Origin: an uncultured bacterium
GTDB lineage: Bacteria; Acidobacteriota; HRBIN11; JAKEFK01
Direction of reading: 5' to 3'
DNA length: 64,000 nt
Assembly (NCBI GenBank): GCA_963777505.1
Contig: CAVZQN010000004.1
Location: 96,001 to 160,000 of the forward strand
Positions 1 through 64,000 of this stretch are shown here, in pieces. The notes under the pieces were generated by a model. It worked only from the letters and a program-made list of their open reading frames with translations, was not told where the DNA came from and did not search any database. The translations under genes and the position numbers were made by a program. Within the stretch, counting starts at the first letter, position 1; each line of letters begins with the position of its first letter.

Positions 1-594
1 TACTCTTGCTGCGGAAATAGCTCCCCAACCAGGAATTCCGGGATAGCCATCTGAGCTGTCACCAACAAGTGCCAGGTAATCAGGTATTGATTCCGGCAAA
101 ACGCCGAATTTTGCAACTACACCTTGCTCATTCAATAATCGCTTCCGGCGTCTATCGAGTTGAACCACTCGATCACCGGAAACGCATTGAGCCAGATCTT
201 TGTCCGGAGTGCAAATCACAACTTGCTCAACGCGGGAATCTGCGGCACCAATCGACGCTCCTGCACCAAGCGCATCATCTGCCTCAAATTCAATCATTGG
301 CCAAACGATAATATTCAACGATGCCAGCGCTTCCTCCAGTACTCTGAATTGCGAATATAAATCAGGCGCAATTCCCGTACCGTCTTTGTAATCGGGCCAT
401 AAATCGTTTCTGAAAGACTCAATTACATAGTCTGTTGCGACGGCGATGTGAGTTGCTTCAGTCAGAAGTTGAAGCATCGAAATAACGACACCTCGTGCAG
501 CAGCAATCTCTTCTTTCTTGCTATTCCTTCGTTTGGGGATTGCGTAATAATGACGGAATAGCTCGTAGGTCCCATCAACAAGATGAATTTTCAT
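1..594 (-). CDS. Stand-alone-type 5'-3' exonuclease / flap endonuclease (PIN + H3TH), runs off the left edge
   Basis: Not in the ORF track. Manual translation from ATG at 594 gives MKIHLVDGTYELFRHYYA...SFRNDLWPDYK...EFEADDALG...TPDKDLAQ...DYLALVGDSSDGYPGIPGWG, the motifs of Pol I 5'-exonuclease/FEN domains. Confidence 0.9.
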   Translation of the reverse strand, partial: MKIHLVDGTYELFRHYYAIPKRRNSKKEEIAAARGVVISMLQLLTEATHIAVATDYVIESFRNDLWPDYKDGTGIAPDLYSQFRVLEEALASLNIIVWPMIEFEADDALGAGASIGAADSRVEQVVICTPDKDLAQCVSGDRVVQLDRRRKRLLNEQGVVAKFGVLPESIPDYLALVGDSSDGYPGIPGWGAISAARV

Positions 595-710
595 ATAGCA
601 AATACGTTATAAGGTGAAAACTAAGCATAAACAATAAATGAAGCATCGCAAAGTCCTCTACGAATGATATAAGTCTGTCATGCTAAAATGGATTCATTAA
701 GTTTTCCTTA

Positions 711-1850
711 ATGAAAACAGATAAAGATCCGGTCGATAGTGCTAGCAAAGCTGGCTTTCCTGCGGAGCGTTTTAGCCGCTTATTCCTTCTGATACTGCTC
801 ATTGCTTTTACAGTTCTATTCATTCGGATGATCCGTTTGTTCTTGATGCCGATTCTCGTTGCGGCAGTTATCTGTAGTCTCACATATCCGTTCTATAACA
901 GGATCCTCAAAACTTTTGGAAACAGAAGAAGCTTGAGTTCAATTGTCGCTTGTTTCTTGCTCCTGATATTCCTCCTGATTCCTTTATTTATGATTGGTGA
1001 CATTGTTTCGCACGAAGCGGTAGTGTTCTATTCCAAAACCGAAAAGAAAATTCAGGAAATTATTGAGAAAGGAGATTCAGGTCCGCTGGGGACACTCAAG
1101 AATTCTTTGTGGTTCCGCCGTTTGAATCTTGAAAAGATGGATTGGCGGTCGACATTCACGAATGTTGCGGGAACTGTTGGAAGTGTATTGACTGTTGTTA
1201 TTCAAAAAACATCTGGTGGTGTGCTTCAAATTATTGCTGGAACTTTGGTAACACTTTTTATCATGTTTTACTTTTTCCGCGATGGTGAAATGATTATCGC
1301 CAGGTTGAAGCATTTGATTCCATTGGAAGATGCTTATGAAGATGTCTTAATTGCCCGATTTGTTAGTGTATCCAGAGCTACTTTCAAAGGAACACTTGTG
1401 ATCGGGCTAATTCAAAGCACAATTGGCGCAATCACACTCTGGATCTGTGGGATCGAGACGCCCGTACTCTGGTGGGTCGTGATGGTGGTTTTTTCGATGA
1501 TTCCACTATTCGGAGCATGGATTGTCATGCATACAGCTGCGATCGTGCAAGCGCTTTCAGGACATGTCGGTGAGGCCATTGCAATATTTTCGGTGACTGT
1601 TTTGATCATTTCGGTTATTGATAACTTTTTACGTCCACGATTGGTTGGGCAGTTTACCGGCATGCATGATCTGATTATTTTCCTGTCTGCACTTGGAGGC
1701 ATCGCGACTTTTGGGCCTCTCGGAATTATCGCAGGGCCGATCGTGGCAGCATTTTTTGTTACCCTCCTTGAAATCTACAGCAAAGAATTTAGAGCTCAGC
1801 TCGACTACCAGAGGAATACATCGCTCAAAGAGAAAGAAAGGATTGAATAG
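711..1850 (+). CDS. AI-2E (PerM/UPF0118) family transporter
   Basis: 379-aa polytopic protein with FYFFRDG, IDNFLRPRLVG and GGIATFGPLGIIAGP motifs. Confidence 0.9.
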   Translation: MKTDKDPVDSASKAGFPAERFSRLFLLILLIAFTVLFIRMIRLFLMPILVAAVICSLTYPFYNRILKTFGNRRSLSSIVACFLLLIFLLIPLFMIGDIVSHEAVVFYSKTEKKIQEIIEKGDSGPLGTLKNSLWFRRLNLEKMDWRSTFTNVAGTVGSVLTVVIQKTSGGVLQIIAGTLVTLFIMFYFFRDGEMIIARLKHLIPLEDAYEDVLIARFVSVSRATFKGTLVIGLIQSTIGAITLWICGIETPVLWWVVMVVFSMIPLFGAWIVMHTAAIVQALSGHVGEAIAIFSVTVLIISVIDNFLRPRLVGQFTGMHDLIIFLSALGGIATFGPLGIIAGPIVAAFFVTLLEIYSKEFRAQLDYQRNTSLKEKERIE

Positions 1851-1859
1851 AGTGTGTGA

Positions 1860-3227
1860 TCATTGTCTTTGACTATGCTTTTGCAGCCATTTGATTTGAG
1901 CCGGAAAGTAATCTGATTCGAACGAAAGAATTTCACGTTTACCGTTCTTGTCTTCGAATCGCAAAATTCCATGTTCTGCTTTAGGATAGAGTTTTACTTC
2001 GATTGGACATCCTTCTGATTTGAGTTCTTCCAACCTGGAGATTGTTGTCTCAGTTGGCAAACTACTGTCTTCTCCGCCCATAAGCCAGAGACTTGGAGTT
2101 GACTTTAATGAACGAAGGGTTGGCACTGGATCATATAATCTTAAAATGAATGGTTCCGCTGTGTCCCTGCTATCCAGTTTCCACCATGTATAGATGCGCA
2201 CCACCCAGAAAGGCATCCATGTATCGGTTACAAAACCGAGCAAAGAATCGCTCCCTTTAACACTTTGATACCATGGCCGATTCTTGGCTTGATCCAGACT
2301 TTGTTTCAAGTCACTCCATCGATCCTTTCCATTGTCCATAATGTCAGAAATAATGTTGTTAATTGCATCCGCTTGTGCGATTTCCTGATCACCAAATCCT
2401 TTTTTTCGGAGAGCATACACATAACCCCATCGATCTTCATCGGCGACTGTAACAAGAGGTCCATAACCAATGAGCAAACTTCGTATTTTAGGATCTTGAG
2501 TAGCAGCTATCGGAGCAATCCATCCTCCTTGACTGTATCCTGCAAGATGTATGAGGTCCGGATCGATCGCTTTTTGTTGTCTTAATGAACTAACCGCGGC
2601 TAGCGTATCGCGTGCCAGAACCTGAAAGTTTTGTGTAAAGCTTCCTTCCGATTGCCCTGTGCCACGCTTATCGTAAACCATAGTTGCGATACCGTGTGTG
2701 GCAAAGAGATAAGGGTGGAAATACGTTTCGACGGCGCTTTCATCTCCTGAGCCATGCACTATTACAACAGCTGGAAATTGTCCGGAACCCTGTGGCAGAA
2801 CGAGCTTGCCGCGCAATTTCAAATCTCCGCTTTGAAAAGTAAATACGGATTCAGAAAGATTAATTCTCTCAGCAAGCTGCTCTGGTTGATCTTTCTTTTG
2901 CCATCTTAATCCGGTTACATTTTTGTGTGAATCACGGTTGAACGTGATTGTGATTTCTACTGGTTCCTTGTTTACCCATCCAGGACCAGCAGTGAAAACG
3001 TTTTCTCGGGCAGGCCATAAAGCACGACTTTCCCCATCCATCATCCGATAACGGAGAACATCACCTTCGCGTACGGCAATAAATACATAACGCCCGTCAT
3101 TGAAGCGATATGCTCCATTGTATTGAGTATTGTTATGTTTGGGCCGCGAATACCAGTATGCCGCGCCGCCACCTACAAGGAGAAGAATCAAGATGGCAAC
3201 AATCTTTTTTCGTTTGAAGAATCTCAT
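1860..3227 (-). CDS. Membrane-anchored/secreted alpha/beta hydrolase (S9/aminopeptidase-like)
   Basis: N-terminal anchor, VHGSG, YDKRGTG, nucleophile GYSQGG, GEDSS, AEHG. Confidence 0.85.
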   Translation of the reverse strand: MRFFKRKKIVAILILLLVGGGAAYWYSRPKHNNTQYNGAYRFNDGRYVFIAVREGDVLRYRMMDGESRALWPARENVFTAGPGWVNKEPVEITITFNRDSHKNVTGLRWQKKDQPEQLAERINLSESVFTFQSGDLKLRGKLVLPQGSGQFPAVVIVHGSGDESAVETYFHPYLFATHGIATMVYDKRGTGQSEGSFTQNFQVLARDTLAAVSSLRQQKAIDPDLIHLAGYSQGGWIAPIAATQDPKIRSLLIGYGPLVTVADEDRWGYVYALRKKGFGDQEIAQADAINNIISDIMDNGKDRWSDLKQSLDQAKNRPWYQSVKGSDSLLGFVTDTWMPFWVVRIYTWWKLDSRDTAEPFILRLYDPVPTLRSLKSTPSLWLMGGEDSSLPTETTISRLEELKSEGCPIEVKLYPKAEHGILRFEDKNGKREILSFESDYFPAQIKWLQKHSQRQ

Positions 3228-3280
3228 TTTTAAAGAAAGACGTAAGTTGCACTTACAAAGTTGCTATTCATTTGTACAGC

Positions 3281-3305
3281 GGGCGGGTCTTAGACCCGCC
3301 CCTAC
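3281..3305. repeat. GTAG-type REP hairpin, family A (GGGCGGGTC-TTA-GACCCGCCC-CTAC)
   Basis: Perfect 9-bp stem. Near-identical copies at 16785, 21572, 32076, 52304 and a degenerate copy at 9156. Confidence 0.85.
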
Positions 3306-4777
3306 TCCTCTGGAGCGATTTCTGATTTCGATTTATCAAACGCAGCTTTAACTTCACTATTATCCGTCAGCAAGTAATACCGATTGTTCGCAAGAGCCCA
3401 ATCAGGTTGCGTTTCTGATCGATAAATTCCCATTCCATCACGGATGAGGGCCACATTGCGCGTCCTCAAATACTCTAAGGGCGCAATCTTCTCATGTCCC
3501 GGGCGTGTTCGCTTCTTAATAGGAAGATGGGCGACTGTCGTGTCTGTTAAGCCAAGCGTATCAATGATCGGCAAACGGCTCGCATACCCAAATGCCCCAA
3601 CTGCATCGGTGGCGACTACAGTGTTTCGTGGAAGGTTTTTTCCCAAGACTGAGCCTTCCTTCAACCACAATTCAATAACAGGAATCCAGGTTCTTTCATC
3701 TGCAATATTATTCTTGATTGTTCGTGGCTCGATCATTTGACGATCGATAGCACTTGTTGCAATAAGCAAAATAACTGCACACTTAAAGCTGAGTCCCGTT
3801 AGAAAGCTACGCAATAAGTATTCGAGACCGAGATAAGTCCATGGAAGGATCGGGATCAAGAATCGGCCTTCCATGAAATCACCGCCTATCCGGATTACAT
3901 AAAAGAGATGGATGGAACAGAACGCAGTAATTACAAGAAAGAAATCGTTTTTCAATAATTGAAATTTGTTCGATTGAAAAGCAACAACAATCGGAACAAA
4001 TAAGAATGCCCAGAGCGAATAACGCTGCGCAAACTCCCAGACGTAAGTCAACCCTTGTTGATAATACGGCTCACTTGCTGCCTTCGCATAGAACGTATTG
4101 GGGAAAAAGTATCCGTAATAGTTGTACCTCCACAAGAAATACGGAACATACAGGGCTATGAATGGAAAAATTAACCAGCCCACGCTTTTCAGCCGGCGCA
4201 ACTGTACGGAACGAACTATTGTGTAAGCTGCAATCACACCAAAAGCCAAAACGGCATCGGGTCTCGTCATCACAGCCAATGCTTGAAGTGAGCCAATGAT
4301 CGCAAGCCTTGATTCAGAAAAATTCTGAGTGTGCTTTGGGAGGAAATAAAATGAAGCTGCCAACAAGGCGGATAATAATGAGGTTTCCAAACCACTCGTA
4401 GAAAAACAAGCCCAGGTGTAATTTGTTACTAGTGCAAATAGGAAGAATGGAATCAAATTTCTTCCGATGAATTCTTGATGAGTATAAAAAAGAAATATTA
4501 AGGAAACGGTTGTAAAAATAAGACCCAGTGTGAGTGAGATTGCCTCAGGACTTATTTGAAGTGCAAGGCCTGGTACAAGAAGAAGGGTCCATAAAAAATT
4601 GGTATAGCCTTCTACTTTTTCGCCGAGATTAAAAACGAGGCCGTGTCCTTCTACAAGATTGCGGGCGTATCGAAAAGAGATGTAAGCGTCTTCGGCGACC
4701 CAACTGAAGTAATATGCATAGCTCAATCCGATCAAAATGACTGCTGTGAGGATTGCAATCCGAAGCTTATTCGACAT
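3302..4777 (-). CDS. GT-C-type (ArnT/AftB-like) membrane glycosyltransferase
   Basis: EDAYISFRYARNL..G.G.VFN.GE.VEGYTNFLW, SGLET, TRPD, PNTFYAK, GGDFM..RF. ATG at 4777 is preferred over the GTG at 4798, which lies inside a repeat. Confidence 0.75.
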   Translation of the reverse strand: MSNKLRIAILTAVILIGLSYAYYFSWVAEDAYISFRYARNLVEGHGLVFNLGEKVEGYTNFLWTLLLVPGLALQISPEAISLTLGLIFTTVSLIFLFYTHQEFIGRNLIPFFLFALVTNYTWACFSTSGLETSLLSALLAASFYFLPKHTQNFSESRLAIIGSLQALAVMTRPDAVLAFGVIAAYTIVRSVQLRRLKSVGWLIFPFIALYVPYFLWRYNYYGYFFPNTFYAKAASEPYYQQGLTYVWEFAQRYSLWAFLFVPIVVAFQSNKFQLLKNDFFLVITAFCSIHLFYVIRIGGDFMEGRFLIPILPWTYLGLEYLLRSFLTGLSFKCAVILLIATSAIDRQMIEPRTIKNNIADERTWIPVIELWLKEGSVLGKNLPRNTVVATDAVGAFGYASRLPIIDTLGLTDTTVAHLPIKKRTRPGHEKIAPLEYLRTRNVALIRDGMGIYRSETQPDWALANNRYYLLTDNSEVKAAFDKSKSEIAPEE

Positions 4778-4784
4778 AGAAATT

Positions 4785-4821
4785 AACCACGGAGTCACGG
4801 AAACTTTGTGGCTCCGTGGTT
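4785..4821. repeat. Family B repeat as inverted doublet (AACCACGGAGTCAC...GTGGCTCCGTGGTT)
   Basis: 14-bp stem with one G-U pair. Same motif recurs at 27336 and 37286, related copies elsewhere. Confidence 0.75.
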
Positions 4822-4853
4822 TATAGAACGATTACTTCAAGAGTACAACAGTT

Positions 4854-6086
4854 TTACCGGCAGGGCGCTGAGCAGCCATCGAGTTGTGGCCATGTGTAGA
4901 GTTTGCTTTCGCCGGGACGTGGCCAGTAACGGCCTCCTGATACTCTTATTCGAGCAAGTCCGCCGCCGAGGTTAACGAATTCGCAAATGGTTCCGATCCA
5001 ATATTCAGTTCCAGGGCTTCTGCCTGGATAACCGCCTTTACGAATATCGCCACAACGGTAATAGGCTTCGCATCCTGCACCGCCATTAAAGCGTCCAACA
5101 ATTGTCCGCGAACCGCGATCTGCGCTGACTACAGTAAATAAGAATCCGGGTCCATGTCCGCCTTTTCCTGAACAGCGTTGCCCTGTTTCTTTTTCAACTT
5201 CGATTTCACGGAACAGATTTGCTTTTGAGCCTTTGTTATCTGTGACTGTTAATTCGGTTTCGTAAGAACCTTCCCGGCCGTATTCATGGCTGATTTGTTC
5301 ACCCTTTCCAGTTTTGCCATCACCGAATTTCCAAAGGAAGTCCACGATTCGACCGTCGGGATCATCGCTCGCGGAAGCATCATAAGCAAAAGTTGTGGAA
5401 GTGTTGCCTTTTCCAGGACTCACTGAAAATCGAGCAACAGGTGGTTTGTTTCTAACAACATCAAGCTCACGACCTACTGTCCCTGTCGCTTGACTGCGAT
5501 CGGAAACAGTAAGTTGGACCCTATATGTTCCTGCTGATAAATATTTGTGAGTCGTTAATTTTCCTTTGCCACTCTTACCATCACCAAAATCCCATTGATA
5601 TGTTGCAATATCACCATTCGAATCTTCGGAAATAGAAGCATCAAACTTTACAATCGAATCGATTCCTGGTGAGATTGGATCTTGTTTGAATTTGGCAATT
5701 GGAGCAACATTTTGACTCAGCGAAAATACTGAAGAGGAGTTGGCTGTGCCGGCTGCAGTTGTAACCGCGATCGATCGCGATCCTGCAGAAGTTGTCCGAG
5801 AAGCTGAAACACGGACAAGAATTTCCGAGGGACTTGTAGAACTGAAAGACTGCACCGAAATTCCGTCCCCCATTTGCACTGCAGTAACTCCGCTCAGATT
5901 TGCACCTGAAATCCGTACATCCTGGTTTTGCTGGCCCCGGCTGATTTGCGCCGGACTTGCCGAAGCAATTGATGGTTGTGCTGATTGTGTAACATCCTGA
6001 TTATTTCTATCGTCATCACCACAACCGCCGCAAAATATTGCGACAGCAAACAGCTTGACGGCTACTATTGAGAGTCTCAAATTCAT
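4854..6086 (-). CDS. Putative lipoprotein with Ig/IPT-like domain, two PKD domains and a Cys-rich C-terminal domain
   Basis: Signal peptide ending ..FCGGC; two PKD repeats (DAS.S.D..G.I..Y.WDFGDG...H.Y...G.Y.V.LTV.D). Confidence 0.8.
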   Translation of the reverse strand: MNLRLSIVAVKLFAVAIFCGGCGDDDRNNQDVTQSAQPSIASASPAQISRGQQNQDVRISGANLSGVTAVQMGDGISVQSFSSTSPSEILVRVSASRTTSAGSRSIAVTTAAGTANSSSVFSLSQNVAPIAKFKQDPISPGIDSIVKFDASISEDSNGDIATYQWDFGDGKSGKGKLTTHKYLSAGTYRVQLTVSDRSQATGTVGRELDVVRNKPPVARFSVSPGKGNTSTTFAYDASASDDPDGRIVDFLWKFGDGKTGKGEQISHEYGREGSYETELTVTDNKGSKANLFREIEVEKETGQRCSGKGGHGPGFLFTVVSADRGSRTIVGRFNGGAGCEAYYRCGDIRKGGYPGRSPGTEYWIGTICEFVNLGGGLARIRVSGGRYWPRPGESKLYTWPQLDGCSAPCR

Positions 6087-6187
6087 CCCAGTGTCTCCTT
6101 ACCTCAAAATTCTTGGCAGGATTTTACCACAGAAAAATTTTGAACTCATGCAAAATCAAAAGATCGTAAAAAACAGTAATCCCCACG

Positions 6188-6940
6188 CTAATCATCCAAA
6201 TGCTTAAAAAATAGCATCGGTAGGATCTGGCGTTCTAATCTCTCATCAAAACCGCATCGATCGGCAAATTCTGTTGTGTCCATGTATGTGCCAAAAATGC
6301 GATCCCAAATCGGCAAGTCTGAAAAATTATAGAAATGTACATCATATTGATGATGTATCGAATGCAACTCAGGCGTCTGAATGAAGTATCGGATCCAGCC
6401 CGGAGTTTTAAGGTTTGCGTGGTAAAAATATTCTCCAACTGCGGCAAAGAAATTGTTCCAAAAAACGCCCATCATCGAACAGCCCAATAATGGATACAAA
6501 ACGATCGCAGTCAAAATGGAGTCACTTAAGATTTCGATTGGATGTTTGTAAAAGGATGTAACAACTTCGATTCGTGCAGGAGAGTGATGCACTTGATGGA
6601 AAATGTACCAGAGAAATCGAGAGTGTCTGAATCTGTGCCACCAATAGAAGAAAAAAGTACCGATCGTCCAGCCGATGAGTCCTTCTAAGATTGGGTTTTG
6701 GAGGTTACTTAAGTGAAATAAGGAATGCTCACCAAATAACTTGATCCAGATTTCGGCGGTGGACACAGTAATTACGAATTGTGCGAGGTTGACCAAAAGT
6801 GCGCGAATGTACCAACCTTTCACTTTTGGTAATTGCCTTCCAGGAAATAATCGTTCCACAACAAGAAAGAAAATTGTTGCAACAGTCAGGCAAATCGTTG
6901 GAGTTGTTAACTGAGGGATCGCATTGATATTCATAATCAT
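6188..6940 (-). CDS. Sterol desaturase / fatty acid hydroxylase family protein
   Basis: His boxes YWWHRFRH, HQVHHS, YHAN, LHSIHH, and WDRIFGT. Confidence 0.9.
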   Translation of the reverse strand: MIMNINAIPQLTTPTICLTVATIFFLVVERLFPGRQLPKVKGWYIRALLVNLAQFVITVSTAEIWIKLFGEHSLFHLSNLQNPILEGLIGWTIGTFFFYWWHRFRHSRFLWYIFHQVHHSPARIEVVTSFYKHPIEILSDSILTAIVLYPLLGCSMMGVFWNNFFAAVGEYFYHANLKTPGWIRYFIQTPELHSIHHQYDVHFYNFSDLPIWDRIFGTYMDTTEFADRCGFDERLERQILPMLFFKHLDD

Positions 6941-7106
6941 TCATTACGAAGGTAGGATTCGTGCGTTCCTCCGCTATGTGAGAGCTAACAAAGTGTGACA
7001 ATTAAATGGAACGTTTTATGGGAGGGTGAATGAGCGAGACGCCCCCTGCTTTGCCGCAAGAATTGCTTGATTGCGAGAGTAGGCATGTCTACAATGTTCA
7101 GACGCT

Positions 7107-9185
7107 ATGAATCGTAATGCAGTTCGGTTGTTTTTCTGCGGTTTCTTGATCCTTTTTTTGGAGCTGGTTCTCATCCGCTATTTAGCAGGCAGCGTATGGA
7201 ACATGGGCTTCTTTCCCAATCTTGTTTTGATGGCCGTTTTTATTGGAATGGGGTTGGGCTTTCTGTTTCATCAGCACATTTCTGAAGAACGTTCTCCCTG
7301 GTTTTTTCAGGCTTCTGTTTTTGTGCTCGGACTTCTTGTAATTCTCCTTTACTACAAACATCCGATCGTTCCCGGCTTTTCGCGATGGATCGGAAATCTC
7401 GGCAATGAAATTTTCTTCACAATGAGTCCTCATGACTCCGGAATCTGGGATTACCTGATTTTCATCATCATTTTCTTTAGCGTCATTTCCATTTTCGTAT
7501 TGATTTCTCAACGTACAGCAAAATTTTTTCGCCAGTTTGCGCCGCTTCGTGCGTATACGCTCGACATTTCGGGATCTTGCGCAGGCATTCTTGCATTTAT
7601 GGCGATGAGCTGGTTTCAACTTCCGGCCTGGATATGGTTCCTGCTCTTGATTCCATTATTTTTGATTGTTCTTAATGGATCATTGATAAAAACAGTTGTT
7701 CCAGTTGTAGTCGTTCTGCTTGTGGCAGCGTTTTATGTTTATAGACAAGATCAACAGTTATTAATGGATCGTGCTTATAAGGGCGTAGTTGAAGTGAAAT
7801 GGTCTCCGTATCAAAAGGTTGAATATATTAGTAAACCTACTCAACACATTTTTGTGAACGGACTTGGCCATCAGAATATGGTTTCACCTAACGAGTTGCC
7901 AAACTCACTGTATGCACTTCCTTATAGGTACAGAGAGAAGAATAATCGTCCACAGGCTGAAAATGTGCTTGTGATCGGAGCAGGATCAGGCAATGACGTT
8001 GCAACCGCGCTCATATTTGGAGCAAAGTTGGTTGATGCTGTCGAAATCGATCCTGTAATCGCAGGTCTTGGGAAAAAATATCATCCTGCACAAGCGTACA
8101 AAGACCCTCGGGTCAATCTGGTGGTGGATGATGCGCGCGCTTTTATGACCAATACCAGGCGAAAATACGATTTGATCGTTTTTGCTCTAACGGATTCACT
8201 TGTAAAAGTCAGCCCCATGGCCCAACTCCGTTTGGAGAATTACATCTTCACTGAACAAGCAGTGCAAACTGCGTACAATCTTTTGAAGAAAGATGGCAAC
8301 ATTGTATTTTATAATTTCTACCGCCTGCCCTGGATCAAGGAAAAAATTGAGAGAATGACTTACACGGGTATTGGCCGTTATCCGTTAACGCGGACAAGAA
8401 AGAATTCAGATTTTTCGGTCATGATTGTGGATTCAAATCTTGATGTTGCCCCGCCAAAGACTGCTGAAATGAATCTTGATATTCCCGTAGACGACTGGCC
8501 GTTTTTGTATTTAAAGCATCGCGGAATTCCAGCTATTTATCTGAAAGTTATAGCCGGACTTGCCGTCTTTGTGGTGATTCTAAGTTTTGTATTGCGCCGA
8601 TCTGTAAAAAAAACCGGTGAGAATCAGGCTAACGACGGTTATATCAAAGGTGCATTCTTTTTTATGGGAGTTGCCTTTTTGTTGTTGGAGACAAAAAGTG
8701 TAATTCAGTTCAGTTTGTTATTCGGTACGACATGGCTGAATAATTCGCTTGTCTTTTTAGGTGTGCTTGTTTTTGTTCTGCTAGCAAATCATCTTGCGAA
8801 TCTGTTTCCACGTCCCGGTCTGTTAAAGCTTGCGTACTTCCTTTTAATCGTCATGTGTTTGTTACAGTTGATTTATCCGCTATCCAATCTGCTGAAAATT
8901 CAGAGTTCCGCTCTTCGATTTGTGCTAGCTTCGCTGCTTACATTTTCGCCGATCTTTTTTGCCAATCTTATTTTTAGCATTACGTTTCGTGACAGGCCCT
9001 TGGCTGAACATTTATTTGGTTGGAATTTGTTCGGTGCTTTTGTTGGAGGGATTCTGGAATATACGAGTATGGCAGTCGGCTACAATTTTCTTTCGGTAAT
9101 TGTAGCAATTTCCTACACGATTGTTTTCGCGCTCCTGGTATTGGAGAAAAGAGTTGCGGGTCTTAGACCGGCCGGACAAGATTAG
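7107..9185 (+). CDS. Membrane protein with spermidine-synthase-like class I SAM-dependent domain
   Basis: TM blocks flank WSPYQKV, VLVIGAGSGND, VDAVEIDP, DDARAF, YDLIVF, DDWPFLY. Confidence 0.8.
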   Translation: MNRNAVRLFFCGFLILFLELVLIRYLAGSVWNMGFFPNLVLMAVFIGMGLGFLFHQHISEERSPWFFQASVFVLGLLVILLYYKHPIVPGFSRWIGNLGNEIFFTMSPHDSGIWDYLIFIIIFFSVISIFVLISQRTAKFFRQFAPLRAYTLDISGSCAGILAFMAMSWFQLPAWIWFLLLIPLFLIVLNGSLIKTVVPVVVVLLVAAFYVYRQDQQLLMDRAYKGVVEVKWSPYQKVEYISKPTQHIFVNGLGHQNMVSPNELPNSLYALPYRYREKNNRPQAENVLVIGAGSGNDVATALIFGAKLVDAVEIDPVIAGLGKKYHPAQAYKDPRVNLVVDDARAFMTNTRRKYDLIVFALTDSLVKVSPMAQLRLENYIFTEQAVQTAYNLLKKDGNIVFYNFYRLPWIKEKIERMTYTGIGRYPLTRTRKNSDFSVMIVDSNLDVAPPKTAEMNLDIPVDDWPFLYLKHRGIPAIYLKVIAGLAVFVVILSFVLRRSVKKTGENQANDGYIKGAFFFMGVAFLLLETKSVIQFSLLFGTTWLNNSLVFLGVLVFVLLANHLANLFPRPGLLKLAYFLLIVMCLLQLIYPLSNLLKIQSSALRFVLASLLTFSPIFFANLIFSITFRDRPLAEHLFGWNLFGAFVGGILEYTSMAVGYNFLSVIVAISYTIVFALLVLEKRVAGLRPAGQD

Positions 9186-9239
9186 AATTTGTAGTTCACT
9201 GTTCTCCCTCGATAGTATCTTCTGCGGTAGAATACATCG

Positions 9240-11927
9240 GTGTTAACCACGAACCAGAGGCTGGGGCCTTACGAAATTCAATCTTCCATCGGATCAGGCG
9301 GTATGGGAGAAGTGTATCGCGCAAAAGATACCCGCTTGGGACGCCATGTAGCGGTCAAGGTACTGCCTGAGGAGTTTGCTACACATCCAGAACGGATGCG
9401 GCGATTTGAGCAAGAAGCACGTTCTGCATCCGCCCTGAACCATCCTGCAATCATAACTATTTATGATGTTGGAGTCATCGGCTCGAATGCTTACATCGCC
9501 ATGGAATACGTTGAGGGAAAAACTTTGGCGGCACTTCTTAATGCTGGAAAGCTTCCACTCAAGAAAGTAGTTACACTCGCTTCACAGTTTGCTGATGCCC
9601 TGGCGAAAGCACATGAAGCAGGGATTGTTCATCGTGATCTAAAGCCTGAAAATTTAATGATCACTACAGACGGTTTTCTAAAGATTTTGGATTTTGGATT
9701 GGCAAAGCTCACGAAACCATCGATGGAAGTTTCCACTTTACAAACGCAAACAAGCGCAGGATTGGTGCTTGGCACCGCGGCTTATATGTCGCCTGAACAA
9801 GCAGCCGGAAAAAGTGTCGATTTCAGATCGGATCAATTTTCGTTTGGATCCATTTTGTACGAGATGGTCACAGGCAGTCGACCTTTTTCAAAAAATACTG
9901 CTGTCGAAACAATGACTTCCATTATTCGCGATCAGGCAGAACCTGTTTCTTCAATCGCTCCTGTAGTTCCTGGACCATTGCGGTGGATCATTGAACGTTG
10001 CATGGCAAAAGATCCGGATGAGCGTTACGCCTCGACCCGCGATCTCGCGCGCGATCTGCAAAGCCTGCGCGATCATTTCGCAGAAATTACTTCATCCTCC
10101 GATGCGGCTCAATCATTGCAGGCAACCAAATCGAAGCGTAGCCTGATGTTTCCTTTTGTTATTCTAATGGCGCTTGCAGCAGGGGCAGCTCTCACATATT
10201 GGCTTACCCGCACACCTTCCCAAAACCCCGCTGTCTTCCGGACTCTCACATATTCTGGATCGGACTCTTCTCCAACAGTCTCTTCCAATGGACAACTGGT
10301 TGCTTTTCGATCGGATCGCGATGGGATACCGCGTATCTGGCTCAAACAACTCAAAGGCGGAAACGAAGTTGCAATTACTTCCGGTCCGGACGACTTGCCG
10401 CGATTTTCTCCTGATGGTTCAGTATTGCTGTTTATTCGAAACGAAGGATCTGCAGCATCACTATTTCGCGTGCCTGTATTAGGCGGTGAAGAGCGAAAGA
10501 TAATTGATGATGTAAGAAGTGCTGATTGGTCCCCGGATGGAAAAGAAATTGCATTTATCCGGTGGAAAGCTTCACAAGGAAATCCAGATTCAGAATTTTA
10601 TGTCATAGAACCAGACGGATCGGGTCTTCGTGAAATCGCCGTAATTAAAGAGCGTCAACTCCAGTCCTTGCGCTGGTCTCCGGACGGACGCTATTTGGTT
10701 GCAACTGTAATTATTCAAGGAAATTATGGAAGCAGGGACGCGATTGCGTTAATCGATGTTCAGAATAAGAAAACACAGTGGACCCTCTCTTCTTACAACT
10801 GGCCTACATCTGCAGTTTGGACTGGAACCAAAAATCAGATCGCGTATTTCATTCCCGAAACAGGTGTCGCTTTGTTTCAATTGCGCGGTGACAGCACGCT
10901 ATTCCTGCATGATGTAGAAACCGGCAAACGGAAACCTGTTTTCTGGGCACAGTCGGCTGGCGAAATTATGGATATTGCTGGAAAAGGCAGCATCGTCATG
11001 CATTCTGCATCTTTGCGAGAAAACTTGCGCAAAATCATGCTCAGTGGCAAAGAGGAAAGTGCAGGCTCATCATGGCTTACACGCGGAAATAGTTGCAACC
11101 GTCAGCCGGTTTATTCTCCGGATGGAAGCCGTATTCTGTTTTCTTCAAACATGGCCGCAAATCTTGATCTGTGGGAAGTATCCACGGAATCGCTCGCATT
11201 GCGACGAATCACTGAAGATGCAGCAGGAGACTGGGATCCTTCCTATAGTCCGGATGGAAAACACATTTTGTGGAGTTCTAATCGTGGCGGGCATTTTGAG
11301 ATCTGGATGGCAAACACTGATGGAAGCGGCGCGCGTCAGGTGACAAAAGATGGAGTTGATGCGGAAAATCCCGGAATGACACCCGATGGAAAATGGATTG
11401 TTTATAACTCCTATAACCCAGACCTGAAGGTTCGTGGAATCTGGAAGATTCAACTTGATGGATCCGGTGCTACTCGTATTGCAGCAGGATTGACGCAGTG
11501 GCCTGAAATTTCGCCAGATGGACGTTATGCGAGTTACGGTTTTTACAAACAATCGCTCAATGACAGTTTTACTTACGAACGTGTTGTGGAAATTGCAACA
11601 GGCGCTGAAGTTCCTTTTGAAATCAAAGTCAGCAACCGGGATCGTGTAGGTGGAAGGATGCGCTGGATGCCCGATGGAAAATCGATTGTATTTATTGATG
11701 AAGATGACAAAGGCAACTGGGGATTATTTGCACAGGATTTCATTCCGGGAAAAGATACTCATACTTCACGGCGCAAGTTAACAGGATCCGATGCAGACCG
11801 AAAGATCGATACGTTTACAATCTCTCCCGACAGTTCCACGATTGTGATTGCAGAAGTGGAAATACTCTCCAGTTTGATAATGGCTCATGGCATTCCCGGT
11901 ATCGAAACCCATCGCAAGCAAGACTAA
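9240..11927 (+). CDS. Hanks-type Ser/Thr protein kinase with TM helix and TolB-like (PD40) beta-propeller
   Basis: GSGGMGEVY, VAVK, HRDLKPEN, DFGLAK, YMSPEQ, then repeated [WF]SPDG motifs. Confidence 0.93.
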   Translation: MLTTNQRLGPYEIQSSIGSGGMGEVYRAKDTRLGRHVAVKVLPEEFATHPERMRRFEQEARSASALNHPAIITIYDVGVIGSNAYIAMEYVEGKTLAALLNAGKLPLKKVVTLASQFADALAKAHEAGIVHRDLKPENLMITTDGFLKILDFGLAKLTKPSMEVSTLQTQTSAGLVLGTAAYMSPEQAAGKSVDFRSDQFSFGSILYEMVTGSRPFSKNTAVETMTSIIRDQAEPVSSIAPVVPGPLRWIIERCMAKDPDERYASTRDLARDLQSLRDHFAEITSSSDAAQSLQATKSKRSLMFPFVILMALAAGAALTYWLTRTPSQNPAVFRTLTYSGSDSSPTVSSNGQLVAFRSDRDGIPRIWLKQLKGGNEVAITSGPDDLPRFSPDGSVLLFIRNEGSAASLFRVPVLGGEERKIIDDVRSADWSPDGKEIAFIRWKASQGNPDSEFYVIEPDGSGLREIAVIKERQLQSLRWSPDGRYLVATVIIQGNYGSRDAIALIDVQNKKTQWTLSSYNWPTSAVWTGTKNQIAYFIPETGVALFQLRGDSTLFLHDVETGKRKPVFWAQSAGEIMDIAGKGSIVMHSASLRENLRKIMLSGKEESAGSSWLTRGNSCNRQPVYSPDGSRILFSSNMAANLDLWEVSTESLALRRITEDAAGDWDPSYSPDGKHILWSSNRGGHFEIWMANTDGSGARQVTKDGVDAENPGMTPDGKWIVYNSYNPDLKVRGIWKIQLDGSGATRIAAGLTQWPEISPDGRYASYGFYKQSLNDSFTYERVVEIATGAEVPFEIKVSNRDRVGGRMRWMPDGKSIVFIDEDDKGNWGLFAQDFIPGKDTHTSRRKLTGSDADRKIDTFTISPDSSTIVIAEVEILSSLIMAHGIPGIETHRKQD

Positions 11928-11933
11928 ATTACT

Positions 11934-14900
11934 TCATTGATGGTGTTTTAACAGGTCGGTTACTAATGCAACGAGTGCATCGGGTTCGAGCGGTTTACTT
12001 CGATAAAGCTGAAAACCTGCAGCAATTGCCCTGTCGCCATCATCCAACCCATAACCCGTCAGGGCAATAGCAGGAACTCGTGCTTCCTGAACCTCGGGTA
12101 ATGCTCGAATTCTTTTAATCAATGCATAACCATCTTCTTCAGGAAGTCCAACATCCGAAATAATGATGTCTGGAATCCATTCCTTTAAAACGTTTAGGGC
12201 TTCAGAAGATTTACTCGCCGATCGGCACTCTAAACCTTCACGCTCGAGCGTTATGCGAAACATTTCTGCAGAAAGTAAATCATCTTCAATTAACAAAATT
12301 TTCTTGCCTGCTAAAAACGGATTTTGCTTTAAGGTTGTTGGCTCAGGGTTTACAGATTTAAACTTATCAACGCTTATTAATGCCTTTACTGTCTGCAATA
12401 ATTCATCAGGTTCAACCGGTTTGGATACAAACATTTGAAAACCTGAAGAAAGAACACGTTCTCTATCTAGATTTGATGCCTCTGAAGTCAGGGCAATTAC
12501 AGGGATTTCCTTTTTGAAATTTTCTAATGATTGTAGCTGTTTGACAAACCAGTAACCATCTTCATCAGGCATTGCTATGTCACAAATGATTACATCCGGA
12601 TCCCATTCTTTCAGAAGCTTTAGAGCTTTGCGGGCTGTATCATGTGCGGCAACTTCTGCATCGGCTTTGTTAAAAATCGTTTCCATTAATTGCAATGTAT
12701 TCCGATCATCATCGATTACGAGGACACGTACGCCTGAAAGTGCAAGACTAGTTGCTCCTATCGATTCATTTTTAGTAATTCTTGGAGAGTCAACCCAGAT
12801 CACAGAACTATTTGCTCTTTGATGAATCAGCGGGAGGAACACAGTAAAGGTTGCTCCTGAGCCTTCACCGTGGCTCTCGGCTGTTACCTTTCCGCCGTGA
12901 AGTTCAACCAGCTGTTTTACAATCGAAAGTCCTAATCCTAACCCGCCGAATTTTCGCGTGGAACTGCTGTCAGCTTGCAGAAATCGTTCGAAAACAAATG
13001 GCAAAAATTCAGGATGTATACCTGAACCAGTATCTTGAATTGTTATCCGTACTTCGGATTCGGAACGCCTTGCTTTCACTGTGATATTTCCACCGATGGG
13101 AGTGAACTTAACAGCGTTCGAAAGGAGATTCCACAAGATCTGCTGTAATCTTCTGGGATCCGCTTCTAATGACAGAGCTTCTGTTCCGTCTTCAAAGTCA
13201 ATAGTGAGTTCAATATTTTTTGCATTGATCGCATGAGAAACAATATTAATCGCTCCCAGGATCGTTTCTGAAAGTTTCACAATTTCGGGCCTGATGCTCA
13301 TTTTCCCAATGATGATTCGTGAAACATCCAACAAATCATCTATGATTTGAGCTTGATTTTTTGCGCTCATGTAGATTGATTCAACAGCTGCATTTCGTTC
13401 ATCGGTATTTGTCTGCTTTGTCCGCAAAATATGTGCCCAACCCAGAATGGAATTTAAAGGTGTTCTGAGTTCGTGTGAAAGAGTGGCAAGGAATTCATCC
13501 TTCATGCGGATTGATTTTTCCAGCTTGACCCGCAAGTTTTGTTCTTGCAAGAGAAGCTGACTGAGTTTCTGTTCACTTCTCAGTTTTTCGGCTGCTAACC
13601 ATGTCTTTTCAGCCGCTGCTTCAATCACGCTCACTTCCCAATCTTTCCATAACCGTGCGAATTCAACACTGACCCAAAAAGTGGAGGTCCATCTCTCCTC
13701 ACGCATCAGAGGGACTGCGATGTATGCGCCAATGCGATCCGGCCCGTATGCGGTCTCGAATAATGCTGCGGTACGAGGATCATTACGTGTATCGCAATTG
13801 ACTATTGTCTTTCCTCGTTCGATTTCTGCTCTGCTAATTTGAGAATAACTTGATAGTTTTACTGTCCCTACCAAAGAAGTTAATTGTCTTGAGAAATAGT
13901 CATAATGAATTGCGGCGGTATCTGAGTCGTGATCTATTTCATTAAAAAAACACCGAGATACATTTAAATATTCTCCAATCATTTGTGGAACGGTCTGAAA
14001 TAGATCATTGACATCAGTTGCTTCGCGAATATTCGAAGTCACTTTCAGCATGAATAGCTGATTCATTTCTTGAAGCCTTCGATCCGTAATATCCGTTATG
14101 GCGCCTACGAGTCCAATAACTTCTCCATTGTCATTGAATTCCGGAGCATAAGAGGCGTACACAAAACGATTCCCTAATTCCGTAAAAGGAATACTTTGCT
14201 CAAACTGTACAGGTTTGCCCTTTAGAGTTTGATCAACATATTTTTCAATACTCAAATAGGCCTCTTTTCCAAGAATTTCCCAGAGGTATTTGCCTATGAT
14301 TTGTTCCGGGGTCAATCCGAATCGTTCGGCATATGGTTTATTAACGAACTTATATTTTTTTTCAATATCGCAATGAACAAGGTAAATCGGGGCCGAATCT
14401 GTAATCAAAAAAAGCTGTCGCATATTATGGATGCGTGATTCTTCAGCTTGTTGGCGGATTTTTGAGATTTCAAGGCGTGCGTTGATACGCGCGATCAACT
14501 CCCGGCTTGAAAATGGTTTGAACACATAATCATCCGCACCTGCTGCTAATCCCTCGATTCTTGGTTCATCTCCTGCGCGCGCAGAAAGCATAATAATCGG
14601 TAGTAGTTGTGTATCTGGATTTGATCGTAAGTGCCGGAGAAGTTGAATTCCGTCCATGTGGGACATCATCACATCTGTAATCAATAAGTCAGGCAGCTTA
14701 TTTTTTATAGCAGCAAGAGCTGCTTCTCCGTTCGAGACCGTTTCGATTTCATACGCGGTGCCAAGTAAATGGCGGAGGTAGATCCGTAAATCTGCGTTAT
14801 CATCCGCAATCAAAACTCGCGGTTTTTTGTCACCTGCTTGAACAGTATGAATTATGGAAACATTCTTGAGATACTCTGGCGAAATTTCAGACGTCATTTG

Positions 14901-16709
14901 TTCGTCATTTGGAAGCCAGCGAAGTGCTTCTTCAACAAATGCTTGACTCTTCATCGATATCGAAGCCGTGTTTGTATTCGAAACGATGTTTTCTGAATCG
15001 CGTTTTTCTTTGATTGGAATGGAAACACGAAAAGCAGTGCCAACGCCTGGGGAGCTTTCAACACTTATAGATCCGTCATGAATTTTGACCAACTCATTAA
15101 CAAGCGCAAGCCCAATTCCTGAACCTTCAAAACTTCTTCCGTTTACACCTTCTATTCGCTGAAATCGTTCAAACACTCGCGGGATATCTTGAGGTGAAAT
15201 ACCGACTCCGGTATCACGAACTACTAACTCGGCAGAATCATCTTTCTCCACCAGGGTCACATCAAGTTGGCCTTCAAATGTAAACTTGAACGCATTTGAT
15301 ATGAGATTCAGTACAATTTGCTCCCACATTTGGCGGTCTATATATATGAGGCGGGAAAGTTTAGGGCAATCGATTACAAAACGAAGTCCTGCTTTTTCTA
15401 CCGCTGAACGAAAAGCACTGGCAAGATCGGTTGTAAACGTACCTAGTTCAGTGAGCTCATATTTCGCTTTCATTCGCCCAGCTTCAATGCGAGAAAAATC
15501 CAACAAAGCATTGACAAGCTTCAGCAGCCTTAATCCGTTTCGATAAACTGAATCCAGTTCATCAGAATCAGATGTTTTTCGATTGATGATGTCTTCAAGC
15601 GGACCCAACATCAACGTTAAAGGCGTCCGGAATTCGTGACTAATATTGCTAAAGAAAATTGTTTTGGCGGCATCTAACTCTGCCAGTGCTTCGGATCTTT
15701 TATGTTCCGCTTCCAAAGCACTCGCATTGGCAATCGCAGTGGCAATCTGCCCGGCAACTAAATTCAGAAAGCCTTCATATTGCTCATTCATTGCGAGGCG
15801 TGGACTAATTCCAGTGAATATCACACCCACTGGATCTTTTCGTGCAGGTTGTGTAATGGGCAGTATGACAGCCTTGCTAATCAGTTCAGGCCAGTATTTC
15901 GCTTGATGGTTTCCGTATGTTTCTGCGAAGTCGTTAAGAATCTCAGGGCGTCCTGTGTGAAAGACGCGGCTCACAGGACATATCATTTCCTCAACAGGAA
16001 TATTTTTCTGAAGTTCCATTTTTTCTGGTAAATCGAAAGCGGGAGTGCCAGCAATTTTTTTAAGGGTAGCTCGTTCTTCTGAACAGAGATAGATTGTGGC
16101 AAAAGATAAATCGAAACTGTTCGATAAAGATTGAATCGCCGCATCACATGCTTCTTGAATGCTCCGAGTTCCTGAAGTGTTCGACGCAAGTTCGCGAAGA
16201 GTGCGCAGCCGTCGTTCTCCGAGCACTCGTTTGGTTTCTTCTGTACAAGCACAAAAGACACCAGCTACAGAACCTTCATCATCACGGATAGGACTGTAAG
16301 AATAAGTGAAATACGTTTCTTCCGTGTATCCGTATCTCTCCAGTACAAGTAGCTGTTGTTCGCTCCATGTTGCCTGGCCTGACTGAAGAACTTGCCTGGT
16401 TTGAGGTCCGATAACATCCCAAATTTCAGACCAAATCTTTGGTGCAGATCTTCCTAAAGCTTCAGGATGCCTTGCACCAAGCACTGGAATATATGCATCA
16501 TTGTAAAAGTTGATTAACTCAGGACCCCACCATACAAACATGGGATACCTGGAACCCAACATCATGTTTAAAGCGCTTCTTAAAGATTGAGGCCATACTT
16601 CGCGAGAGCCAAGTGGATTTTTTGACCAGTCTTTCGCAAGGATTCGTTCAAACATTTCGCCCGAACCGGCGAGCCAATCAGGATTTGCGTTAAGCTTTTT
16701 GCTGGGCAT
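11934..16709 (-). CDS. Cytoplasmic tandem hybrid histidine kinase (PAS/GAF-HK-REC-PAS-GAF-HK-REC-REC)
   Basis: Two H-boxes (SHEFRTPL, SHELRTPL), two HATPase N/G boxes, three receiver domains (ITDVMM, ICDIAM, ISDVGL). Confidence 0.92.
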   Translation of the reverse strand: MPSKKLNANPDWLAGSGEMFERILAKDWSKNPLGSREVWPQSLRSALNMMLGSRYPMFVWWGPELINFYNDAYIPVLGARHPEALGRSAPKIWSEIWDVIGPQTRQVLQSGQATWSEQQLLVLERYGYTEETYFTYSYSPIRDDEGSVAGVFCACTEETKRVLGERRLRTLRELASNTSGTRSIQEACDAAIQSLSNSFDLSFATIYLCSEERATLKKIAGTPAFDLPEKMELQKNIPVEEMICPVSRVFHTGRPEILNDFAETYGNHQAKYWPELISKAVILPITQPARKDPVGVIFTGISPRLAMNEQYEGFLNLVAGQIATAIANASALEAEHKRSEALAELDAAKTIFFSNISHEFRTPLTLMLGPLEDIINRKTSDSDELDSVYRNGLRLLKLVNALLDFSRIEAGRMKAKYELTELGTFTTDLASAFRSAVEKAGLRFVIDCPKLSRLIYIDRQMWEQIVLNLISNAFKFTFEGQLDVTLVEKDDSAELVVRDTGVGISPQDIPRVFERFQRIEGVNGRSFEGSGIGLALVNELVKIHDGSISVESSPGVGTAFRVSIPIKEKRDSENIVSNTNTASISMKSQAFVEEALRWLPNDEQMTSEISPEYLKNVSIIHTVQAGDKKPRVLIADDNADLRIYLRHLLGTAYEIETVSNGEAALAAIKNKLPDLLITDVMMSHMDGIQLLRHLRSNPDTQLLPIIMLSARAGDEPRIEGLAAGADDYVFKPFSSRELIARINARLEISKIRQQAEESRIHNMRQLFLITDSAPIYLVHCDIEKKYKFVNKPYAERFGLTPEQIIGKYLWEILGKEAYLSIEKYVDQTLKGKPVQFEQSIPFTELGNRFVYASYAPEFNDNGEVIGLVGAITDITDRRLQEMNQLFMLKVTSNIREATDVNDLFQTVPQMIGEYLNVSRCFFNEIDHDSDTAAIHYDYFSRQLTSLVGTVKLSSYSQISRAEIERGKTIVNCDTRNDPRTAALFETAYGPDRIGAYIAVPLMREERWTSTFWVSVEFARLWKDWEVSVIEAAAEKTWLAAEKLRSEQKLSQLLLQEQNLRVKLEKSIRMKDEFLATLSHELRTPLNSILGWAHILRTKQTNTDERNAAVESIYMSAKNQAQIIDDLLDVSRIIIGKMSIRPEIVKLSETILGAINIVSHAINAKNIELTIDFEDGTEALSLEADPRRLQQILWNLLSNAVKFTPIGGNITVKARRSESEVRITIQDTGSGIHPEFLPFVFERFLQADSSSTRKFGGLGLGLSIVKQLVELHGGKVTAESHGEGSGATFTVFLPLIHQRANSSVIWVDSPRITKNESIGATSLALSGVRVLVIDDDRNTLQLMETIFNKADAEVAAHDTARKALKLLKEWDPDVIICDIAMPDEDGYWFVKQLQSLENFKKEIPVIALTSEASNLDRERVLSSGFQMFVSKPVEPDELLQTVKALISVDKFKSVNPEPTTLKQNPFLAGKKILLIEDDLLSAEMFRITLEREGLECRSASKSSEALNVLKEWIPDIIISDVGLPEEDGYALIKRIRALPEVQEARVPAIALTGYGLDDGDRAIAAGFQLYRSKPLEPDALVALVTDLLKHHQ

Positions 16710-16784
16710 TGCCTTTCTAGAATAGGCGACTCGGCAAATTAAGCAAAATGCCTCAGGTGGTTGGATAAAAAATAGCGGGGAACA

Positions 16785-16813
16785 GTAGGGGCGGGTCTAA
16801 GACCCGCCCCTGC
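16785..16813. repeat. GTAG-type REP hairpin, family A
   Basis: GTAGGGGCGGGTCTAAGACCCGCCCCTGC, 4 nt past the TonB-dependent receptor stop codon. Confidence 0.85.
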
Positions 16814-16817
16814 AAGA

Positions 16818-19376
16818 TTAGAATTTGTAGCCTACTCGAACGTAGTACGAAGCTCCATTGATTCCGAATGGCAAAGTTTCCCAACCGTAGATGAACCCGA
16901 GCTCTGGGAAAGGAGAACCAGCCGCCAGACTCCATTCATCGGGATATACATCAAAAATATTCAATCCACCGCCTGTGATTTGCAGGCCATTTGAGAACTG
17001 ATAGCCAACTGAAGCATCGGTCAGCCACTTTCCGCCCCACTCCTGTTTAATTCCGGTGAATCCTTCGCCGGCAACTCCACCGAAGTAGTTGAAGCGTAAG
17101 TTCGCTCTCCATGAACCTGATAACAGCGTACCGGAAAGAAGATGATGCTGTTGGGGTTGTCCTTCTTCGATCAGTGTGATCTGAGCCTGATCAAACAATA
17201 CCGGTGCAGGAAGGATTGCTGATGGTGAACGCCGATCGGTAACTTCAGTTTTATTAAAATTGAAGGCTCCTTCCAGCGCTAGCACTGCATTATCACTAAC
17301 TTGCCAATCATATAGAGCAACGAAATCGACGCCAGTAGTTTCTGTGTCAATTGCATTCGTAAAAAACAGAATCTGGCCTACGCCGAATGGATCCAGAAGA
17401 TTTCGGATCGGACAGCCCGCCGGAGTTGCGCATGCTGATTCAGGTTCGGGTTGTATGTTGCTCGAAAAGATGATGCGATCATCAATATCGATCCGGAAAA
17501 AATCAACCGTAATTCTGAAGCGTTCAGTTGGTTTAGCAACGATTCCAATCGAATAGTTTACCGAAGTTTCTTCTTCAAGCGCCGGAATTCCAAATGATCT
17601 CGTTAGTTCTCCACCTTGAAGCGCAGTTAAAGTGTCGGTCAAAACGCCTGCAGAATTGAGGTTTGTAGAGCGTTGACTATAAAATGCTTGTTGAACGCCA
17701 GGCGCTCGAAAACCATTCGAGATAGTACCGCGGAGAGCAAACTCTGGAGCGAAATTTACACGAGCGGAAAATTTACCTGTTACTGTATTTCCGAAATCAG
17801 AATAGTTTTCCCACCGTATTGCAGCGCCAAGAAGGAATATTTTGTGAAGCTGTTTTTCTACATCAATGTAGAGAGCCGTATTGCTGCGGCTTTCATCAAC
17901 AGCTTCAGCAGGTGACCACCCCGGAAATCCTTGCGCACCGGGCTGTGCAATTGCGCCAGTCTGATCCAGAATTATGATGTCGCGGTTATTGGTACGGCCA
18001 TAAGAATAGGAAGCGAGATCACCCTCTTCAATCTGGTAACTATCCTGTCGCCATTCAAAACCAGTTGCCAGAAAGAACGGACTTTCATCGCCTAACCAAT
18101 CAAACTTGCTTGTAAAATCAACTCCGATATTTTGCATTCCGTATTCAAGGGTACCTGTATCTGATTCCAGCGGAGTTTCTTCAAAACGAGGTCCTGTTGG
18201 ATTATTCGGATCCAACGGTTCGAAAAACCAGCTTACATTGGCAGTGTTTTCTTCACGGAATTTGAATTTGTTTTGTCCGTAGTTGTAGTAGACGTCATAA
18301 CTCCAATCTTCGTTAATGTCACCTTTGTACCCGAATACCGCAGAAATATCGGTTGGCTGCGTGATAATCGTTGGCAAAAATCCGTCAGGATAGATTGAAG
18401 GAATCGTGCGGCCGTCTCCTGACGTTCGGAAAAATCCTGAAGAGTTTCCTTCCCGGCGTGACCAGCCTCCGAATCCATATAATTCACCGTCACCGGCAGG
18501 TATCTTTGCATTGAGCCATATATAGCCATCTTCTGCATCTGGATCGCCAATGCGCTGTGTTACCTCAGGTGGAGAAACACGTAAAAGATCCGGCCCCGCT
18601 CTGTTTGTTTCACCGCGATCGCGGTATTCACCAGTCACATTAATCACACCATCTTCACCAACTCGAAATCCTTTATTCACACCGGCCGTCACAATTTCGC
18701 CATCACCTTCATACGTTTGGCCGGTTTCGAAGACAGCATCACCATCAACACCATCTTTAAGAATGATGTTGATAACGCCTGCAATTGCATCGGATCCGTA
18801 CTGTGCTGCTGCGCCATCGCGCAGTACTTCGATGTGATCAATGGCCGAGAGCGGAATTGCATTGATATCAGTGCCTGCCGATCCGCGCGCAATCGTCTGC
18901 TGAACATTCAACAACGATTGTTGATGACGACGCTTTCCATTAATCAGTATCAGCACTTGATCCGCACCCAAACCACGCAACGTGGCTGGACGAATAATAT
19001 CGGTACCATCACTGATGTACGTTGTTGAGAAATTAAAAGAAGGTGCAAGCAGCTGAAGTGCCTTACCAACTTCCGTCGCGCCAGTACTCTCAAGGGTGGT
19101 TCTATCGATAATATCCACCGGTGCAGTCGTTTCAGTGGCAACGCGTCCTTCAACACGTGTGCCAGTAACTGTAATTTCTTCTGAAACTGGTTCCTCTTCC
19201 AGCGCTTCTTCAGCCTGTTTTTCTTCTTCTGTTTGTTCCTCTTCAGTTTGATTCTCCTGTGCCATGGTAATCGTGATTGGCACGAGCAAGATTCCTACTG
19301 TCAGCAGCGCCATTAAAAACAATGGGATGGCTTGCCTCAGAGTTTTTTCAATCGTAACGGGATGAATTTTGATCAT
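16818..19376 (-). CDS. TonB-dependent receptor
   Basis: TonB box EEITVTG, plug (LRGLGADQVLILINGKRRH, IEVLRDGAAAQYGSDAIAGVINIIL), C-terminal YKF. ATG 19376 has an upstream GGAGGG; the ORF track extends to 19427. Confidence 0.92.
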   Translation of the reverse strand: MIKIHPVTIEKTLRQAIPLFLMALLTVGILLVPITITMAQENQTEEEQTEEEKQAEEALEEEPVSEEITVTGTRVEGRVATETTAPVDIIDRTTLESTGATEVGKALQLLAPSFNFSTTYISDGTDIIRPATLRGLGADQVLILINGKRRHQQSLLNVQQTIARGSAGTDINAIPLSAIDHIEVLRDGAAAQYGSDAIAGVINIILKDGVDGDAVFETGQTYEGDGEIVTAGVNKGFRVGEDGVINVTGEYRDRGETNRAGPDLLRVSPPEVTQRIGDPDAEDGYIWLNAKIPAGDGELYGFGGWSRREGNSSGFFRTSGDGRTIPSIYPDGFLPTIITQPTDISAVFGYKGDINEDWSYDVYYNYGQNKFKFREENTANVSWFFEPLDPNNPTGPRFEETPLESDTGTLEYGMQNIGVDFTSKFDWLGDESPFFLATGFEWRQDSYQIEEGDLASYSYGRTNNRDIIILDQTGAIAQPGAQGFPGWSPAEAVDESRSNTALYIDVEKQLHKIFLLGAAIRWENYSDFGNTVTGKFSARVNFAPEFALRGTISNGFRAPGVQQAFYSQRSTNLNSAGVLTDTLTALQGGELTRSFGIPALEEETSVNYSIGIVAKPTERFRITVDFFRIDIDDRIIFSSNIQPEPESACATPAGCPIRNLLDPFGVGQILFFTNAIDTETTGVDFVALYDWQVSDNAVLALEGAFNFNKTEVTDRRSPSAILPAPVLFDQAQITLIEEGQPQQHHLLSGTLLSGSWRANLRFNYFGGVAGEGFTGIKQEWGGKWLTDASVGYQFSNGLQITGGGLNIFDVYPDEWSLAAGSPFPELGFIYGWETLPFGINGASYYVRVGYKF

Positions 19377-19499
19377 TGGCTGTTCCCTCCGAAGAAAATT
19401 AAATGACTTCTTCTTCTGTTTCCACATCCGTTCTTAGATCCGGATGCGTTCACTTGTCCTGGTATCGAGGAATATTCTATCGCAACTCATAGATTCATG

Positions 19500-20519
19500 T
19501 TAGTTCCATGGCATTGCGGAGCGATAAGTCCAATAGTCATACGGACTCTCCTCAAATGAAAGGAGCGTTGCCAGGGCACGTTCATCAAGTTGGACTTCTA
19601 AAGCTTTGAGATTGGATTGAAGCTGGTCGATCGTTGTAGCGCCGCTCAAAACAATATCGGCCCAGGGTTGTGCAAGGACTGCTGCTATTGAAAGCGCATC
19701 AATCGATGTCTTCAAGCGTGCAGCTTCATTTTCCAGAATCTTTCTTTTCACTGCAAATTTCGGGTCATAGTTGCGATCAGTCAGTCTTCCATTTGCAAGT
19801 GCTTCTTTGATTACGATTCCAACTTCTTGATCATGAGCTTTCTGAAGAACGTTAGCTATTGATTGTTCCAATATGTTCCAGGTTGCTTGAATACATTTAA
19901 AAAGTGGAACACCGCTGAATTGAACCTCGAGTGCTTGACTGATTGTTTCGGCCTGATCTTTTCCGCTCACAGTGAGGCCGATTGCAATTCCTTGATGTGA
20001 CAATTTGAATAATTGCTCAAGAACTTCTTTGTTTTCGAGTACTCGAGTTTCTTGCGTTGCGGAGTGAATGTAGTAGATGTCTAGATGATTCCCAAGAATT
20101 GATTTGCTTTCCTGCGACTGAGTTAACAAACGTTCAATAGAGTGGTCTTTCACTTCATGTTTATCAACGTTGATTTCCCAGTCAGCTGTATATGTATACC
20201 CCCATTTTGATGCTACGGTAACATCTTTTGGATCGATCTTTTTGTTGCCAAGCCATGAGCCTAAAAATTTTTCCGCCTTTCCGTAAGATCGTGCTGCATC
20301 AAAATAACGGATCCCTCTTTCCCATGCAAAATCAAGAACACTGTGAGCGTGCTTTTCCATTGCTTCAGGATCATAATTTCCATGAAAATCCTGTGCGTGA
20401 CCAATATTGATATAACCAGGACGACCAAGCGCGGCCATTCCCAATCCGATTCTGGAATTTTCACCGCAGAGTCGCAAAGATTTACCACCAGCCCTGACGT
20501 TTCGCCCATCGAAATACAA
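19500..20519 (-). CDS. Aldo/keto reductase; start uncertain (likely about 20464 or 20438)
   Basis: IGLGMAALGRPGY, FDAARSYG.AE, SKWG, YYIHS, IKEALANGRLT, VLSGA. The ORF-track N-terminus overlaps corA and a repeat. Confidence 0.85.
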   Translation of the reverse strand: MYFDGRNVRAGGKSLRLCGENSRIGLGMAALGRPGYINIGHAQDFHGNYDPEAMEKHAHSVLDFAWERGIRYFDAARSYGKAEKFLGSWLGNKKIDPKDVTVASKWGYTYTADWEINVDKHEVKDHSIERLLTQSQESKSILGNHLDIYYIHSATQETRVLENKEVLEQLFKLSHQGIAIGLTVSGKDQAETISQALEVQFSGVPLFKCIQATWNILEQSIANVLQKAHDQEVGIVIKEALANGRLTDRNYDPKFAVKRKILENEAARLKTSIDALSIAAVLAQPWADIVLSGATTIDQLQSNLKALEVQLDERALATLLSFEESPYDYWTYRSAMPWN

Positions 20520-21528
20520 AAGTCATGAGCAATAAGATCACCACAAGGACCGCAATCAGATGAAGTGGCTGAGTTTCCTGATTTACGATGATGTTCATCC
20601 CGTAAATCGATGCAATTGCTGTGACAGGAAGGAGCAAAACCGTTATTAATGCTAATCGTTCCATTGCGATGTTCAGCTTTGTAATTGTGCGATTCTGGTA
20701 AAAGTCGATGACGCCCTGCAAGAATTGTTGTTCACCTTCGGTGAGGCTTCGGATGCGATCAAATTGATCCACAAGATCTATAAGAAAAGGTCTTTCTTCA
20801 ACGGACATAAGCCTTGGTGAAAGCGAAACAATTCTTGAATAACCTTCTCGGCTGTGAGCTACCACCGTTCGAACAGTTAAAAGCTCATGGCGAAGGTGAA
20901 ACATAGTTTCGAGGAGTTTTTCGGGATCACCAATATGTCCTTCAATCACATTTTGTTCCAACGTCTCTACTTTGCCGGCAAGTTCAGAAACTAGATGTTC
21001 TATCCGGCGCGCTATAGAAGAAACGATTGAATAGGACAACTCTGCAGGAAGTTTCGGCTTGAGCCGTCCGGATTTCATTCGCTGTAATGCAGTTTCAGTA
21101 CTTTTAAGCGAAGCCTCTAGTGTTACGTTTTGACTTCCCGGTTCATGAATCGTAACGATGTATTTTCTACTAAGGAATTGGTCTATTTCCAAAAGATGAA
21201 TGTGATCATCAGAGCCGAGCTCAGGAATTTGCAAGGCAATGAAAAAATAGTCCGTATAGGCATGTACTTTTGGCAAATGAGTTGGTTCACGGCAAGCCTG
21301 AATCGCAAGTGGATGAAAGCGAAATACGTCTGTCAAAAGTGAAGCAGCTTCGTTATTACATTCGCGAATGTCGATCCAAAGAAAACCATCCTCTCGATCG
21401 ATTAGTTTTTTTATTTCATCGAATTCATGCTCTTCAATTCCTAAGGAATTGATCCAATAAATCTTGATGCTGCAATCGTGAGCACCTTGGGACGTGATGG
21501 ATTCGCTAGTTTGTTTTTGGGCTTCCAT
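20482..21528 (-). CDS. corA: CorA family Mg2+/divalent cation transporter
   Basis: FLWID, FHPLAI, two C-terminal TM helices with the YGMN signature. Confidence 0.9.
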   Translation of the reverse strand: MEAQKQTSESITSQGAHDCSIKIYWINSLGIEEHEFDEIKKLIDREDGFLWIDIRECNNEAASLLTDVFRFHPLAIQACREPTHLPKVHAYTDYFFIALQIPELGSDDHIHLLEIDQFLSRKYIVTIHEPGSQNVTLEASLKSTETALQRMKSGRLKPKLPAELSYSIVSSIARRIEHLVSELAGKVETLEQNVIEGHIGDPEKLLETMFHLRHELLTVRTVVAHSREGYSRIVSLSPRLMSVEERPFLIDLVDQFDRIRSLTEGEQQFLQGVIDFYQNRTITKLNIAMERLALITVLLLPVTAIASIYGMNIIVNQETQPLHLIAVLVVILLLMTFVFRWAKRQGWW

Positions 21529-21571
21529 GTTTGGGGAAGTATTCGTCCTCCTAAGTATACTCGTTTCATTA

Positions 21572-21596
21572 GGGCGGGTCTTAGACCCGCCCCCAC
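21572..21596. repeat. GTAG-type REP hairpin, family A
   Basis: GGGCGGGTCTTAGACCCGCCCCCAC. Confidence 0.8.
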
Positions 21597-21600
21597 GGCC

Positions 21601-22416
21601 CTATTTTCCGCAACGAAAACCAGCCGCTGATGCATCACCAATGCTATTAGGAGCTCCATTCTGATCGATTGCATAAACGCCTGCACGCTCTCCGGTTCCT
21701 CCGCTGTTGGGTACAATCGCAAAGCTGCCACCTCTCAGTGTTGTGCCTGGGAGTCCGTAAACCGTTCCATTTGGCGCGCCACCCATATTACTGCTATCGC
21801 CACCAAACCCCGGAATGAAAACATCCCAGTTTGTGCCTGCCGTAGCAAGCGGACCCCAATCTCCAACAAATTCGATTACGTTTCCAACCATGTCATAGGC
21901 CTCTATGTCAGATTTGCATTTGCTGCGGGATCCAGTGAGTGCAATAGTCGGGCTTTCAAGATTGCATTCGTTTGCAGGATCAGTTTGCGGCCAAGGATCA
22001 GGAGTTCCTAATGCTGCCGCTTGCCATTCCGCATTGGTCAACATGCGCTTGCCCGAATTGCGGCACGCTGCCGCAGCAATGAAGTAGTTTATCGAGCGGG
22101 CCGGAATCACACCAGGAAGAGACAACGCAAATATGTTCTTGCATCCGGCTCCGTTAAATTGACATTGTGCATCGGTGTAGTCAACTCCGTTAATACCAAC
22201 CTGCACAGCCCCGCAATCCTCAAGGTCTATTACTTTTCCCTTTTGGATCTTTTGAATACATCGTTCGTTTGTAATTTTCCACAAACTTGCCTCGTACTGA
22301 TCAACACAGATGGATCCTGACTGCACCATGCCCGACGGGCACGCAGCCCACGCATAAGAACAGAAAAATAGAGACGCTGCCACCATGGTGGCCGATAGGA
22401 ACTTATTGATTCTCAT
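21601..22416 (-). CDS. Secreted FGE-sulfatase / C-type-lectin-fold protein
   Basis: Signal peptide, CPSGMV..CVDQYEAS, A.AAC..GKR.LTNAEW..AA, YDMVGNV.E, RGGSF, terminal GFRC. Confidence 0.8.
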   Translation of the reverse strand: MRINKFLSATMVAASLFFCSYAWAACPSGMVQSGSICVDQYEASLWKITNERCIQKIQKGKVIDLEDCGAVQVGINGVDYTDAQCQFNGAGCKNIFALSLPGVIPARSINYFIAAAACRNSGKRMLTNAEWQAAALGTPDPWPQTDPANECNLESPTIALTGSRSKCKSDIEAYDMVGNVIEFVGDWGPLATAGTNWDVFIPGFGGDSSNMGGAPNGTVYGLPGTTLRGGSFAIVPNSGGTGERAGVYAIDQNGAPNSIGDASAAGFRCGK

Positions 22417-22551
22417 ATGTTTTCTCCTCGAAATTTTTCACCTATTCAAAGAAGAGAAGAAATCATGATGATTATTTGTGCCGGGAAGAATAAAGATCCT
22501 GAACTATAATGGAACATCAAATGATTAGATTCTGCTGCAGCGCGGCCTACT

Positions 22552-23940
22552 TTGAGTCTTTTGACTCCGGAACAGATTCAGCTCGTTCATGAAGGCTCAT
22601 TAAAAGTCCTCGAACATACTGGAATGATTGTCGAATCCGAGCGCGCTCGAGCCGTTTATGCAAAGGCAAAAGACAGCATCATGATTGATGATATTCGCGT
22701 AAAGTTCAAACGCGACGTCGTTGAATGGGCAATAAAAGCTGCACCCTCTACATATGATGTCTACAACAGGCTTGGCGAAAAAGTATTTTCGCTGGGAGAG
22801 GGCAAAACAAGATTTGGCAATGGTGTAACCAATCTTTTTTACCAGGATCCTTTGACTGATGAGGTAACTCAATTTACGCGAAAAAATATGGAAATGGGAG
22901 TCCGGCTGGCGCAGTCTCTGTCCGAATATGATGTCATCTCAACTCTTGGGGTACTGCGCGATATGCCCCCTCAAGTTGCGGATTTATATGCTGTGCTTGA
23001 AATGGTTGCAAATTCTACGAAGCCGCTTGTGCTTTTGATTTCCGATGAAAAACTTTTTCCACGTGTGCTTCAATTACTTGAACATATTCATGGAGACGTT
23101 GGAACACGGCCGTTTATCATTCCATATTTGAACCCGGTGACGCCGCTCAAAATTAATGAAGGAACCTCAGATAAGCTTCTTGATTCAATTGAGCATGGAA
23201 TTGCTGCGATTTTTTCTAACTATGGAATGGCAGGGATGTCTACTCCAATCACTCCTGCCGGCGCGTTGACATTCTTAAATGCCGAACTTCTTTCTGGTGT
23301 CGTTTTGAGTCAACTCGCAAAAGAAGGAGCGCCAATTATCTGTGGAAGTTTGCCTGCCTATTTTGATATGAAAACGATGGTTGATTTTATGGAGATGCAA
23401 AGTTTTCTGATCAACCTTGGATGCGCAGAAATGATGGCGCATTATGGAATTCCACATGCAGGAACATCCGGAAGCGGAGAAGGTTGGAGCGCAGATTTAC
23501 TTGCAGCTGGCACAAATTGGACAAATCATCTTACAAGTTTGATGGGTAAATGCGGGTTGGCTCCGTTCGTAGGCAGCGGTTTGAATTCTAAAGTTTATAT
23601 GCCCACACAAACTGTGTACGCGAATGAAGTGATTGCACAAGCACGTTTTTTTGCACAAGGATTTCCAGTTGATGTTAAATCTGTTGGTGCTGATGAGATC
23701 ATCTATGAAATGCAAGAAAATGGACACTTTTTAATGTCCGAATCAACATTAGCTGTCTATCAAAATGCATATTTTCAGGGAATCTTTCCACGGATTAGTT
23801 TAGAAAAATGGGAAGAGCTTGGAAATCCACGAATGGAGCAATTGCTTCGTGATCGAACCGTAGAATTGCTGACTAATCAGGAAGGGCCGGAGGATCACGA
23901 TTCAATCATCCGCCGCGGCGAAGAATTCCTCACCTCTTAG
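22552..23940 (+). CDS. Trimethylamine methyltransferase (MttB) superfamily protein, non-pyrrolysine
   Basis: LT.EQI..VH..SL.VLE..G, NPVTPL, MAGMSTPIT.AG...NAE.L.G.VL.Q, GHFL. No in-frame TAG. Confidence 0.88.
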   Translation: MSLLTPEQIQLVHEGSLKVLEHTGMIVESERARAVYAKAKDSIMIDDIRVKFKRDVVEWAIKAAPSTYDVYNRLGEKVFSLGEGKTRFGNGVTNLFYQDPLTDEVTQFTRKNMEMGVRLAQSLSEYDVISTLGVLRDMPPQVADLYAVLEMVANSTKPLVLLISDEKLFPRVLQLLEHIHGDVGTRPFIIPYLNPVTPLKINEGTSDKLLDSIEHGIAAIFSNYGMAGMSTPITPAGALTFLNAELLSGVVLSQLAKEGAPIICGSLPAYFDMKTMVDFMEMQSFLINLGCAEMMAHYGIPHAGTSGSGEGWSADLLAAGTNWTNHLTSLMGKCGLAPFVGSGLNSKVYMPTQTVYANEVIAQARFFAQGFPVDVKSVGADEIIYEMQENGHFLMSESTLAVYQNAYFQGIFPRISLEKWEELGNPRMEQLLRDRTVELLTNQEGPEDHDSIIRRGEEFLTS

Positions 23941-23948
23941 TGTCTTTC

Positions 23949-24099
23949 TAGCCCCCGGCGCGAGCCGGGGGATAAGGATTCATCCAATGATCAAGCCCGC
24001 CGAAGGCGGGCGTAAGAGTATTCCTAATAAATAGTCTTTCGCCCGCTTGAAGCGGGCGGTCTGCTTCCGAAAACCAAACCCGGCATACGCCGGGGGCTA
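23949..24099. mobile_element. 151-bp four-hairpin REPIN/MITE-like element with 12-bp terminal inverted repeats
   Basis: TAGCCCCCGGCG (23949-23960) and CGCCGGGGGCTA (24088-24099). Internal hairpins at 23952-23971, 23995-24011, 24040-24058, 24079-24094. Confidence 0.7.
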
Positions 24100-24164
24100 T
24101 ACGTTCGGAACTCTCCAACTCGATGGTAAACTTGGCATCTACAAAAAACATGGAGGGCCGCACC

Positions 24165-27100
24165 ATGCCTACTGCAGTCCGCAAATTTTCAGCAATCCTA
24201 ATTCTATTCATCAGTGCAATTGCTTTTTCAATACAAGCAGCAGAACTGAAAGATCAGCCCGAACTGAAAGGGCTTAAGTATCGTTCAATCGGTCCTGCGT
24301 GGGGTGGACGTGTTTCGCGAGGTGCCGGAGTTCCAGGCGATCCTTCAGTCTATTATTTTGCGGCCGCATCAGCGGGCATCTGGAAATCAACAGATGGCGG
24401 GTCTACATGGAAATGTATTTCTGGTGATCAGACTGTATCTTCAATGGGTTCACTCGCAATTGCGCCATCCGATGCAAATGTAATTTACGCCGGATCAGGC
24501 GAAGCAAACATTCGCGGAAATGTTGCTGCTGGAAATGGAATTTATAAAACGAGTGATGCAGGAAAGACATGGACTCATGTTTGGAAACAAGAAGGGCAGA
24601 TTGGAACAATGGCCGTTCATCCTACCAATGCGCAGATCGCATTTGCCGCTGTTCTGGGTCATGCGTTTGGCCCTAATCCTGAACGCGGCATATATAGAAC
24701 TACTGACGGTGGAAAAACATGGCAACAAGTTTTGAAGAAAGATGAAAACACTGGCGCATCTGATGTCGCAATCGATCCAAACAACCCCAACATTATCTTC
24801 GCAGGAATGTGGCAAGCGCGGCGAACTCCATGGTCATTAACAAGCGGAGGTCCTGGCGGTGGTTTATACGTTTCTAAAGATGGTGGAAATACCTGGAAAC
24901 AACTTCAGGGAAATGGCCTGCCTGATGGAATTTATGGAAGAGTTGGCGTCGCAGTTGCTCCCTCTGACAGCCGCCGCGTTTATGCACTGATTGAAGCAGA
25001 GCAAGGCGGATTGTTCCGTTCTGATGATGGTGGTGAAAATTGGACGAAAGCCACTGCGAATCGGCTCTTGCGGCAGCGCGCATGGTATTACACAACTCTA
25101 ACTGTCCATCCAACAAATCCGAATGAGATTTGGGCACCGAATGTTCCGATGCTGAAAAGTATCGATGGCGGCGTCACCTGGGAAATTATTTCAGGATTCA
25201 GTCATGGGGATCATCATGATATGTGGATCGATCCGAAAAATCCAAAGCGATTGATTACAGCCCATGATGGCGGCGTTGATATTTCATTAAACGGTGGCGA
25301 AACGTGGTCTGCACCGTCTCTACCGTTAGGTCAGTTTTATCACGTGACGGCTGATAATCGCGTTCCATTTCACGTTGCCGGCGCTCAACAGGACATCGGA
25401 ACAGCACAAGGTCCAAGCAGAAGTCTTACGAATCGCGGTATTCGAACCGCAGAATGGTACACAGTTGGCGGAGGTGAAGCAGGACATGTCGTTTCCGATT
25501 CCTCTGATCCAAATATTGTGTATGCGGGTGAATATCTTGGCTACATTTCAGTTTACGATCATCGAACGCGTCAGTCTTACAACATCAGTGCATATCCTGA
25601 AAATGGATCAGGACATGGCGCTGAAGATTTGAAGTACAGATTTCAATGGACTGCACCGATCGCAGTTTCACCGCACAATCCAAAAGTTGTTTATCACGGC
25701 GCGAATGTTGTTTTTCGAACTGATGACAAAGGCAAAACCTGGAAAGCGATCAGTCCAGATCTAACGCGAAATGATAAATCCAAACAGGAATGGTCAGGTG
25801 GACCGATTACTGGTGACAACACAGGAGTCGAATTTTATTGCACAATTTTTGCGATCGCTGAATCGCCTGTGCAAAAAGGATTGATCTGGACCGGCAGTGA
25901 TGATGGTCTTGTACACGTCACAACAGATGACGGACAAAATTGGACCAATGTCACGAAAGCAATGCCCGGCTTTCCTGAATGGGGAACGGTCAGCATCATC
26001 GAGCCTTCCCGCTACGATGCAAATACAGCTTATGTCGTTGTCGATGCACACCGATTGGATAACACCAAACCGTATCTCTATAAAACCACCGATCTTGGAA
26101 AAAACTGGAAGCGCCTCGATTCCGATCTTCCTCAGGATATTTACCTGCATTCTGTCAGAGAGGATCCACTCAAAAAGAACATCCTATATATAGGTACAGA
26201 AAGGGGCGTCGCTTATTCAACAGATGGTGGAGAGAATTGGAAATCGTTAAAGCTCAATTTACCAACAGTGGCTGTTCATGATCTGGCTGTTAAAGATAAC
26301 AGTCTGGTTGTTGGCACGATGGGACATTCGATCTGGATCCTCGATCATTTGAATGTGTCTGCGCGAAATGGATTCTGCAATTGCTTCATCGGAGTCGCAC
26401 CTTTTTACATCTGGGGATGCAATTCGCTGGCAATACGACAGCGTGCGCAGCGATAAATGGACTGGTGATAATCCTTCGGGACGCACACTGATCTACTACT
26501 GGCTTAAAGAACCTTCAAAAGGTGATGTCACTATCGAAATTTTTGATTCACAAAATCGTTTAATCAAAAGCTTCAGCAGCAAACCAAAGCCCGTAGTTGG
26601 ATCTTCAGATGAATTAAAAGAAGAAGAAGAAGCTGCAAAGAACGCAGCGATTTCAAAAGAAAAAGGGATTCAAATAGTTTCATGGGATTTGAACTATGAA
26701 GGAGCCGATTTAATTGAGAACGCAAAAATCGATTGGGGCGATCCGACCGAAGGACCAATTGCTCCTCCAGGTTCCTATACAGTCAAGTTAAACGTTGATG
26801 GAAAATCGTTGACGGCTCCATTAAAGGTCGTGGCTGATCCGCGGGTTTCAATGTCACCTGAAGAATACCAAGCTCAGACCGCATTTGCACTTGAGGTGCG
26901 GGATGCAATGGGACGTGTCACAAAAATTGTTCGTAGCGTTCGTTCAGTGCGAAGTCAGTTGCAGAACCGTAATGAACTGTTGAAATCGAATTCAAATGCA
27001 GCGCAGTTAAGTAAAGATTCTGAAAGTTTAGTTGGAAAATTAAATGCCTTTGAAGAGAAGATTCACAATCCGAAAGCAGAAGTTGTCTATGACATTTTAG

Positions 27101-27324
27101 CAATGAAAGGCGGCGCTAAATTGTATTCAAGACTTTCGCCGCTTTATTCATTTGTTGTTGAAGGCGACACGGCGCCTGTTCAGGGTGTGCGTGAAGTTTT
27201 TGCTGCCCAGAAAAAAGAGCTTGAAAGCTTTGAAGCGGAATGGAAACAATTGAGTGAGAGTTCATTAAAGCCTTTGAACGACGAGGCGCGCCGGTTAGAT
27301 GTGCCGATCATCGTCGCGCCATAG
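24165..27324 (+). CDS. Secreted VPS10/BNR (Asp-box) repeat glycosyl-hydrolase-like protein; one apparent +1 frameshift near 26358
   Basis: RSIGPA..GGRV and many S/TxDGGxTW repeats. ORFs 24123-26456 and 26353-27324 join as ..WILDHLNV/LREMD.. on removing one T. SD GGAGGG precedes ATG 24165. Confidence 0.87.
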
Positions 27325-27335
27325 TAATACGAATT

Positions 27336-27411
27336 TTAACCGACGGGTCACGGAGAACACCGAATATTCTTAAGGCAAGATGCCTGCGTGCCCTGCGGAC
27401 TCTGTGGTTAA
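27336..27411. repeat. Family B repeat, degenerate inverted doublet
   Basis: TTAACCGACGGGTCACGGAGAACAC...CGTGCCCTGCGGACTCTGTGGTTAA between convergent genes. Confidence 0.65.
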
Positions 27412-27414
27412 TCT

Positions 27415-30000
27415 TTATTCCGCACGCATTGCGGATGCAGGATTCACATGAATTGCACGAAGTGCAGGTAACAAGATGCCTGCAAAAGCCATTAAAATTG
27501 TTAGGCCGATTGAAGCGAGAAATGTCACAAGATCGCCTGGCTTAATTCCCACAAGCAGTCCTTCCATAATGCGGGCAGCAATGTAACCAAGCCCTGCTCC
27601 CGCAATAACACCAACTGCAACAAGCCAGACACCTTCACGTAAAACCATGCCGAGAATTTGTGTCGGACGCGCTCCTACGGCCATTCTTACCGCGATCTCC
27701 TGACTTCGTTGTGCGACTGAAAATGAAAGCAAACCATGAATTCCAACCGCTGCCAGAAGAAATGCAGCCGCTGCAAAAGCACCCAGAGCATACACTTGAG
27801 TCTGACGTGAAGAAGTATCTGAACTTACAATGTCTTCCAAAGTCCGGATGTCAGAGATTGGCTGTTCTGAATCAACTCTTTGAATGATCTGACGCACAGA
27901 AGCTACAAGAGCTAGCGGATCCTGGGAAGTTTTGATGACAAGATCTTTTGGAATATATCCGATGATGGAGTCATCCGGAACTTGCTGATAGGAAAGATAC
28001 GCTTGCGGTTCACTTTGTCTTTCGTGACCGCGCGTTTTGATGTCGCCAACGACTCCAACAATTGTTCGTTCCTCGAATACAAACTTAAATCTCTTCCCTA
28101 ATGGATCCTGGTTCGGCCAATACTTTTCTACAAACGATTTGCTTACAACGGCAACTGGAAGTGAATCGCGCGTATCCGATTCACGAATGTCGCGGCCCGA
28201 TTGAAAAGGGATCTGAAGAGTCTGAAAGAATCCTGGTGTTACATAACGCATACTTGCATTGTCCGGGTCCTCAGGATCCTTTGGATGTTCTGGAACAACT
28301 ACGGGCCAAATGCCGCCCCCCATGACCATGGGTAGGAAACTGATATAGGCCGCCTGCTTTACACCGGGCAATTCGCGGACTTCTGATAAAACTCGGGAAT
28401 AGTATTGCACTCGCGTTGCGGTATTTTTGTATTTAGGGAGTGGCAATGCCGTACTCAGCGTTAAAACATTTTGTGCCTCAAATCCTGGATCGACTTGTTG
28501 TACCCGCCAGAGCGCGCGAATCATTAACCCGGCTCCAACGAGCAATACTACAGAAATAGTAACCTCTGCAATGACAAGAACGGAACGGAGCCGTTCTCGG
28601 TGACCACCGACTCCACTGCGCGACCCTTCGCGCAATGCGCTAGCATGATCATCTTCGCGCGCACGTAAAGAAGGAACAATGCCGAAAGTAATTGCTGTGA
28701 TCACCGTTAGAATCAATGCGAAGATCATTACACGTAAATCGATAGTAGGCTCACCGATCGGTAACGTTTGTGGAACGAGTTTGGTGAGAAGAGGAAGTAC
28801 GATATTTGCAGCGAGTACACCAAGAATGCCTCCGATTATCGAAAGGGCCATACTTTCGGTGAGCATCTGCCGGACGATTCTTTCTTTACCTGCGCCTAAC
28901 GAAGATCTTACGGCAATTTCTTTTTGACGAATCAGCCCACGTGCCAACAACAAATTTGCAAGATTTGAACATGCAATCAAAAGAACACAAATAGCGGCGC
29001 CGAACAAAACTTTGATCAGCAATCGCGACCGGTTAGAGAGTTGATCTCGCAAACGATTGACTGTAACGCCTGTCCGCTCGTTTTCTTTCGGATATTCCTT
29101 TTCAAGCCGGGCAGCGATGACACTCATTTCCTCCCGTGCTTTTTCTAACGAAACATCTGGTTTCAATCTGGCGATTACATGCCAGAAATGATTGTTACGA
29201 TCTTCTAAGTCGTCTGACGAAAGCCTCATCGTTGTCCAGATTGCTGCTGTCGTATTTGGAAAATGGAAATCTTTTGGCATGACTCCAACAATGACGTAAG
29301 GTTCGTTGTTTAATCGAACCGTCATACCAATTACGCGTGGATCTCCTGCGAAGTTTGATTGCCAAAGGCCATAGCTAATCAGTAACTCTGTCAATGATTC
29401 CGGTAAATCTTCTTTTGAAGAAAATAGCCGGCCTAATACAGGTTGTACACGCAACAAATGGAACAGATTGGCTGTGATTGCTAAGCCATCCAATCGCTGT
29501 GGTTGTCCGCTCCCTGTCAGATTCGCTGATAAAAAATGGTAAGCGCCAATATTTTCAAATGAAGTGCTCGCGCTTTTCCAGTCACGGTAGTTCGGTGGCG
29601 AAGGTTCCAATTGTGCATATCCTGGTGGGCTTTCCCAGAGTTGCACGAGACGATCTGATTCTGGAAATGGTAAAGCTCGAATCAACACATGATCCGTTAA
29701 TGTGAAGACCGCAGTCGTAACTCCAATTCCTAAACCGGCCAGCAAAATAGCTGTGAATGCAAATCCAGGAGAACGCCATAGCGTTCGAGCTGTATAACGT
29801 AAATCTTGTCTCAAAATGTCAAAGTGAACACGAATTGCATTTACAACTGTGTCAAAAAAAGCTTCCAGCCAGATCCACAACAATTCAAAAATGTTCGAAG
29901 CATTCCGTTTATTTTGAAGGAATACTTGTTCCATTTCGCCGGCATATTCCAGACGAAAGGATTTAGGATAAAGATGAAGCAAGATTCTATAAAGCCACAT
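27415..30000 (-). CDS. ADOP-family (acidobacterial duplicated orphan) ABC permease, MacB/FtsX duplicated
   Basis: QDLRY..R.L.RSPGF, LLIACSNLANLLLAR, EIAVR..LGA twice. No cognate ATPase gene; adjacent to padR. Confidence 0.92.
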   Translation of the reverse strand: MWLYRILLHLYPKSFRLEYAGEMEQVFLQNKRNASNIFELLWIWLEAFFDTVVNAIRVHFDILRQDLRYTARTLWRSPGFAFTAILLAGLGIGVTTAVFTLTDHVLIRALPFPESDRLVQLWESPPGYAQLEPSPPNYRDWKSASTSFENIGAYHFLSANLTGSGQPQRLDGLAITANLFHLLRVQPVLGRLFSSKEDLPESLTELLISYGLWQSNFAGDPRVIGMTVRLNNEPYVIVGVMPKDFHFPNTTAAIWTTMRLSSDDLEDRNNHFWHVIARLKPDVSLEKAREEMSVIAARLEKEYPKENERTGVTVNRLRDQLSNRSRLLIKVLFGAAICVLLIACSNLANLLLARGLIRQKEIAVRSSLGAGKERIVRQMLTESMALSIIGGILGVLAANIVLPLLTKLVPQTLPIGEPTIDLRVMIFALILTVITAITFGIVPSLRAREDDHASALREGSRSGVGGHRERLRSVLVIAEVTISVVLLVGAGLMIRALWRVQQVDPGFEAQNVLTLSTALPLPKYKNTATRVQYYSRVLSEVRELPGVKQAAYISFLPMVMGGGIWPVVVPEHPKDPEDPDNASMRYVTPGFFQTLQIPFQSGRDIRESDTRDSLPVAVVSKSFVEKYWPNQDPLGKRFKFVFEERTIVGVVGDIKTRGHERQSEPQAYLSYQQVPDDSIIGYIPKDLVIKTSQDPLALVASVRQIIQRVDSEQPISDIRTLEDIVSSDTSSRQTQVYALGAFAAAAFLLAAVGIHGLLSFSVAQRSQEIAVRMAVGARPTQILGMVLREGVWLVAVGVIAGAGLGYIAARIMEGLLVGIKPGDLVTFLASIGLTILMAFAGILLPALRAIHVNPASAMRAE

Positions 30001-30353
30001 TATGTTCTCCGGGGTACAAAGCCGCTTGCCCGCGCAAGCCGGACAAGTTCCATCAGTCGACGTGCTTCTGCGCGAGCAACTGATTTTCCAAGCGGTGTAA
30101 TGCGGTAATAACGCCGGCGTTCATCATCCGCTTCTGGTTCAGGACGCTCGCGTGGTTCACTGACTAATCCTTGTTCCAACATTCGTTGAATCGAACGATA
30201 GAGCGTTCCAGCGCTTAGCTTTAAATCGTCATTCGTGCGGTGTGCAACATCCTGAATAATTGCATAGCCATGACGGTCTTCTTCCGCAAGCGACATCAAA
30301 ATATGGAACGTGGCAGAAGGTAGGGGAATAAATGAATCAATGTCTTCTTTCAT
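30000..30353 (-). CDS. PadR family transcriptional regulator
   Basis: HILMSL...RHGYAI, GTLYRSI.RM...GLV, RRRYYRIT..G; stop codon overlaps the ADOP start. Confidence 0.92.
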   Translation of the reverse strand: MKEDIDSFIPLPSATFHILMSLAEEDRHGYAIIQDVAHRTNDDLKLSAGTLYRSIQRMLEQGLVSEPRERPEPEADDERRRYYRITPLGKSVARAEARRLMELVRLARASGFVPRRT

Positions 30354-30361
30354 GCCACCAG

Positions 30362-30389
30362 ACTATATCCACTCTGGATATATTGTCAA
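30362..30389 (-). promoter_or_regulatory. sigma70 promoter of padR overlapped by a probable PadR operator
   Basis: Minus strand TTGACA (30389-30384), 16-nt spacer, TATAGT (30367-30362). Perfect inverted repeat TATATCCA-ctc-TGGATATA (30364-30382). Confidence 0.7.
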
Positions 30390-30410
30390 TGGTTATAGTT
30401 AAGATTGGAA

Positions 30411-30863
30411 TTACGGATTGTCGTAGGAAAAAAGAACGGCAACTATTTTCCAGCCGTCGGTTCCTTCAACAAGATGCAGCCCTAATTTTCCAGGACGTTC
30501 TTCCCCTTCATCGATAAAAACATAGTTGGCAACAACGCGAGCAATTCGTCTGCCTTCGAACAATTGGACATTTTCCAGCCGCTCACTGATTGATTTGCGC
30601 TTTTCGAAGTAATCCTTTTGCCGCTGAAAAAACTCTTCAAGGTTTCGAACGTTCACGCCGCCATTATCTGCAGGAAAGACAACAGTTACAGATGAATGGA
30701 AGAGCTTTTTCCATTCATCCAGTGTTTCCTTCTGGTAAAGCCCAACGTAATCTTTGATAACTTTGTCCAGGTTTTTGCGGGATTCTGCTGAATTCCTTTC
30801 TTCCGCAACTGCAACACATGCGATCAACATCATTAAGAACATCATTACAAGTTTGCGATTCAT
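30411..30863 (-). CDS. Secreted NTF2/SnoaL-like fold protein
   Basis: Signal peptide, SD GGAGG, NTF2-like pattern ending GWKIVAV. Confidence 0.65.
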   Translation of the reverse strand: MNRKLVMMFLMMLIACVAVAEERNSAESRKNLDKVIKDYVGLYQKETLDEWKKLFHSSVTVVFPADNGGVNVRNLEEFFQRQKDYFEKRKSISERLENVQLFEGRRIARVVANYVFIDEGEERPGKLGLHLVEGTDGWKIVAVLFSYDNP

Positions 30864-30876
30864 GACACCTCCCTTT

Positions 30877-31992
30877 TTACACCGCCTCTCTTTTCAGAAC
30901 AATCGTCAAATGATGCGCGACGATTACGACAATTGTCCCCAGTACAACGGTAAGTATCTTTAGCGGCACTTCAACGTTAAACAGATATGGAAAATACGCG
31001 AGAAACGAACAAAAAATTACAGCAATTGGCACGAAGAAAAATTTTGGGAAATAGAAAGCATACAGAATCGAAAAAACATCAGCCGGATAAAAATAGCGCT
31101 CATGCATTTTTGGCAAAAAGTAAGGAACGATTAAAACAAATGCGAATGCCGATTGAATAATCAAATTTTGATCCATTTGTTGAGAACTCTTGAAATAGCC
31201 AACAATCATCACAAAAATAATCGAAGCTGCAAAAATTAATCCTGCTGGAAACAAAATTGAATATGCACTGTCTGGAAACCATTCAAAAAAATTCGGAGCG
31301 CTTTTTGATAATTCATGATAATTCGACGATTGATTCATGTAAGTGAATAGCAGCTCGTAAAAGTTTCTACCAGCAATCCATGAGGGAATAAGCGCCGCAA
31401 TAAAAATGCAAGGGACAAGCAATAATGGTTTCCATGAAAGGCGTTTCTTTATCAGAAAAACCAAAAGCAATGGCGCGAAAAAAATCGCCTGTGCTTTGAC
31501 TACAAGCGCAAAGCTAAAGGCAGCTAATGCACGCCATTGTTTGTTTGTACAAATCCAGTAAAGGCATGCCGCTAAGCCTGCTGTATAAATTGCATCGGCC
31601 TGACCCCAGCACGCGCTGTTCAGAAATACAGTAGGGGCAAAAAGTATTGCAAAGAAACTGAAGACTGCTGTGATTGATCCCGGATATTTTAGACTTACCA
31701 GCTTGTAAACGAACCATCCCAGAATCAAATCAAAGACTACCGAGATCAATTTGATTGCGACAATCTTCGGCAGAAATGGAAAAATATAAATAACAACTGC
31801 CATCATATATAGATAAGGTGGGTTGTAATTCGAAAAATTATGCGCAAAAGCACCAAAGCCATGTTCTGCAATAAAGTCGTACCAACCGCTAAGAAACCCT
31901 GTGTAATCACGCGATTCGTAGGGAAAAAGTGAGTATCGCAGCGCAAGCGCCAGAATAGTTCCGGCTGCGAGAATCAATCGGTTCTTTTTCAT
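30877..31992 (-). CDS. GT-C membrane glycosyltransferase (Gpi18/GT87-like mannosyltransferase)
   Basis: NYNPPYLY, NSA.WGQAD, K.QAIF, PKMHERYFYPAD. Confidence 0.82.
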   Translation of the reverse strand: MKKNRLILAAGTILALALRYSLFPYESRDYTGFLSGWYDFIAEHGFGAFAHNFSNYNPPYLYMMAVVIYIFPFLPKIVAIKLISVVFDLILGWFVYKLVSLKYPGSITAVFSFFAILFAPTVFLNSACWGQADAIYTAGLAACLYWICTNKQWRALAAFSFALVVKAQAIFFAPLLLVFLIKKRLSWKPLLLVPCIFIAALIPSWIAGRNFYELLFTYMNQSSNYHELSKSAPNFFEWFPDSAYSILFPAGLIFAASIIFVMIVGYFKSSQQMDQNLIIQSAFAFVLIVPYFLPKMHERYFYPADVFSILYAFYFPKFFFVPIAVIFCSFLAYFPYLFNVEVPLKILTVVLGTIVVIVAHHLTIVLKREAV

Positions 31993-32075
31993 CTGAAATA
32001 AGGATATATCGAAAAATTAACCGGACCTCCCGTTTGCGTAGAAAACGTTGACAAGGGATGTTCCGTCTATTTATC

Positions 32076-32114
32076 GTAGGGGCGTGTCGGGCGGGTCTTA
32101 GACCCCGCCCCTAC
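32076..32114. repeat. GTAG-type REP, family A (extended)
   Basis: GTAGGGGCGTGTCGGGCGGGTCTTAGACCCCGCCCCTAC, 4 nt before the next ATG. Confidence 0.8.
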
Positions 32115-32118
32115 AACT

Positions 32119-32631
32119 ATGCAAGGTGAATGGATCACAAAATTAACTGTGTGGTTGGCGTTATCAGGCTACACATTTGCCGTCATCATGTTGTTGCTTT
32201 CCGCCGGTAGGCGAAAATGGGATGCCATTGCAAGAATAGCCTGGACTGTTGGATGCTTCGCGTTGGTCGTGCATGTTGCCTGTGCTTACAATTATTATCA
32301 TTCGTGGAGTTATTCTTCGTCATACACTGAAACAGCACGGCAAACTGCAGAAGTTTATGGAATTAATTGGGGCGGTGGACTATTCATCAACTATTTTTTG
32401 ATGATCGCCTGGATTGCGGATGTAATCTGGTGGTGGACAGGATTAGAAAAATATAGGATGCGTTCAAAAGCCATAACTTTCGCATGGCACATTTTTCTAT
32501 TTTTTATTTTCTTCAACGCAACTATCGTATTCGTGGCAGGTCCATTACGTTGGATTGGATTATTTTTCAGTGTCGTTATACTTTGCTTGTTATTGCGTTC
32601 AATCGTTAGCCCTCGGCGTGTCGTGGGCTAA
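32119..32631 (+). CDS. Hypothetical integral membrane protein
   Basis: 170 aa, about 5 hydrophobic segments, 11 nt upstream of the MFS gene. Confidence 0.7.
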   Translation: MQGEWITKLTVWLALSGYTFAVIMLLLSAGRRKWDAIARIAWTVGCFALVVHVACAYNYYHSWSYSSSYTETARQTAEVYGINWGGGLFINYFLMIAWIADVIWWWTGLEKYRMRSKAITFAWHIFLFFIFFNATIVFVAGPLRWIGLFFSVVILCLLLRSIVSPRRVVG

Positions 32632-32642
32632 AAAAGCTTGAT

Positions 32643-33908
32643 ATGAAATCAATTGGTCTTGAACAATCCGTAGAGCCTGTTAGATCCACATTCTATTACG
32701 GCTGGGTAAATTTAATTGTTGCAGCATTGGCAATGGTTGGTACATTGCCCGGCCGGACCCAGGGTCTTGGATTAATTACAGAGCCTCTATTACGAGATCT
32801 ACAACTCGATCGGGTGACATTCGCTCAAATGAATTTATGGGCCACCTTGATCGGTTCACTGTTTGCAGTTGGAATCGGACGTTTCATTGATCGTTTCGGA
32901 AGCAGGGTCATATTAACGCTCGTATCGTTTGCGCTTGGTGTTGTCGTTTTGGCGATGAGCGGCGCAAAAGGAATCATCTGGATGACATTGCTGCTCACGC
33001 TTTCACGAGGTTTTGGACAGAGCGCGCTTTCAGTCGTAAGTATTACGATCGTGGGTCAATGGTTTGTAAGAAGACTCAATCTTGCGATGGCAGTGTATAC
33101 CGTCCTTCTAAGTATTGGATTCATGTTGGCGTTTCCAATTGTTGGAAGCCTTGTTTTGAAAAGTGGCTGGCGCACAGCATGGAGTGGAATAGGATATTCG
33201 CTCTTGTTTGTTCTGGCTCCTGCGGCATGGTTGTTGGTGCGAAGGTCTCCTGAAGTCATTGGCTTAGGGAATAACAAAGAGTTGCAACGTGAAAGTGAAC
33301 TCGAAACATCACAAAGTGGATATACATGGCGCGAGGCACTTTCGACACCCGCATTTTGGATTTTTGCATTGTCCAGTTCCATCTATGGATTGATTGCATC
33401 AGGAATTGCACTCTTCAACGAATCGATTCTTGCAGAACGCGGCTTCAATGCATCCACGTATCATCAAACTTTAGTCATCACGGCTTTGACGGCTCTATTC
33501 GGAAATTTCTTAGGTGGATGGCTGACAGAAAAATGGAGCGTAAATCGTTTAATGGCTACAGCAATGACACTTGTTGCTGGCTCTCTAATTGCGTTACCTC
33601 ATGTGAAAACACAGGTGCATGTCGTTCTTTACGCACTTGTAATGGGGCTTGCGGGCGGATTTGTGATCGTAATCTTTTTCTCTTTCTGGAGCCGTGTTTA
33701 TGGAAGACGTCATCTGGGTCAAATACAAGGCGCCGCACAAACACTGACTGTCGTTGCTTCAGCATTAGGCCCTATCATTCTTGCGAAGTGTCTGGAACTA
33801 ACAGGATCATATGCCGCAATCTTTTATTTGCTCTCCGCAATCGTTGTCATTCTCGGTCTATCCGCGTGGTTTGTCCCAATTCCTCCGGTTAAGACGCGCG
33901 TTTCATAG
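32643..33908 (+). CDS. MFS transporter
   Basis: FYYGW, motif A GRFIDRFGSR, about 12 TM, YGRRHLGQIQG. Confidence 0.9.
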   Translation: MKSIGLEQSVEPVRSTFYYGWVNLIVAALAMVGTLPGRTQGLGLITEPLLRDLQLDRVTFAQMNLWATLIGSLFAVGIGRFIDRFGSRVILTLVSFALGVVVLAMSGAKGIIWMTLLLTLSRGFGQSALSVVSITIVGQWFVRRLNLAMAVYTVLLSIGFMLAFPIVGSLVLKSGWRTAWSGIGYSLLFVLAPAAWLLVRRSPEVIGLGNNKELQRESELETSQSGYTWREALSTPAFWIFALSSSIYGLIASGIALFNESILAERGFNASTYHQTLVITALTALFGNFLGGWLTEKWSVNRLMATAMTLVAGSLIALPHVKTQVHVVLYALVMGLAGGFVIVIFFSFWSRVYGRRHLGQIQGAAQTLTVVASALGPIILAKCLELTGSYAAIFYLLSAIVVILGLSAWFVPIPPVKTRVS

Positions 33909-34005
33909 CGTGAAACAAGTTTCACAATATGGAACTACCTGATTTGCAATATCCTCGGTGAATTGTGGTATACATTTATCGAAAGCCTATTGAGGAGAGA
34001 GGACT

Positions 34006-35127
34006 GTGGGACGACTCATATTTATTTTATTTGTGCTTTTAGCCGTTACATATCCCGCATACGGCTGGCATACCAATACCCATCAACATTTAACACGCGA
34101 TGCGATCAACGTCATGCCTCCCGATTTAAAGAAATTATTTGATGACCGTCCGCAATTTGTCGAATCTGGAATTACTGATCCCGATGAAATTCTAAAAGAT
34201 TACCAAAATCACTATTACGTCCCCGGGGTTGAAGGCGGTGGATTAGATCGAATCGATAAAGTTATCCGAACAATCGAGATGAAACTTAAGGATCCAAAAA
34301 ACGTCGATGTGCCAAAACATTTTTGTATTCTTGCTCACTATATCGCCGATTTATGGAGTCCCGAGGTCCTGATCAAACACGACACAATGAGCAATATCGA
34401 TTACGTTCAAAATCATGACATTGTTGCTGTCTTTGAGGGCTATCAGCAGCCGATCTCAAATTACAGGGAATATTTGGAAAAACGTTCGAGATGGCGCTGG
34501 ACGCTTGAAAATTCGGACGGAATCTCTTCACTGCTCTTCAGCGAAGCTGTTAATGATATTGCACAGGTATGGTTATCGTTGTGGCAGCAAAGTGGGAAAA
34601 CAGTATCGCCGCTTCATTTTTCAATAATTGATCATACAAAAGGAGCGTTGCAGGTAAATTTCGAGGCAGCGATGAAACAAGAAGCGCTTGATGCTGCAAC
34701 GACTGCGACCAATTTTCAAGCAGCAGCTGATGAAAAAGAGCGTGAAAAAATGTATTTAAAGCTTGTCGATCATAAGGATGAAACCGAAAGACTTTCAGGC
34801 ACTCTTATACCTGCGGATGAATCGCTCGCTCATCAGCGGATGATGCGTGACCAGGCAAAGCTTGAATCGTTTAAGAATCCGAAACCTGAATTTTCAGTTT
34901 TGGAAAGTTCGTTAAAACAGGTGGGTGAAAGAAGTGTTTTCGTTGCACGAATTCGCAACAAGGGACTAAAAGAAGTTCAATATCTGAGCCTGGTGTATTC
35001 GGGACGTGCAGGCACCCTGGCGGAAGTTAATAATTTTAAGCCTGGCCAGATAGTGAAAGTAGAAGCAACGTTACCAGCAAACGCCAGTAAGGAAAACATC
35101 CGTTTCAACTTCAGTCTCGCTGAGTGA
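34006..35127 (+). CDS. Secreted protein with Zn-dependent phospholipase C / S1-P1 nuclease-like N-terminal domain
   Basis: Signal peptide AYG|W, WHTNTH, PD..H, HYIAD; SD GAGGAG. Confidence 0.6.
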   Translation: MGRLIFILFVLLAVTYPAYGWHTNTHQHLTRDAINVMPPDLKKLFDDRPQFVESGITDPDEILKDYQNHYYVPGVEGGGLDRIDKVIRTIEMKLKDPKNVDVPKHFCILAHYIADLWSPEVLIKHDTMSNIDYVQNHDIVAVFEGYQQPISNYREYLEKRSRWRWTLENSDGISSLLFSEAVNDIAQVWLSLWQQSGKTVSPLHFSIIDHTKGALQVNFEAAMKQEALDAATTATNFQAAADEKEREKMYLKLVDHKDETERLSGTLIPADESLAHQRMMRDQAKLESFKNPKPEFSVLESSLKQVGERSVFVARIRNKGLKEVQYLSLVYSGRAGTLAEVNNFKPGQIVKVEATLPANASKENIRFNFSLAE

Positions 35128-35869
35128 TCTCAGTGTCTTTGCGGTTGATCTCTTTAATAATCATCGTTTCCACTTGTTGCCATACCTCTGGATCGTTTCC
35201 CATTTTGGTGTGCGCTACCCGGAAAATTTTCTTGAACCACGAAATATGTGAAATATCAATTTCGCTGTTGCTGTAATCAAATTTGTAGTTGCCCATAATA
35301 TGAGTCCGTTTGGCATCTTCAGGATGAATTTCAGGTTCACCTTGAATGATCCAGCCATTTCTTTGAAAAAGATTTGCAGCCTGCTTCACATTGGAAGGAA
35401 TGGTTGAGTCATTCTTTCCGACACTGTCAATTTGAATTGTTAAATGAACAGGAACATCCATTGCTTTGAGTTCTTTTGCAAGCTTAACGACAGCTGCGCC
35501 TCCAAAACTTTCACCAAATAAAATGAGTTGAATCTTATCAATCTCATTTTGTTCCAAATTTCCGGAGCCATCTTGATCGAACGCTGCACGGATCAACTGA
35601 ATTGCGAGATAACGTCTTCGGTTTTCTACAGTTTCAACATAGAGGCCCGGTAATTGTTTTTTGCGCAGTTCTAAAGCGAGTCTCCTGACTCCCGAATTTG
35701 GATCATCCCAGGCATTTCGGCCGCCGAGAAAGCCTACAACCAAAAACGAGTTTTCAGGCAATGGTCTTGGAACTGTGAAATGTCGATATTGCTGGCCTGC
35801 ACATGCATAGATTGTGAGCAAAATTAGACAGCAAAGAACGACGGCGTTCCATTTTCGTAATTTCACCAT
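35111..35869 (-). CDS. Putative lipoprotein with alpha/beta-hydrolase-like fold
   Basis: IYAC lipobox-like, GFLGG, GESFGG, IDSVG. Confidence 0.6.
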   Translation of the reverse strand: MVKLRKWNAVVLCCLILLTIYACAGQQYRHFTVPRPLPENSFLVVGFLGGRNAWDDPNSGVRRLALELRKKQLPGLYVETVENRRRYLAIQLIRAAFDQDGSGNLEQNEIDKIQLILFGESFGGAAVVKLAKELKAMDVPVHLTIQIDSVGKNDSTIPSNVKQAANLFQRNGWIIQGEPEIHPEDAKRTHIMGNYKFDYSNSEIDISHISWFKKIFRVAHTKMGNDPEVWQQVETMIIKEINRKDTEITQRD

Positions 35870-35918
35870 TTTTTTTGCGACAAAAGAATTTTATTGTATC
35901 CGTTTATAATATGGCGCG

Positions 35919-37280
35919 ATGACTCAAGAAAATGGTGCGGATCGATGGGGTGAAAGATTATCACGGCGGCTTGGTCTTTGGAGCGCGGTCGCTGTCGTAA
36001 TTGGATCAACGATCGGGAGCGGAATTTTTCGAACACCAGCATCAGTCGCTGAGAAGATTGGAGATGTACCGTTATTCATTGTCGCCTGGATTGCGGGTGG
36101 AGTTCTGGCTTTATGCGGGGCGTTAACGTATGCGGAACTTGCTGCACTCTTTCCACGATCAGGTGGGATTTATGTTTATTTGCGCGAAGCATTCGGTCCA
36201 TTGACTGCATTTCTGTTTGGATGGGCCGAACTCTGGATTATTCGTCCCGGAGCATTTGGCGCAATCGGAATTACGGCTTCTGCGTACACGTTACGGACTC
36301 TAGGTCTTGATCCTGCAGAGCCTGTTGGCCCGATGCGTGCTGAACAATTGTTGGGTGCTTTTTACATTGCGATTGTTGCATTTGTAAATTATCTAGGTGT
36401 CCACCGCGGAGCAATCTTACAAAATATCAGCACCATTCTTAAATCGGCGGCACTGCTTCTGCTAGTGTTGCTTGGACTTTCTATTGGGCGAAGTTCAGGC
36501 ATTCCAATGAACGAAATTTTTTCCCAGCATGATCAAGTTGGGTTTTCCGCTTTTCTTCTTGCTTTAGTGTCGATCCTTTGGGCGTATGACGGTTGGGCCG
36601 ATTTATCTTTTGTTGGAGGAGAAGTCCGTGATCCTCAACGCACGATGCCAAAGGCCCTAATCATGGGCACTGCGTTTGTAGTTTTGTTGTACCTTTCCGC
36701 CAATTTTACGTATCTATCGCTGATTCCAATGTTACAAATGCGGGGAGCTGAACTTGTAGCTGCAGATGTTGCATTGCTGCTGTTTGGTTCAATCGGAGTT
36801 GTGCTGGTTTCAAGTGCAATTGCAGTCAGCACATTCGGAACGCTGAATGGTTCGATGATGACTGCACCGCGTATTTTTTTTGCGATGGCCGAAGATGGCT
36901 TATTTCCAAAATCGATTGCAAAAGTGGATCCCATTAGCAAAGCACCGACAGGCGCAATTCTTCTGACTGCAATTATGGGAATTATTTTTATTTCGATCCG
37001 AACATTCACCGATCTTGCAAACCAATTTGTAATAGGAATCTGGCCATTCTATGCGCTCGGCGTTGCCGCTGTCTTTGTTCTGAGGAAAACAAAGCCGAAC
37101 ATCGACCGTCCTTACCGTGTTTGGGGTTATCCATATGTACCAACGCTTTTTTTGCTTGGATCCTTGTTCCTGCTTGGTAACTATCTGATTAACGAACCAC
37201 TTGCTTTCGGAATCGATGTCGCTCTAATTTTGATTGGTATCCCGTTTTATCTGATCTGGCGTAAATTTCGGAAAAGATAA
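35919..37280 (+). CDS. APC family amino acid permease
   Basis: GSTIGSGIF, YAELAA..PRSGG.YVYL, WAYDGW, RPYRVWGYP. Confidence 0.93.
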   Translation: MTQENGADRWGERLSRRLGLWSAVAVVIGSTIGSGIFRTPASVAEKIGDVPLFIVAWIAGGVLALCGALTYAELAALFPRSGGIYVYLREAFGPLTAFLFGWAELWIIRPGAFGAIGITASAYTLRTLGLDPAEPVGPMRAEQLLGAFYIAIVAFVNYLGVHRGAILQNISTILKSAALLLLVLLGLSIGRSSGIPMNEIFSQHDQVGFSAFLLALVSILWAYDGWADLSFVGGEVRDPQRTMPKALIMGTAFVVLLYLSANFTYLSLIPMLQMRGAELVAADVALLLFGSIGVVLVSSAIAVSTFGTLNGSMMTAPRIFFAMAEDGLFPKSIAKVDPISKAPTGAILLTAIMGIIFISIRTFTDLANQFVIGIWPFYALGVAAVFVLRKTKPNIDRPYRVWGYPYVPTLFLLGSLFLLGNYLINEPLAFGIDVALILIGIPFYLIWRKFRKR

Positions 37281-37285
37281 GATTT

Positions 37286-37311
37286 ACCACGGAGTCACGG
37301 AGAACACGGAG
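37286..37311. repeat. Family B repeat monomer
   Basis: ACCACGGAGTCACGGAGAACACGGAG (three CACGGAG units) just after a stop codon. Confidence 0.7.
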
Positions 37312-37324
37312 TTGTGAAAATATC

Positions 37325-38320
37325 ATGATACGAGTACATCCAAAGTTTTCTGTGCTGTGGTTCGGCTCGGTTGTGCTTCTTTTTCTGGCGGTTGAGTATT
37401 GGATTATTCACTCGTATTTTTTCAATGAATATCCGGAATTGTACTCTCTTGGCGTGGCGCTCGATATTACTCTTGGTGTGCCGGCACTTTTTTATCTGTT
37501 TGTTGTGCGGAGCCGAAAGTATCCTGCATTGAGTCTCTTGCCTGTATTTGTCCTTTCACTTGGCATCGCAACATTCATGATTCCTTCCGCATATCATCAA
37601 TTTCTGAACAGCGAAAAAAAGGTACTTTCAATTATCGAAGCCGGACTGATTTTTTATGTCTTGGCTAAGATTCCCGGTTTTCTAAAGCGATATAAAGAGG
37701 CGAAAAAAAACGAGTTCTATATATCTGATGCATTGGAAGTTGCAGCAGGCAAAAAGCGTATTGTAAGAATCTTATTGACAGAATTACTTGTGATGTACCT
37801 CGCAATTGGGGGCTGGTTCAAGAAAGTTTCAACAAGGGAAGGAGCTTTGTCTTTTACGTATCATCGCAAATCTGCTTATCCTGCAATTTTGGGAACGATG
37901 GTTTTTCTCTTAATTGTAGAAACAATCGGCCTTCACCTTCTGTTGATGCAGTGGAGCAGAATTGCAGCCAATATTGTTACAGGTCTCAGTATTTATGGCC
38001 TGATCTGGCTCATCGGCGACTTTCATGCGATCCGTCTTCATCCTGTGATTCTGACCGACGACAAATTGATGTTGCGTATTGGCGTTCGATGGAATGCCAC
38101 AATTCCAATTGGTGAAATTGCAGAAATCCAGATTGGCGGAAAAACGTCTAAAAGTAAAAACTACTTGCGCGCAAGTATTCTAGGGCCTCGAGTTGCTGTT
38201 CATCTACGAAATCCAATTGCAGTAAGAGGGTTGTTTGGAATAATCCGTAATCCTTCCCAAATCGGTCTGTCGATCGATGACCCTGAACTTTTCAGAAATG
38301 AAATCTTGAAAAGACAATAG
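37325..38320 (+). CDS. Hypothetical membrane protein
   Basis: 331 aa, multiple TM segments, FTYHRKS, ET...HLLL, soluble beta-rich C-terminus. Confidence 0.7.
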   Translation: MIRVHPKFSVLWFGSVVLLFLAVEYWIIHSYFFNEYPELYSLGVALDITLGVPALFYLFVVRSRKYPALSLLPVFVLSLGIATFMIPSAYHQFLNSEKKVLSIIEAGLIFYVLAKIPGFLKRYKEAKKNEFYISDALEVAAGKKRIVRILLTELLVMYLAIGGWFKKVSTREGALSFTYHRKSAYPAILGTMVFLLIVETIGLHLLLMQWSRIAANIVTGLSIYGLIWLIGDFHAIRLHPVILTDDKLMLRIGVRWNATIPIGEIAEIQIGGKTSKSKNYLRASILGPRVAVHLRNPIAVRGLFGIIRNPSQIGLSIDDPELFRNEILKRQ

Positions 38321-38365
38321 TGCGCGGCCGGCCCTGCAGAACTAAATTTAGTATAGGTTCAATTA

Positions 38366-38415
38366 GTAGGGTCGTTCTTGTGCCCCGCTCGCGCGGCCAC
38401 AAGGGCCGCCCCTGC
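38366..38415. repeat. GTAG-type REP variant doublet
   Basis: GTAGGGTCGTTCTTGTG...CACAAGGGCCGCCCCTGC; ends resemble family A. Confidence 0.6.
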
Positions 38416-38423
38416 CAGATTAC

Positions 38424-38969
38424 GTGATGTTTAGAAAATTCTTTTCAAGTGTTTTACTGATTGCCTTAGTTGTATTTGTCTATTGGCTGGTCAAGGATCA
38501 GGTCTACGCCTTCAAACTGGTGCTTCAAGAAGCACCTTCTAATTTGCCAATTCCTGTAGAGGGCGTAGTCGTTACAAATCTTCAAGACACCTGGGGTGCA
38601 CCAAGATCAGAAGGAAGGAAACATCAGGGAATAGACATTTTTGCCCCTCGCGGAACTGCCGTTTTTTCCGCAACAAATGGAATGATTTGGAAGCTCGGTC
38701 AAAACCGTCTGGGTGGGAATGCAGTTTGGATTTTGGGTCCCGGTGGTCATATGCATTATTATGCGCACCTGGAAGCCTTTGCCGATATCGCTGCCGGGAC
38801 TCGAATTTATCAAGGTGAAATTCTTGGTTTTGTAGGAAACAGCGGTAATGCGAAAGGCACACCGCCTCATCTCCATTACGCGATTTACACAATTTCCGGC
38901 GGCGCAGTAAATCCCTATCCACTTCTTTCTTCAACTGCTTACCTCTCGGCATCTTTTCGATTGATATAA
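38424..38969 (+). CDS. M23 family metallopeptidase
   Basis: HQGIDIFA, YYAHL, GNSGNA..TPPHLHY. Confidence 0.92.
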   Translation: MMFRKFFSSVLLIALVVFVYWLVKDQVYAFKLVLQEAPSNLPIPVEGVVVTNLQDTWGAPRSEGRKHQGIDIFAPRGTAVFSATNGMIWKLGQNRLGGNAVWILGPGGHMHYYAHLEAFADIAAGTRIYQGEILGFVGNSGNAKGTPPHLHYAIYTISGGAVNPYPLLSSTAYLSASFRLI

Positions 38970-39073
38970 TCTTCATACACTTGCACAAAATCTGAGCACT
39001 TTAAAAGACTCCATACATACTTCATCGACGATAACCTCTATGGCCTCAGAATTGCTTGTCTGTCTGATTAAGG

Positions 39074-40663
39074 ATGAGGTATTTAAGGGTTCCCATATTC
39101 TTGGCGTGTATTTTGTTTTGTTCCTTTATTGATGTGGATCCGAAGCCAAGAATCATTCAAGATCATCATCGTTTCTCAGCAAGTCTTAATGGGTTTCCAA
39201 ATTCAATCCAGGGCATCACTCAACCCGGTGTTCTAAATCCGTTCGGCTCTTCGCAATCATTGAATGGAAACCTTCGTTTTTACAGTCTGTGTGGATTGTT
39301 AATTTGTGTTTTAGGGTATGCACTTTATTTTTTCCATCGAAGGCAACTTAAATTTCGGGAACAGGAATTATTAGACGTCGTTTCAGATCGAACTGCTGAG
39401 TTACAGCAAGAAATAAACATTCGTAAAAAAACTGAAGAAGAACTTAAGAATTCGATGACATTATTGATGTCAACTTTTGATCAACTCAAAGCAGCGAAAG
39501 AATCAGCCGAATCGGCAAATCTTTCAAAAAATCAGTTCCTTGCCAATATCAGTCACGAACTGAGGACTCCTATGAACGGGATCATAGGAATGACACAACT
39601 TACATTGGAAACCGATTTGAACGGCGAGCAGCGTGAATATCTTGGGATGGTGAAAGAATCGGCGGATTCATTGTTAGGTTTGCTGAACGATATTCTTGAT
39701 TTTACGAAAATTGAAGCCGGGAAGTTACGCTTATCAATGCTGAGATTTCAATTGCACTCTTCGGTGGAAAAAATTGTAAAAACTTTTAAGACTCCTGCGA
39801 ACCAAAAAAACCTGGAGTTGACTTGTGAATTCGGACCCGATGTTCCTGAGTTTGTGGTTGGAGATGAAAGCCGCATTCGTCAGATTCTTGTGAACCTCAT
39901 CGGCAATGCAATTAAATTCACGAGCCGTGGTTCCGTTTATGTCAAAGTGGAATTGCAAGAAAAGAATACTGAACTTTGCAAAGTTCATTTTTTAGTAAAA
40001 GACACAGGAATTGGAATTCCTGTATCAAAGCACGACATAATTTTTGAAGCGTTTACTCAGGCTGACTCTTCGACAACAAGAAAATATGGCGGAACTGGCC
40101 TGGGATTGTCGATCAGTTTGGAGCTTGTTTCTGCGATGAATGGAAGCATGTGGCTTGAAAGTAAAGAAGGCGGAGGAAGCACATTCCATTTTTCAATTCC
40201 ACTGTTAAATTCAAAATCAATTCTTGATCCAAGCTCACTTGACGATACAAAACCCGCCACAATGATTCATGACGGCCATCATATCCTGGTAGTCGATGAT
40301 AATTTGATCAATCAACGGCTGATCAGCGAAATTTTAGGAAAGCGCGGAAACAAAGTAAAAGTAGCATCAGATGGTAGAGAAGCCTTAAAAATGTATTTGG
40401 AAAATTCATTTGATGTAATTTTGATGGATATTCAAATGCCAATCATGGATGGTCTTGAGGCAGCAAGTAGAATCAGAGTTGAAGAAAAACGAACTGGACA
40501 CCATGTTGCCATTATTGGAATCACAGCTCATGTAACTCAGAACTGTTTGGAGAAATGTCTTCAAGCAGGAATGGATGATTTCATGACAAAACCTTTTCAG
40601 GTAGAAAAATTTCTGCAGATTCTGGGTACAATCCAAACCAGACAACCCTCCACAGTAAGTTAG
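39074..40663 (+). CDS. Hybrid sensor histidine kinase / response regulator
   Basis: [33 protein letters not shown], receiver [11 protein letters not shown]. Confidence 0.92.
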
Positions 40664-40736
40664 CGTCTTTGCGGCAAAAAATTAAGGAACATAGACGATC
40701 CATTTGTGTCTGTAATAGTAGTGAAAGGGAGACAAC

Positions 40737-41509
40737 ATGTGGAACGAAAGTCTAATTGAGTCGAGCGCACAAAATAATTCGAAGCGATGGTTAACAGTTC
40801 AAATTGCGGCGATTGTTCATGCTGCTATTGTCGGCGTGCTTGTCGCTGGTTCTTTCTGGTATGTTGACAGTGTTTCGCTTGCGCCACAGGAACAAATTCC
40901 GCCTGTTTTTTATGAAATCATACCAAGCGGCGGTCCGCCTCCTGCATTTGGAAGTCGAACGCAACAACAGAATGCAATATCAGAAAGTGTGAAGCCTGTG
41001 GCTGCTCCAATTCATCCCGTTTATGAAAAAATTGTTCCTGAGACTGAGACGATTGACCATATTTCGGGTAGTAAAATCTCGAATGCATTTGAAAATAATT
41101 TACCTTCAGGTGATCCGGAAGGAATTCCTGGTGGCGATCCAAACAGCAATTCAAATGGAGGTTTTGGCGGATCAGAAGGTAACGGACTCGGGCCAGCTCC
41201 AATGAGAAGATACTATTTATCACCAGAGCACAATTGAAGTCTGATCCTGCCTGTTATTATCGATCAGATCAAACCGAATTATCCTGAACCGCTTCGCGAA
41301 GATTCGGAGAGAAGGAATAGTCATATTAGAAGCCGTGATTACGCGAACAGGTTCAGTGTCAAGATGTTCGGCTTCTGAAATCTGCGCATCCATTGTTTGC
41401 TCAAGAAGCAATGACTGCAGTGCGTCAGTGGAAGTATCGTCCGGCAACTTTGAACGGAAAACCTGTCCCTGTGTACTTCACTGTCACAGTTTCATTCAGA
41501 CTGCGTTGA
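40737..41509 (+). CDS. tonB: Energy transducer TonB, with several apparent frameshifts between about 41200 and 41360
   Basis: N-terminal TM with H (IVHAAI) and Pro/Gly-rich linker. Reading across frames gives P.YPE...EGIVILEAVITRTG.V.DV.LLKS...QWKYRPATLNGKPVPVYFTVTVSFRLR*. Confidence 0.82.
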
Positions 41510-41535
41510 AGCTCTGTGTCTTTGCGGTTAGCCTT

Positions 41536-42300
41536 TTACTCGCCGGCATAGTTGAGCGCGCGAACGGCGCCAAAGAACGCCACGATTGTGAATATAAGAA
41601 ATGCGATTGCTTCAATCAGAATGACATCTGGATCTCCGACCCCAAGAGTTGCATATCGAAGCGCATCTGTTTGCCATGTGACAGGATTTAGCCGCGCAGT
41701 ATAACGGAACCATGCCGGAAGATTTTCAAGTGGATAAAACAAGCTGCTTGCAAACATCAACAGAATGTAACAAATGCTTGTGATTGTGTTGAACGAATCG
41801 ATCCTTCGAATTCTTAAAGCAAGAATTGCAAAAAAGAAAAACCAGCCTGCCGTCCCGACTGCAATTGCGAGAAAGGTATATAAGAGTAATGCGCGCTCAA
41901 CTCGCACATTCATAAAAAGTTCAGCGCATAAAATTGCAAGGCCTGATCCCACAAGACTCAGAAAAACATTAAACAGGATTTTGCCGACTACGAGTTCCTG
42001 ACGGCTTACCGGGTATGTCAGTACTTCGTAGAAAATTCCATTTTCACGTTCGGTGAAATACCTCCAGGACGTATTCATGGCGATGCTAAAACATGTCATC
42101 GCTAAAACTCCTGCAAGAAAAAATGAAGCATAATCTGAACCATATCCTGCGGTTGAAAATGAACTGCCAAGTGATCGTTGAAATCCGTACCCAAATATCA
42201 GCAGGTAGGTAATCGGCACAAAAATGTCCCAAAACAGGAATGTTATGTTCGTGATTCTGAAACGATATTCCCGGAATAGAACTGGACCAACGCCTTTCAT
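41536..42300 (-). CDS. ABC-2 type exporter permease
   Basis: ERENG..E.LT.PVSR, SSLFYPLE.LP.W, NPVTW..DALR. Confidence 0.88.
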   Translation of the reverse strand: MKGVGPVLFREYRFRITNITFLFWDIFVPITYLLIFGYGFQRSLGSSFSTAGYGSDYASFFLAGVLAMTCFSIAMNTSWRYFTERENGIFYEVLTYPVSRQELVVGKILFNVFLSLVGSGLAILCAELFMNVRVERALLLYTFLAIAVGTAGWFFFFAILALRIRRIDSFNTITSICYILLMFASSLFYPLENLPAWFRYTARLNPVTWQTDALRYATLGVGDPDVILIEAIAFLIFTIVAFFGAVRALNYAGE

Positions 42301-43241
42301 GACTGCACCGGCCGCATTAATTCAACAAAAATTTCTTCCAGTGAGATACCCCGAATTTCAAAACGTTCGATTCGCCACTTTTGAGAAATTTCAGCAAGCT
42401 GCTGCAGACATGCCGCTTCTTCACCTTCAAACAGCATTTCTGCATCCCTGCCCTCATGTGAAAGTGAAAGTGGCCGTAGCGATTTCAGAGATTCAAAAGC
42501 TTCAGATTGTTCCTCTTCAAAAGTAAGTGATACATGAAACCGTTTGTGCGTAAGTGAACGAAGACGGTCCATGCTTCCACTTGCGATTGTCTTACCATGA
42601 TTCAAAATGACAATGTGATCGCACAGCGCTTCAGCTTCTTCCAATAATTGCGTAGTCAAGAAAATTGTTTTGCCTTGTTTTGAAAGCTCGCGTATTGAAT
42701 CAAGAGTCTGGCGTTTGATGATCGGATCCATGCCTGTTGTCGCTTCATCCAGAAAAAGCAGGGGAGAATCAACAAGAAAGGCTTTTGCAACTTGAAGTCT
42801 TCTGCGCATTCCCACGCTTAAATCCTGCGCTTTCTCTTTTCGTTTGTCTTTTAATTCGAATTGTTCAAGAACTTTCCCAACACGAATCGAAGTTTCTTTT
42901 GCGGTTAGTCCATGAAGACGGGCATAAATCTGGAGGTTATCCCAAACAGACAACAATGTTTCAACAGCAGTTTCCTGAAGAACAACCCCTATTTTTCTCC
43001 GTACATTTAAAGAATCTGTTAGAACATTATGTCCAAAGATCCTGGCACTACCTGAAGTCGGTTGCGTAATCGTTGTAAGGATTCGAACCATTGTTGACTT
43101 CCCTGCGCCATTTGGACCCAACAGCCCGAAGATCTCTCCTTCGTTGACAGTGAAACTAACCCCATCGAGTGCGCGAATTTCCTGCTTCATCCGTCCACGG
43201 TATGTTTTAACGATATTTTCGACTTCGATTATCTTTTGCAT
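42297..43241 (-). CDS. ABC exporter ATP-binding protein (DrrA-like)
   Basis: Walker A GPNGAGKST, LSVGMRRRL, FLDEAT. ATG 43241; the track's GTG at 43250 lies in a repeat. Confidence 0.92.
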   Translation of the reverse strand: MQKIIEVENIVKTYRGRMKQEIRALDGVSFTVNEGEIFGLLGPNGAGKSTMVRILTTITQPTSGSARIFGHNVLTDSLNVRRKIGVVLQETAVETLLSVWDNLQIYARLHGLTAKETSIRVGKVLEQFELKDKRKEKAQDLSVGMRRRLQVAKAFLVDSPLLFLDEATTGMDPIIKRQTLDSIRELSKQGKTIFLTTQLLEEAEALCDHIVILNHGKTIASGSMDRLRSLTHKRFHVSLTFEEEQSEAFESLKSLRPLSLSHEGRDAEMLFEGEEAACLQQLAEISQKWRIERFEIRGISLEEIFVELMRPVQS

Positions 43242-43277
43242 TTCAACCACGATGACACAGAGATATCATATAGGTGA

Positions 43278-43967
43278 ATGGGTACCTCTCGCATACTAGT
43301 TGTTGATGATGAACCTCAGATCACTCGTGTACTGCGCCGAAGTCTTTCTTCTCAAGGATATGAAGTGCAGGTTGCCGAAGATGGCGAAGAAGCTCTTGCC
43401 GTCTTCAAACAATGGAAACCTGAACTTGTTATTACGGATTTATCAATGCCTGGAATGGGCGGACTTGAATTGTGCCGGCGTATTCGAAAAATTTCGAGTA
43501 TTCCAATAATTGTTTTGTCAGTGAAAGGTGAAGAATCAACAAAAGTCGAAGCTCTGGATACAGGAGCGGATGATTACATTACCAAACCGTTCGGTGTCGA
43601 TGAACTCTTTGCACGTATCCGGGTTTCGTTGCGTCATGGAGCCGTGCCTCATGTTGAAGAAGGAACAAAACTGGAAATTGGAGATTTTAAGATAGATCAA
43701 GCCACACGCAACGTAACTGTCCGGAATAAGGAAGTTCATCTAACCCCGAAGGAGTACGAAATCCTTTTGCATTTCTTACGGAATCCAAATCGCATTCTCA
43801 CGCATCGAGCTCTGTTAGGCGCGCTTTGGGGCGGAGAGTTTGTAGATCAAAATGAATATCTTCGTGTGTTTATAGGGCAGCTTCGTAAGAAAATAGAACT
43901 TGATCCTGCAAAACCGCAGTACATTTTGACCGAACCCTGGGTCGGCTACAGATTCAAAGTTGAATAA
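43278..43967 (+). CDS. kdpE: KdpE response regulator (OmpR family)
   Basis: VVDDEPQI, TDLSMP, KVEALD.GADDYITKPFG..EL, YLRVFIGQLRKKIE.DPA.P.YILTEPWVGYRF; kdp context. Confidence 0.93.
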   Translation: MGTSRILVVDDEPQITRVLRRSLSSQGYEVQVAEDGEEALAVFKQWKPELVITDLSMPGMGGLELCRRIRKISSIPIIVLSVKGEESTKVEALDTGADDYITKPFGVDELFARIRVSLRHGAVPHVEEGTKLEIGDFKIDQATRNVTVRNKEVHLTPKEYEILLHFLRNPNRILTHRALLGALWGGEFVDQNEYLRVFIGQLRKKIELDPAKPQYILTEPWVGYRFKVE

Positions 43968-44030
43968 GAAAAGTCTTTGTGCCTTTAGCGGTTAAAAACT
44001 GTGTACCTTAAGACAAAATGAAGAAATGGA

Positions 44031-45137
44031 GTGGTTATCTTATATGGAACTGCCGGCTTAGTGCTGGCAGTTTTGCTTCTATTTCCATTCCGGGAACAGA
44101 TCAATTCCACTCCCGTTGCTTTAACTTTTCTTATTTTAGTTCTGCTTATGGCAGCAATCTTTGGCACATTCCCGGCTATTGTGATGTCGATAGCTTCCAT
44201 GCTTTGTTTTAATTATTTCTTTTTGCCTCCTTACCATACGTTCACAATTACAGACCCACAGAACTGGATTGCACTCTTTGCTTTTCTTGTGACATCAATC
44301 ATCGCAGGAAGTCTTTCTGGAAGAGTGAGGAAACGAGCTGAAGAATCAGAACGTCTTTATCTGGAGCTTCAAGAAATGTTCAAAAAAGCAAGTCAGGCTG
44401 ATGCAATTAAGCAACGAGAGCAGTTGAAGTCAGCTTTACTGGATGCTGTAACTCATGATTTGAGAACTCCTTTGACATCGATGAAAGCTGCAGTTACTAC
44501 GTTGTTAGCAGAGAGTGAATCGACTTTGGATGTTGAAGGCCGGCGAGAAATGCTGGAAGTCATTGATACTGAGATTGACCGATTAAATCATCATCTCGAA
44601 GGCCTGATCGAAATTGCGAAACTTGAAGCGGGAGCAATGCAGCCTCGCCGCATGTGGTCAAGCATTGAAGAAATCATTTCTAATACTCTCGCGCGTGCGT
44701 CAGGGATCACAGCTTCTCACATAATAAAAGTCGAATATGAAGAGAACTTGCCACCAGTTCGTATCGATGAAAAAGCTATTGCAGAAGTCTTGTATCTTTT
44801 GATTGAAAACGCCACAAAATATGCTCCGGTTGAGTCTGAGATTAACGTAAAAGTACAACAAACTGCTGATTTCCTGAAGGTAATTGTCGAAGATCAAGGT
44901 GCAGGGATTCCGGTTGAACTTCGGGAAAAGGTTTTTGACAAATTTTTCCGTTTTGATCCTGTCAATCTTTCGCCGCGTCCGCGTCTTGTTGGGCTCGGAA
45001 TGGGGCTTGCAATTTCGCGTGGAATTATTGAAGCACACTCAGGAAGGATATGGGTTGAAGATACCTCAAGCGGCAAGGGGACTCGCATATGCTTCACCCT
45101 TCCTTTGATGCAATCGGAAGTAAAAGTAGAAGTTTGA
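44031..45137 (+). CDS. Minimal KdpD-type histidine kinase (DUF4118-HisKA-HATPase only)
   Basis: FNYFFLPPYHTFTITDPQNW, intact H-box VTHDLRTPL, ENATKY, DQGAGI, GLGMGLAI. True start may be ATG 44018 (MKKWSGYL/YGT) with one extra base. Confidence 0.88.
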   Translation: MVILYGTAGLVLAVLLLFPFREQINSTPVALTFLILVLLMAAIFGTFPAIVMSIASMLCFNYFFLPPYHTFTITDPQNWIALFAFLVTSIIAGSLSGRVRKRAEESERLYLELQEMFKKASQADAIKQREQLKSALLDAVTHDLRTPLTSMKAAVTTLLAESESTLDVEGRREMLEVIDTEIDRLNHHLEGLIEIAKLEAGAMQPRRMWSSIEEIISNTLARASGITASHIIKVEYEENLPPVRIDEKAIAEVLYLLIENATKYAPVESEINVKVQQTADFLKVIVEDQGAGIPVELREKVFDKFFRFDPVNLSPRPRLVGLGMGLAISRGIIEAHSGRIWVEDTSSGKGTRICFTLPLMQSEVKVEV

Positions 45138-45148
45138 TTCTGCCTTCA

Positions 45149-45188
45149 TACTTACAATATCTTTACGGACTCTTTACTACTTCTTTAC
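45149..45188 (+). promoter_or_regulatory. Putative KdpE binding site (TCTTTAC direct repeats, 11-bp period)
   Basis: TCTTTAC at 45160, 45171 and 45182 plus TACTTAC at 45149; resembles the tandem TTTA(T/C)A half-sites of KdpE boxes. Confidence 0.6.
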
Positions 45189-45220
45189 GTTAGCCGCATC
45201 AAAATCAAATCAGGTGAATT

Positions 45221-47890
45221 GTGGAAAGTGAACGTCCGGATCCTGAGCGTTTGTTAAGGCAAATAAAGGCAGAAGAACGAGAGTCGTCTCGTGCAAAGCT
45301 AAAACTGTTTTTCGGACCCTATCCCGGAGTTGGAAAAACATACGCCATGCTTGAAGCAGCTCGGGAAAGAAAAAAGCAAGGCGTTGATGTTGTTGTCGGG
45401 ATTGTTGAAACGCATGGCCGCCCTGAAACAACTGCTTTATTAAAAGACATGGAGATCCTCCCCAGGAAGGAAATTCCTTACAAAGGTGTGGTTTTAAAAG
45501 AATTCGATCTGGATGCAGCTCTCGCACGAAAGCCAGAAATCATTTTGATTGATGAACTCGCCCATTCAAATCCTTCAGAGAGTCGGCATGCGAAGAGATG
45601 GCAGGATGTGGAGGAGCTTCTAAATGAAGGAATTTCCGTTTATACAACATTGAATGTTCAGCATTGGGAAAGTTTGAATGATGTTGTAGCGCAAATTACA
45701 GGGATCAAAGTTCGTGAAACGGTTCCGGATAGTTTTCTTGAGAAAGCTCATGAAGTGGAACTTGTTGATTTGCCTCCTGCGGATTTATTAAAACGTCTGG
45801 CGGAAGGGAAAGTATATATGGGTGATCAGGCGATCCGCGCAGCAGAAAACTTTTTCCAAACAGGAAACTTAATTGCACTGAGAGAACTTGCATTGCGTCA
45901 TACCGCGGAACGTGTGGACGCAGAAATGCAAGAATTTAAGAATCGATATGCAATCACAAAGGTCCTTCCGGTACGAGAAAGGCTTTTAGTAGGGATTACT
46001 GCCTCGCCAAATTCGCGCAGATTAATTAGAGCGACATTGCGGCTGGCTACAAGTTTGCGATGCGAATGGATTACGCTTTACGTTCAAACTGCAGAGCACG
46101 AAAAATTACCTGCGGATCAAAAAGCGCGAATTATCGATACGCTTCGTCTTGCTGAGAGATTGGGTGGAGAAACCGCAGTTCTGACTGGACAAGATGTTTC
46201 TGAAGAGTTGCTCGCGTACGCAAGAGAGCGAAATGTTACAAAGATAGTCTTAGGAAAACCCTCCAGGCCGCGTTGGAAAGAAATTGTTTTTGGATCAACA
46301 GTCAATGAGATTGCGCGGCGTTCAGGCGAAATTGATTTGTATGTGATTAGCGCAGCAAATCTGTCAGATGAAAAAGTCGTTCGCTATAACCGGGCGGAGG
46401 AGCGTCCATCAAATCGTGGAATCGTTGTCGCAATTCTCCTTATTGCGCTTTGTACGGTTTTAGGATGGGCGCTGATTCAATATCTCGACCGCGCAAATCT
46501 AATCATGTCTTATCTGCTTGCCGTTGTATGGCTCTCTTATAAATATGGAAGACGTACGGGAATTGTTGCTTCCGTTTTGAGTGTACTGTGTTTTGATTTC
46601 TTTCTCGTTCCTCCTTACCTGACCTTCCGTGTTACAGACACTGAATACATCATCACTTTTGTTGGGATGCTTGTTGTTTCACTTTTTATCAGCACAATCA
46701 CCGGCCGTCTCGGTTCACTTGTTAAAGCCACCAGAGGGAGAGAAAGAAGGTTAAGAACTTTGTACAAATTAAGCCGGACACTTGCTGAAATTCCTGAACC
46801 GATGGCGATGCTTCAAGCAGCATGGCAACAGCTAAATGATTTTTACAAAATGCCTGTGATTTTGCTAACACCTGACACCACAGGAAAGTTAAGAATTAGC
46901 GCAGGGGATCCGGAGAGATTTGAATTTGCTGGGAATGATGTTCAAGCTGCTGAATGGGTTTTTCGAAATGAAGAAATTGCAGGACGCGGCAGCCAAACAC
47001 TCGCTGGCTCTAAGGGGACCTATATTCCGCTTCGAGGGAGAGAAAAGTCTGTAGGAGTTCTTGGGATCCGCTTAGAGCAAGATTCCGATTTGATTGACCC
47101 CGAACAACTTCGTTTAATGGAAACTTTTGCAGTAGTCATTGGAAGTGCGCTCGAAAGCAAAGAATTATCCGAACAAGCTGGAAAAGCAACAGCATCAATG
47201 GAAGCCGAAAGGTTACGGAATCTTGTGTTGCGATCATTTTCTTTTGATTTAGCCGCACCTTCTCAACAGATTGTGGAGGTAGCGAGCCATTTAAGGAATT
47301 CTCCCGATTTGTCTCAAAATAAAATGCAGGAAGCGATCCAATCTATATGTGAGAATTCGGAACACATTTTTAAGGTTGCATCGAATCTTCCTCATTATCT
47401 GGAAGAGGAAATTCCAGTACTCTCCGATAACATTCTTCCCAGTAACATAGCGCAGGAACTCAATGAAGATGTTCCGCTTTCCATATATCTCAGCACGGAA
47501 AGGATTTTATTTTTCCCTGCTGAAACAACCAGGAAAGAAGTGTTTGAATCGTTGATTCACACCTTAAAGCTTTCGAATGAAAGAGAAGCATTCAAACTAC
47601 TTGCTGAAAGAGAAGAAGCGGGCGGAATTTTGATCAGACCAAATGTTGCAATTCCTCATACAACAATTGATGGTGTTGATGGTGTAAAGGCTTCATTAGG
47701 AATTCAAAAGACAGAAACCGGTACTCCTTTCTTCTGGTTGCTGTTTGTTTCAGGTCCAGATGCAATTCGTCAGCATCTCGAGTTTTTGAAGAGTGCAGCA
47801 CAAACGCTTTCTGACGAAGTTCTGGGAGAATTGTCGAATACAGATAATTCAGGAAAAGTGCTGAGAATATTAGCTGCAAGCGGGGTTTGA
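45221..47890 (+). CDS. kdpD: KdpD-like sensor (KdpD N-domain, USP, DUF4118, GAF, His-less DHp) fused to a PTS EIIA domain; no HATPase
   Basis: GPYPGVGKT Walker A, IDELAHSN, KRWQDVEELL, LRELALR. H-box reads RSFSFDLAAP. C-terminus EREEAGGILIRPNVAIPH...LLFVS...HLEFLK is EIIA-like. Confidence 0.88.
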   Translation: MESERPDPERLLRQIKAEERESSRAKLKLFFGPYPGVGKTYAMLEAARERKKQGVDVVVGIVETHGRPETTALLKDMEILPRKEIPYKGVVLKEFDLDAALARKPEIILIDELAHSNPSESRHAKRWQDVEELLNEGISVYTTLNVQHWESLNDVVAQITGIKVRETVPDSFLEKAHEVELVDLPPADLLKRLAEGKVYMGDQAIRAAENFFQTGNLIALRELALRHTAERVDAEMQEFKNRYAITKVLPVRERLLVGITASPNSRRLIRATLRLATSLRCEWITLYVQTAEHEKLPADQKARIIDTLRLAERLGGETAVLTGQDVSEELLAYARERNVTKIVLGKPSRPRWKEIVFGSTVNEIARRSGEIDLYVISAANLSDEKVVRYNRAEERPSNRGIVVAILLIALCTVLGWALIQYLDRANLIMSYLLAVVWLSYKYGRRTGIVASVLSVLCFDFFLVPPYLTFRVTDTEYIITFVGMLVVSLFISTITGRLGSLVKATRGRERRLRTLYKLSRTLAEIPEPMAMLQAAWQQLNDFYKMPVILLTPDTTGKLRISAGDPERFEFAGNDVQAAEWVFRNEEIAGRGSQTLAGSKGTYIPLRGREKSVGVLGIRLEQDSDLIDPEQLRLMETFAVVIGSALESKELSEQAGKATASMEAERLRNLVLRSFSFDLAAPSQQIVEVASHLRNSPDLSQNKMQEAIQSICENSEHIFKVASNLPHYLEEEIPVLSDNILPSNIAQELNEDVPLSIYLSTERILFFPAETTRKEVFESLIHTLKLSNEREAFKLLAEREEAGGILIRPNVAIPHTTIDGVDGVKASLGIQKTETGTPFFWLLFVSGPDAIRQHLEFLKSAAQTLSDEVLGELSNTDNSGKVLRILAASGV

Positions 47891-47891
47891 C

Positions 47892-48635
47892 ATGCAATTT
47901 AAGAAACTCATGGGTTACATAGCATCGGTGGGAACAATCGCTCTGACGGTTTTACTTTTCAAGCGCATTTTCTCGGATGCTACACCGGCAACCGTCGCTC
48001 TTATACTCGTTGTTGAGGTGTTGTTCGCAGCAACTTTTGGCGGATTCGGTCCTGGACTTTTAGCAGCTGTAATAGCAGCATTGTCATTCAATTTCTTTTT
48101 CCTTCCTCCTTATGGAACTTTCACGATTGCCCATCCTGCAGATGTTGTATCGTTTTTTGTCTTCCTTTCAACTGCAATTGTTGTGAGCAAATTATCCTCT
48201 GCCGTGCGACAACGTGCAGTAGAAGCAGAGCGCAGAAAAGATGAAGTAGAGCATCTTTATCAGTTTGCAAAGGTACTGATTGAAACTCCCGATACTCTTG
48301 AAGGTGCATCATCCATCGCCAGCAAGATCGTTGAAATTTTCCGAGTAAAGTATGCAGGCATCTATGTTCCTGACAAAAGCGGCAAATGGAAACATGTATC
48401 AGTGAGTTCAAATGAGCTTAAGGACATAGCTCTACCTCAGCCGGAAACATTACGAAGCAACACAATCGCCGAGATGATTGATGAATATGGGAAGGGGGTC
48501 CAATACACGGTTATGAACACTCCTTCTCGAAACATTGGCGTGATAGCGTTGCGTGCACCTGATCTGTCCAAGGATACGATCGCAGCCATTGCAAGTCTCG
48601 TTGCTCTTACTGTTGAAAGAAATCGGTTAATCTAG
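47892..48635 (+). CDS. DUF4118 + GAF-like membrane protein (third KdpD fragment)
   Basis: FNFFFLPPYGTFTIAHPAD, coiled coil, GAF-like tail ending IASLVALTVER; starts 1 nt after the kdpD-like stop. Confidence 0.82.
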   Translation: MQFKKLMGYIASVGTIALTVLLFKRIFSDATPATVALILVVEVLFAATFGGFGPGLLAAVIAALSFNFFFLPPYGTFTIAHPADVVSFFVFLSTAIVVSKLSSAVRQRAVEAERRKDEVEHLYQFAKVLIETPDTLEGASSIASKIVEIFRVKYAGIYVPDKSGKWKHVSVSSNELKDIALPQPETLRSNTIAEMIDEYGKGVQYTVMNTPSRNIGVIALRAPDLSKDTIAAIASLVALTVERNRLI

Positions 48636-48727
48636 GTTTCAGACACTCAATAACAGCGCGACTTGCGTTTTTTTCTGCACCCTTTAAGATATCTTCACAC
48701 ATTGAGGCAGAGGGGATATAAACTCCA

Positions 48728-51104
48728 TTGATTGATCAGACGATTTCGCATTACACCATTCTCAAAAAGCTTGGTGGCGGTGGAATGGGAGTCGTGTATG
48801 AAGCGGAGGATCTTAGCCTCAAACGTCATGTTGCACTCAAATTCCTTCCTGAATCGGTAGCTGAGACTCCGGAGACGCTTGAACGTTTCCGGCGGGAAGC
48901 ACAATCAGCATCTGCGCTTAATCATCCAAATATCTGCACGATATACGAAATTGGTGAACACGATGGTCGTCCTTTCATTGCAATGGAGATGATGAAGGGT
49001 GAGACCTTGAAGCATGCGATTGATGGAAAGCCAATGGAGATTGATACCGTGCTCGATCTGGGGGCACAAATTGCAGATGCGCTCGATGCTGCGCATACGG
49101 AAAGGATTATTCACCGTGACATTAAGCCGGCAAACATATTCGTCACAGAACGTGGCCAGGCAAAGCTGCTGGATTTTGGATTGGCAAAACAGGGAACAGC
49201 AGCGACTGGAGATACTGAAATGCCAACGGCCAGTACTCCGGCACAATTGACGCAAGCTGGTTCTACTCTGGGCACATTTGCGTATATGTCCCCCGAACAA
49301 GCGCGCGGCAAAGTGCTTGATTCGCGTACCGATCTTTTCTCTTATGGAGTTGTGCTCTATGAAATGGTAACCGGCACCCAACCTTTTGTTGGCAGCAGTA
49401 CAGGCGAAGTATTGGAAGCTATTTTTACAAAGGTACCAGTGTCGCCTGTGCGCTTAAATCCGAATATTCCTGTAGAACTAGAACGCATCATATATAAGGC
49501 GCTCGAAAAGGATCCCAATCTGCGATACCGAAGCGCCGCTGATATTCGAACTGATCTTCAACGATTGAAGAGAGACACTCTTTCCAGCGTTCCAGGCAGC
49601 ACTGTTGCAAGAGATACAGCTACAAAAATCCACTCAGCAAAAAAGTCACGGACACTCTGGGTTGGTGTCACAGCTGCAGTGGCAACAATAGTTCTGCTTG
49701 TAGTTTTCTGGCTAGGCCAAAAACCGAAGACCGCAGTGCAAACTACTGGTCCGATTTCGATAGCCGTGCTCCCGTTTGTAAACATGAGTGCGGATAAAAA
49801 TCAGGAATATTTTTCCGATGGCCTTTCAGAACAATTGCTAAACGATCTGGCCAAAACTCGTGGCTTGCGCGTAATCGCAAGAACTTCGTCTTTTCAATTT
49901 AAGGGAAAGAATGAAGACCTTCGTGTGATTGGTAAAAAATTGGATGTTGCAAATATATTGGAAGGAAGTGTACGGAAAGAGGGGAATAAAGTGCGAATTA
50001 CTGCGCAATTAATTCAAACTTCAGATGGATCCCATTTATGGTCTGATACCTATGATCGAGAACTAAATGATGTTTTTGCGGTGCAGGATGATATTGCACG
50101 ATCCGTAGCTGGAGCATTGAAGGTCACGCTTCTAGGACAAACAGCAAGTAGTTCAAAGTCACAAAATGCGGAAGCATATAACCTTTACCTGCAAGGTCGT
50201 TACTTCCAAGATCGAAGCACCATGGAAGACCTTCAGAAGGCGACAAACTCTTTTGAGCAAGCACTTCAACTTGAGCCTGGCTATGCTCTGGCCCACGCAG
50301 GCTTAGCCAGTATTTACTTTAGGCAGGCAGGTTTGGGCCACCTCGCCGCTGTTGAAGGCTTTGAAAAAACGCGGAATGAGGTAGAAAAAGCGCTGAAGAC
50401 CGATCCAAATTTGGCCGAGGCCTACGCAATGCTAGGGCGGGTCCAATTGAATTATGACTGGGATTGGGCCGGTGCCGATGCTTCCTTTCAGAGAGCGTTG
50501 GAACTGGAACCAGGGAACGCGAGAGCAGTTCGGAACGCTGCCGTTCTTGCTGGTACTCTTGGCAGGTTTGAAGAAGCCATTGAACTGAATCTGAAAGCAA
50601 TCGACCTCGATCCTCTAAACATCGGAAGCTATTTGAATCTCGCAAGCTGGTACCACTCTGCCGGCCGGTTGAAGGAGTCAGAGTCCACAACGGCGAAGGC
50701 CTTGAAGCTAAATCCACAATTTCCTGGTGCACACTATCGGATTTTCCTTCTCTACCTGGACACAAATCCGCAAGCGGCACTTGCTGAGATAAAGCGCGAA
50801 ACAGAGCCAATCTGGCGCGACCAAGGTCTCGCTCTGGTTACCTATGCGATGGGGAATAAAAAAGAGGCGGACAAAGTACTTGACAAAGTATATTGAAGAT
50901 TCCCAGACTATCGCGGCTTTTCAGATCGCCCAGATTTATGCCTACCGTCGTGAAACGGATTACACATTCGAATGGCTTGAACGTGCTTATCAACAACATG
51001 ACGGTGGTCTTGCCGAAATGAAAGGCGATCCGTTGCTGCGCAACATCGAAAATGACCCACGATATGCGGCATTCCTGAAAAAAATGAAACTGCCTCTGGA
51101 TTAA
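48728..51104 (+). CDS. Hanks-type Ser/Thr kinase with TolB-like (SIAVLPF) and TPR domains; apparent frameshift near 50880
   Basis: [34 protein letters not shown]...EYFSDGL, TPR repeats; C-terminus in ORF 50844-51104 (DP.L...DPRY). Confidence 0.9.
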
Positions 51105-51134
51105 ATACGACGATTCACGTCTGATTAACCTCCG

Positions 51135-51174
51135 TCTTTACGAACTTTTTATTCCCCTCTTTCTCCTTTCTTAC
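51135..51174 (+). promoter_or_regulatory. Second putative KdpE box upstream of the porin-kdpFABC unit
   Basis: TCTTTAC 51135, TTTTTAT 51146, TCTTTCT 51158, TTCTTAC 51168 (about 11-bp period). Confidence 0.5.
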
Positions 51175-51207
51175 GGATCGCCCACTAACATTATCCGTGG
51201 TGATAAT

Positions 51208-52300
51208 ATGAATAGACTCCTACTACTCGTCTCGCTTTTACTGAGCTCAATTTGTATAGCACAAACTGAAAATGAGGGTGAGGCTGAAGAACCTCCCGCT
51301 GTAACCTTTAGCGGATTTTTGGAAGCTTATTACTCTTATGACTTCGATAATCCCGATGATCATAAACGGCCATTTTTTCTTTACTCGTATAACAAGCACA
51401 ATGAAGTCAATATCAATCTTGCTTACCTTAAGGCTGCTTACAATTCGGAAAGAGTTCGCGGCAATCTTGCCCTTATGGCTGGTACATATGCAAACGCAAA
51501 CCTTGCTGCAGAATCAGGAGTTTTAAAGAATATTTATGAAGCCAATGGAGGCATCAAGGTTTCTCAAGATCGGGATCTCTGGATCGATGCAGGAATTTTT
51601 GGTTCTCATATTGGTTTCGAAACCGCAATTGGACCAAGCAACTGGACATTAACCCGCAGCATTCTTGCTGAAAATTCTCCATACTACGAGTCCGGCGCAA
51701 AAGTTTCTTACACATACTGATGGGGGAGAGTGGTTTTTTAGCGGATTAATCTTAAACGGCTGGCAACGGATTGAAAGACCAGAAGGGAATAATACTCCAG
51801 CATTTGGAACTCAATTAACCTATAAGCCGAGCGATACATTCTTCTTCAACTACAGCACTTTTATCGGAAATGATAAACCAGATGATGCAAAGCAATGGCG
51901 TAATTTCCATGACTTTTATGCGATAGCTCAGCTCACTCCAAAATTCGGGATCACCGCAGGATTCGATATTGGTTTTGAAGAAGAACCGCCAGGCGGTGAG
52001 GGCTATAACACCTGGTGGACACCGATCGTGATCGTGAGATATTCAGCAACAGACAAAATCAACATTGCTGCAAGAGCGGAATATTACAGCGATGAAGACG
52101 GAGTGATTGTTGCTACAGGAACACCAAATGGATTCAAGACAGCCAGTTACTCAGTCAATGTTGATTACGCATTTACCGATCATATTCTCTGGCGAATTGA
52201 GGGACGAGGATTTCACAGCGAAGATGACATTTTTAACGTGACCGAAGATCCATCCTCATCCAATTTTGCAATGACTACATCGCTGTCTTTGACATTTTGA
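51208..52300 (+). CDS. Outer-membrane beta-barrel porin (BBP2/OmpL-like); apparent frameshift near 51712
   Basis: Signal peptide, YYSYDF, GIF.SHIGFE, AENSPYYE.G, NGWQ, AR.EYY.D, C-terminal F; ORFs 51208-51720 and 51665-52300. Confidence 0.82.
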
Positions 52301-52303
52301 AGT

Positions 52304-52333
52304 GTACGGGGCGGGTCTTAGACCCGCCCCTAC
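52304..52333. repeat. GTAG-type REP hairpin, family A
   Basis: GTACGGGGCGGGTCTTAGACCCGCCCCTAC. Confidence 0.85.
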
Positions 52334-52348
52334 GAACAGGAGCTTGTT

Positions 52349-52435
52349 ATGTGGGATCTTTTTTTTATCGGATTAACAATCGTTTTTTTCTTACTCAGTC
52401 TCGCTTACGTGCGAGGATGTGAGAAATTGCAGTAG
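52349..52435 (+). CDS. 28-aa single-TM peptide upstream of kdpF (Kdp accessory candidate)
   Basis: SD AGGAG, MWDLFFIGLTIVFFLLSLAYVRGCEKLQ*; below the ORF-track cutoff. Confidence 0.75.
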   Translation: MWDLFFIGLTIVFFLLSLAYVRGCEKLQ

Positions 52436-52445
52436 GAGAAACATT

Positions 52446-52535
52446 ATGGGTCTCGAATCAATTTTAGGGCTGACCGTTTCTGTATTGCTGCTTTTCTATT
52501 TGGTCTACGCGTTGTTGAGTCCCGAGAGGTTCTAA
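52446..52535 (+). CDS. kdpF: K+-transporting ATPase subunit F
   Basis: SD AGGAG, MGLESILGLTVSVLLLFYLVYALLSPERF* (YL.YALL.PE.F signature); stop 1 nt before the kdpA ATG. Confidence 0.92.
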   Translation: MGLESILGLTVSVLLLFYLVYALLSPERF

Positions 52536-52536
52536 G

Positions 52537-54337
52537 ATGACAATCAACGGCTGGCTACAAATTCTTTTTTATTTTCTATTGATTCTGTTGGTGACAAAAC
52601 CAATTGGCGTATTCATGGCACGTGTTTTTAACCGTGAAAAAACATTTCTCGATCCCGTTTTGAGACCAATTGAAAGGTTGATTTATAAATTGACCGGGGT
52701 TGATGAGAATCGTGAAATGCGTTGGACGGAATACGCGGTTGCGATGTTGCTGTTTAGCGTTGTTTCCATGGTTGTTCTTTATTTCATGCAACGGTTGCAG
52801 CATATTCTGCCTTTCAATCCGCAAAACTTAGCTGCGATTAATGAACATTCGTCTTTTAATACAGCAGCATCTTTTACGACAAACACAAACTGGCAGAGTT
52901 ATGTGCCTGAAGTAACGATGAGCTATCTCACACAGATGGCAGGCCTGGCTTATCACAACTTCATTTCTGCGGCTGTTGGAATTGCACTTGCAATCGCTTT
53001 CATACGCGGGATAGCCAGACGGGAAATGAATACGATTGGAAATTTCTGGGTTGATACGGTACGAGCAACTCTGTGGGTGCTGTTGCCGTTTTGCGTTGTT
53101 GGTGCTCTGTTTCTAGTTTCGCAAGGCGTGGTTCAAAATCTGAACCCATACGACACGGTTCAGCTTGTTGGAAAAACAAACGACTGAAGTCGATAAAAAG
53201 GATGAGGCAGGAAATGTCATTACAAATCCGGATGGCACCACTGCTAAGAAATCAACACAAACAATCGCTCAAGGCCCGGTAGCATCTCAAGAATTCATAA
53301 AAGAATGGGGAACGAATGGCGGCGGATTTTTCAATGCAAATAGTTCACATCCATTCGAAAATCCGACACCGTTTTCAAACTTAATTGAAATGTTTGCGAT
53401 TTTTGCGATTTCAGCTGGACTCACTTACACCCTAGGTCAGAATGACCGGCTCACAAAAACATGGATGGGCAGTATTCGCCGCAATGGCATTTCTCTTTTT
53501 TGTAGGCGTCACGGTAGCGTACTGGGCCGAATCGAATGGAAATCCATTGTTAACCGGTACAGATCAAAGCACGAGTGCAACGCAATCCGGCGGCAATATG
53601 GAAGGGAAGGAAATTCGATTTGGACTTGCGAATAGTGCTTTGTTTGCGACCGTAACCACGGATGCGTCCTGCGGCGCAGTAAATTCGATGCACGATTCCT
53701 ACACCCGCATTGGGCGGATTGGTACCGCTTTCAAACATCATGCTCAGTGAAGTGGTCTTTGGCGGAGTCGGCGCAGGAATGTACGGAGTACTCATCTATA
53801 TAGTGCTCTCGGTTTTCATTGCAGGATTAATGGTTGGCAGAACGCCAGAATATTTAGGAAAAAAGATCGAATCCTATGACGTAAAGATGGCAATGCTGAA
53901 TATTCTGATTTTTCCTCTCTTCATACTCGTTCTTACTGGCATTTCTGTAGTTGCATCATTTGGATCTATCCAGTATTTGGAATCCTGGGCCCCATGGGCT
54001 AAGCGAAGTTTTGTATGCCTTCACTTCTGGAACTGGAAATAACGGATCGGCTTTCGCAGGAATTTCAGCGAACACTCCCTGGTATAACACGACGATCGGC
54101 CTAGCGATGCTGTTTGGCCGCTTCTTCATGATTATTCCAGTGCTGGCTTTAGCAGGAAATCTCGCACGGAAGAAAACAGTGCCAGCAAGTCCAGGCACTT
54201 TTCCAGTAACCACGCCTTTATTCACTGTCTTACTTGTAAGTGTGATTTTGATTGTCGGTGCACTGACATTTTTTCCGGTACTAAGCCTTGGACCTATTGT
54301 GGAACATCTGTTGCTGTATGCCGGAAAAACATTTTGA
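52537..54337 (+). CDS. kdpA: K+-transporting ATPase subunit A (about 4 apparent frameshifts)
   Basis: [77 protein letters not shown] across consecutive ORFs. Confidence 0.93.
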
Positions 54338-54347
54338 GGTTGTATAA

Positions 54348-56393
54348 ATGACAACGAAAGCAAAGAAACAAGCGATTTGGAATACGCAAATTGTAACGCG
54401 TGCTCTGATTGATTCCTTTAAGAAACTAAATCCACGGATCATGATGAAGAATCCTGTCATGTTTGTTGTGGAAGTGGGGAGTGTAATCACAACGATCTTG
54501 TTGATTCGGGACCTCATGGCAGGCACCGGTGGTATCGGGTTCGCACTTCAAATCACGCTCTGGCTCTGGTTCACAGTATTGTTTGCAAATTTTGCTGAAG
54601 CGATGGCTGAAGGCCGCGGAAAAGCGCAGGCTGAAAATCTAAAAAAAGCGCGAACCGAAATCTAACGCACATCGCGCTTTTGCCAAAGGAGAAACTGAAA
54701 CAGTTCCCGCTCCAAAATTACGCAAGGATGATGTTGTTATTGTTTCGGCCGGCGAATTCATTCCAAGTGATGGTGAAATTATTGAAGGTGTCGCTTCAGT
54801 GGATGAATCTGCAATTACAGGTGAATCTGCTCCCGTTATCCGTGAAGCAGGTGGAGACCGCTCTGCAGTTACAGGCGGAACCCGTGTCTTATCAGACCAA
54901 ATCAAAGTCCGAATCACATCGAATCCAGGTGAGACTTTTCTTGATCGAATGATTGGACTGGTTGAAGGAGCGACACGACAAAAGACGCCGAATGAAATCG
55001 CATTAAATATTTTGCTTGCAGGTTTAACCATCATCTTTCTTGTTTGCTGTCGTTACTCTGCAACCTTTTGCGATTTATTCAAAAGCACCACAATCCATTT
55101 TTGTATTGGTTTCACTGCTGGTTTGTCTGATTCCAACAACAATCGGTGGTTTGCTTTCAGCAATCGGTATTGCTGGAATGGATCGTTTAATTCAACACAA
55201 TGTTCTTGCAATGTCTGGACGATCCGTAGAGGCTGCAGGAGATGTAAATACGTTGTTGTTGGATAAAACGGGAACGATCACACTTGGCAACCGTCAGGCA
55301 TCCGAATTTATTCCGCTTCCTGGAGTTGATGAAACCACGCTTGCTGATGCTGCTCAGCTTTCTTCGCTTGCGGACGAAACTCCTGAAGGTCGAAGCATCG
55401 TTGTATTAGCAAAAGAAAAATATAAAATGCGTGGCCGTGAGCTGGCACCGCACGAAGCTCGTTTCATTAAATTCAGCGCACAAACACGGATGTCGGGTGT
55501 TGATTATGATGGCCGGATCATTCGAAAAGGTGCAGCGGATGCAATCGAGAAATTTGTTGTCAGCAATCAGGGTGCTGCTCCAAAAGAGTTGCGTGAAATT
55601 GTAGAACGCATTGCAAAAGCCGGCGGCACACCACTTGTTGTCGCGGAGAATGCAAAAGCACTCGGTGTCATTCACTTAAAAGACATTGTTAAAGGTGGAA
55701 TGAAAGAACGGTTTACTCAACTGCGGGCGATGGGAATTAAAACAATCATGATCACCGGTGATAATCCACTCACTGCCGCTTCTATCGCAGCTGAAGCCGG
55801 TGTCGATGATTTTCTGGCTGAAGCAACACCTGAAGAAAAAATGACGTTGATTAAGAAGGAACAAACTGAAGGCAAACTTGTAGCAATGACTGGTGATGGT
55901 ACGAACGACGCTCCTGCGCTGGCTCAAGCCGACGTTGCTGTCGCAATGAATACAGGGACGCAAGCTGCGAAAGAAGCAGGAAATATGGTGGATCTGGATT
56001 CGAATCCTACGAAGCTAATTGAAATTGTTGAGATCGGGAAACAGCTCTTGATGACGCGCGGAGCTCTGACAACATTTTCAATTTCAAATGATGTCGCAAA
56101 ATACTTTGCGATAATTCCTGCGATGTTTTCTGCTGCCTTTCCGGTTTTGAATGCATTAAACATCATGGGCTTACGCACGCCTCAATCAGCAATTCTTTCT
56201 GCCGTAATTTTCAATGCGCTAATTATCATCGCTTTGATCCCACTCGCTCTTCGCGGTGTAAAATACAGGCCGACTTCCGGCTGCTGCTCTATTAAGGAGG
56301 AATCTGGTGGTTTATGGAGTTGGCGGCATAATCGTTCCATTTATAGGCATCAAAATCATTGATGTTTTCATCAATGCAATCGGACTTGCGTAA
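54348..56393 (+). CDS. kdpB: K+-transporting P-type ATPase subunit B (several apparent frameshifts)
   Basis: [57 protein letters not shown]; ends ..INAIGLA* at 56393. Confidence 0.93.
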
Positions 56394-56397
56394 CGAA

Positions 56398-56430
56398 TTT
56401 GCAGCGCCGGCGGGCCGCCGGCGCTACAAA
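56398..56430. repeat. GTAG-type REP variant hairpin between kdpB and kdpC
   Basis: TTTGCAGCGCCGGCGGGCCGCCGGCGCTACAAA; the reverse strand reads TTTGTAGCGCCGGCGG... Confidence 0.65.
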
Positions 56431-56444
56431 CAGGAGAGGTGAAT

Positions 56445-57004
56445 ATGAAAAATCTGAAGATTGCAATTTTAATGACGATTGTAACAACGCTTTTTCTTGG
56501 AATCGATTTATCCACTCGTAGTAACAGGTCTTGCTCAAGTTTTGTTTCCTGACAAAGCGAATGGACAATTAATTAAAAGATAAAAATGGAGCTGTTATCG
56601 GCTCTCGAATCATCGGTCAACCATTTTCATCCTCCAAATATTTTCATTCACGACCTTCGGCCGCGGGCGCAGTCGGCTATGATGCAGGAGCTTCCAGTGG
56701 TTCGAACCTTGGCCCCACAAACCAGAAGCTGATTGACCGCGTAAAAGCTGATGTGGAAAAACGACAGGCGGAAAATCCAGGTACGCCCGTTCCAATTGAT
56801 CTTGTCACTACATCTTCATCAGGACTTGATCCGCACATTTCTCCGGCTGCTGCAGAATTTCAGGTTCCACGAATTGCACGTGAACGTGGTATGAGTGAAG
56901 AGGAACTCCGAAAGCTTGTGGCCAAACATACTGAGGGCAGGCAATTTGGATTTTTAGGAGAACCACGGGTGAATGTACTTTTGTTGAATTTGGATCTTGA
57001 TTAA
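56445..57004 (+). CDS. kdpC: K+-transporting ATPase subunit C (apparent frameshifts near 56505 and 56580)
   Basis: [79 protein letters not shown]. Confidence 0.9.
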
Positions 57005-57020
57005 CCGCAAAGACGCAGAG
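57001..57020. repeat. Family B repeat monomer
   Basis: TTAACCGCAAAGACGCAGAG overlapping the kdpC stop; related copies at 20463, 35129, 40659, 41512, 43245, 43975. Confidence 0.65.
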
Positions 57021-57021
57021 G

Positions 57022-57852
57022 CTATTTCTTATAAAGATCTACAATCTGCTTGACGCTCTTTGAAATTCCAAGTGATGAAGTATCGATTGTGTGATCGGCC
57101 ATTGCATATAATGCCTCGCGGCCGCGCAATAAAGTTTGAAGTTGTTCCATTGCATTCGGATTATTCGCCATAGGTCGGGGATCTTGCTGCAGCACGCGAT
57201 CCCAATGGTCCTGCGGGTTTGCTTTGAGCCAGAACGTGACGCAGTGTTGTCTGAAGATGTTGTAGGTATCTTCCCTGGTTACGATACCACCACCGGTTGC
57301 GAGAACTGCAGGAGTACGGCTCGCAAGAAATTCTACGAGTACTTCGCGTTCCAAACGTCTGTAATATTCTTCGCCATGCACTTCAAAAATATTTTGTAAT
57401 CGAAGACCTGCTGCCCGTTCGATTCGATCGTCCAGTTCAACAAAATTCTTTTTCAGTCTTGTTGCTGACTTTTTTCCCAATTGTTGTTTTGCCAGCGCCT
57501 CGTAATCCGATTAATGCAATCACCGGTTTACTTTGATCCAGTTTTTGCCGCAAGCCATAAACGCAACTCTTCCATTTGATCGGGACGCAATAAAGTGAGT
57601 TGTGTCAGAATGGATTGATTTTCTGCGGCATGTCTTCGCGAATTGGATAAACCAGAAATGAGAGTTGTAACGGGCACCTGAAGCGCAGAACAAACTGCAA
57701 GTAATCGGTAAACGCAATATTGCCACGTCCGGCTTCCAGTTCCGCTAGAAAACGGAGACTCAAACCGGAAAGTCTGGAGAGCTCTTGACGGGAAATTCCA
57801 CGCTCCTGACGTAAAAAGGAAATTCGCCGCCCAGCTCGGTAAGCGCATTCAT
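57022..57852 (-). CDS. boxR: BoxR/BzdR-family regulator (XRE HTH + shikimate-kinase-like domain), apparent frameshifts
   Basis: HTH RQERGISRQELSRLSGLSLRFLAELEAGRGNI; IALIGLRGAGKTTIG, IFEVHGEEYYRRLE, ATGGGIV; divergent from boxC. Confidence 0.85.
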
Positions 57853-57856
57853 AATA

Positions 57857-57915
57857 GGAACTATACTGCATCTCATATTCAATTGACAAGTGTTAATGTA
57901 TGCATTAAAATTCAT
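57857..57915 (+). promoter_or_regulatory. boxC promoter with BoxR/BzdR-like operators
   Basis: TTGACA (57883-57888), 17-nt spacer, TAAAAT (57906-57911). TGCA-N6-TTCA at 57901-57914 overlaps the -10; GGAA-N6-TGCA at 57857-57870. Confidence 0.65.
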
Positions 57916-57947
57916 TCATCCTCAGAAGCATTATCTTAAGGTGACCC

Positions 57948-59581
57948 ATGATTTCATTTGAAACATCTCCCGATCAGTACCGTCATTGGAAATTAAGTTT
58001 TCCTGAGAAAAATATTGCATTTCTTGAATTGGATGTTCAAGAAGATGCGCCGTTAAAACCAGAATACAAGCTCAAGCTGAATTCCTATGATCTAGGAGTC
58101 GATATTGAGCTTGCTGATGCGATTCAACGTTTGCGATTTGAGCATCCTGAAATTAGTGCGGTTGTTGTTCGAAGCGGGAAGAACAACATTTTTTGCGCTG
58201 GTGCGAATATTTTTATGCTTGGAACAAGCAGTCATTCATTCAAAGTCAATTTTTGCAAATATACAAATGAAACACGACTCGCGATTGAAGATGCCAGTGA
58301 GAACAGCGGACAACGTTATATTGCTGCGTGCAATGGAACGACAGCAGGTGGTGGATACGAGCTTGCGCTTGCCTGCGACGAAATCGTTCTGGTTGATGAT
58401 GGAAACAGTGCTGTTAGTTTGCCTGAAACTCCGCTGCTTGCCGTACTTCCCGGTACTGGTGGATTAACGCGTCTTGTTGATAAAAGGAAAGTGCGTCGCG
58501 ATCAAGCTGATGTATTTTGCACACTTGCTGAAGGCATCAAAGGCCAGCGAGCCGTAGATTGGAATTTAGTGGATACGCTTAGCGCCTCGAAGCAAGTTTG
58601 ATCAAATCGTTCTGGAACATGCCCGCAGGCACGCGGCACATGATCAAAGCGAAAAGGGTCCGGGTATTGTGTTGACCCCAGTAAATCCTGAAATCACCGA
58701 TAACGAAGTTCGTTATCAAAATGTGACATTGACTTTTGATCGAGCGCGAAGAGTTGCAACTCTTTTGGTACGTGGTCCTGAAGAAGATCTGCCTGACACA
58801 CTGCCGGCAATTTTAGAATTGGGTTCAGAGTATTATCCACTTCAAACTTTTCGCGAAATCGATCGTGCTCTTCTTCATTTACGTTTCAATGAACCTGAAA
58901 TTGGATTGTTGATTATAAAAACGAAAGGAAATATTGAAAATGTAAGAAAGATGGATGAGACGCTCGCTGCTCATTCAACGAATTGGTTTGTACAAGAAGT
59001 GCTTCTATATATGAAGCGTACTCTGAAGCGTCTCGATCAAACGGCGCGAAGCATGTTTGCATTGATCGAACCTGGTTCCTGTTTTGCAGGCAGTTTGCTG
59101 GAGCTGGCTCTGGCAGCGGATCGTTCGTACATGCTGGATAGTCCGGAGGAAGAAGTCGCAATTGAGCTGACGTCAATGAATACAGGATTTTTCCCGATGG
59201 CGAATGGATTGTCCCGATTGAATAGTCGATTTCAATCGGACTGCAGAGAAAGTACAAATGATTGTTGAAAAGCAGAAAAAATATAATGCGGCAGGAGCGT
59301 TGGAAGCCGGTCTTGTGACATTTGCGATTGATGATATCGATTATGAGGATGATGTGCGGGTTGCCATCGAGGAACGTGCGAGTCTTTCGCCGGATGCATT
59401 GACAGGAATGGAAGCAAATCTTCGTTGGGGTGGACCTGAAACGATGGAAACGAAAATTTTTGCGCGTTTGTCCGCGTGGCAAAATTGGATTTTTACCAGA
59501 CCAAATGCAGTTGGTGAACGCGGCGCATTAACTTTGTATGGAAAACCAGAACGTCCAGTGTTCGATTACAAGCGAACTTAA
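57948..59581 (+). CDS. boxC: 2,3-epoxybenzoyl-CoA dihydrolase BoxC (about 2 apparent frameshifts)
   Basis: YRHWKL, LKLNSYDLGVDIELADAIQRLRFEHP, FCKYTNETR, PGTGGLTRLVDKRKVRRD, ETMETKIFARLSAWQNWIF.RPNAVGE.GAL. Confidence 0.93.
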
Positions 59582-59619
59582 GTTGGTGGCCGCCGTGCAA
59601 ATCTGCTTCACAAACACCT

Positions 59620-59643
59620 GGGCGACCCAAGAGTCGCCCCTAC
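59620..59643. repeat. GTAG-type REP variant
   Basis: GGGCGACCCAAGAGTCGCCCCTAC between boxC and boxB. Confidence 0.7.
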
Positions 59644-59672
59644 TAGCTTACGTTTTATTGTTGGAGTTTCAT

Positions 59673-61100
59673 ATGCAAATAAATCAAACTGAAAAAATCC
59701 CAAATAATGTAAATCTCAGTGAGGATCGGCGTTTGCAGCGAGCGTTAGAAACGTGGCTGCCCGATTACTTGAAATGGTGGATGGAAATGGGACCGTCTGA
59801 TTTTCAAACCGATCAGATTTATCTTCGAACGGCCATTTCAGTTGAACCTTCTGGTTGGGCTCATTTTGATTATGTAAAGATGCCTGATTATCGTTGGGGA
59901 ATTTTTCTCGCACCAAGTCCAAACAGTGAAGGAAAAATAAGGTTTGGAGATTTTGAAGGTCAGCCTGTATGGACTGACGTTCCTGGTGAATTCAGGAATT
60001 GGCTTCGCCGAATCATCGTCACACAGGGCGATACCGAGCCAGCAAGTGTAGAACAACAGCGATTGCTCGGTCACACTGCGCCAAGTCTTTACGATCTCCG
60101 AAATCTATTTCAGGTAAATGTTGAAGAAGGCCGTCATCTCTGGGCCATGGTTTATTTATTGCACAAACATTTTGGCCGAGATGGACGCGAAGAAGCTGAA
60201 GCACTTCTTGACCGTCGCAGCGGCAATCCTGATAAGCCGCGAATTCTTGGCGCATTCAATCAACCCGTAGAAAACTGGCTCGACTTTTTTATGTTTACGA
60301 TGTTCACGGATCGCGATGGAAAATATCAACTGCTCGCTCTCAGCGAAAGCGGTTTCGATCCGCTGGCGCGAACAACAAAGTTCATGCTTACCGAAGAAGC
60401 GCATCATATGTTTGTCGGTGAAACGGAATTTACCGGGTTGTTCAACGTACATGCGAGTTGATGAAGCAGGATCCAAATCAAGATGTTCGCAAATTAGGAG
60501 GGATCGATCTTCCTACGATTCAGAAATATATCAATCTCTGGTACAGCTTAAGTGCCGATTTGTTTGGTGGTGAGATTTCGACGAATGCTGCAAATTATTT
60601 TGGCGCAAGTTTAAAAGGTAGAAACCAGGAAGCGTCGCAACCAGATCATCAGGCAAAAGATCAAAGCTATAAAATGGCCGTACTTGAAGATGGCAAACTT
60701 GTGGATCAGGAAATTCCGTTGCGTACAGCTATGAATGAAGTGCTCCGTGATTCCTATATAGATGATTGCCAGAGGGGTGTTGACCGCTGGAACAAAGTCA
60801 TTCGCGACGCGGGTGTTGAGTATCAACTCACACTTCCGAACCGACGGTTCAATCGACATATCGGGATCTATGCAGGTCTTTATTGCACTCCGGAAGGCAA
60901 GCTTGATTAACAAGGAGGAATGGGAAGCCAATGTCCATAACTGGTTGCCCAGCGATTCAGATCGTGAATATGTGCAAAGCCTTATGAAGTCCGTCTATGA
61001 AATAGGCAAAATAGCGAACTGGATTGCGCCGCCAGTACGAGGGATTAACAGCAATCCATTTGAATTTGCTTATGTAAAGTTTGAAAACGTCCCGGCGTGA
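59673..61100 (+). CDS. boxB: Benzoyl-CoA 2,3-epoxidase subunit BoxB (about 2 apparent frameshifts)
   Basis: IPNNVNL, YVKMPDYRWGIFL, QGDTEPASVEQQ, NVEEGRHLWAM, TDRDG, TEEAHHMFVG (diiron ligands), ANWIAPP. Confidence 0.94.
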
Positions 61101-61173
61101 TATAGGGATGCGCGATGCGTGATGTTGCATCATTTCCGATGAATCGGTAGGATGTCCAGGGAAGGAGGGAGTC

Positions 61174-62077
61174 ATGAAAAAAAGGGATTCTGTCTTTTGT
61201 CATTGTCTTAGCATTAGCTTTACCGGGATTTGCAGAAAAAGTATCCGGCCAATTTAAAGCAAGCACCAAAGCTGCAATTAAACCCACAGCAGTAACTGCG
61301 TTTCCGGCTCGTTCAGTTCAAGACCCGTTGAAATGGGTAACTGCGTTAGTTCTGGCAGAAGGTTCAATGAACACGGCTGAAGCCCTTCAATCGCTTGATC
61401 CGCGAACAGCATTAATTAACCAGGAGGGGATGCAGGGCAAAAACTATATCAGCTTCTGGATCCGTCCGGATGGTTATGTAGGGATGAATGCTACATATAG
61501 TGAAGGGATGGTGCAGTATCTCGATTCCACTAAAAATAAAGATGGCGAACCAGGTCTTACAAGCGAAAGTTTGGAAGCAACATTTACTGAAAATAGTGCA
61601 AATCGTGTGGCAGGGCGCATCCGCACAACGAAGCCTGGAAAAACAATGAGCGGGGAAACTTATGAACTGGATGTTGAGTTCGATACTCAAGTGACACGCC
61701 CTCCTGCCGGCAAAAAACTGGGACCGGGCGGCGGAGAGCCTGGCAAGGCGCTGATGTCATTGTTTGAAGCGATGAAAACAAACAATTGGAAAGGTGTTCA
61801 AGCCGGAGTTTCTTCAAGAATACTTCAATCTGATGCTAGCCCTGATGCTACTGACGCAGACAACTTAAAAGCTGTTATTGATTCTATTAGTTTTCTTTTA
61901 CCAAAAGGAAAAAATAAGAAGATCCTGGGTGGTGAGGAAAGTAAGGATCGTGCGGTTCTCGAATTGCAAGGTGAAATGGAAGATGGTGCCGGAAACATGC
62001 TTTATTTGGTCCAAATGTTAAAGGAACCAACCGGTTGGCGTTTTGATCGCTCCACCATGTCCGGCTTCCTTGACTGA
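61174..62077 (+). CDS. Hypothetical secreted protein (apparent +1 slip in the A-run just after the start)
   Basis: SD AAGGAGGG before ATG 61174. Removing one A restores MKKGILSFVIVLALALPGFA|EK.. in frame with ORF 61328-62077. Confidence 0.7.
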
Positions 62078-62085
62078 GCATTGCT

Positions 62086-62149
62086 CCCTTGCACCCCTGC
62101 TCCTCCGCCCCCCTGCGTCTGGCTAGCCGCATCAGTTAGCCATCGCAGG
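62086..62149. repeat. Degenerate 8-mer tandem (CxCCCCTG-like x4) followed by an imperfect hairpin
   Basis: CTCCCTTG CACCCCTG CTCCTCCG CCCCCCTG, then CCTGCG..TGGCTAGC...GTTAGCCA..CGCAGG. Confidence 0.45.
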
Positions 62150-62190
62150 TTGGCTGTATAATATTAAAAGCACATCATCACGGAGGAATT

Positions 62191-63246
62191 ATGTCTATTG
62201 CCATGATCGGAGATTTACTCGGTTCAGATGCTGATAAATTGTTGAAACACGAATGTAAGGGAATTACAAAAGATCAACTGACTTTGCCTGGCCCGGATTT
62301 TGTTCTTAGGGTTGTTAAAGAAACGGATCGCAATCTTCAGGTATTGCGTAATTTTCAAAGCATTTTTGATCATGGTCGGTTAAAGGGTACAGGATATGTC
62401 TCGATTCTTCCTGTTGATCAGGGCATTGAACATTCAGCGGGTGCATCCTTTGCGCCTAATCCTGCTTATTTTGACCCTGAAAATATTGTTAAGCTTGCGA
62501 TAGAAGGCGGATGCAATGCCGTCGCTTCAACATTTGGTGCTCTTGGGAGTGTTGCACGAAAATATGCTCACCAAATTCCATTCATCGTAAAGATCAATCA
62601 CAATGAGTTTCTTACGTACCCGAATAAGTATGATCAAATCATGTTTGGTAATGTAAAGCAGGCTTGGGACCTTGGTGCAACTGCTGTGGGTGCCACAATC
62701 TATTTCGGATCGCCAGAAGGAACAAGACAAATTCAAGAAGTAGCCCAGGCTTTCTCATTGGCTCACGAACTTGGTATGGTAACAATTCTCTGGTGTTATT
62801 TGCGGAATCCCGCTTTCAAAGTCGGAGAGACTGATTATCACGTAGCAGCAGATTTAACCGGACAGGCAAATCATCTGGGTGTGACAATCGAAGCTGACAT
62901 CATTAAACAAAAAATGCCTGAAAATAACGGTGGTTATAACGCTTTGAAGTTTGGAAAAACTCACAAGAAGGTATATGAACAGCTGACGAGCGACCATCCG
63001 ATCGATTTAACACGGTATCAAGTGGCAAATTGTTTTATGGGTAGATCAGGATTGATTAATTCAGGCGGAGCGTCGGGAACAAATGATCTTGCCGATGCTG
63101 TACGTACGGCTATCGTCAATAAACGCGCGGGAGGAATGGGTTTAATTTCAGGCCGGAAAGCATTTCAAAAACCGATGTCCGATGGAGTAAAACTTCTCAA
63201 CGCAATACAAGATGTCTATCTTGCAAAAGAAATTACAATTGCCTAG
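62191..63246 (+). CDS. fbaB: Class I fructose-bisphosphate aldolase (DhnA/FbaB)
   Basis: [57 protein letters not shown]. Confidence 0.95.
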
Positions 63247-63252
63247 AAAAAA

Positions 63253-63690
63253 ATGAACTGGATTACTGTAGCGCTCATGACCGTTTTGGCCGGTCAACTT
63301 GTCGCTGTTTTTTACATGATTTATCGCGTGTGGAAAGAATTTTCTTTCACTGTCCAGGAAACACAACGATTGCAGGAACCAATAGAGAATCTGATTCAAG
63401 ATGGAAGAAGGCTTCAGGTTCTTGCTGACTCTTTATCTGGGCATTGGAATCATGTGAGTAATCAAGCACGAGAAGTTATCGAGATCGGCCGCGATACCTC
63501 AGCGCAGGTAGGAACACTTGTTGCAGCAGCGAATGCACTACGCTCACCGAGCGTAAAGCTTGCAATCCGTTACGGACGAGATTGGTATGAGGAACGCAGA
63601 GCAAATCCTATCGTTCGAACTTTCAAACGTGTAACACGAAACTTTAGAAAAAAAATTTGGAAATTGAAAGAACGATTGCAAAATGATTAA
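63253..63690 (+). CDS. Hypothetical membrane-anchored coiled-coil protein
   Basis: 145 aa, N-terminal TM then helical region; 6 nt after fbaB. Confidence 0.6.
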   Translation: MNWITVALMTVLAGQLVAVFYMIYRVWKEFSFTVQETQRLQEPIENLIQDGRRLQVLADSLSGHWNHVSNQAREVIEIGRDTSAQVGTLVAAANALRSPSVKLAIRYGRDWYEERRANPIVRTFKRVTRNFRKKIWKLKERLQND

Positions 63691-63764
63691 CCCGATATCT
63701 TGCAAGAGAAAGCTTCTCGGATTGATTGTTCCATCCAGTTTCTGTAGGCTAGAATCAAGATAAG

Positions 63765-64000
63765 ATGCGGTTAATCGTCAATCCAGGTTCCCAGGAAAGA
63801 CAGGAATTCGACCTCAAAGAAGGACCCAACACAGTCGGCCGGGCCCGTGACAACGACATCGTCATTCTGGATCAAAGTCTATCTCGTCACCATGCAAGAA
63901 TTGATGTAAGCCGTCAGCGCATCAAAATTAGCGATCTGCAAAGCCGCAATGGAACATGGCTTAATGGAACAAAGGTTGAAGAAGGGATACTCAGACATGG
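63765..64000 (+). CDS. FHA domain protein, runs off the right edge
   Basis: Manual translation MRLIVNPG...NTVGRARDNDIVILDQSLSRHHARI...DLQSRNGTWLNG, with the GR, SxxH and NGT FHA signature. Confidence 0.88.
   Translation, partial: MRLIVNPGSQERQEFDLKEGPNTVGRARDNDIVILDQSLSRHHARIDVSRQRIKISDLQSRNGTWLNGTKVEEGILRH

Follow-up and report, generated by a model that had tools for sequence, protein, structure and literature searches.

The locus described here has its closest counterpart in the KdpD/KdpE system of E. coli (PMC11018627), with which it shares all domain types, the Walker A/B serine-kinase site, the K+ loop motif, the TGES target in KdpB and a KdpE box with an 11-bp period, the E. coli KdpE site being TTTATA-N5-TTTACA (PMC3264566). 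It differs from E. coli in that the functions lie on three chains, the histidine kinase has no GAF domain, the serine-kinase chain ends in a pseudo-DHp and an EIIA domain, and a sensor-only chain is added. In E. coli, PtsN binds the DHp domain, and in the model for that system the protomer activated is the one opposite the PtsN-bound protomer (reviewed in PMC8534201); in S. fredii, PtsN binds the GAF domain (PMC9239096). A preprint suggests that the GAF domain is an inner K+ sensor tied to phosphatase activity, describes the cytoplasmic K+ site as still unidentified, and reports that the Caulobacter crescentus KdpD, which has no Pfam-detectable GAF domain, functions as a single protein (bioRxiv 2023.07.05.547876).

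KdpD is also known in split forms, in which the serine-kinase chain remains in the pump operon and the histidine kinase lies apart (PMC11018627). In 31 of 37 Acidobacteriota, a soluble KdpD-Usp protein is combined with a TM-GAF-DHpCA kinase (PMC11018627). A rarer class, 'Truncated DHpCA + TM, GAF, DHpCA', accounts for 33 of the 5495 species surveyed, of which 28 belong to the Bacillota (PMC11018627 Supplementary Data 2), and combines a membrane serine-kinase chain lacking histidine kinase activity with a separate membrane histidine kinase. Split KdpD systems in which each chain has membrane domains are thus already on record, contrary to an earlier note on this DNA, which held that the known splits separate only a soluble N-terminal domain. 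We found neither a KdpD-EIIA fusion nor a TM-GAF-only kdp gene in the literature searched, to which most subscription papers did not belong, and the available part of the PMC11018627 supplements holds no mention of EIIA or PTS. One Pseudomonadota row classed there as 'KdpD, Usp + TM, GAF + DHpCA' is a possible exception.

We analyzed a stretch of 64,000 nucleotides from an uncultured member of the Acidobacteriota, hereafter the window; all features given below lie on its forward strand. The gene at 43278..43967 encodes an OmpR-family response regulator (Pfam Response_reg and Trans_reg_C), KdpE, whose best NCBIfam match is PRK10529 (214 bits, below the 325 cut-off). As the earlier note had described, kdpE is followed by three genes for DUF4118 proteins, which we call P1, P2 and P3, the last starting one base past the P2 stop. 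All three also carry the loop motif reported before (FNYFFLPPYHTF, FDFFLVPPYLTF and FNFFFLPPYGTF). This F[ND][YF]F[FL].PPY.TF-type loop is the ordinary KdpD loop, present in TM-GAF kinases and canonical KdpD as well. None of the trio bears all canonical KdpD domains by Pfam, and the scores against PRK10490 (675 bits for P2, 165 for P1 and 64 for P3) lie far below the 1123 that defines that family.

P1 (44018..45137) is a GAF-less 4TM-DHp-CA histidine kinase. Pfam recognized DUF4118, HisKA with the HDLRTP box and HATPase_c, and no KdpD, Usp or GAF domain, in line with what had been read from the sequence before. The continuous ORF spans 44031-45137 and a frame break near 44045 parts it from the ATG at 44018; because homologues begin as the 44018 frame does, this ATG is probably the start. 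P1 retains H142 and the Thr at H+4, and its H, N, G1, F and G2 boxes are complete, as in HisKA histidine kinases; H142, N260, D288, G290, G292, F302, F305, G321, G323 and G325 were invariant in 92 aligned rows. The best 120 P1-type kinases listed share the same architecture throughout, and 119 of them carry an H-[DE]-x-RTP box. Where measurable, loop and H-box were 82-89 aa apart in 101 of these 120, whereas the spacing in 33 GAF-bearing kinases was 173-277 aa; P1 is missing about 120 aa from the segment that links TM and DHp. Judged by its motifs, P1 is the sole histidine kinase of the trio.

P2 (45221..47890; 889 aa) has the order KdpD (atypical serine kinase)-Usp-4TM-GAF-pseudo-DHp-PTS EIIA, with Pfam matches to KdpD, Usp, DUF4118, GAF_3 and PTS_EIIA_2 and none to HisKA or HATPase. 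The serine-kinase Walker A motif G-X5-GKT (GPYPGVGKT) and the Walker B residues D111/E112 were present in all 29 rows covering them, the 30th being frameshifted, and R192, which by position rather than by alignment would correspond to E. coli R190, was invariant in 30 of 30. The adenine-site aromatic is Tyr (19 rows) or Phe (10), compared with Trp (W39) in E. coli. The Walker motifs and R192 match the residues that KdpD needs as a serine kinase (PMC11018627), which predicts that P2 is one too. The His site holds F675 (FDLAAP), bearing out the description of a His-less KdpD-EIIA protein; it is Phe or Tyr in all 34 family matches (13 Phe and 17 Tyr across the 30 aligned rows), and R+3 and T+4 are gone as well. 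Lacking the His, the CA domain and the H+4 Thr, P2 should be unable to signal to KdpE. The pseudo-DHp (aa 655-730; 47183..47410) nevertheless keeps both helices, modeled at 627-692 and 700-730 in a full-length prediction whose pTM of 0.32 leaves the EIIA placement unreadable. Mean pairwise identity over 30 rows was 0.77 for helix 1, against 0.66 for the TM and 0.64 for the GAF region, and 0.44 for the variable helix 2. The pseudo-DHp aligned weakly with a P1 DHp profile (probability 34, E 4e-4).

With Phe or Tyr in place of His and no CA domain, P2 corresponds to the serine-kinase chain of the 'Truncated DHpCA' class. Unlike the window, that class contains no Acidobacteriota, has a partner kinase with a GAF domain, which P1 lacks, and has no third chain. 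Its Bacillota chains, at 629-680 aa in the available part of the source, are too short for an EIIA domain. Nor is P2 a soluble KdpD-Usp protein: it scored 391 bits against NF038185 (cut-off 550) and has 889 aa and four TM segments.

The EIIA domain of P2 (Fru/Ntr-type; aa 753-886, 47477..47878) scored 33.2 bits against PF00359 (cut-off 27). Alignment to PtsN (3urr) places H813 at the phospho-His position, and ranks 5-8 and 10 of a Foldseek search were PtsN structures. By profile score, predicted fold and phospho-His, the domain belongs to PTS EIIA_2. It is no PtsN equivalog by score (17.6 bits against TIGR01419, cut-off 138.7), and the residues ahead of the His are GGILIRP rather than the GSTGLGE of PtsN. 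Of the 34 family matches, 33 (33 fusion clusters) bear the EIIA, which makes the KdpD-EIIA fusion a family. H813 and R797 were conserved in 30 of 30 aligned rows. Plasmid searches returned no match to the EIIA, a protein atlas gave only HisKA-like leads below 0.9 for a P2 homologue, and the ORFs scanned in the window did not include a gene for a PTS carrier.

It is conceivable that the EIIA is never phosphorylated and, as a cap or a module for ligand binding, only stabilizes the truncated DHp, in which case the locus would be the known two-chain split plus a minor gene. The weak scores against PtsN and FruA and the mean identity of 0.54 within the domain are compatible with this, as are the Bacillota chains with truncated DHpCA, which in the available part of the source do without an EIIA. 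But His813 and Arg797 have stayed fixed while the domain drifted, and the fusion has been kept almost throughout the family. We consider a cap unlikely, and lean towards the EIIA being an input from the PTS. The arrangement resembles PtsN control of KdpD (PMC8534201; PMC9239096) in that an EIIA fold with a phospho-His lies beside DHp and GAF, and differs from it in that the EIIA is covalently fused, on a chain predicted to be unable to phosphorylate KdpE.

P3 (47892..48635; 247 aa) is a kinase-less 4TM-GAF protein. The earlier note had called it a DUF4118-GAF protein; Pfam found DUF4118 alone, and structure prediction (pLDDT 88.5) upheld the GAF reading of the C-terminal half, the best structural matches being GAF domains and the top one reaching Z 11.7 (rmsd 3.2, 125 residues aligned). 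A search by P3 profile and length, which favors recovering one clade, gave 27 kinase-less sequences in at least 23 clusters at 50% identity, all of 245-284 aa and ending after the GAF; a further P3-like sequence (P0291) fell among kinases in the tree and was left out of these counts. P3 has GAF residues of its own: Y154 in 26 of 27 sequences against 4 of 39 kinases, and C155 in 24 of 27 against 4 of 39; E198 is present in 26 of 27. No plasmid record out of 108 reached at least 80% coverage of P3, the protein atlas held nothing for it, and the P3 profile, when run against PDB sequences, matched the KdpD TM domain only.

The trio had been interpreted as sharing out the function of KdpD. In trees, the TM-GAF region of P2 clustered with full-length proteobacterial KdpD (100/100), and P1 and P3 were not sisters in a TM tree of 128 columns and weak resolution, which argues against one kdpD cut in three. 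By these trees, P2 is of the full-length proteobacterial type, and P1 and P3 each represent a lineage of their own, of acidobacterial type. P1 has the TM and transmitter, and P3 the TM and GAF, of the kinase in the split system of Acidobacteriota; in contrast to that system, GAF and transmitter lie on different genes here, and a membrane-bound protein of the proteobacterial full-length type takes the place of the soluble KdpD-Usp. The P3 clade is far deeper than the P2 family, suggesting that P3 probably also occurs without the EIIA fusion.

The controlled pump genes lie downstream. A BBP2-family outer-membrane porin gene (51208..52300) is followed by two short ORFs (52349..52535), a small hydrophobic one (52349-52435) and one at 52446-52535 that is kdpF-like in size and end motif, and by kdpA, kdpB and kdpC (52537..57004). 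Similar small-ORF pairs were visible 5' of kdpA in the DNA of the three relatives described below (L001, L002 and L003). The ITGESAP motif noted earlier is indeed in kdpB (about 54814-54834; TGES at about 54817-54828), and the KdpB TGES was also found in L001-L003. Together with the kinase motifs of P1 and P2, this agrees with the proposed division of labor between a histidine-kinase and a predicted serine-kinase chain. The porin gene, kdpA, kdpB and kdpC are frameshifted in the window, with no stop in 10 kdpA/B/C segments and one in 2 porin segments. Sequencing error is the most likely cause, decay being possible from the window alone; in L001, kdpA, kdpB and kdpC are all intact, and an intact porin homologue lies 5' of P3.

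A KdpE-type box of three to four TTTAC half-sites with an 11-bp period lies at 45150..45188, ending about 33 nt 5' of P2. It holds the only two perfect YTTTAC-N5-YTTTAC matches in the 64 kb, although this zero-mismatch box is a non-independent test because the pattern was first noticed there. A second box with 1 mismatch (51136..51152) lies 72 nt 5' of the porin-kdpFABC operon. In the relatives, a box lies 5' of P3 in L001 (1 mismatch, 62 nt), L002 (2 mismatches, 62 nt) and L003 (1 mismatch, 42 nt). As background, 5 of 364 window tiles matched when at most 1 mismatch was allowed, and 19 of 364 when at most 2 were; in canonical control loci, the motif was found 5' of 9 of 10 kdpA genes and 0 of 12 kdpD genes. 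No box with up to 2 mismatches was found 5' of kdpE or P1 in the window, where alone this promoter was examined because L002 and L003 are cut within P1. Scans for sigma-70 promoters and terminators gave results at or below chance. With two 6-bp T-rich repeats spaced by 5 bp ahead of the gene, P2 and P3 are predicted members of the KdpE regulon, which places them downstream of KdpE, not upstream, and they are probably co-produced with the pump. What is new here is this placement of predicted KdpE boxes, 5' of P2-P3 in the window and of P3 in three relatives and not 5' of kdpE-P1 in the window.

One pattern scan of 185,579 GTDB species genomes found the fusion at only three loci, L001-L003. P2 and P3 occur together in all three, as expected if the trio belongs together; P1-kdpE is present in two (L002 and L003, with regulators 73-74% identical to KdpE of the window and a gene order unlike the window), so the co-occurrence holds for P2 and P3 and fails for P1 in L001, where no P1 or kdpE lies within the 10 kb fetched. 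In both L001 and L002, P2 overlaps the stop codon of kdpC. That P2 and P3 are decaying leftovers of a duplicated or imported kdpD could be argued from the frameshifts in the window pump genes and from P2 of L003, which is split by a frameshift. We find this hardly credible. pN was far below pS in all 27 comparisons (P3 of L001 and L002: pN 0.23, pS 0.75; kdpC pN 0.20), with synonymous sites so saturated that an exact dN/dS is unobtainable; the P3 sequences are uniform in length and end point, and gene content is kept despite the differing order. By these measures, none of the three genes is decaying.

In all three relatives, P3 lies directly 5' of the kdpF-like small ORFs and kdpA, whereas in the window it is coupled to P2; since L001 has P3 without a nearby P1, P3 tracks the pump operon more tightly than P1. 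P3 could act with the pump or with P2 rather than with P1, as a KdpE-induced membrane accessory responding to K+ or some other GAF ligand and tuning KdpFABC or the P2 serine kinase. Its TM-GAF is in register with that of P2, and its GAF residues are unlike those of kinase GAFs. However, the depth of the P3 clade points to P3 genes without the EIIA fusion, P3 of the window and the P2 TM-GAF of L001 are only about 25% identical and of different descent, and P3 is absent from all 14 canonical loci. On balance, we rate such a role as possible but rather doubtful.

Another reading, the earlier note's idea in its strong form, joins P1, P2 and P3 in one hetero-oligomeric sensor, in which the P2 pseudo-DHp pairs with the P1 DHp and the EIIA acts on P1 in trans. 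P2 has lost neither DHp helix, helix 1 has diverged less than TM or GAF, and the E. coli model of PtsN acting across protomers (PMC8534201) offers a precedent. P1 and P2 are on the same contig in L002 and L003, two of the 8 among 34 P2 matches that could be indirectly paired with a P1 match among the matches listed. Against this, the genes differ in predicted control and are freely reordered, P2 and P1 are of different lineages, P1-type kinases are much more widely spread than the P2 family (120 in the list of best matches, all of this architecture, against 33 fusion clusters), helix 2 is variable, and conservation of helix 1 would equally fit P2 homodimers or docking of its own EIIA. We regard the hetero-oligomer as distinctly unlikely. 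Equally improbable, in our estimate, is the full version, in which P2, pairing with P1, is a hard-wired equivalent of the protomer that carries PtsN in the E. coli PtsN/KdpD2/KdpE model, one PTS switch sets both transcription and serine shut-off, and P3 is an old, widespread and hitherto unnamed Kdp component, a K+ sensor without a kinase that is induced by KdpE and gives the GAF-less kinase its GAF off-switch back in trans. A complex prediction with two P1 and one P3 (score 0.01, mark 0.32) counts neither for nor against binding.

We favor, at about 50%, a Kdp circuit in which one module is a standing ON switch and the other, induced by KdpE, provides feedback. P1, with the outer K+ loop and no GAF domain, would very probably phosphorylate KdpE at low outside K+; it may need no partner, since the GAF-less Caulobacter KdpD works alone according to the available part of that preprint, which describes a single KdpD with His670 and no sensor-only partner (bioRxiv 2023.07.05.547876). 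Phosphorylated KdpE would in all likelihood bind the TTTAC boxes and induce the pump operon, P2 and P3. By analogy with E. coli, we are similarly confident that P2 would act as an atypical serine kinase on the KdpB TGES serine and stop the pump when K+ recovers. Its EIIA would serve as a built-in PtsN, receiving phosphate on His813 from a carrier of the HPr/NPr type, and could dock on the retained pseudo-DHp or the GAF, the surfaces bound by free PtsN elsewhere, making pump shut-off dependent on the PTS state; an effect of the EIIA in cis on the serine kinase is a tentative proposal. More tentatively still, P3, made only after induction, might supply the cytoplasmic GAF input missing from P1 and damp P1 in trans. 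This negative feedback by P3 is the weakest step of the mechanism.

PMC11018627 left open what regulates KdpD as a serine kinase. From a chain with a DHp and an EIIA but no histidine kinase, one would expect the PTS to gate the shut-off of the pump in addition to transcription. Because P3 has a TM-GAF sensor parted from any output, it is a natural tool for finding the cytoplasmic K+ site, and the locus suggests that two-component systems may use induced, sensor-only paralogues for feedback. The rarity of the fusion limits its reach; P3 looks wider.

One further protein, P0275, which speaks for the favored circuit, carries on a single chain a P3-like TM-GAF (38% identity) and a P1-type DHp-CA (53%), the latter inside the P1 clade with a support of 99. 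This protein, and the complementary domains of P1 and P3, raised the possibility of a recent gene split that left P1 as one half and P3 as the other; we rejected the strict form of this idea as the TM tree keeps the two apart. P0275 may be a re-fusion.

We analyzed the regulatory genes of the window and found all four at the positions claimed in an earlier note: kdpE (43278-43967, plus strand), encoding the response regulator, followed by the genes of three DUF4118 membrane proteins, P1 (44018-45137), P2 (45221-47890) and P3 (47892-48635). Pfam assigned DUF4118, HisKA and HATPase domains, without GAF, to P1, and the order KdpD-Usp-DUF4118-GAF-PTS_EIIA_2, with neither HisKA nor HATPase matched, to P2, in line with their description as a GAF-less kinase and a His-less KdpD-EIIA protein. 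P3 had been described as a DUF4118-GAF protein; Pfam detected DUF4118 only, and the GAF label is right because the C-terminal half of the modelled structure (30 sequences, pLDDT 88.5) matches GAF domains (top Z 11.7, rmsd 3.2, 125 aligned residues). The loop motif said to be common to all three proteins was indeed present; it is, however, not special but the ordinary KdpD loop. The ITGESAP motif claimed for kdpB was present in the window KdpB.

Residues 640-889 of P2 matched 34 proteins, 33 of which carried the EIIA domain (one 98% identical to window P2, one partial); the 34th, without EIIA, ended at 707 aa. We aligned the window protein with 29 matches. Walker A and Walker B were kept in all 29 rows covering the region, and the His site was replaced by Phe in 13 and by Tyr in 17 of the 30 rows. 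EIIA residues Arg797 and His813 were invariant. In alignment with PtsN, His813 takes the position of the phospho-His, and the P2 model matches PtsN structures; the score of P2 against the PtsN equivalog was low. The KdpD-EIIA fusion is a conserved family, and it is rare. In the model, the pseudo-DHp (the His-less DHp version of P2) retained both helices, and conservation was higher in helix 1 (0.77) than in the TM region (0.66) and GAF (0.64); that of helix 2 was 0.44. The H+4 Thr, the phosphatase residue of HisKA kinases, was missing as well. Because P2 lacks the His, the CA domain and the H+4 Thr, it is predicted to be catalytically unable to act on KdpE.

We also analyzed the relatives of P3 and P1. 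A word search with P3 gave five full-length relatives (51-77% identity), and among the 150 matches listed when a profile was run against representatives clustered at 50% identity, 43 were 240-290 aa and 46 at least 400 aa long. From 23 of these representatives, 1 further word-search match, the window protein and 3 locus proteins we assembled 28 P3-like sequences, 27 of which formed one clade in a TM-GAF tree (95/97), the set having been picked by profile and length, a selection that favours recovering one clade. The 27 proteins span 245-284 aa, lack an H-box, and share GAF residues mostly missing in 39 TM-GAF kinases. P3 is a separate family and, since its clade reaches much deeper than that of P2, probably also occurs without the EIIA fusion. 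The P1 architecture was common to the best 120 P1 matches (about 51-74% identity, self match excluded); P1-type kinases are common. Judging by the named homologues, the host probably belongs to the Acidobacteriota. Three further DUF4118 and GAF-like proteins of ~250 aa (P0113, P0116 and P0121) scored low against the P3 profile and are possibly a second, independent sensor-only family.

One GTDB genome scan gave 17 loci, 3 with the fusion (L001, L002 and L003) and 14 with canonical KdpD. In all three fusion loci, P3 was followed immediately by kdpF-like ORFs and kdpA, and P2 occupied the distal end of the pump operon. P1-kdpE was upstream in L002 and L003; neither was found within the 10 kb examined of L001. 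No separate P1 or P3 was seen in the canonical loci (14 in all, including short ones). As indirect support, in 8 of the 34 P2 matches the longest contig was as long as that of a listed P1 match, and in 2 as long as that of a P3 match. The earlier note had considered that relatives might carry a single one of these genes, which was not so in the three fusion loci, or that P2 and P3 might be decaying, which was not borne out: pN was far below pS in 27/27 comparisons, with synonymous sites saturated. On the sequence evidence, the trio is genuine and conserved, and selection acts on it. In L002, P2 is directly followed by the convergent gene of a Kup (K_trans) potassium transporter (11002-12699, minus strand), and in the canonical locus L007 a 423-aa KdpD-like chain (6650-7921) lies immediately 5' of full-length kdpD.

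In the TM-GAF tree, P2 grouped with full-length proteobacterial KdpD (100/100), separate from P3 and the acidobacterial-type kinases; in the TM tree, which is weakly resolved, P1 fell among acidobacterial-type kinases, not adjoining P3. From these placements we read the trio as an assembly of a full-length-type KdpD, its CA replaced by EIIA, and two old paralogues of TM-GAF-DHp-CA kinases, one lacking GAF (P1) and the other the transmitter (P3). In one homologue, P0275, a P1-type transmitter is joined to a P3-like TM-GAF; therefore, P3-like and P1-type parts occur on one chain. Another protein, P0272, is a full-length KdpD of 898 aa that combines KdpD-Usp and TM-GAF-kinase parts of acidobacterial type; it appears to have been re-fused independently.

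We examined candidate KdpE sites made of TTTAC repeats (KdpE boxes). The P1-P2 intergenic region contained three to four TTTAC half-sites with an 11-bp period, including the sole perfect YTTTAC-N5-YTTTAC matches in the 64 kb window, and a one-mismatch copy lay 5' of the porin-kdp operon. The E. coli KdpE site is given as TTTATA-N5-TTTACA (PMC3264566). Boxes were found 5' of 9/10 canonical kdpA genes, the tenth having only 193 nt upstream, and of 0/12 canonical kdpD genes (background, 5/364 window tiles). They also lay 42-62 nt 5' of P3 in L001 and L003 (1 mismatch) and in L002 (2 mismatches; background 19/364). No box was found 5' of window kdpE or P1; in L002 and L003 the P1 promoter is cut off. 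By these positions, P2 and P3 look like KdpE targets that are produced together with the pump, rather than components required for initiating the response. This candidate control was a point missing from the earlier note.

The best reading is one of two modules: P1-KdpE as the ON module, always in place, and a second module that is induced and would provide feedback. P2 would halt the pump via the KdpB serine, and its EIIA, a built-in PTS input, would dock on the pseudo-DHp or GAF; PtsN contacts DHp in E. coli (PMC8534201) and GAF in S. fredii (PMC9239096). P3 would damp P1, providing the GAF input that P1 is missing. Alternatively, P3 may serve the pump or P2 rather than P1, and its gene position fits such a role at least as well as damping of P1. 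The first steps of the two-module mechanism draw on motif conservation and on positions; what the P2 EIIA does and, most of all, which protein P3 partners with are what we infer.

Serine- and histidine-kinase functions on separate chains were already reported in PMC11018627, with a soluble KdpD-Usp chain in 31/37 Acidobacteriota. The claim that known kdpD splits separate only a soluble N-domain is not supported, since the same source has two membrane-bound chains in 33/5495 species; the split itself is thus already catalogued. The literature searched, and the PMC11018627 supplements as far as these were searched, yielded no record of the EIIA fusion, of the P3 family of sensor-only proteins or of control of either by KdpE. 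We regard the system as a variant of Kdp regulation with two undescribed parts, the EIIA fusion and the sensor-only P3.

The porin, kdpA, kdpB and kdpC genes are all frameshifted in the window, with 0 stops in 10 aligned kdpA/B/C segments and 1 in 2 porin segments, and genes to the right of kdp are likewise fragmented. In P1 the frame is broken near 44045, downstream of a start at 44018 that resembles that of homologues. Several breaks are close to base runs and others away from them; we read them as probable sequencing errors. Frameshifts are denser at 51700-61000 (porin, kdpABC, shikimate kinase region and box/paa-like genes) than in the window's left part, and this density suggests lower sequence quality.

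An ABC-2 exporter pair (41536-43250, minus strand) and kdpE diverge, their ORFs separated by only 27 nt; therefore, the promoters must overlap coding sequence. Between P3 and the porin-kdp operon lies a Ser/Thr kinase-TPR gene (48728-50896) whose end is apparently frameshifted. The first gene of the kdp operon, preceded by a KdpE box of its own, encodes a BBP2-family porin (51208-52300; L001 1567-2643). Inside the cluster in L002 (1784-2341) and L003 (7295-8059) is a different, secreted-looking protein without a Pfam match, possibly an exchangeable partner in the outer membrane. Upstream of kdpF is another small hydrophobic ORF (52349-52435; between P3 and kdpA in L001-L003), reminiscent of the additional small Kdp subunits that some bacteria are reported to have. 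Finally, an XRE-type regulator fragment (labelled by sequence), a shikimate-kinase domain and enoyl-CoA hydratase/PaaA-like genes at 57528-60910 suggest a benzoate (box) degradation cluster.

Follow-up and report, generated by a model that had tools for sequence, protein, structure and literature searches.

We found that a gene in the window (the whole 64,000-nt stretch of DNA analyzed) codes for a KdpD protein with a PTS EIIA domain where a histidine kinase has its CA domain. The fusion is real and conserved, and our best reading, which we hold to have an even chance of being right, is that it represents the serine kinase of a Kdp system split over separate chains, with a built-in PTS input gating the shut-off of the K+ pump. 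The features of the locus are collected in Table 1.

Table 1. Features of the kdp locus in the window, with the evidence for each assignment
Feature	Position	Strand	Evidence or remark
kdpE-like response regulator	43278..43967	+	Best NCBIfam match PRK10529, below cut-off
Intact short histidine kinase DUF4118-HisKA-HATPase_c (THDLRTP), GAF-less	44031..45137	+	Pfam, NCBIfam
Triple TTTAC direct repeat, KdpE-box-like (putative)	45162..45188	+	11-bp period; directly upstream of fusion gene
KdpD-EIIA fusion ORF	45221..47890	+	889 aa, GTG start, unbroken
KdpD N-domain, atypical serine kinase	45290..45916	+	Pfam PF02702, alignment to E. coli KdpD
Usp domain	45977..46324	+	Pfam residues 253-368
DUF4118 four-helix membrane domain	46424..46714	+	Pfam residues 402-498, AlphaFold model
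GAF domain	46808..47155	+	Pfam GAF_3 residues 530-645; Foldseek match to E. coli KdpD GAF 4Y2F/4QPR
Pseudo-DHp hairpin	47183..47410	+	Between GAF and EIIA; AlphaFold model, alignment
PTS EIIA (Fru/Mtl/Ntr-type), replacing CA domain	47498..47875	+	Pfam PTS_EIIA_2
Stand-alone DUF4118 + GAF-like protein	47892..48635	+	All 4 loci
Second KdpE-box-like repeat (putative)	51137..51152	+	Before porin-kdpFABC unit
BBP2 porin gene, two frames	51208..52300	+	Pfam
kdpF-like 29-aa peptide	52446..52535	+	Position
kdpABC, frameshifted in assembly	52537..57004	+	KdpB TGES target loop ~54817-54828

The original prediction described a single unbroken reading frame with the domain order KdpD, Usp, DUF4118, GAF, and EIIA and no HATPase, and both the read-through and the Pfam scan agree with it. 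All the input domains of the histidine kinase KdpD (KdpD-N, Usp, TM, and GAF) are present, and the KdpD Pfam domain (residues 24 to 232, 318 bits) is the sole KdpD N-domain detected in the genome. The C-terminal region matches PTS_EIIA_2 (PF00359, residues 760 to 885) with 33.2 bits against a cut-off of 27, and neither HisKA nor HATPase_c gave a Pfam match in the ORF at an E value of ≤0.1. Residues 1 to 691 align to NF007793 (full-length KdpD; 674.8 bits, below the cut-off of 1123), compared to which the fusion lacks the phospho-His and the CA domain, and residues 5 to 377 align to NF038185 (KdpD-like non-kinase sensor; 390.8 bits, below the cut-off of 550), compared to which it has additional TM, GAF, and EIIA domains. 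The database label "sensor histidine kinase KdpD" is wrong for KdpD-EIIA proteins.

The same PF00359 fusion occurs in 33 of 35 homologue clusters, with 45 to 98% identity across the junction region, and in three other genomes of the same family, which rules out a chimera or an indel artefact and bears out the earlier argument that indel errors could not have produced the domain swap. One DNA run (0.05 word share) had zero read cover over the junction, and the case against a chimera therefore rests on the homologues rather than on reads. The search for further occurrences of the architecture, which had been proposed as a check, recovered three forms, namely, the membrane form with a pseudo-DHp (A), the Elusimicrobiota type with no DHp (B, for example MFA5975826.1; 39 clusters, all with the EIIA kept), and a soluble form without TM, GAF, or DHp (S; eight proteins, checked in eight genomes), which has in common with the membrane fusion the serine kinase, Usp, and C-terminal EIIA. 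Related C-type proteins have no EIIA. Subfamily A is present in 4 of the 401 phylum genomes searched, all within its own family. A metagenome scan with a single fusion protein as the query found nothing, and a second one gave three contigs that were too short to show the partner kinase; in a genome-collection scan, 3 of 49 loci had full-length matches and the others matched in the helix region only. No KdpD+EIIA cluster was among the matches listed by the ESM Atlas.

S-type genes lie at the end of the kdp operon, and seven of the eight adjoin an unrelated kinase of ~610 aa (one confirmed by Pfam), with at least one locus (L103) having a sigma-54 system in place of KdpDE. In the N-domain tree, the S type groups with short KdpDs and not with the membrane fusion family, and a single origin of the soluble and membrane forms was rejected by the AU test (p = 0.0001) for a group chosen after the tree had been inspected. 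These sequence data indicate that the KdpD-EIIA fusion arose at least twice. The only core that the A, B, and S frameworks share, each carrying an EIIA, is the KdpD-N serine kinase plus Usp.

The two key residues, F675 (TTT, 47243-47245) and H813 (CAT, 47657-47659), are exactly at the positions predicted. F675 aligns to the phospho-His of E. coli KdpD (H673), and throughout subfamily A this position is taken by Phe (13/31) or Tyr (18/31) and never by His (0/31), in line with the substitution originally noticed; in addition, the Arg at H+3 is replaced by Ala and the Thr at H+4 is gone in all 31 proteins. As both the phospho-His and the CA domain are missing, the fusion protein is incapable of histidine autophosphorylation, as had been claimed. 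Helix 1 of the pseudo-DHp has a mean identity of 0.80, higher than that of the TM or GAF domain (0.65 to 0.66), and helix 2 is drifting (0.42). AlphaFold predicts a DHp-like helical hairpin at residues 627 to 692 and 700 to 730, in a model with a pTM of 0.31, from which the packing of the domains therefore cannot be deduced. The profile alignment of the pseudo-DHp with the partner kinase is colinear and weak (probability, 1.4; E value, 0.036).

The assignment of the C terminus to a PTS EIIA with His813 was confirmed by the Pfam score and by the AlphaFold model, whose C-terminal domain has as its best non-KdpD Foldseek matches PtsN/EIIA-Ntr structures (3URR, 4GQX, 2A0J, and 1A6J), the first two of which were also matched by phmmer. 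The Pfam score is modest, and the domain scores just 17.6 to 23 bits against the PtsN equivalog TIGR01419 (cut-off, 138.7) and falls far under the NCBIfam FruA cut-off too. R797, H813, and H852, which we take to be the active-site Arg, the phospho-His, and the second His of EIIA, are each conserved in 31 of 31 subfamily A proteins, together with E798 and P812, and only 20 of the 132 EIIA columns are invariant. Across 82 fused EIIA domains, the phospho-His is found in 82 and the Arg in 81. This pattern indicates an active site under strong selection. The Thr of the "gST" loop, kept in 51/51 other fused EIIAs and in 90/94 comparison EIIAs, is I, V, or M in 31/31 subfamily A domains, which also form a long branch (mean identity, 0.55), so that phosphorylation may be poor in this subfamily. 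The fusion EIIA does not group with the PtsN of its own genome (weak support), and we claim no donor for it, as the EIIA-domain tree is poorly resolved. EI, HPr, and free PtsN are all encoded in the genome (HPr was found in 5/5 relatives searched), and this complete relay, together with the kept active site, makes a PTS input plausible.

The N-domain of KdpD phosphorylates S162 of KdpB and stops the pump (Silberberg 2024, PMC11018627), an activity set by the domains behind it, with either TM/GAF responding to K+ or Usp to c-di-AMP, and its discoverers state that its control is open. The protein in the window has the Walker A residues G38/K39/T40, Y41, the Walker B residues D111/E112 (45551-45556), and R192, and these positions (aromatic at 41) are invariant in 31 A, 2 A2, 38 B, 4 C, and 32 canonical KdpDs; both Walker motifs are found in 8/8 soluble forms. 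The aromatic/Arg adenine pair is conserved in 31/31 subfamily A proteins, with Y/F at the W39 position, as in 32/32 canonical controls, and 22/31 subfamily A proteins have an unusual Pro after the first Walker A Gly. Every residue that E. coli KdpD needs for the phosphorylation of KdpB Ser162 is kept, and the target loop TGES (E161/S162) is found in KdpB of the window, of 3/3 family genomes, and of 8/8 soluble-form loci. With this site intact, the protein is more than the pseudo-kinase sensor originally pictured, and the idea that PTS state is wired into the K+ sensor survives in part, carried by the fusion itself, the EIIA active site, and the relay. Region I of Usp reads R270xxxR274-X8-WITLY, nearer to the E. 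coli-type motif RXXXR-X8-W. The c-di-AMP motif SXS-X20-FTAXY (Moscoso 2016, PMC4686210) is absent from this Usp, which has TAS-X20-WITxY instead, and c-di-AMP control via Usp was therefore rejected. The genome contains a DAC gene.

Split Kdp systems are reported to be common in Acidobacteriota (PMC11018627). The short histidine kinase, overlooked in the original prediction, is probably the KdpE kinase and would supply the transcriptional output; together with kdpE it lies beside the fusion in 4/4 genomes, all of which combine a serine-kinase chain lacking histidine kinase output with a separate TM-DHpCA chain. In G001, the ORF of the short kinase is apparently frameshifted near its end, and G004 has the short kinase at a contig end, with no pump or KdpD-N detected. 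The fusion gene follows kdpC in 3/4 family genomes, and serine-kinase chains have been reported at this position (PMC11018627). The closest known arrangement is the "truncated DHpCA" class (PMC11018627), in which, too, a membrane KdpD with an intact serine kinase but without histidine kinase output is accompanied by KdpE and by a histidine kinase on its own TM-containing chain. However, in that class the chain ends after the DHp remnant, whereas the fusion continues into EIIA in the place of the CA domain, and the partner there has a GAF, whereas the partner of the fusion has no Pfam GAF match and the locus contains a TM-GAF-like gene as a third member.

In the mechanism that we favor, the short kinase would feed KdpE, which would induce kdpFABC and the fusion gene together. 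EI and HPr would phosphorylate H813 according to the PEP/nutrient state, and the phospho-state of EIIA would gate the serine kinase to which it is joined, within one chain or across the dimer, making pump shut-off dependent on K+ plus metabolic state. By analogy with Proteobacteria, unphosphorylated EIIA may hold the serine kinase off and favor K+ uptake; the pseudo-DHp helix would act as dimer stalk and spacer. This reading builds on the invariant serine-kinase residues, the kept TGES loop, the kept EIIA His and Arg, the shared KdpD-N plus Usp core, the separate origin of the S type, the sigma-54 system at L103, and the EI, HPr, and PtsN genes, as well as on the position after kdpC in three of the four loci, the fourth having its own KdpE-box-like repeat. 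Phosphorylation of the KdpB Ser seems a likelier output than kdp transcription, so a transcriptional read-out could miss the effect.

The main rival, nearest to the original idea, is that EIIA is a tethered PtsN that targets the short kinase's DHp in trans, perhaps in a pseudo-DHp/DHp heterodimer, tuning KdpE phosphorylation and kdp transcription independently of the serine kinase. The review PMC8534201 describes PtsN binding to the DHp of KdpD and stimulating the other protomer, and in subfamily A the EIIA comes directly after a conserved pseudo-DHp, whose helix 1 conservation fits partner binding, with the GAF-less short kinase and kdpE present in every locus, which weighs in favor of this rival for subfamily A. 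We nevertheless consider it unlikely, as the 39 B clusters dropped the DHp yet kept the EIIA and the S forms, mostly next to the unrelated kinase, have none either, so that the E. coli PtsN-DHp analogy used earlier is not general. Moreover, other Acidobacteriota (L083, L084, and L086) pair the same short kinase with a plain KdpD-N/Usp, and a free PtsN is already at hand in the genome.

Two further explanations appear improbable, the second slightly more so. The EIIA could be a docking or effector domain that binds KdpB or Kup depending on its phospho-state, recruiting the serine kinase or modulating transport; as the pump is the target in either case, this partially overlaps with the gating of pump shut-off. 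TrkA is known to be bound and inhibited directly by free EIIA-Ntr (PMC3665714), fusions of EIIA with proteins of the Na+/H+-exchanger family occur as well, and Kup-like genes lie within the locus in G001, G006, and L028, but there is no Kup gene between positions 36,000 and 58,000 of the window. Alternatively, the subfamily A EIIA could have ceased to be a PTS substrate and, on an otherwise typical truncated-DHpCA KdpD, could cap the structure or imitate permanently the unphosphorylated state of PtsN. The modest Pfam score (33 bits), the lost Thr, the long branch, and the C-type relatives that manage without EIIA would fit this, but five invariant residues amid such a variable domain are what a working phospho-site would leave.

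PtsN acts on KdpD in E. coli and Rhizobium (Luttmann 2009 and Mork-Morkenstein 2017, as cited in PMC8534201 and PMC3665714), and the fusion is alike in coupling an EIIA-Ntr-like domain to KdpD, with a DHp-derived helix adjacent and a regulatory PTS present. It differs in that PtsN there acts on transcription via the histidine kinase, whereas the EIIA here is covalently attached to a chain without histidine kinase activity and fusions of this type persist where the DHp is gone. The original remark that no characterized protein of this architecture was known agrees with our literature search, in which no paper was found on the membrane fusion or on the soluble form. In the supplementary table of PMC11018627, EIIA is absent from the class headings, and "EIIA" and "PTS" have no occurrences in its text and seven supplements (file 4 in part). 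The fusions suggest that the PTS feeds directly into the serine kinase. As single-chain systems, available in membrane versions (with a pseudo-DHp or with no DHp) and in a soluble one, they would allow the coupling of K+ pumping to nutrient state to be tested by one His mutation, and they offer a way into the old question of what EIIA-Ntr-type proteins do in K+ homeostasis outside Proteobacteria. We can propose, somewhat tentatively and at a little under even chance, that the PTS phosphorelay has been wired repeatedly onto the KdpD serine kinase, with PEP, EI, HPr, and the EIIA His in turn gating Ser phosphorylation of a P-type K+ pump. If true, this would be a converter of His phosphorylation into Ser phosphorylation and a third class of input to the KdpD serine kinase, after K+ and c-di-AMP, and would suggest, for Proteobacteria, an effect of free PtsN on KdpB inhibition as well as on kdp transcription.

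Last, KdpE-box-like repeats match three times in the window (0.61 expected; 6 of 100 shuffles reach three), and genome wide there are 68 doubles (77 expected) and one triple (0.21 expected); 9 of the 20 loci scanned have no match. The count alone is weak, and it is their position that suggests these putative KdpE boxes. The TTTAC repeat pattern also matches upstream of E. coli kdpF. The 29-aa peptide is presumably KdpF, by resemblance, and a 28-aa hydrophobic ORF lies ahead of it at 52349-52435.

The fusion gene is a single frame of 889 codons, as originally predicted, and codes for a protein in which Pfam identifies KdpD, Usp, DUF4118, GAF_3, and PTS_EIIA_2 domains (the last at residues 760 to 885, with 33.2 bits versus a cut-off of 27), and neither HisKA nor HATPase_c. 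The codons of F675, in the degenerate dimerization helix (pseudo-DHp), and of H813, the EIIA phospho-histidine, lie where the original prediction placed them, and F675 aligns with H673 of E. coli KdpD (from K-12 DNA). An AlphaFold model (mean pLDDT 66, pTM 0.31) built from a 31-row alignment led by homolog cluster P0002, 7 substitutions away from the window protein, contains a DHp-like hairpin and a confidently modeled C-terminal domain, and Foldseek matched it to the KdpD N-domain 2R8R, the GAF domain of E. coli KdpD, and PtsN structures.

The fusion is real and conserved. A search with residues 620 to 889 retrieved 35 homolog clusters, two of them labeled Acidobacteriota by NCBI; 33 carry the PF00359 fusion, which excludes an artifact, and the other two are shorter (682 and 707 aa). 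It occurs in four of the seven genomes of the order, including its own, and in 4 of the 401 genomes of the phylum searched. In the alignment of subfamily A (31 of the 33 fused clusters; P0022, a partial sequence, and P0025, which is broken at its N terminus, were excluded), the H-box histidine is replaced by Phe in 13 sequences and Tyr in 18, while R797, H813, and H852 are unvarying. Both catalytic sites of the protein are under selection, and it stands outside the histidine kinase KdpD family. Full-text searches of open-access PMC and bioRxiv brought up no paper on a KdpD-EIIA fusion, and the architecture is apparently undescribed there.

The original prediction recognized the fusion but left its context unused, namely, kdpE, an intact kinase, and the pump. 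The short kinase, kdpE, a TM-GAF-like gene, and kdpABC are in the locus in all four genomes with the fusion. In the other three (G001, G002, and G006), the fusion gene is 3' of kdpC; in the window it is followed by a DUF4118/GAF-like gene, a porin gene, and kdpFABC. KdpA of the window is 72 to 74% identical to two other Acidobacteriota loci versus 53 to 56% to the family's own, which suggests that the pump genes were probably replaced and the fusion retained. The stand-alone DUF4118/GAF-like protein, present in all four loci, may supply the GAF domain missing from the short kinase. Tandem small hydrophobic ORFs precede kdpA, with a comparable pair in G001, G002, and G006. Frameshifts in three regions of the window are probably assembly errors.

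Features of the window and of related loci
Locus	Feature	Coordinates	Remarks
Window	kdpE-like gene	43278-43967	upstream of fusion gene
Window	short kinase gene	44031-45137	upstream of fusion gene; intact, 368 aa, DUF4118-HisKA-HATPase_c, THDLRTP, without GAF
Window	KdpD-EIIA fusion gene	45221-47890 (+)	unbroken
Window	DUF4118/GAF-like gene	47892-48635	stand-alone
Window	Ser/Thr kinase-TPR gene	48728-51104	frameshifted
Window	porin gene	51208-52300	frameshifted
Window	small ORF	52349-52435	28 aa; without name
Window	small ORF	52446-52535	29 aa; presumably KdpF-like
Window	kdpA/B/C	52537-57004	frameshifted
L013	DUF4118/GAF-like gene	2005-2793	stand-alone
L014	DUF4118/GAF-like gene	1194-1961	stand-alone
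L015	DUF4118/GAF-like gene	2201-2995	stand-alone
L015	Kup-like gene	from 10622	
L024	Kup-like gene	8861-10777	
L026	Kup-like gene	7392-9305	
L028	Kup-like gene	from 3077	
L016	regulatory PTS locus	G000:C6:155000-172000	EI, HPr, and free PtsN at 159-164 kb

The fusion protein holds the sole KdpD N-domain of its genome, in which only two PF00359 domains were found. EI, HPr, and free PtsN are clustered, with neighbors resembling rpoN, hpf, hprK, rapZ, and EIIA-Man; at this locus a complete regulatory PTS cluster adjoins the rpoN-like gene.

The wider membrane family was collected by one profile search and two additional homolog searches. With a Usp-TM-GAF query, the first 70 of the best 120 of 639 matches lack HisKA/HATPase, the first canonical KdpD being row 71. 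Types A and A2 (about 890 aa) have a pseudo-DHp and EIIA; in type B (39 clusters, about 790 to 830 aa, one labeled Elusimicrobiota) the DHp is deleted and EIIA directly follows the GAF helix; type C (4 clusters, about 730 aa, one labeled Omnitrophica) has a pseudo-DHp without EIIA. A, A2, and B form one clade on residues 20 to 650 (FastTree support 0.905, 105 rows), which KdpD-N plus Usp alone (support of 76) neither establishes nor rejects, and together with C they form a well-supported group within full-length KdpDs (0.997 in FastTree, 98 in a second tree). Plausibly, the His and the catalytic domain were lost, EIIA was gained, and the DHp was lost last. The KdpD-like sequences P0250, P0254, P0268, P0272, P0275, and P0277 (643 to 644 aa) all end at an identical point just past GAF, either by true stops or as fragments. 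EIIA turns up repeatedly on machinery for K+ and for c-di-AMP, fused to Na+/H+-exchanger-family and DAC/DacZ-type proteins (P0077, P0081, P0103, P0123, P0167, P0139, and P0184).

According to Silberberg et al. 2024 (PMC11018627), the KdpD N-domain acts as an atypical serine kinase, which requires Walker A, W39/R190, and D109/E110 and stops the pump by phosphorylating KdpB S162, and control of this kinase is called open; serine-kinase and histidine-kinase chains are commonly split in Acidobacteriota, the former tending to remain 3' of the pump genes. All required residues are kept in types A (31 sequences), A2 (2), B (38), and C (4) and in 32 canonical KdpDs, with Y/F at the W39 equivalent throughout, and KdpB of the window and of three of three relatives retains the target loop (TGES). 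As the pseudo-kinase prediction held, the fusion protein cannot act as a histidine kinase, but this conservation makes it very probable that its serine kinase is active. Judging from its sequence, it appears to fill the role of the serine-kinase chain in a split Kdp system and to carry a novel input domain. Neither "EIIA" nor "PTS" occurs in the text of PMC11018627 or in the searched parts of seven supplements, where six motifs of the fusion family also have no match but C-terminal motifs and later table rows could be hidden; no class heading in supplementary file 5 names EIIA.

All EIIA-bearing forms have a serine kinase, Usp, and EIIA in common, and the A forms and soluble short (S) forms have a TGES pump alongside. 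This shared core beside its pump favors PTS control of pump shut-off, to which we would give even chances. The loss of the Thr of the EIIA loop in all 31 subfamily A sequences speaks against it. EIIA might instead act as a tethered PtsN on the partner histidine kinase, which we regard as rather unlikely; PtsN binds the DHp of KdpD (PMC8534201), and the pseudo-DHp helix is conserved (0.80 identity). In subfamily A, such tethering and PTS control of shut-off are compatible.

A KdpD domain was found in 108 of 301 genomes of the phylum searched, with nine frames of 548 to 596 aa. That of G015 was rejected as an S form, being a plain 385-aa short KdpD; the other eight are KdpD-N/Usp-like/EIIA proteins adjoining kdpABC, seven of them next to a kinase of ~610 aa. 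At one locus (L103) the neighbors code for a HAMP-PAS-HisKA protein (Pfam) and a sigma-54 activator. S proteins cluster with short KdpDs, and a single origin of S and membrane fusions was rejected (p-AU 0.0001; 61 rows, quick tree, LG+G4) for an S group named after the tree had been seen. As the EIIA tree is poorly resolved, modules may have been swapped instead of fused twice de novo. The phospho-His is kept in 82/82 fused domains and the Arg in 81, and the second EIIA His in 31/31 A, 4/4 A2, 28/39 B, and 1/8 S.

Last, the window has three copies of the repeat TTTAY-N6-TTTAY, a putative KdpE box judging from its position and its resemblance to the E. coli site: two overlapping copies lie 5' of the fusion gene and one 5' of porin-kdpFABC. 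The repeat pattern also matches upstream of E. coli kdpF. It is present in 11 of the 20 loci scanned, mainly before kdp or kup genes, with no enrichment by count. A similar repeat precedes the stand-alone DUF4118/GAF-like gene in two of four loci. Four TTTAY units lie 5' of the Kup-like gene in L026, and KdpE may thus control kup as well.
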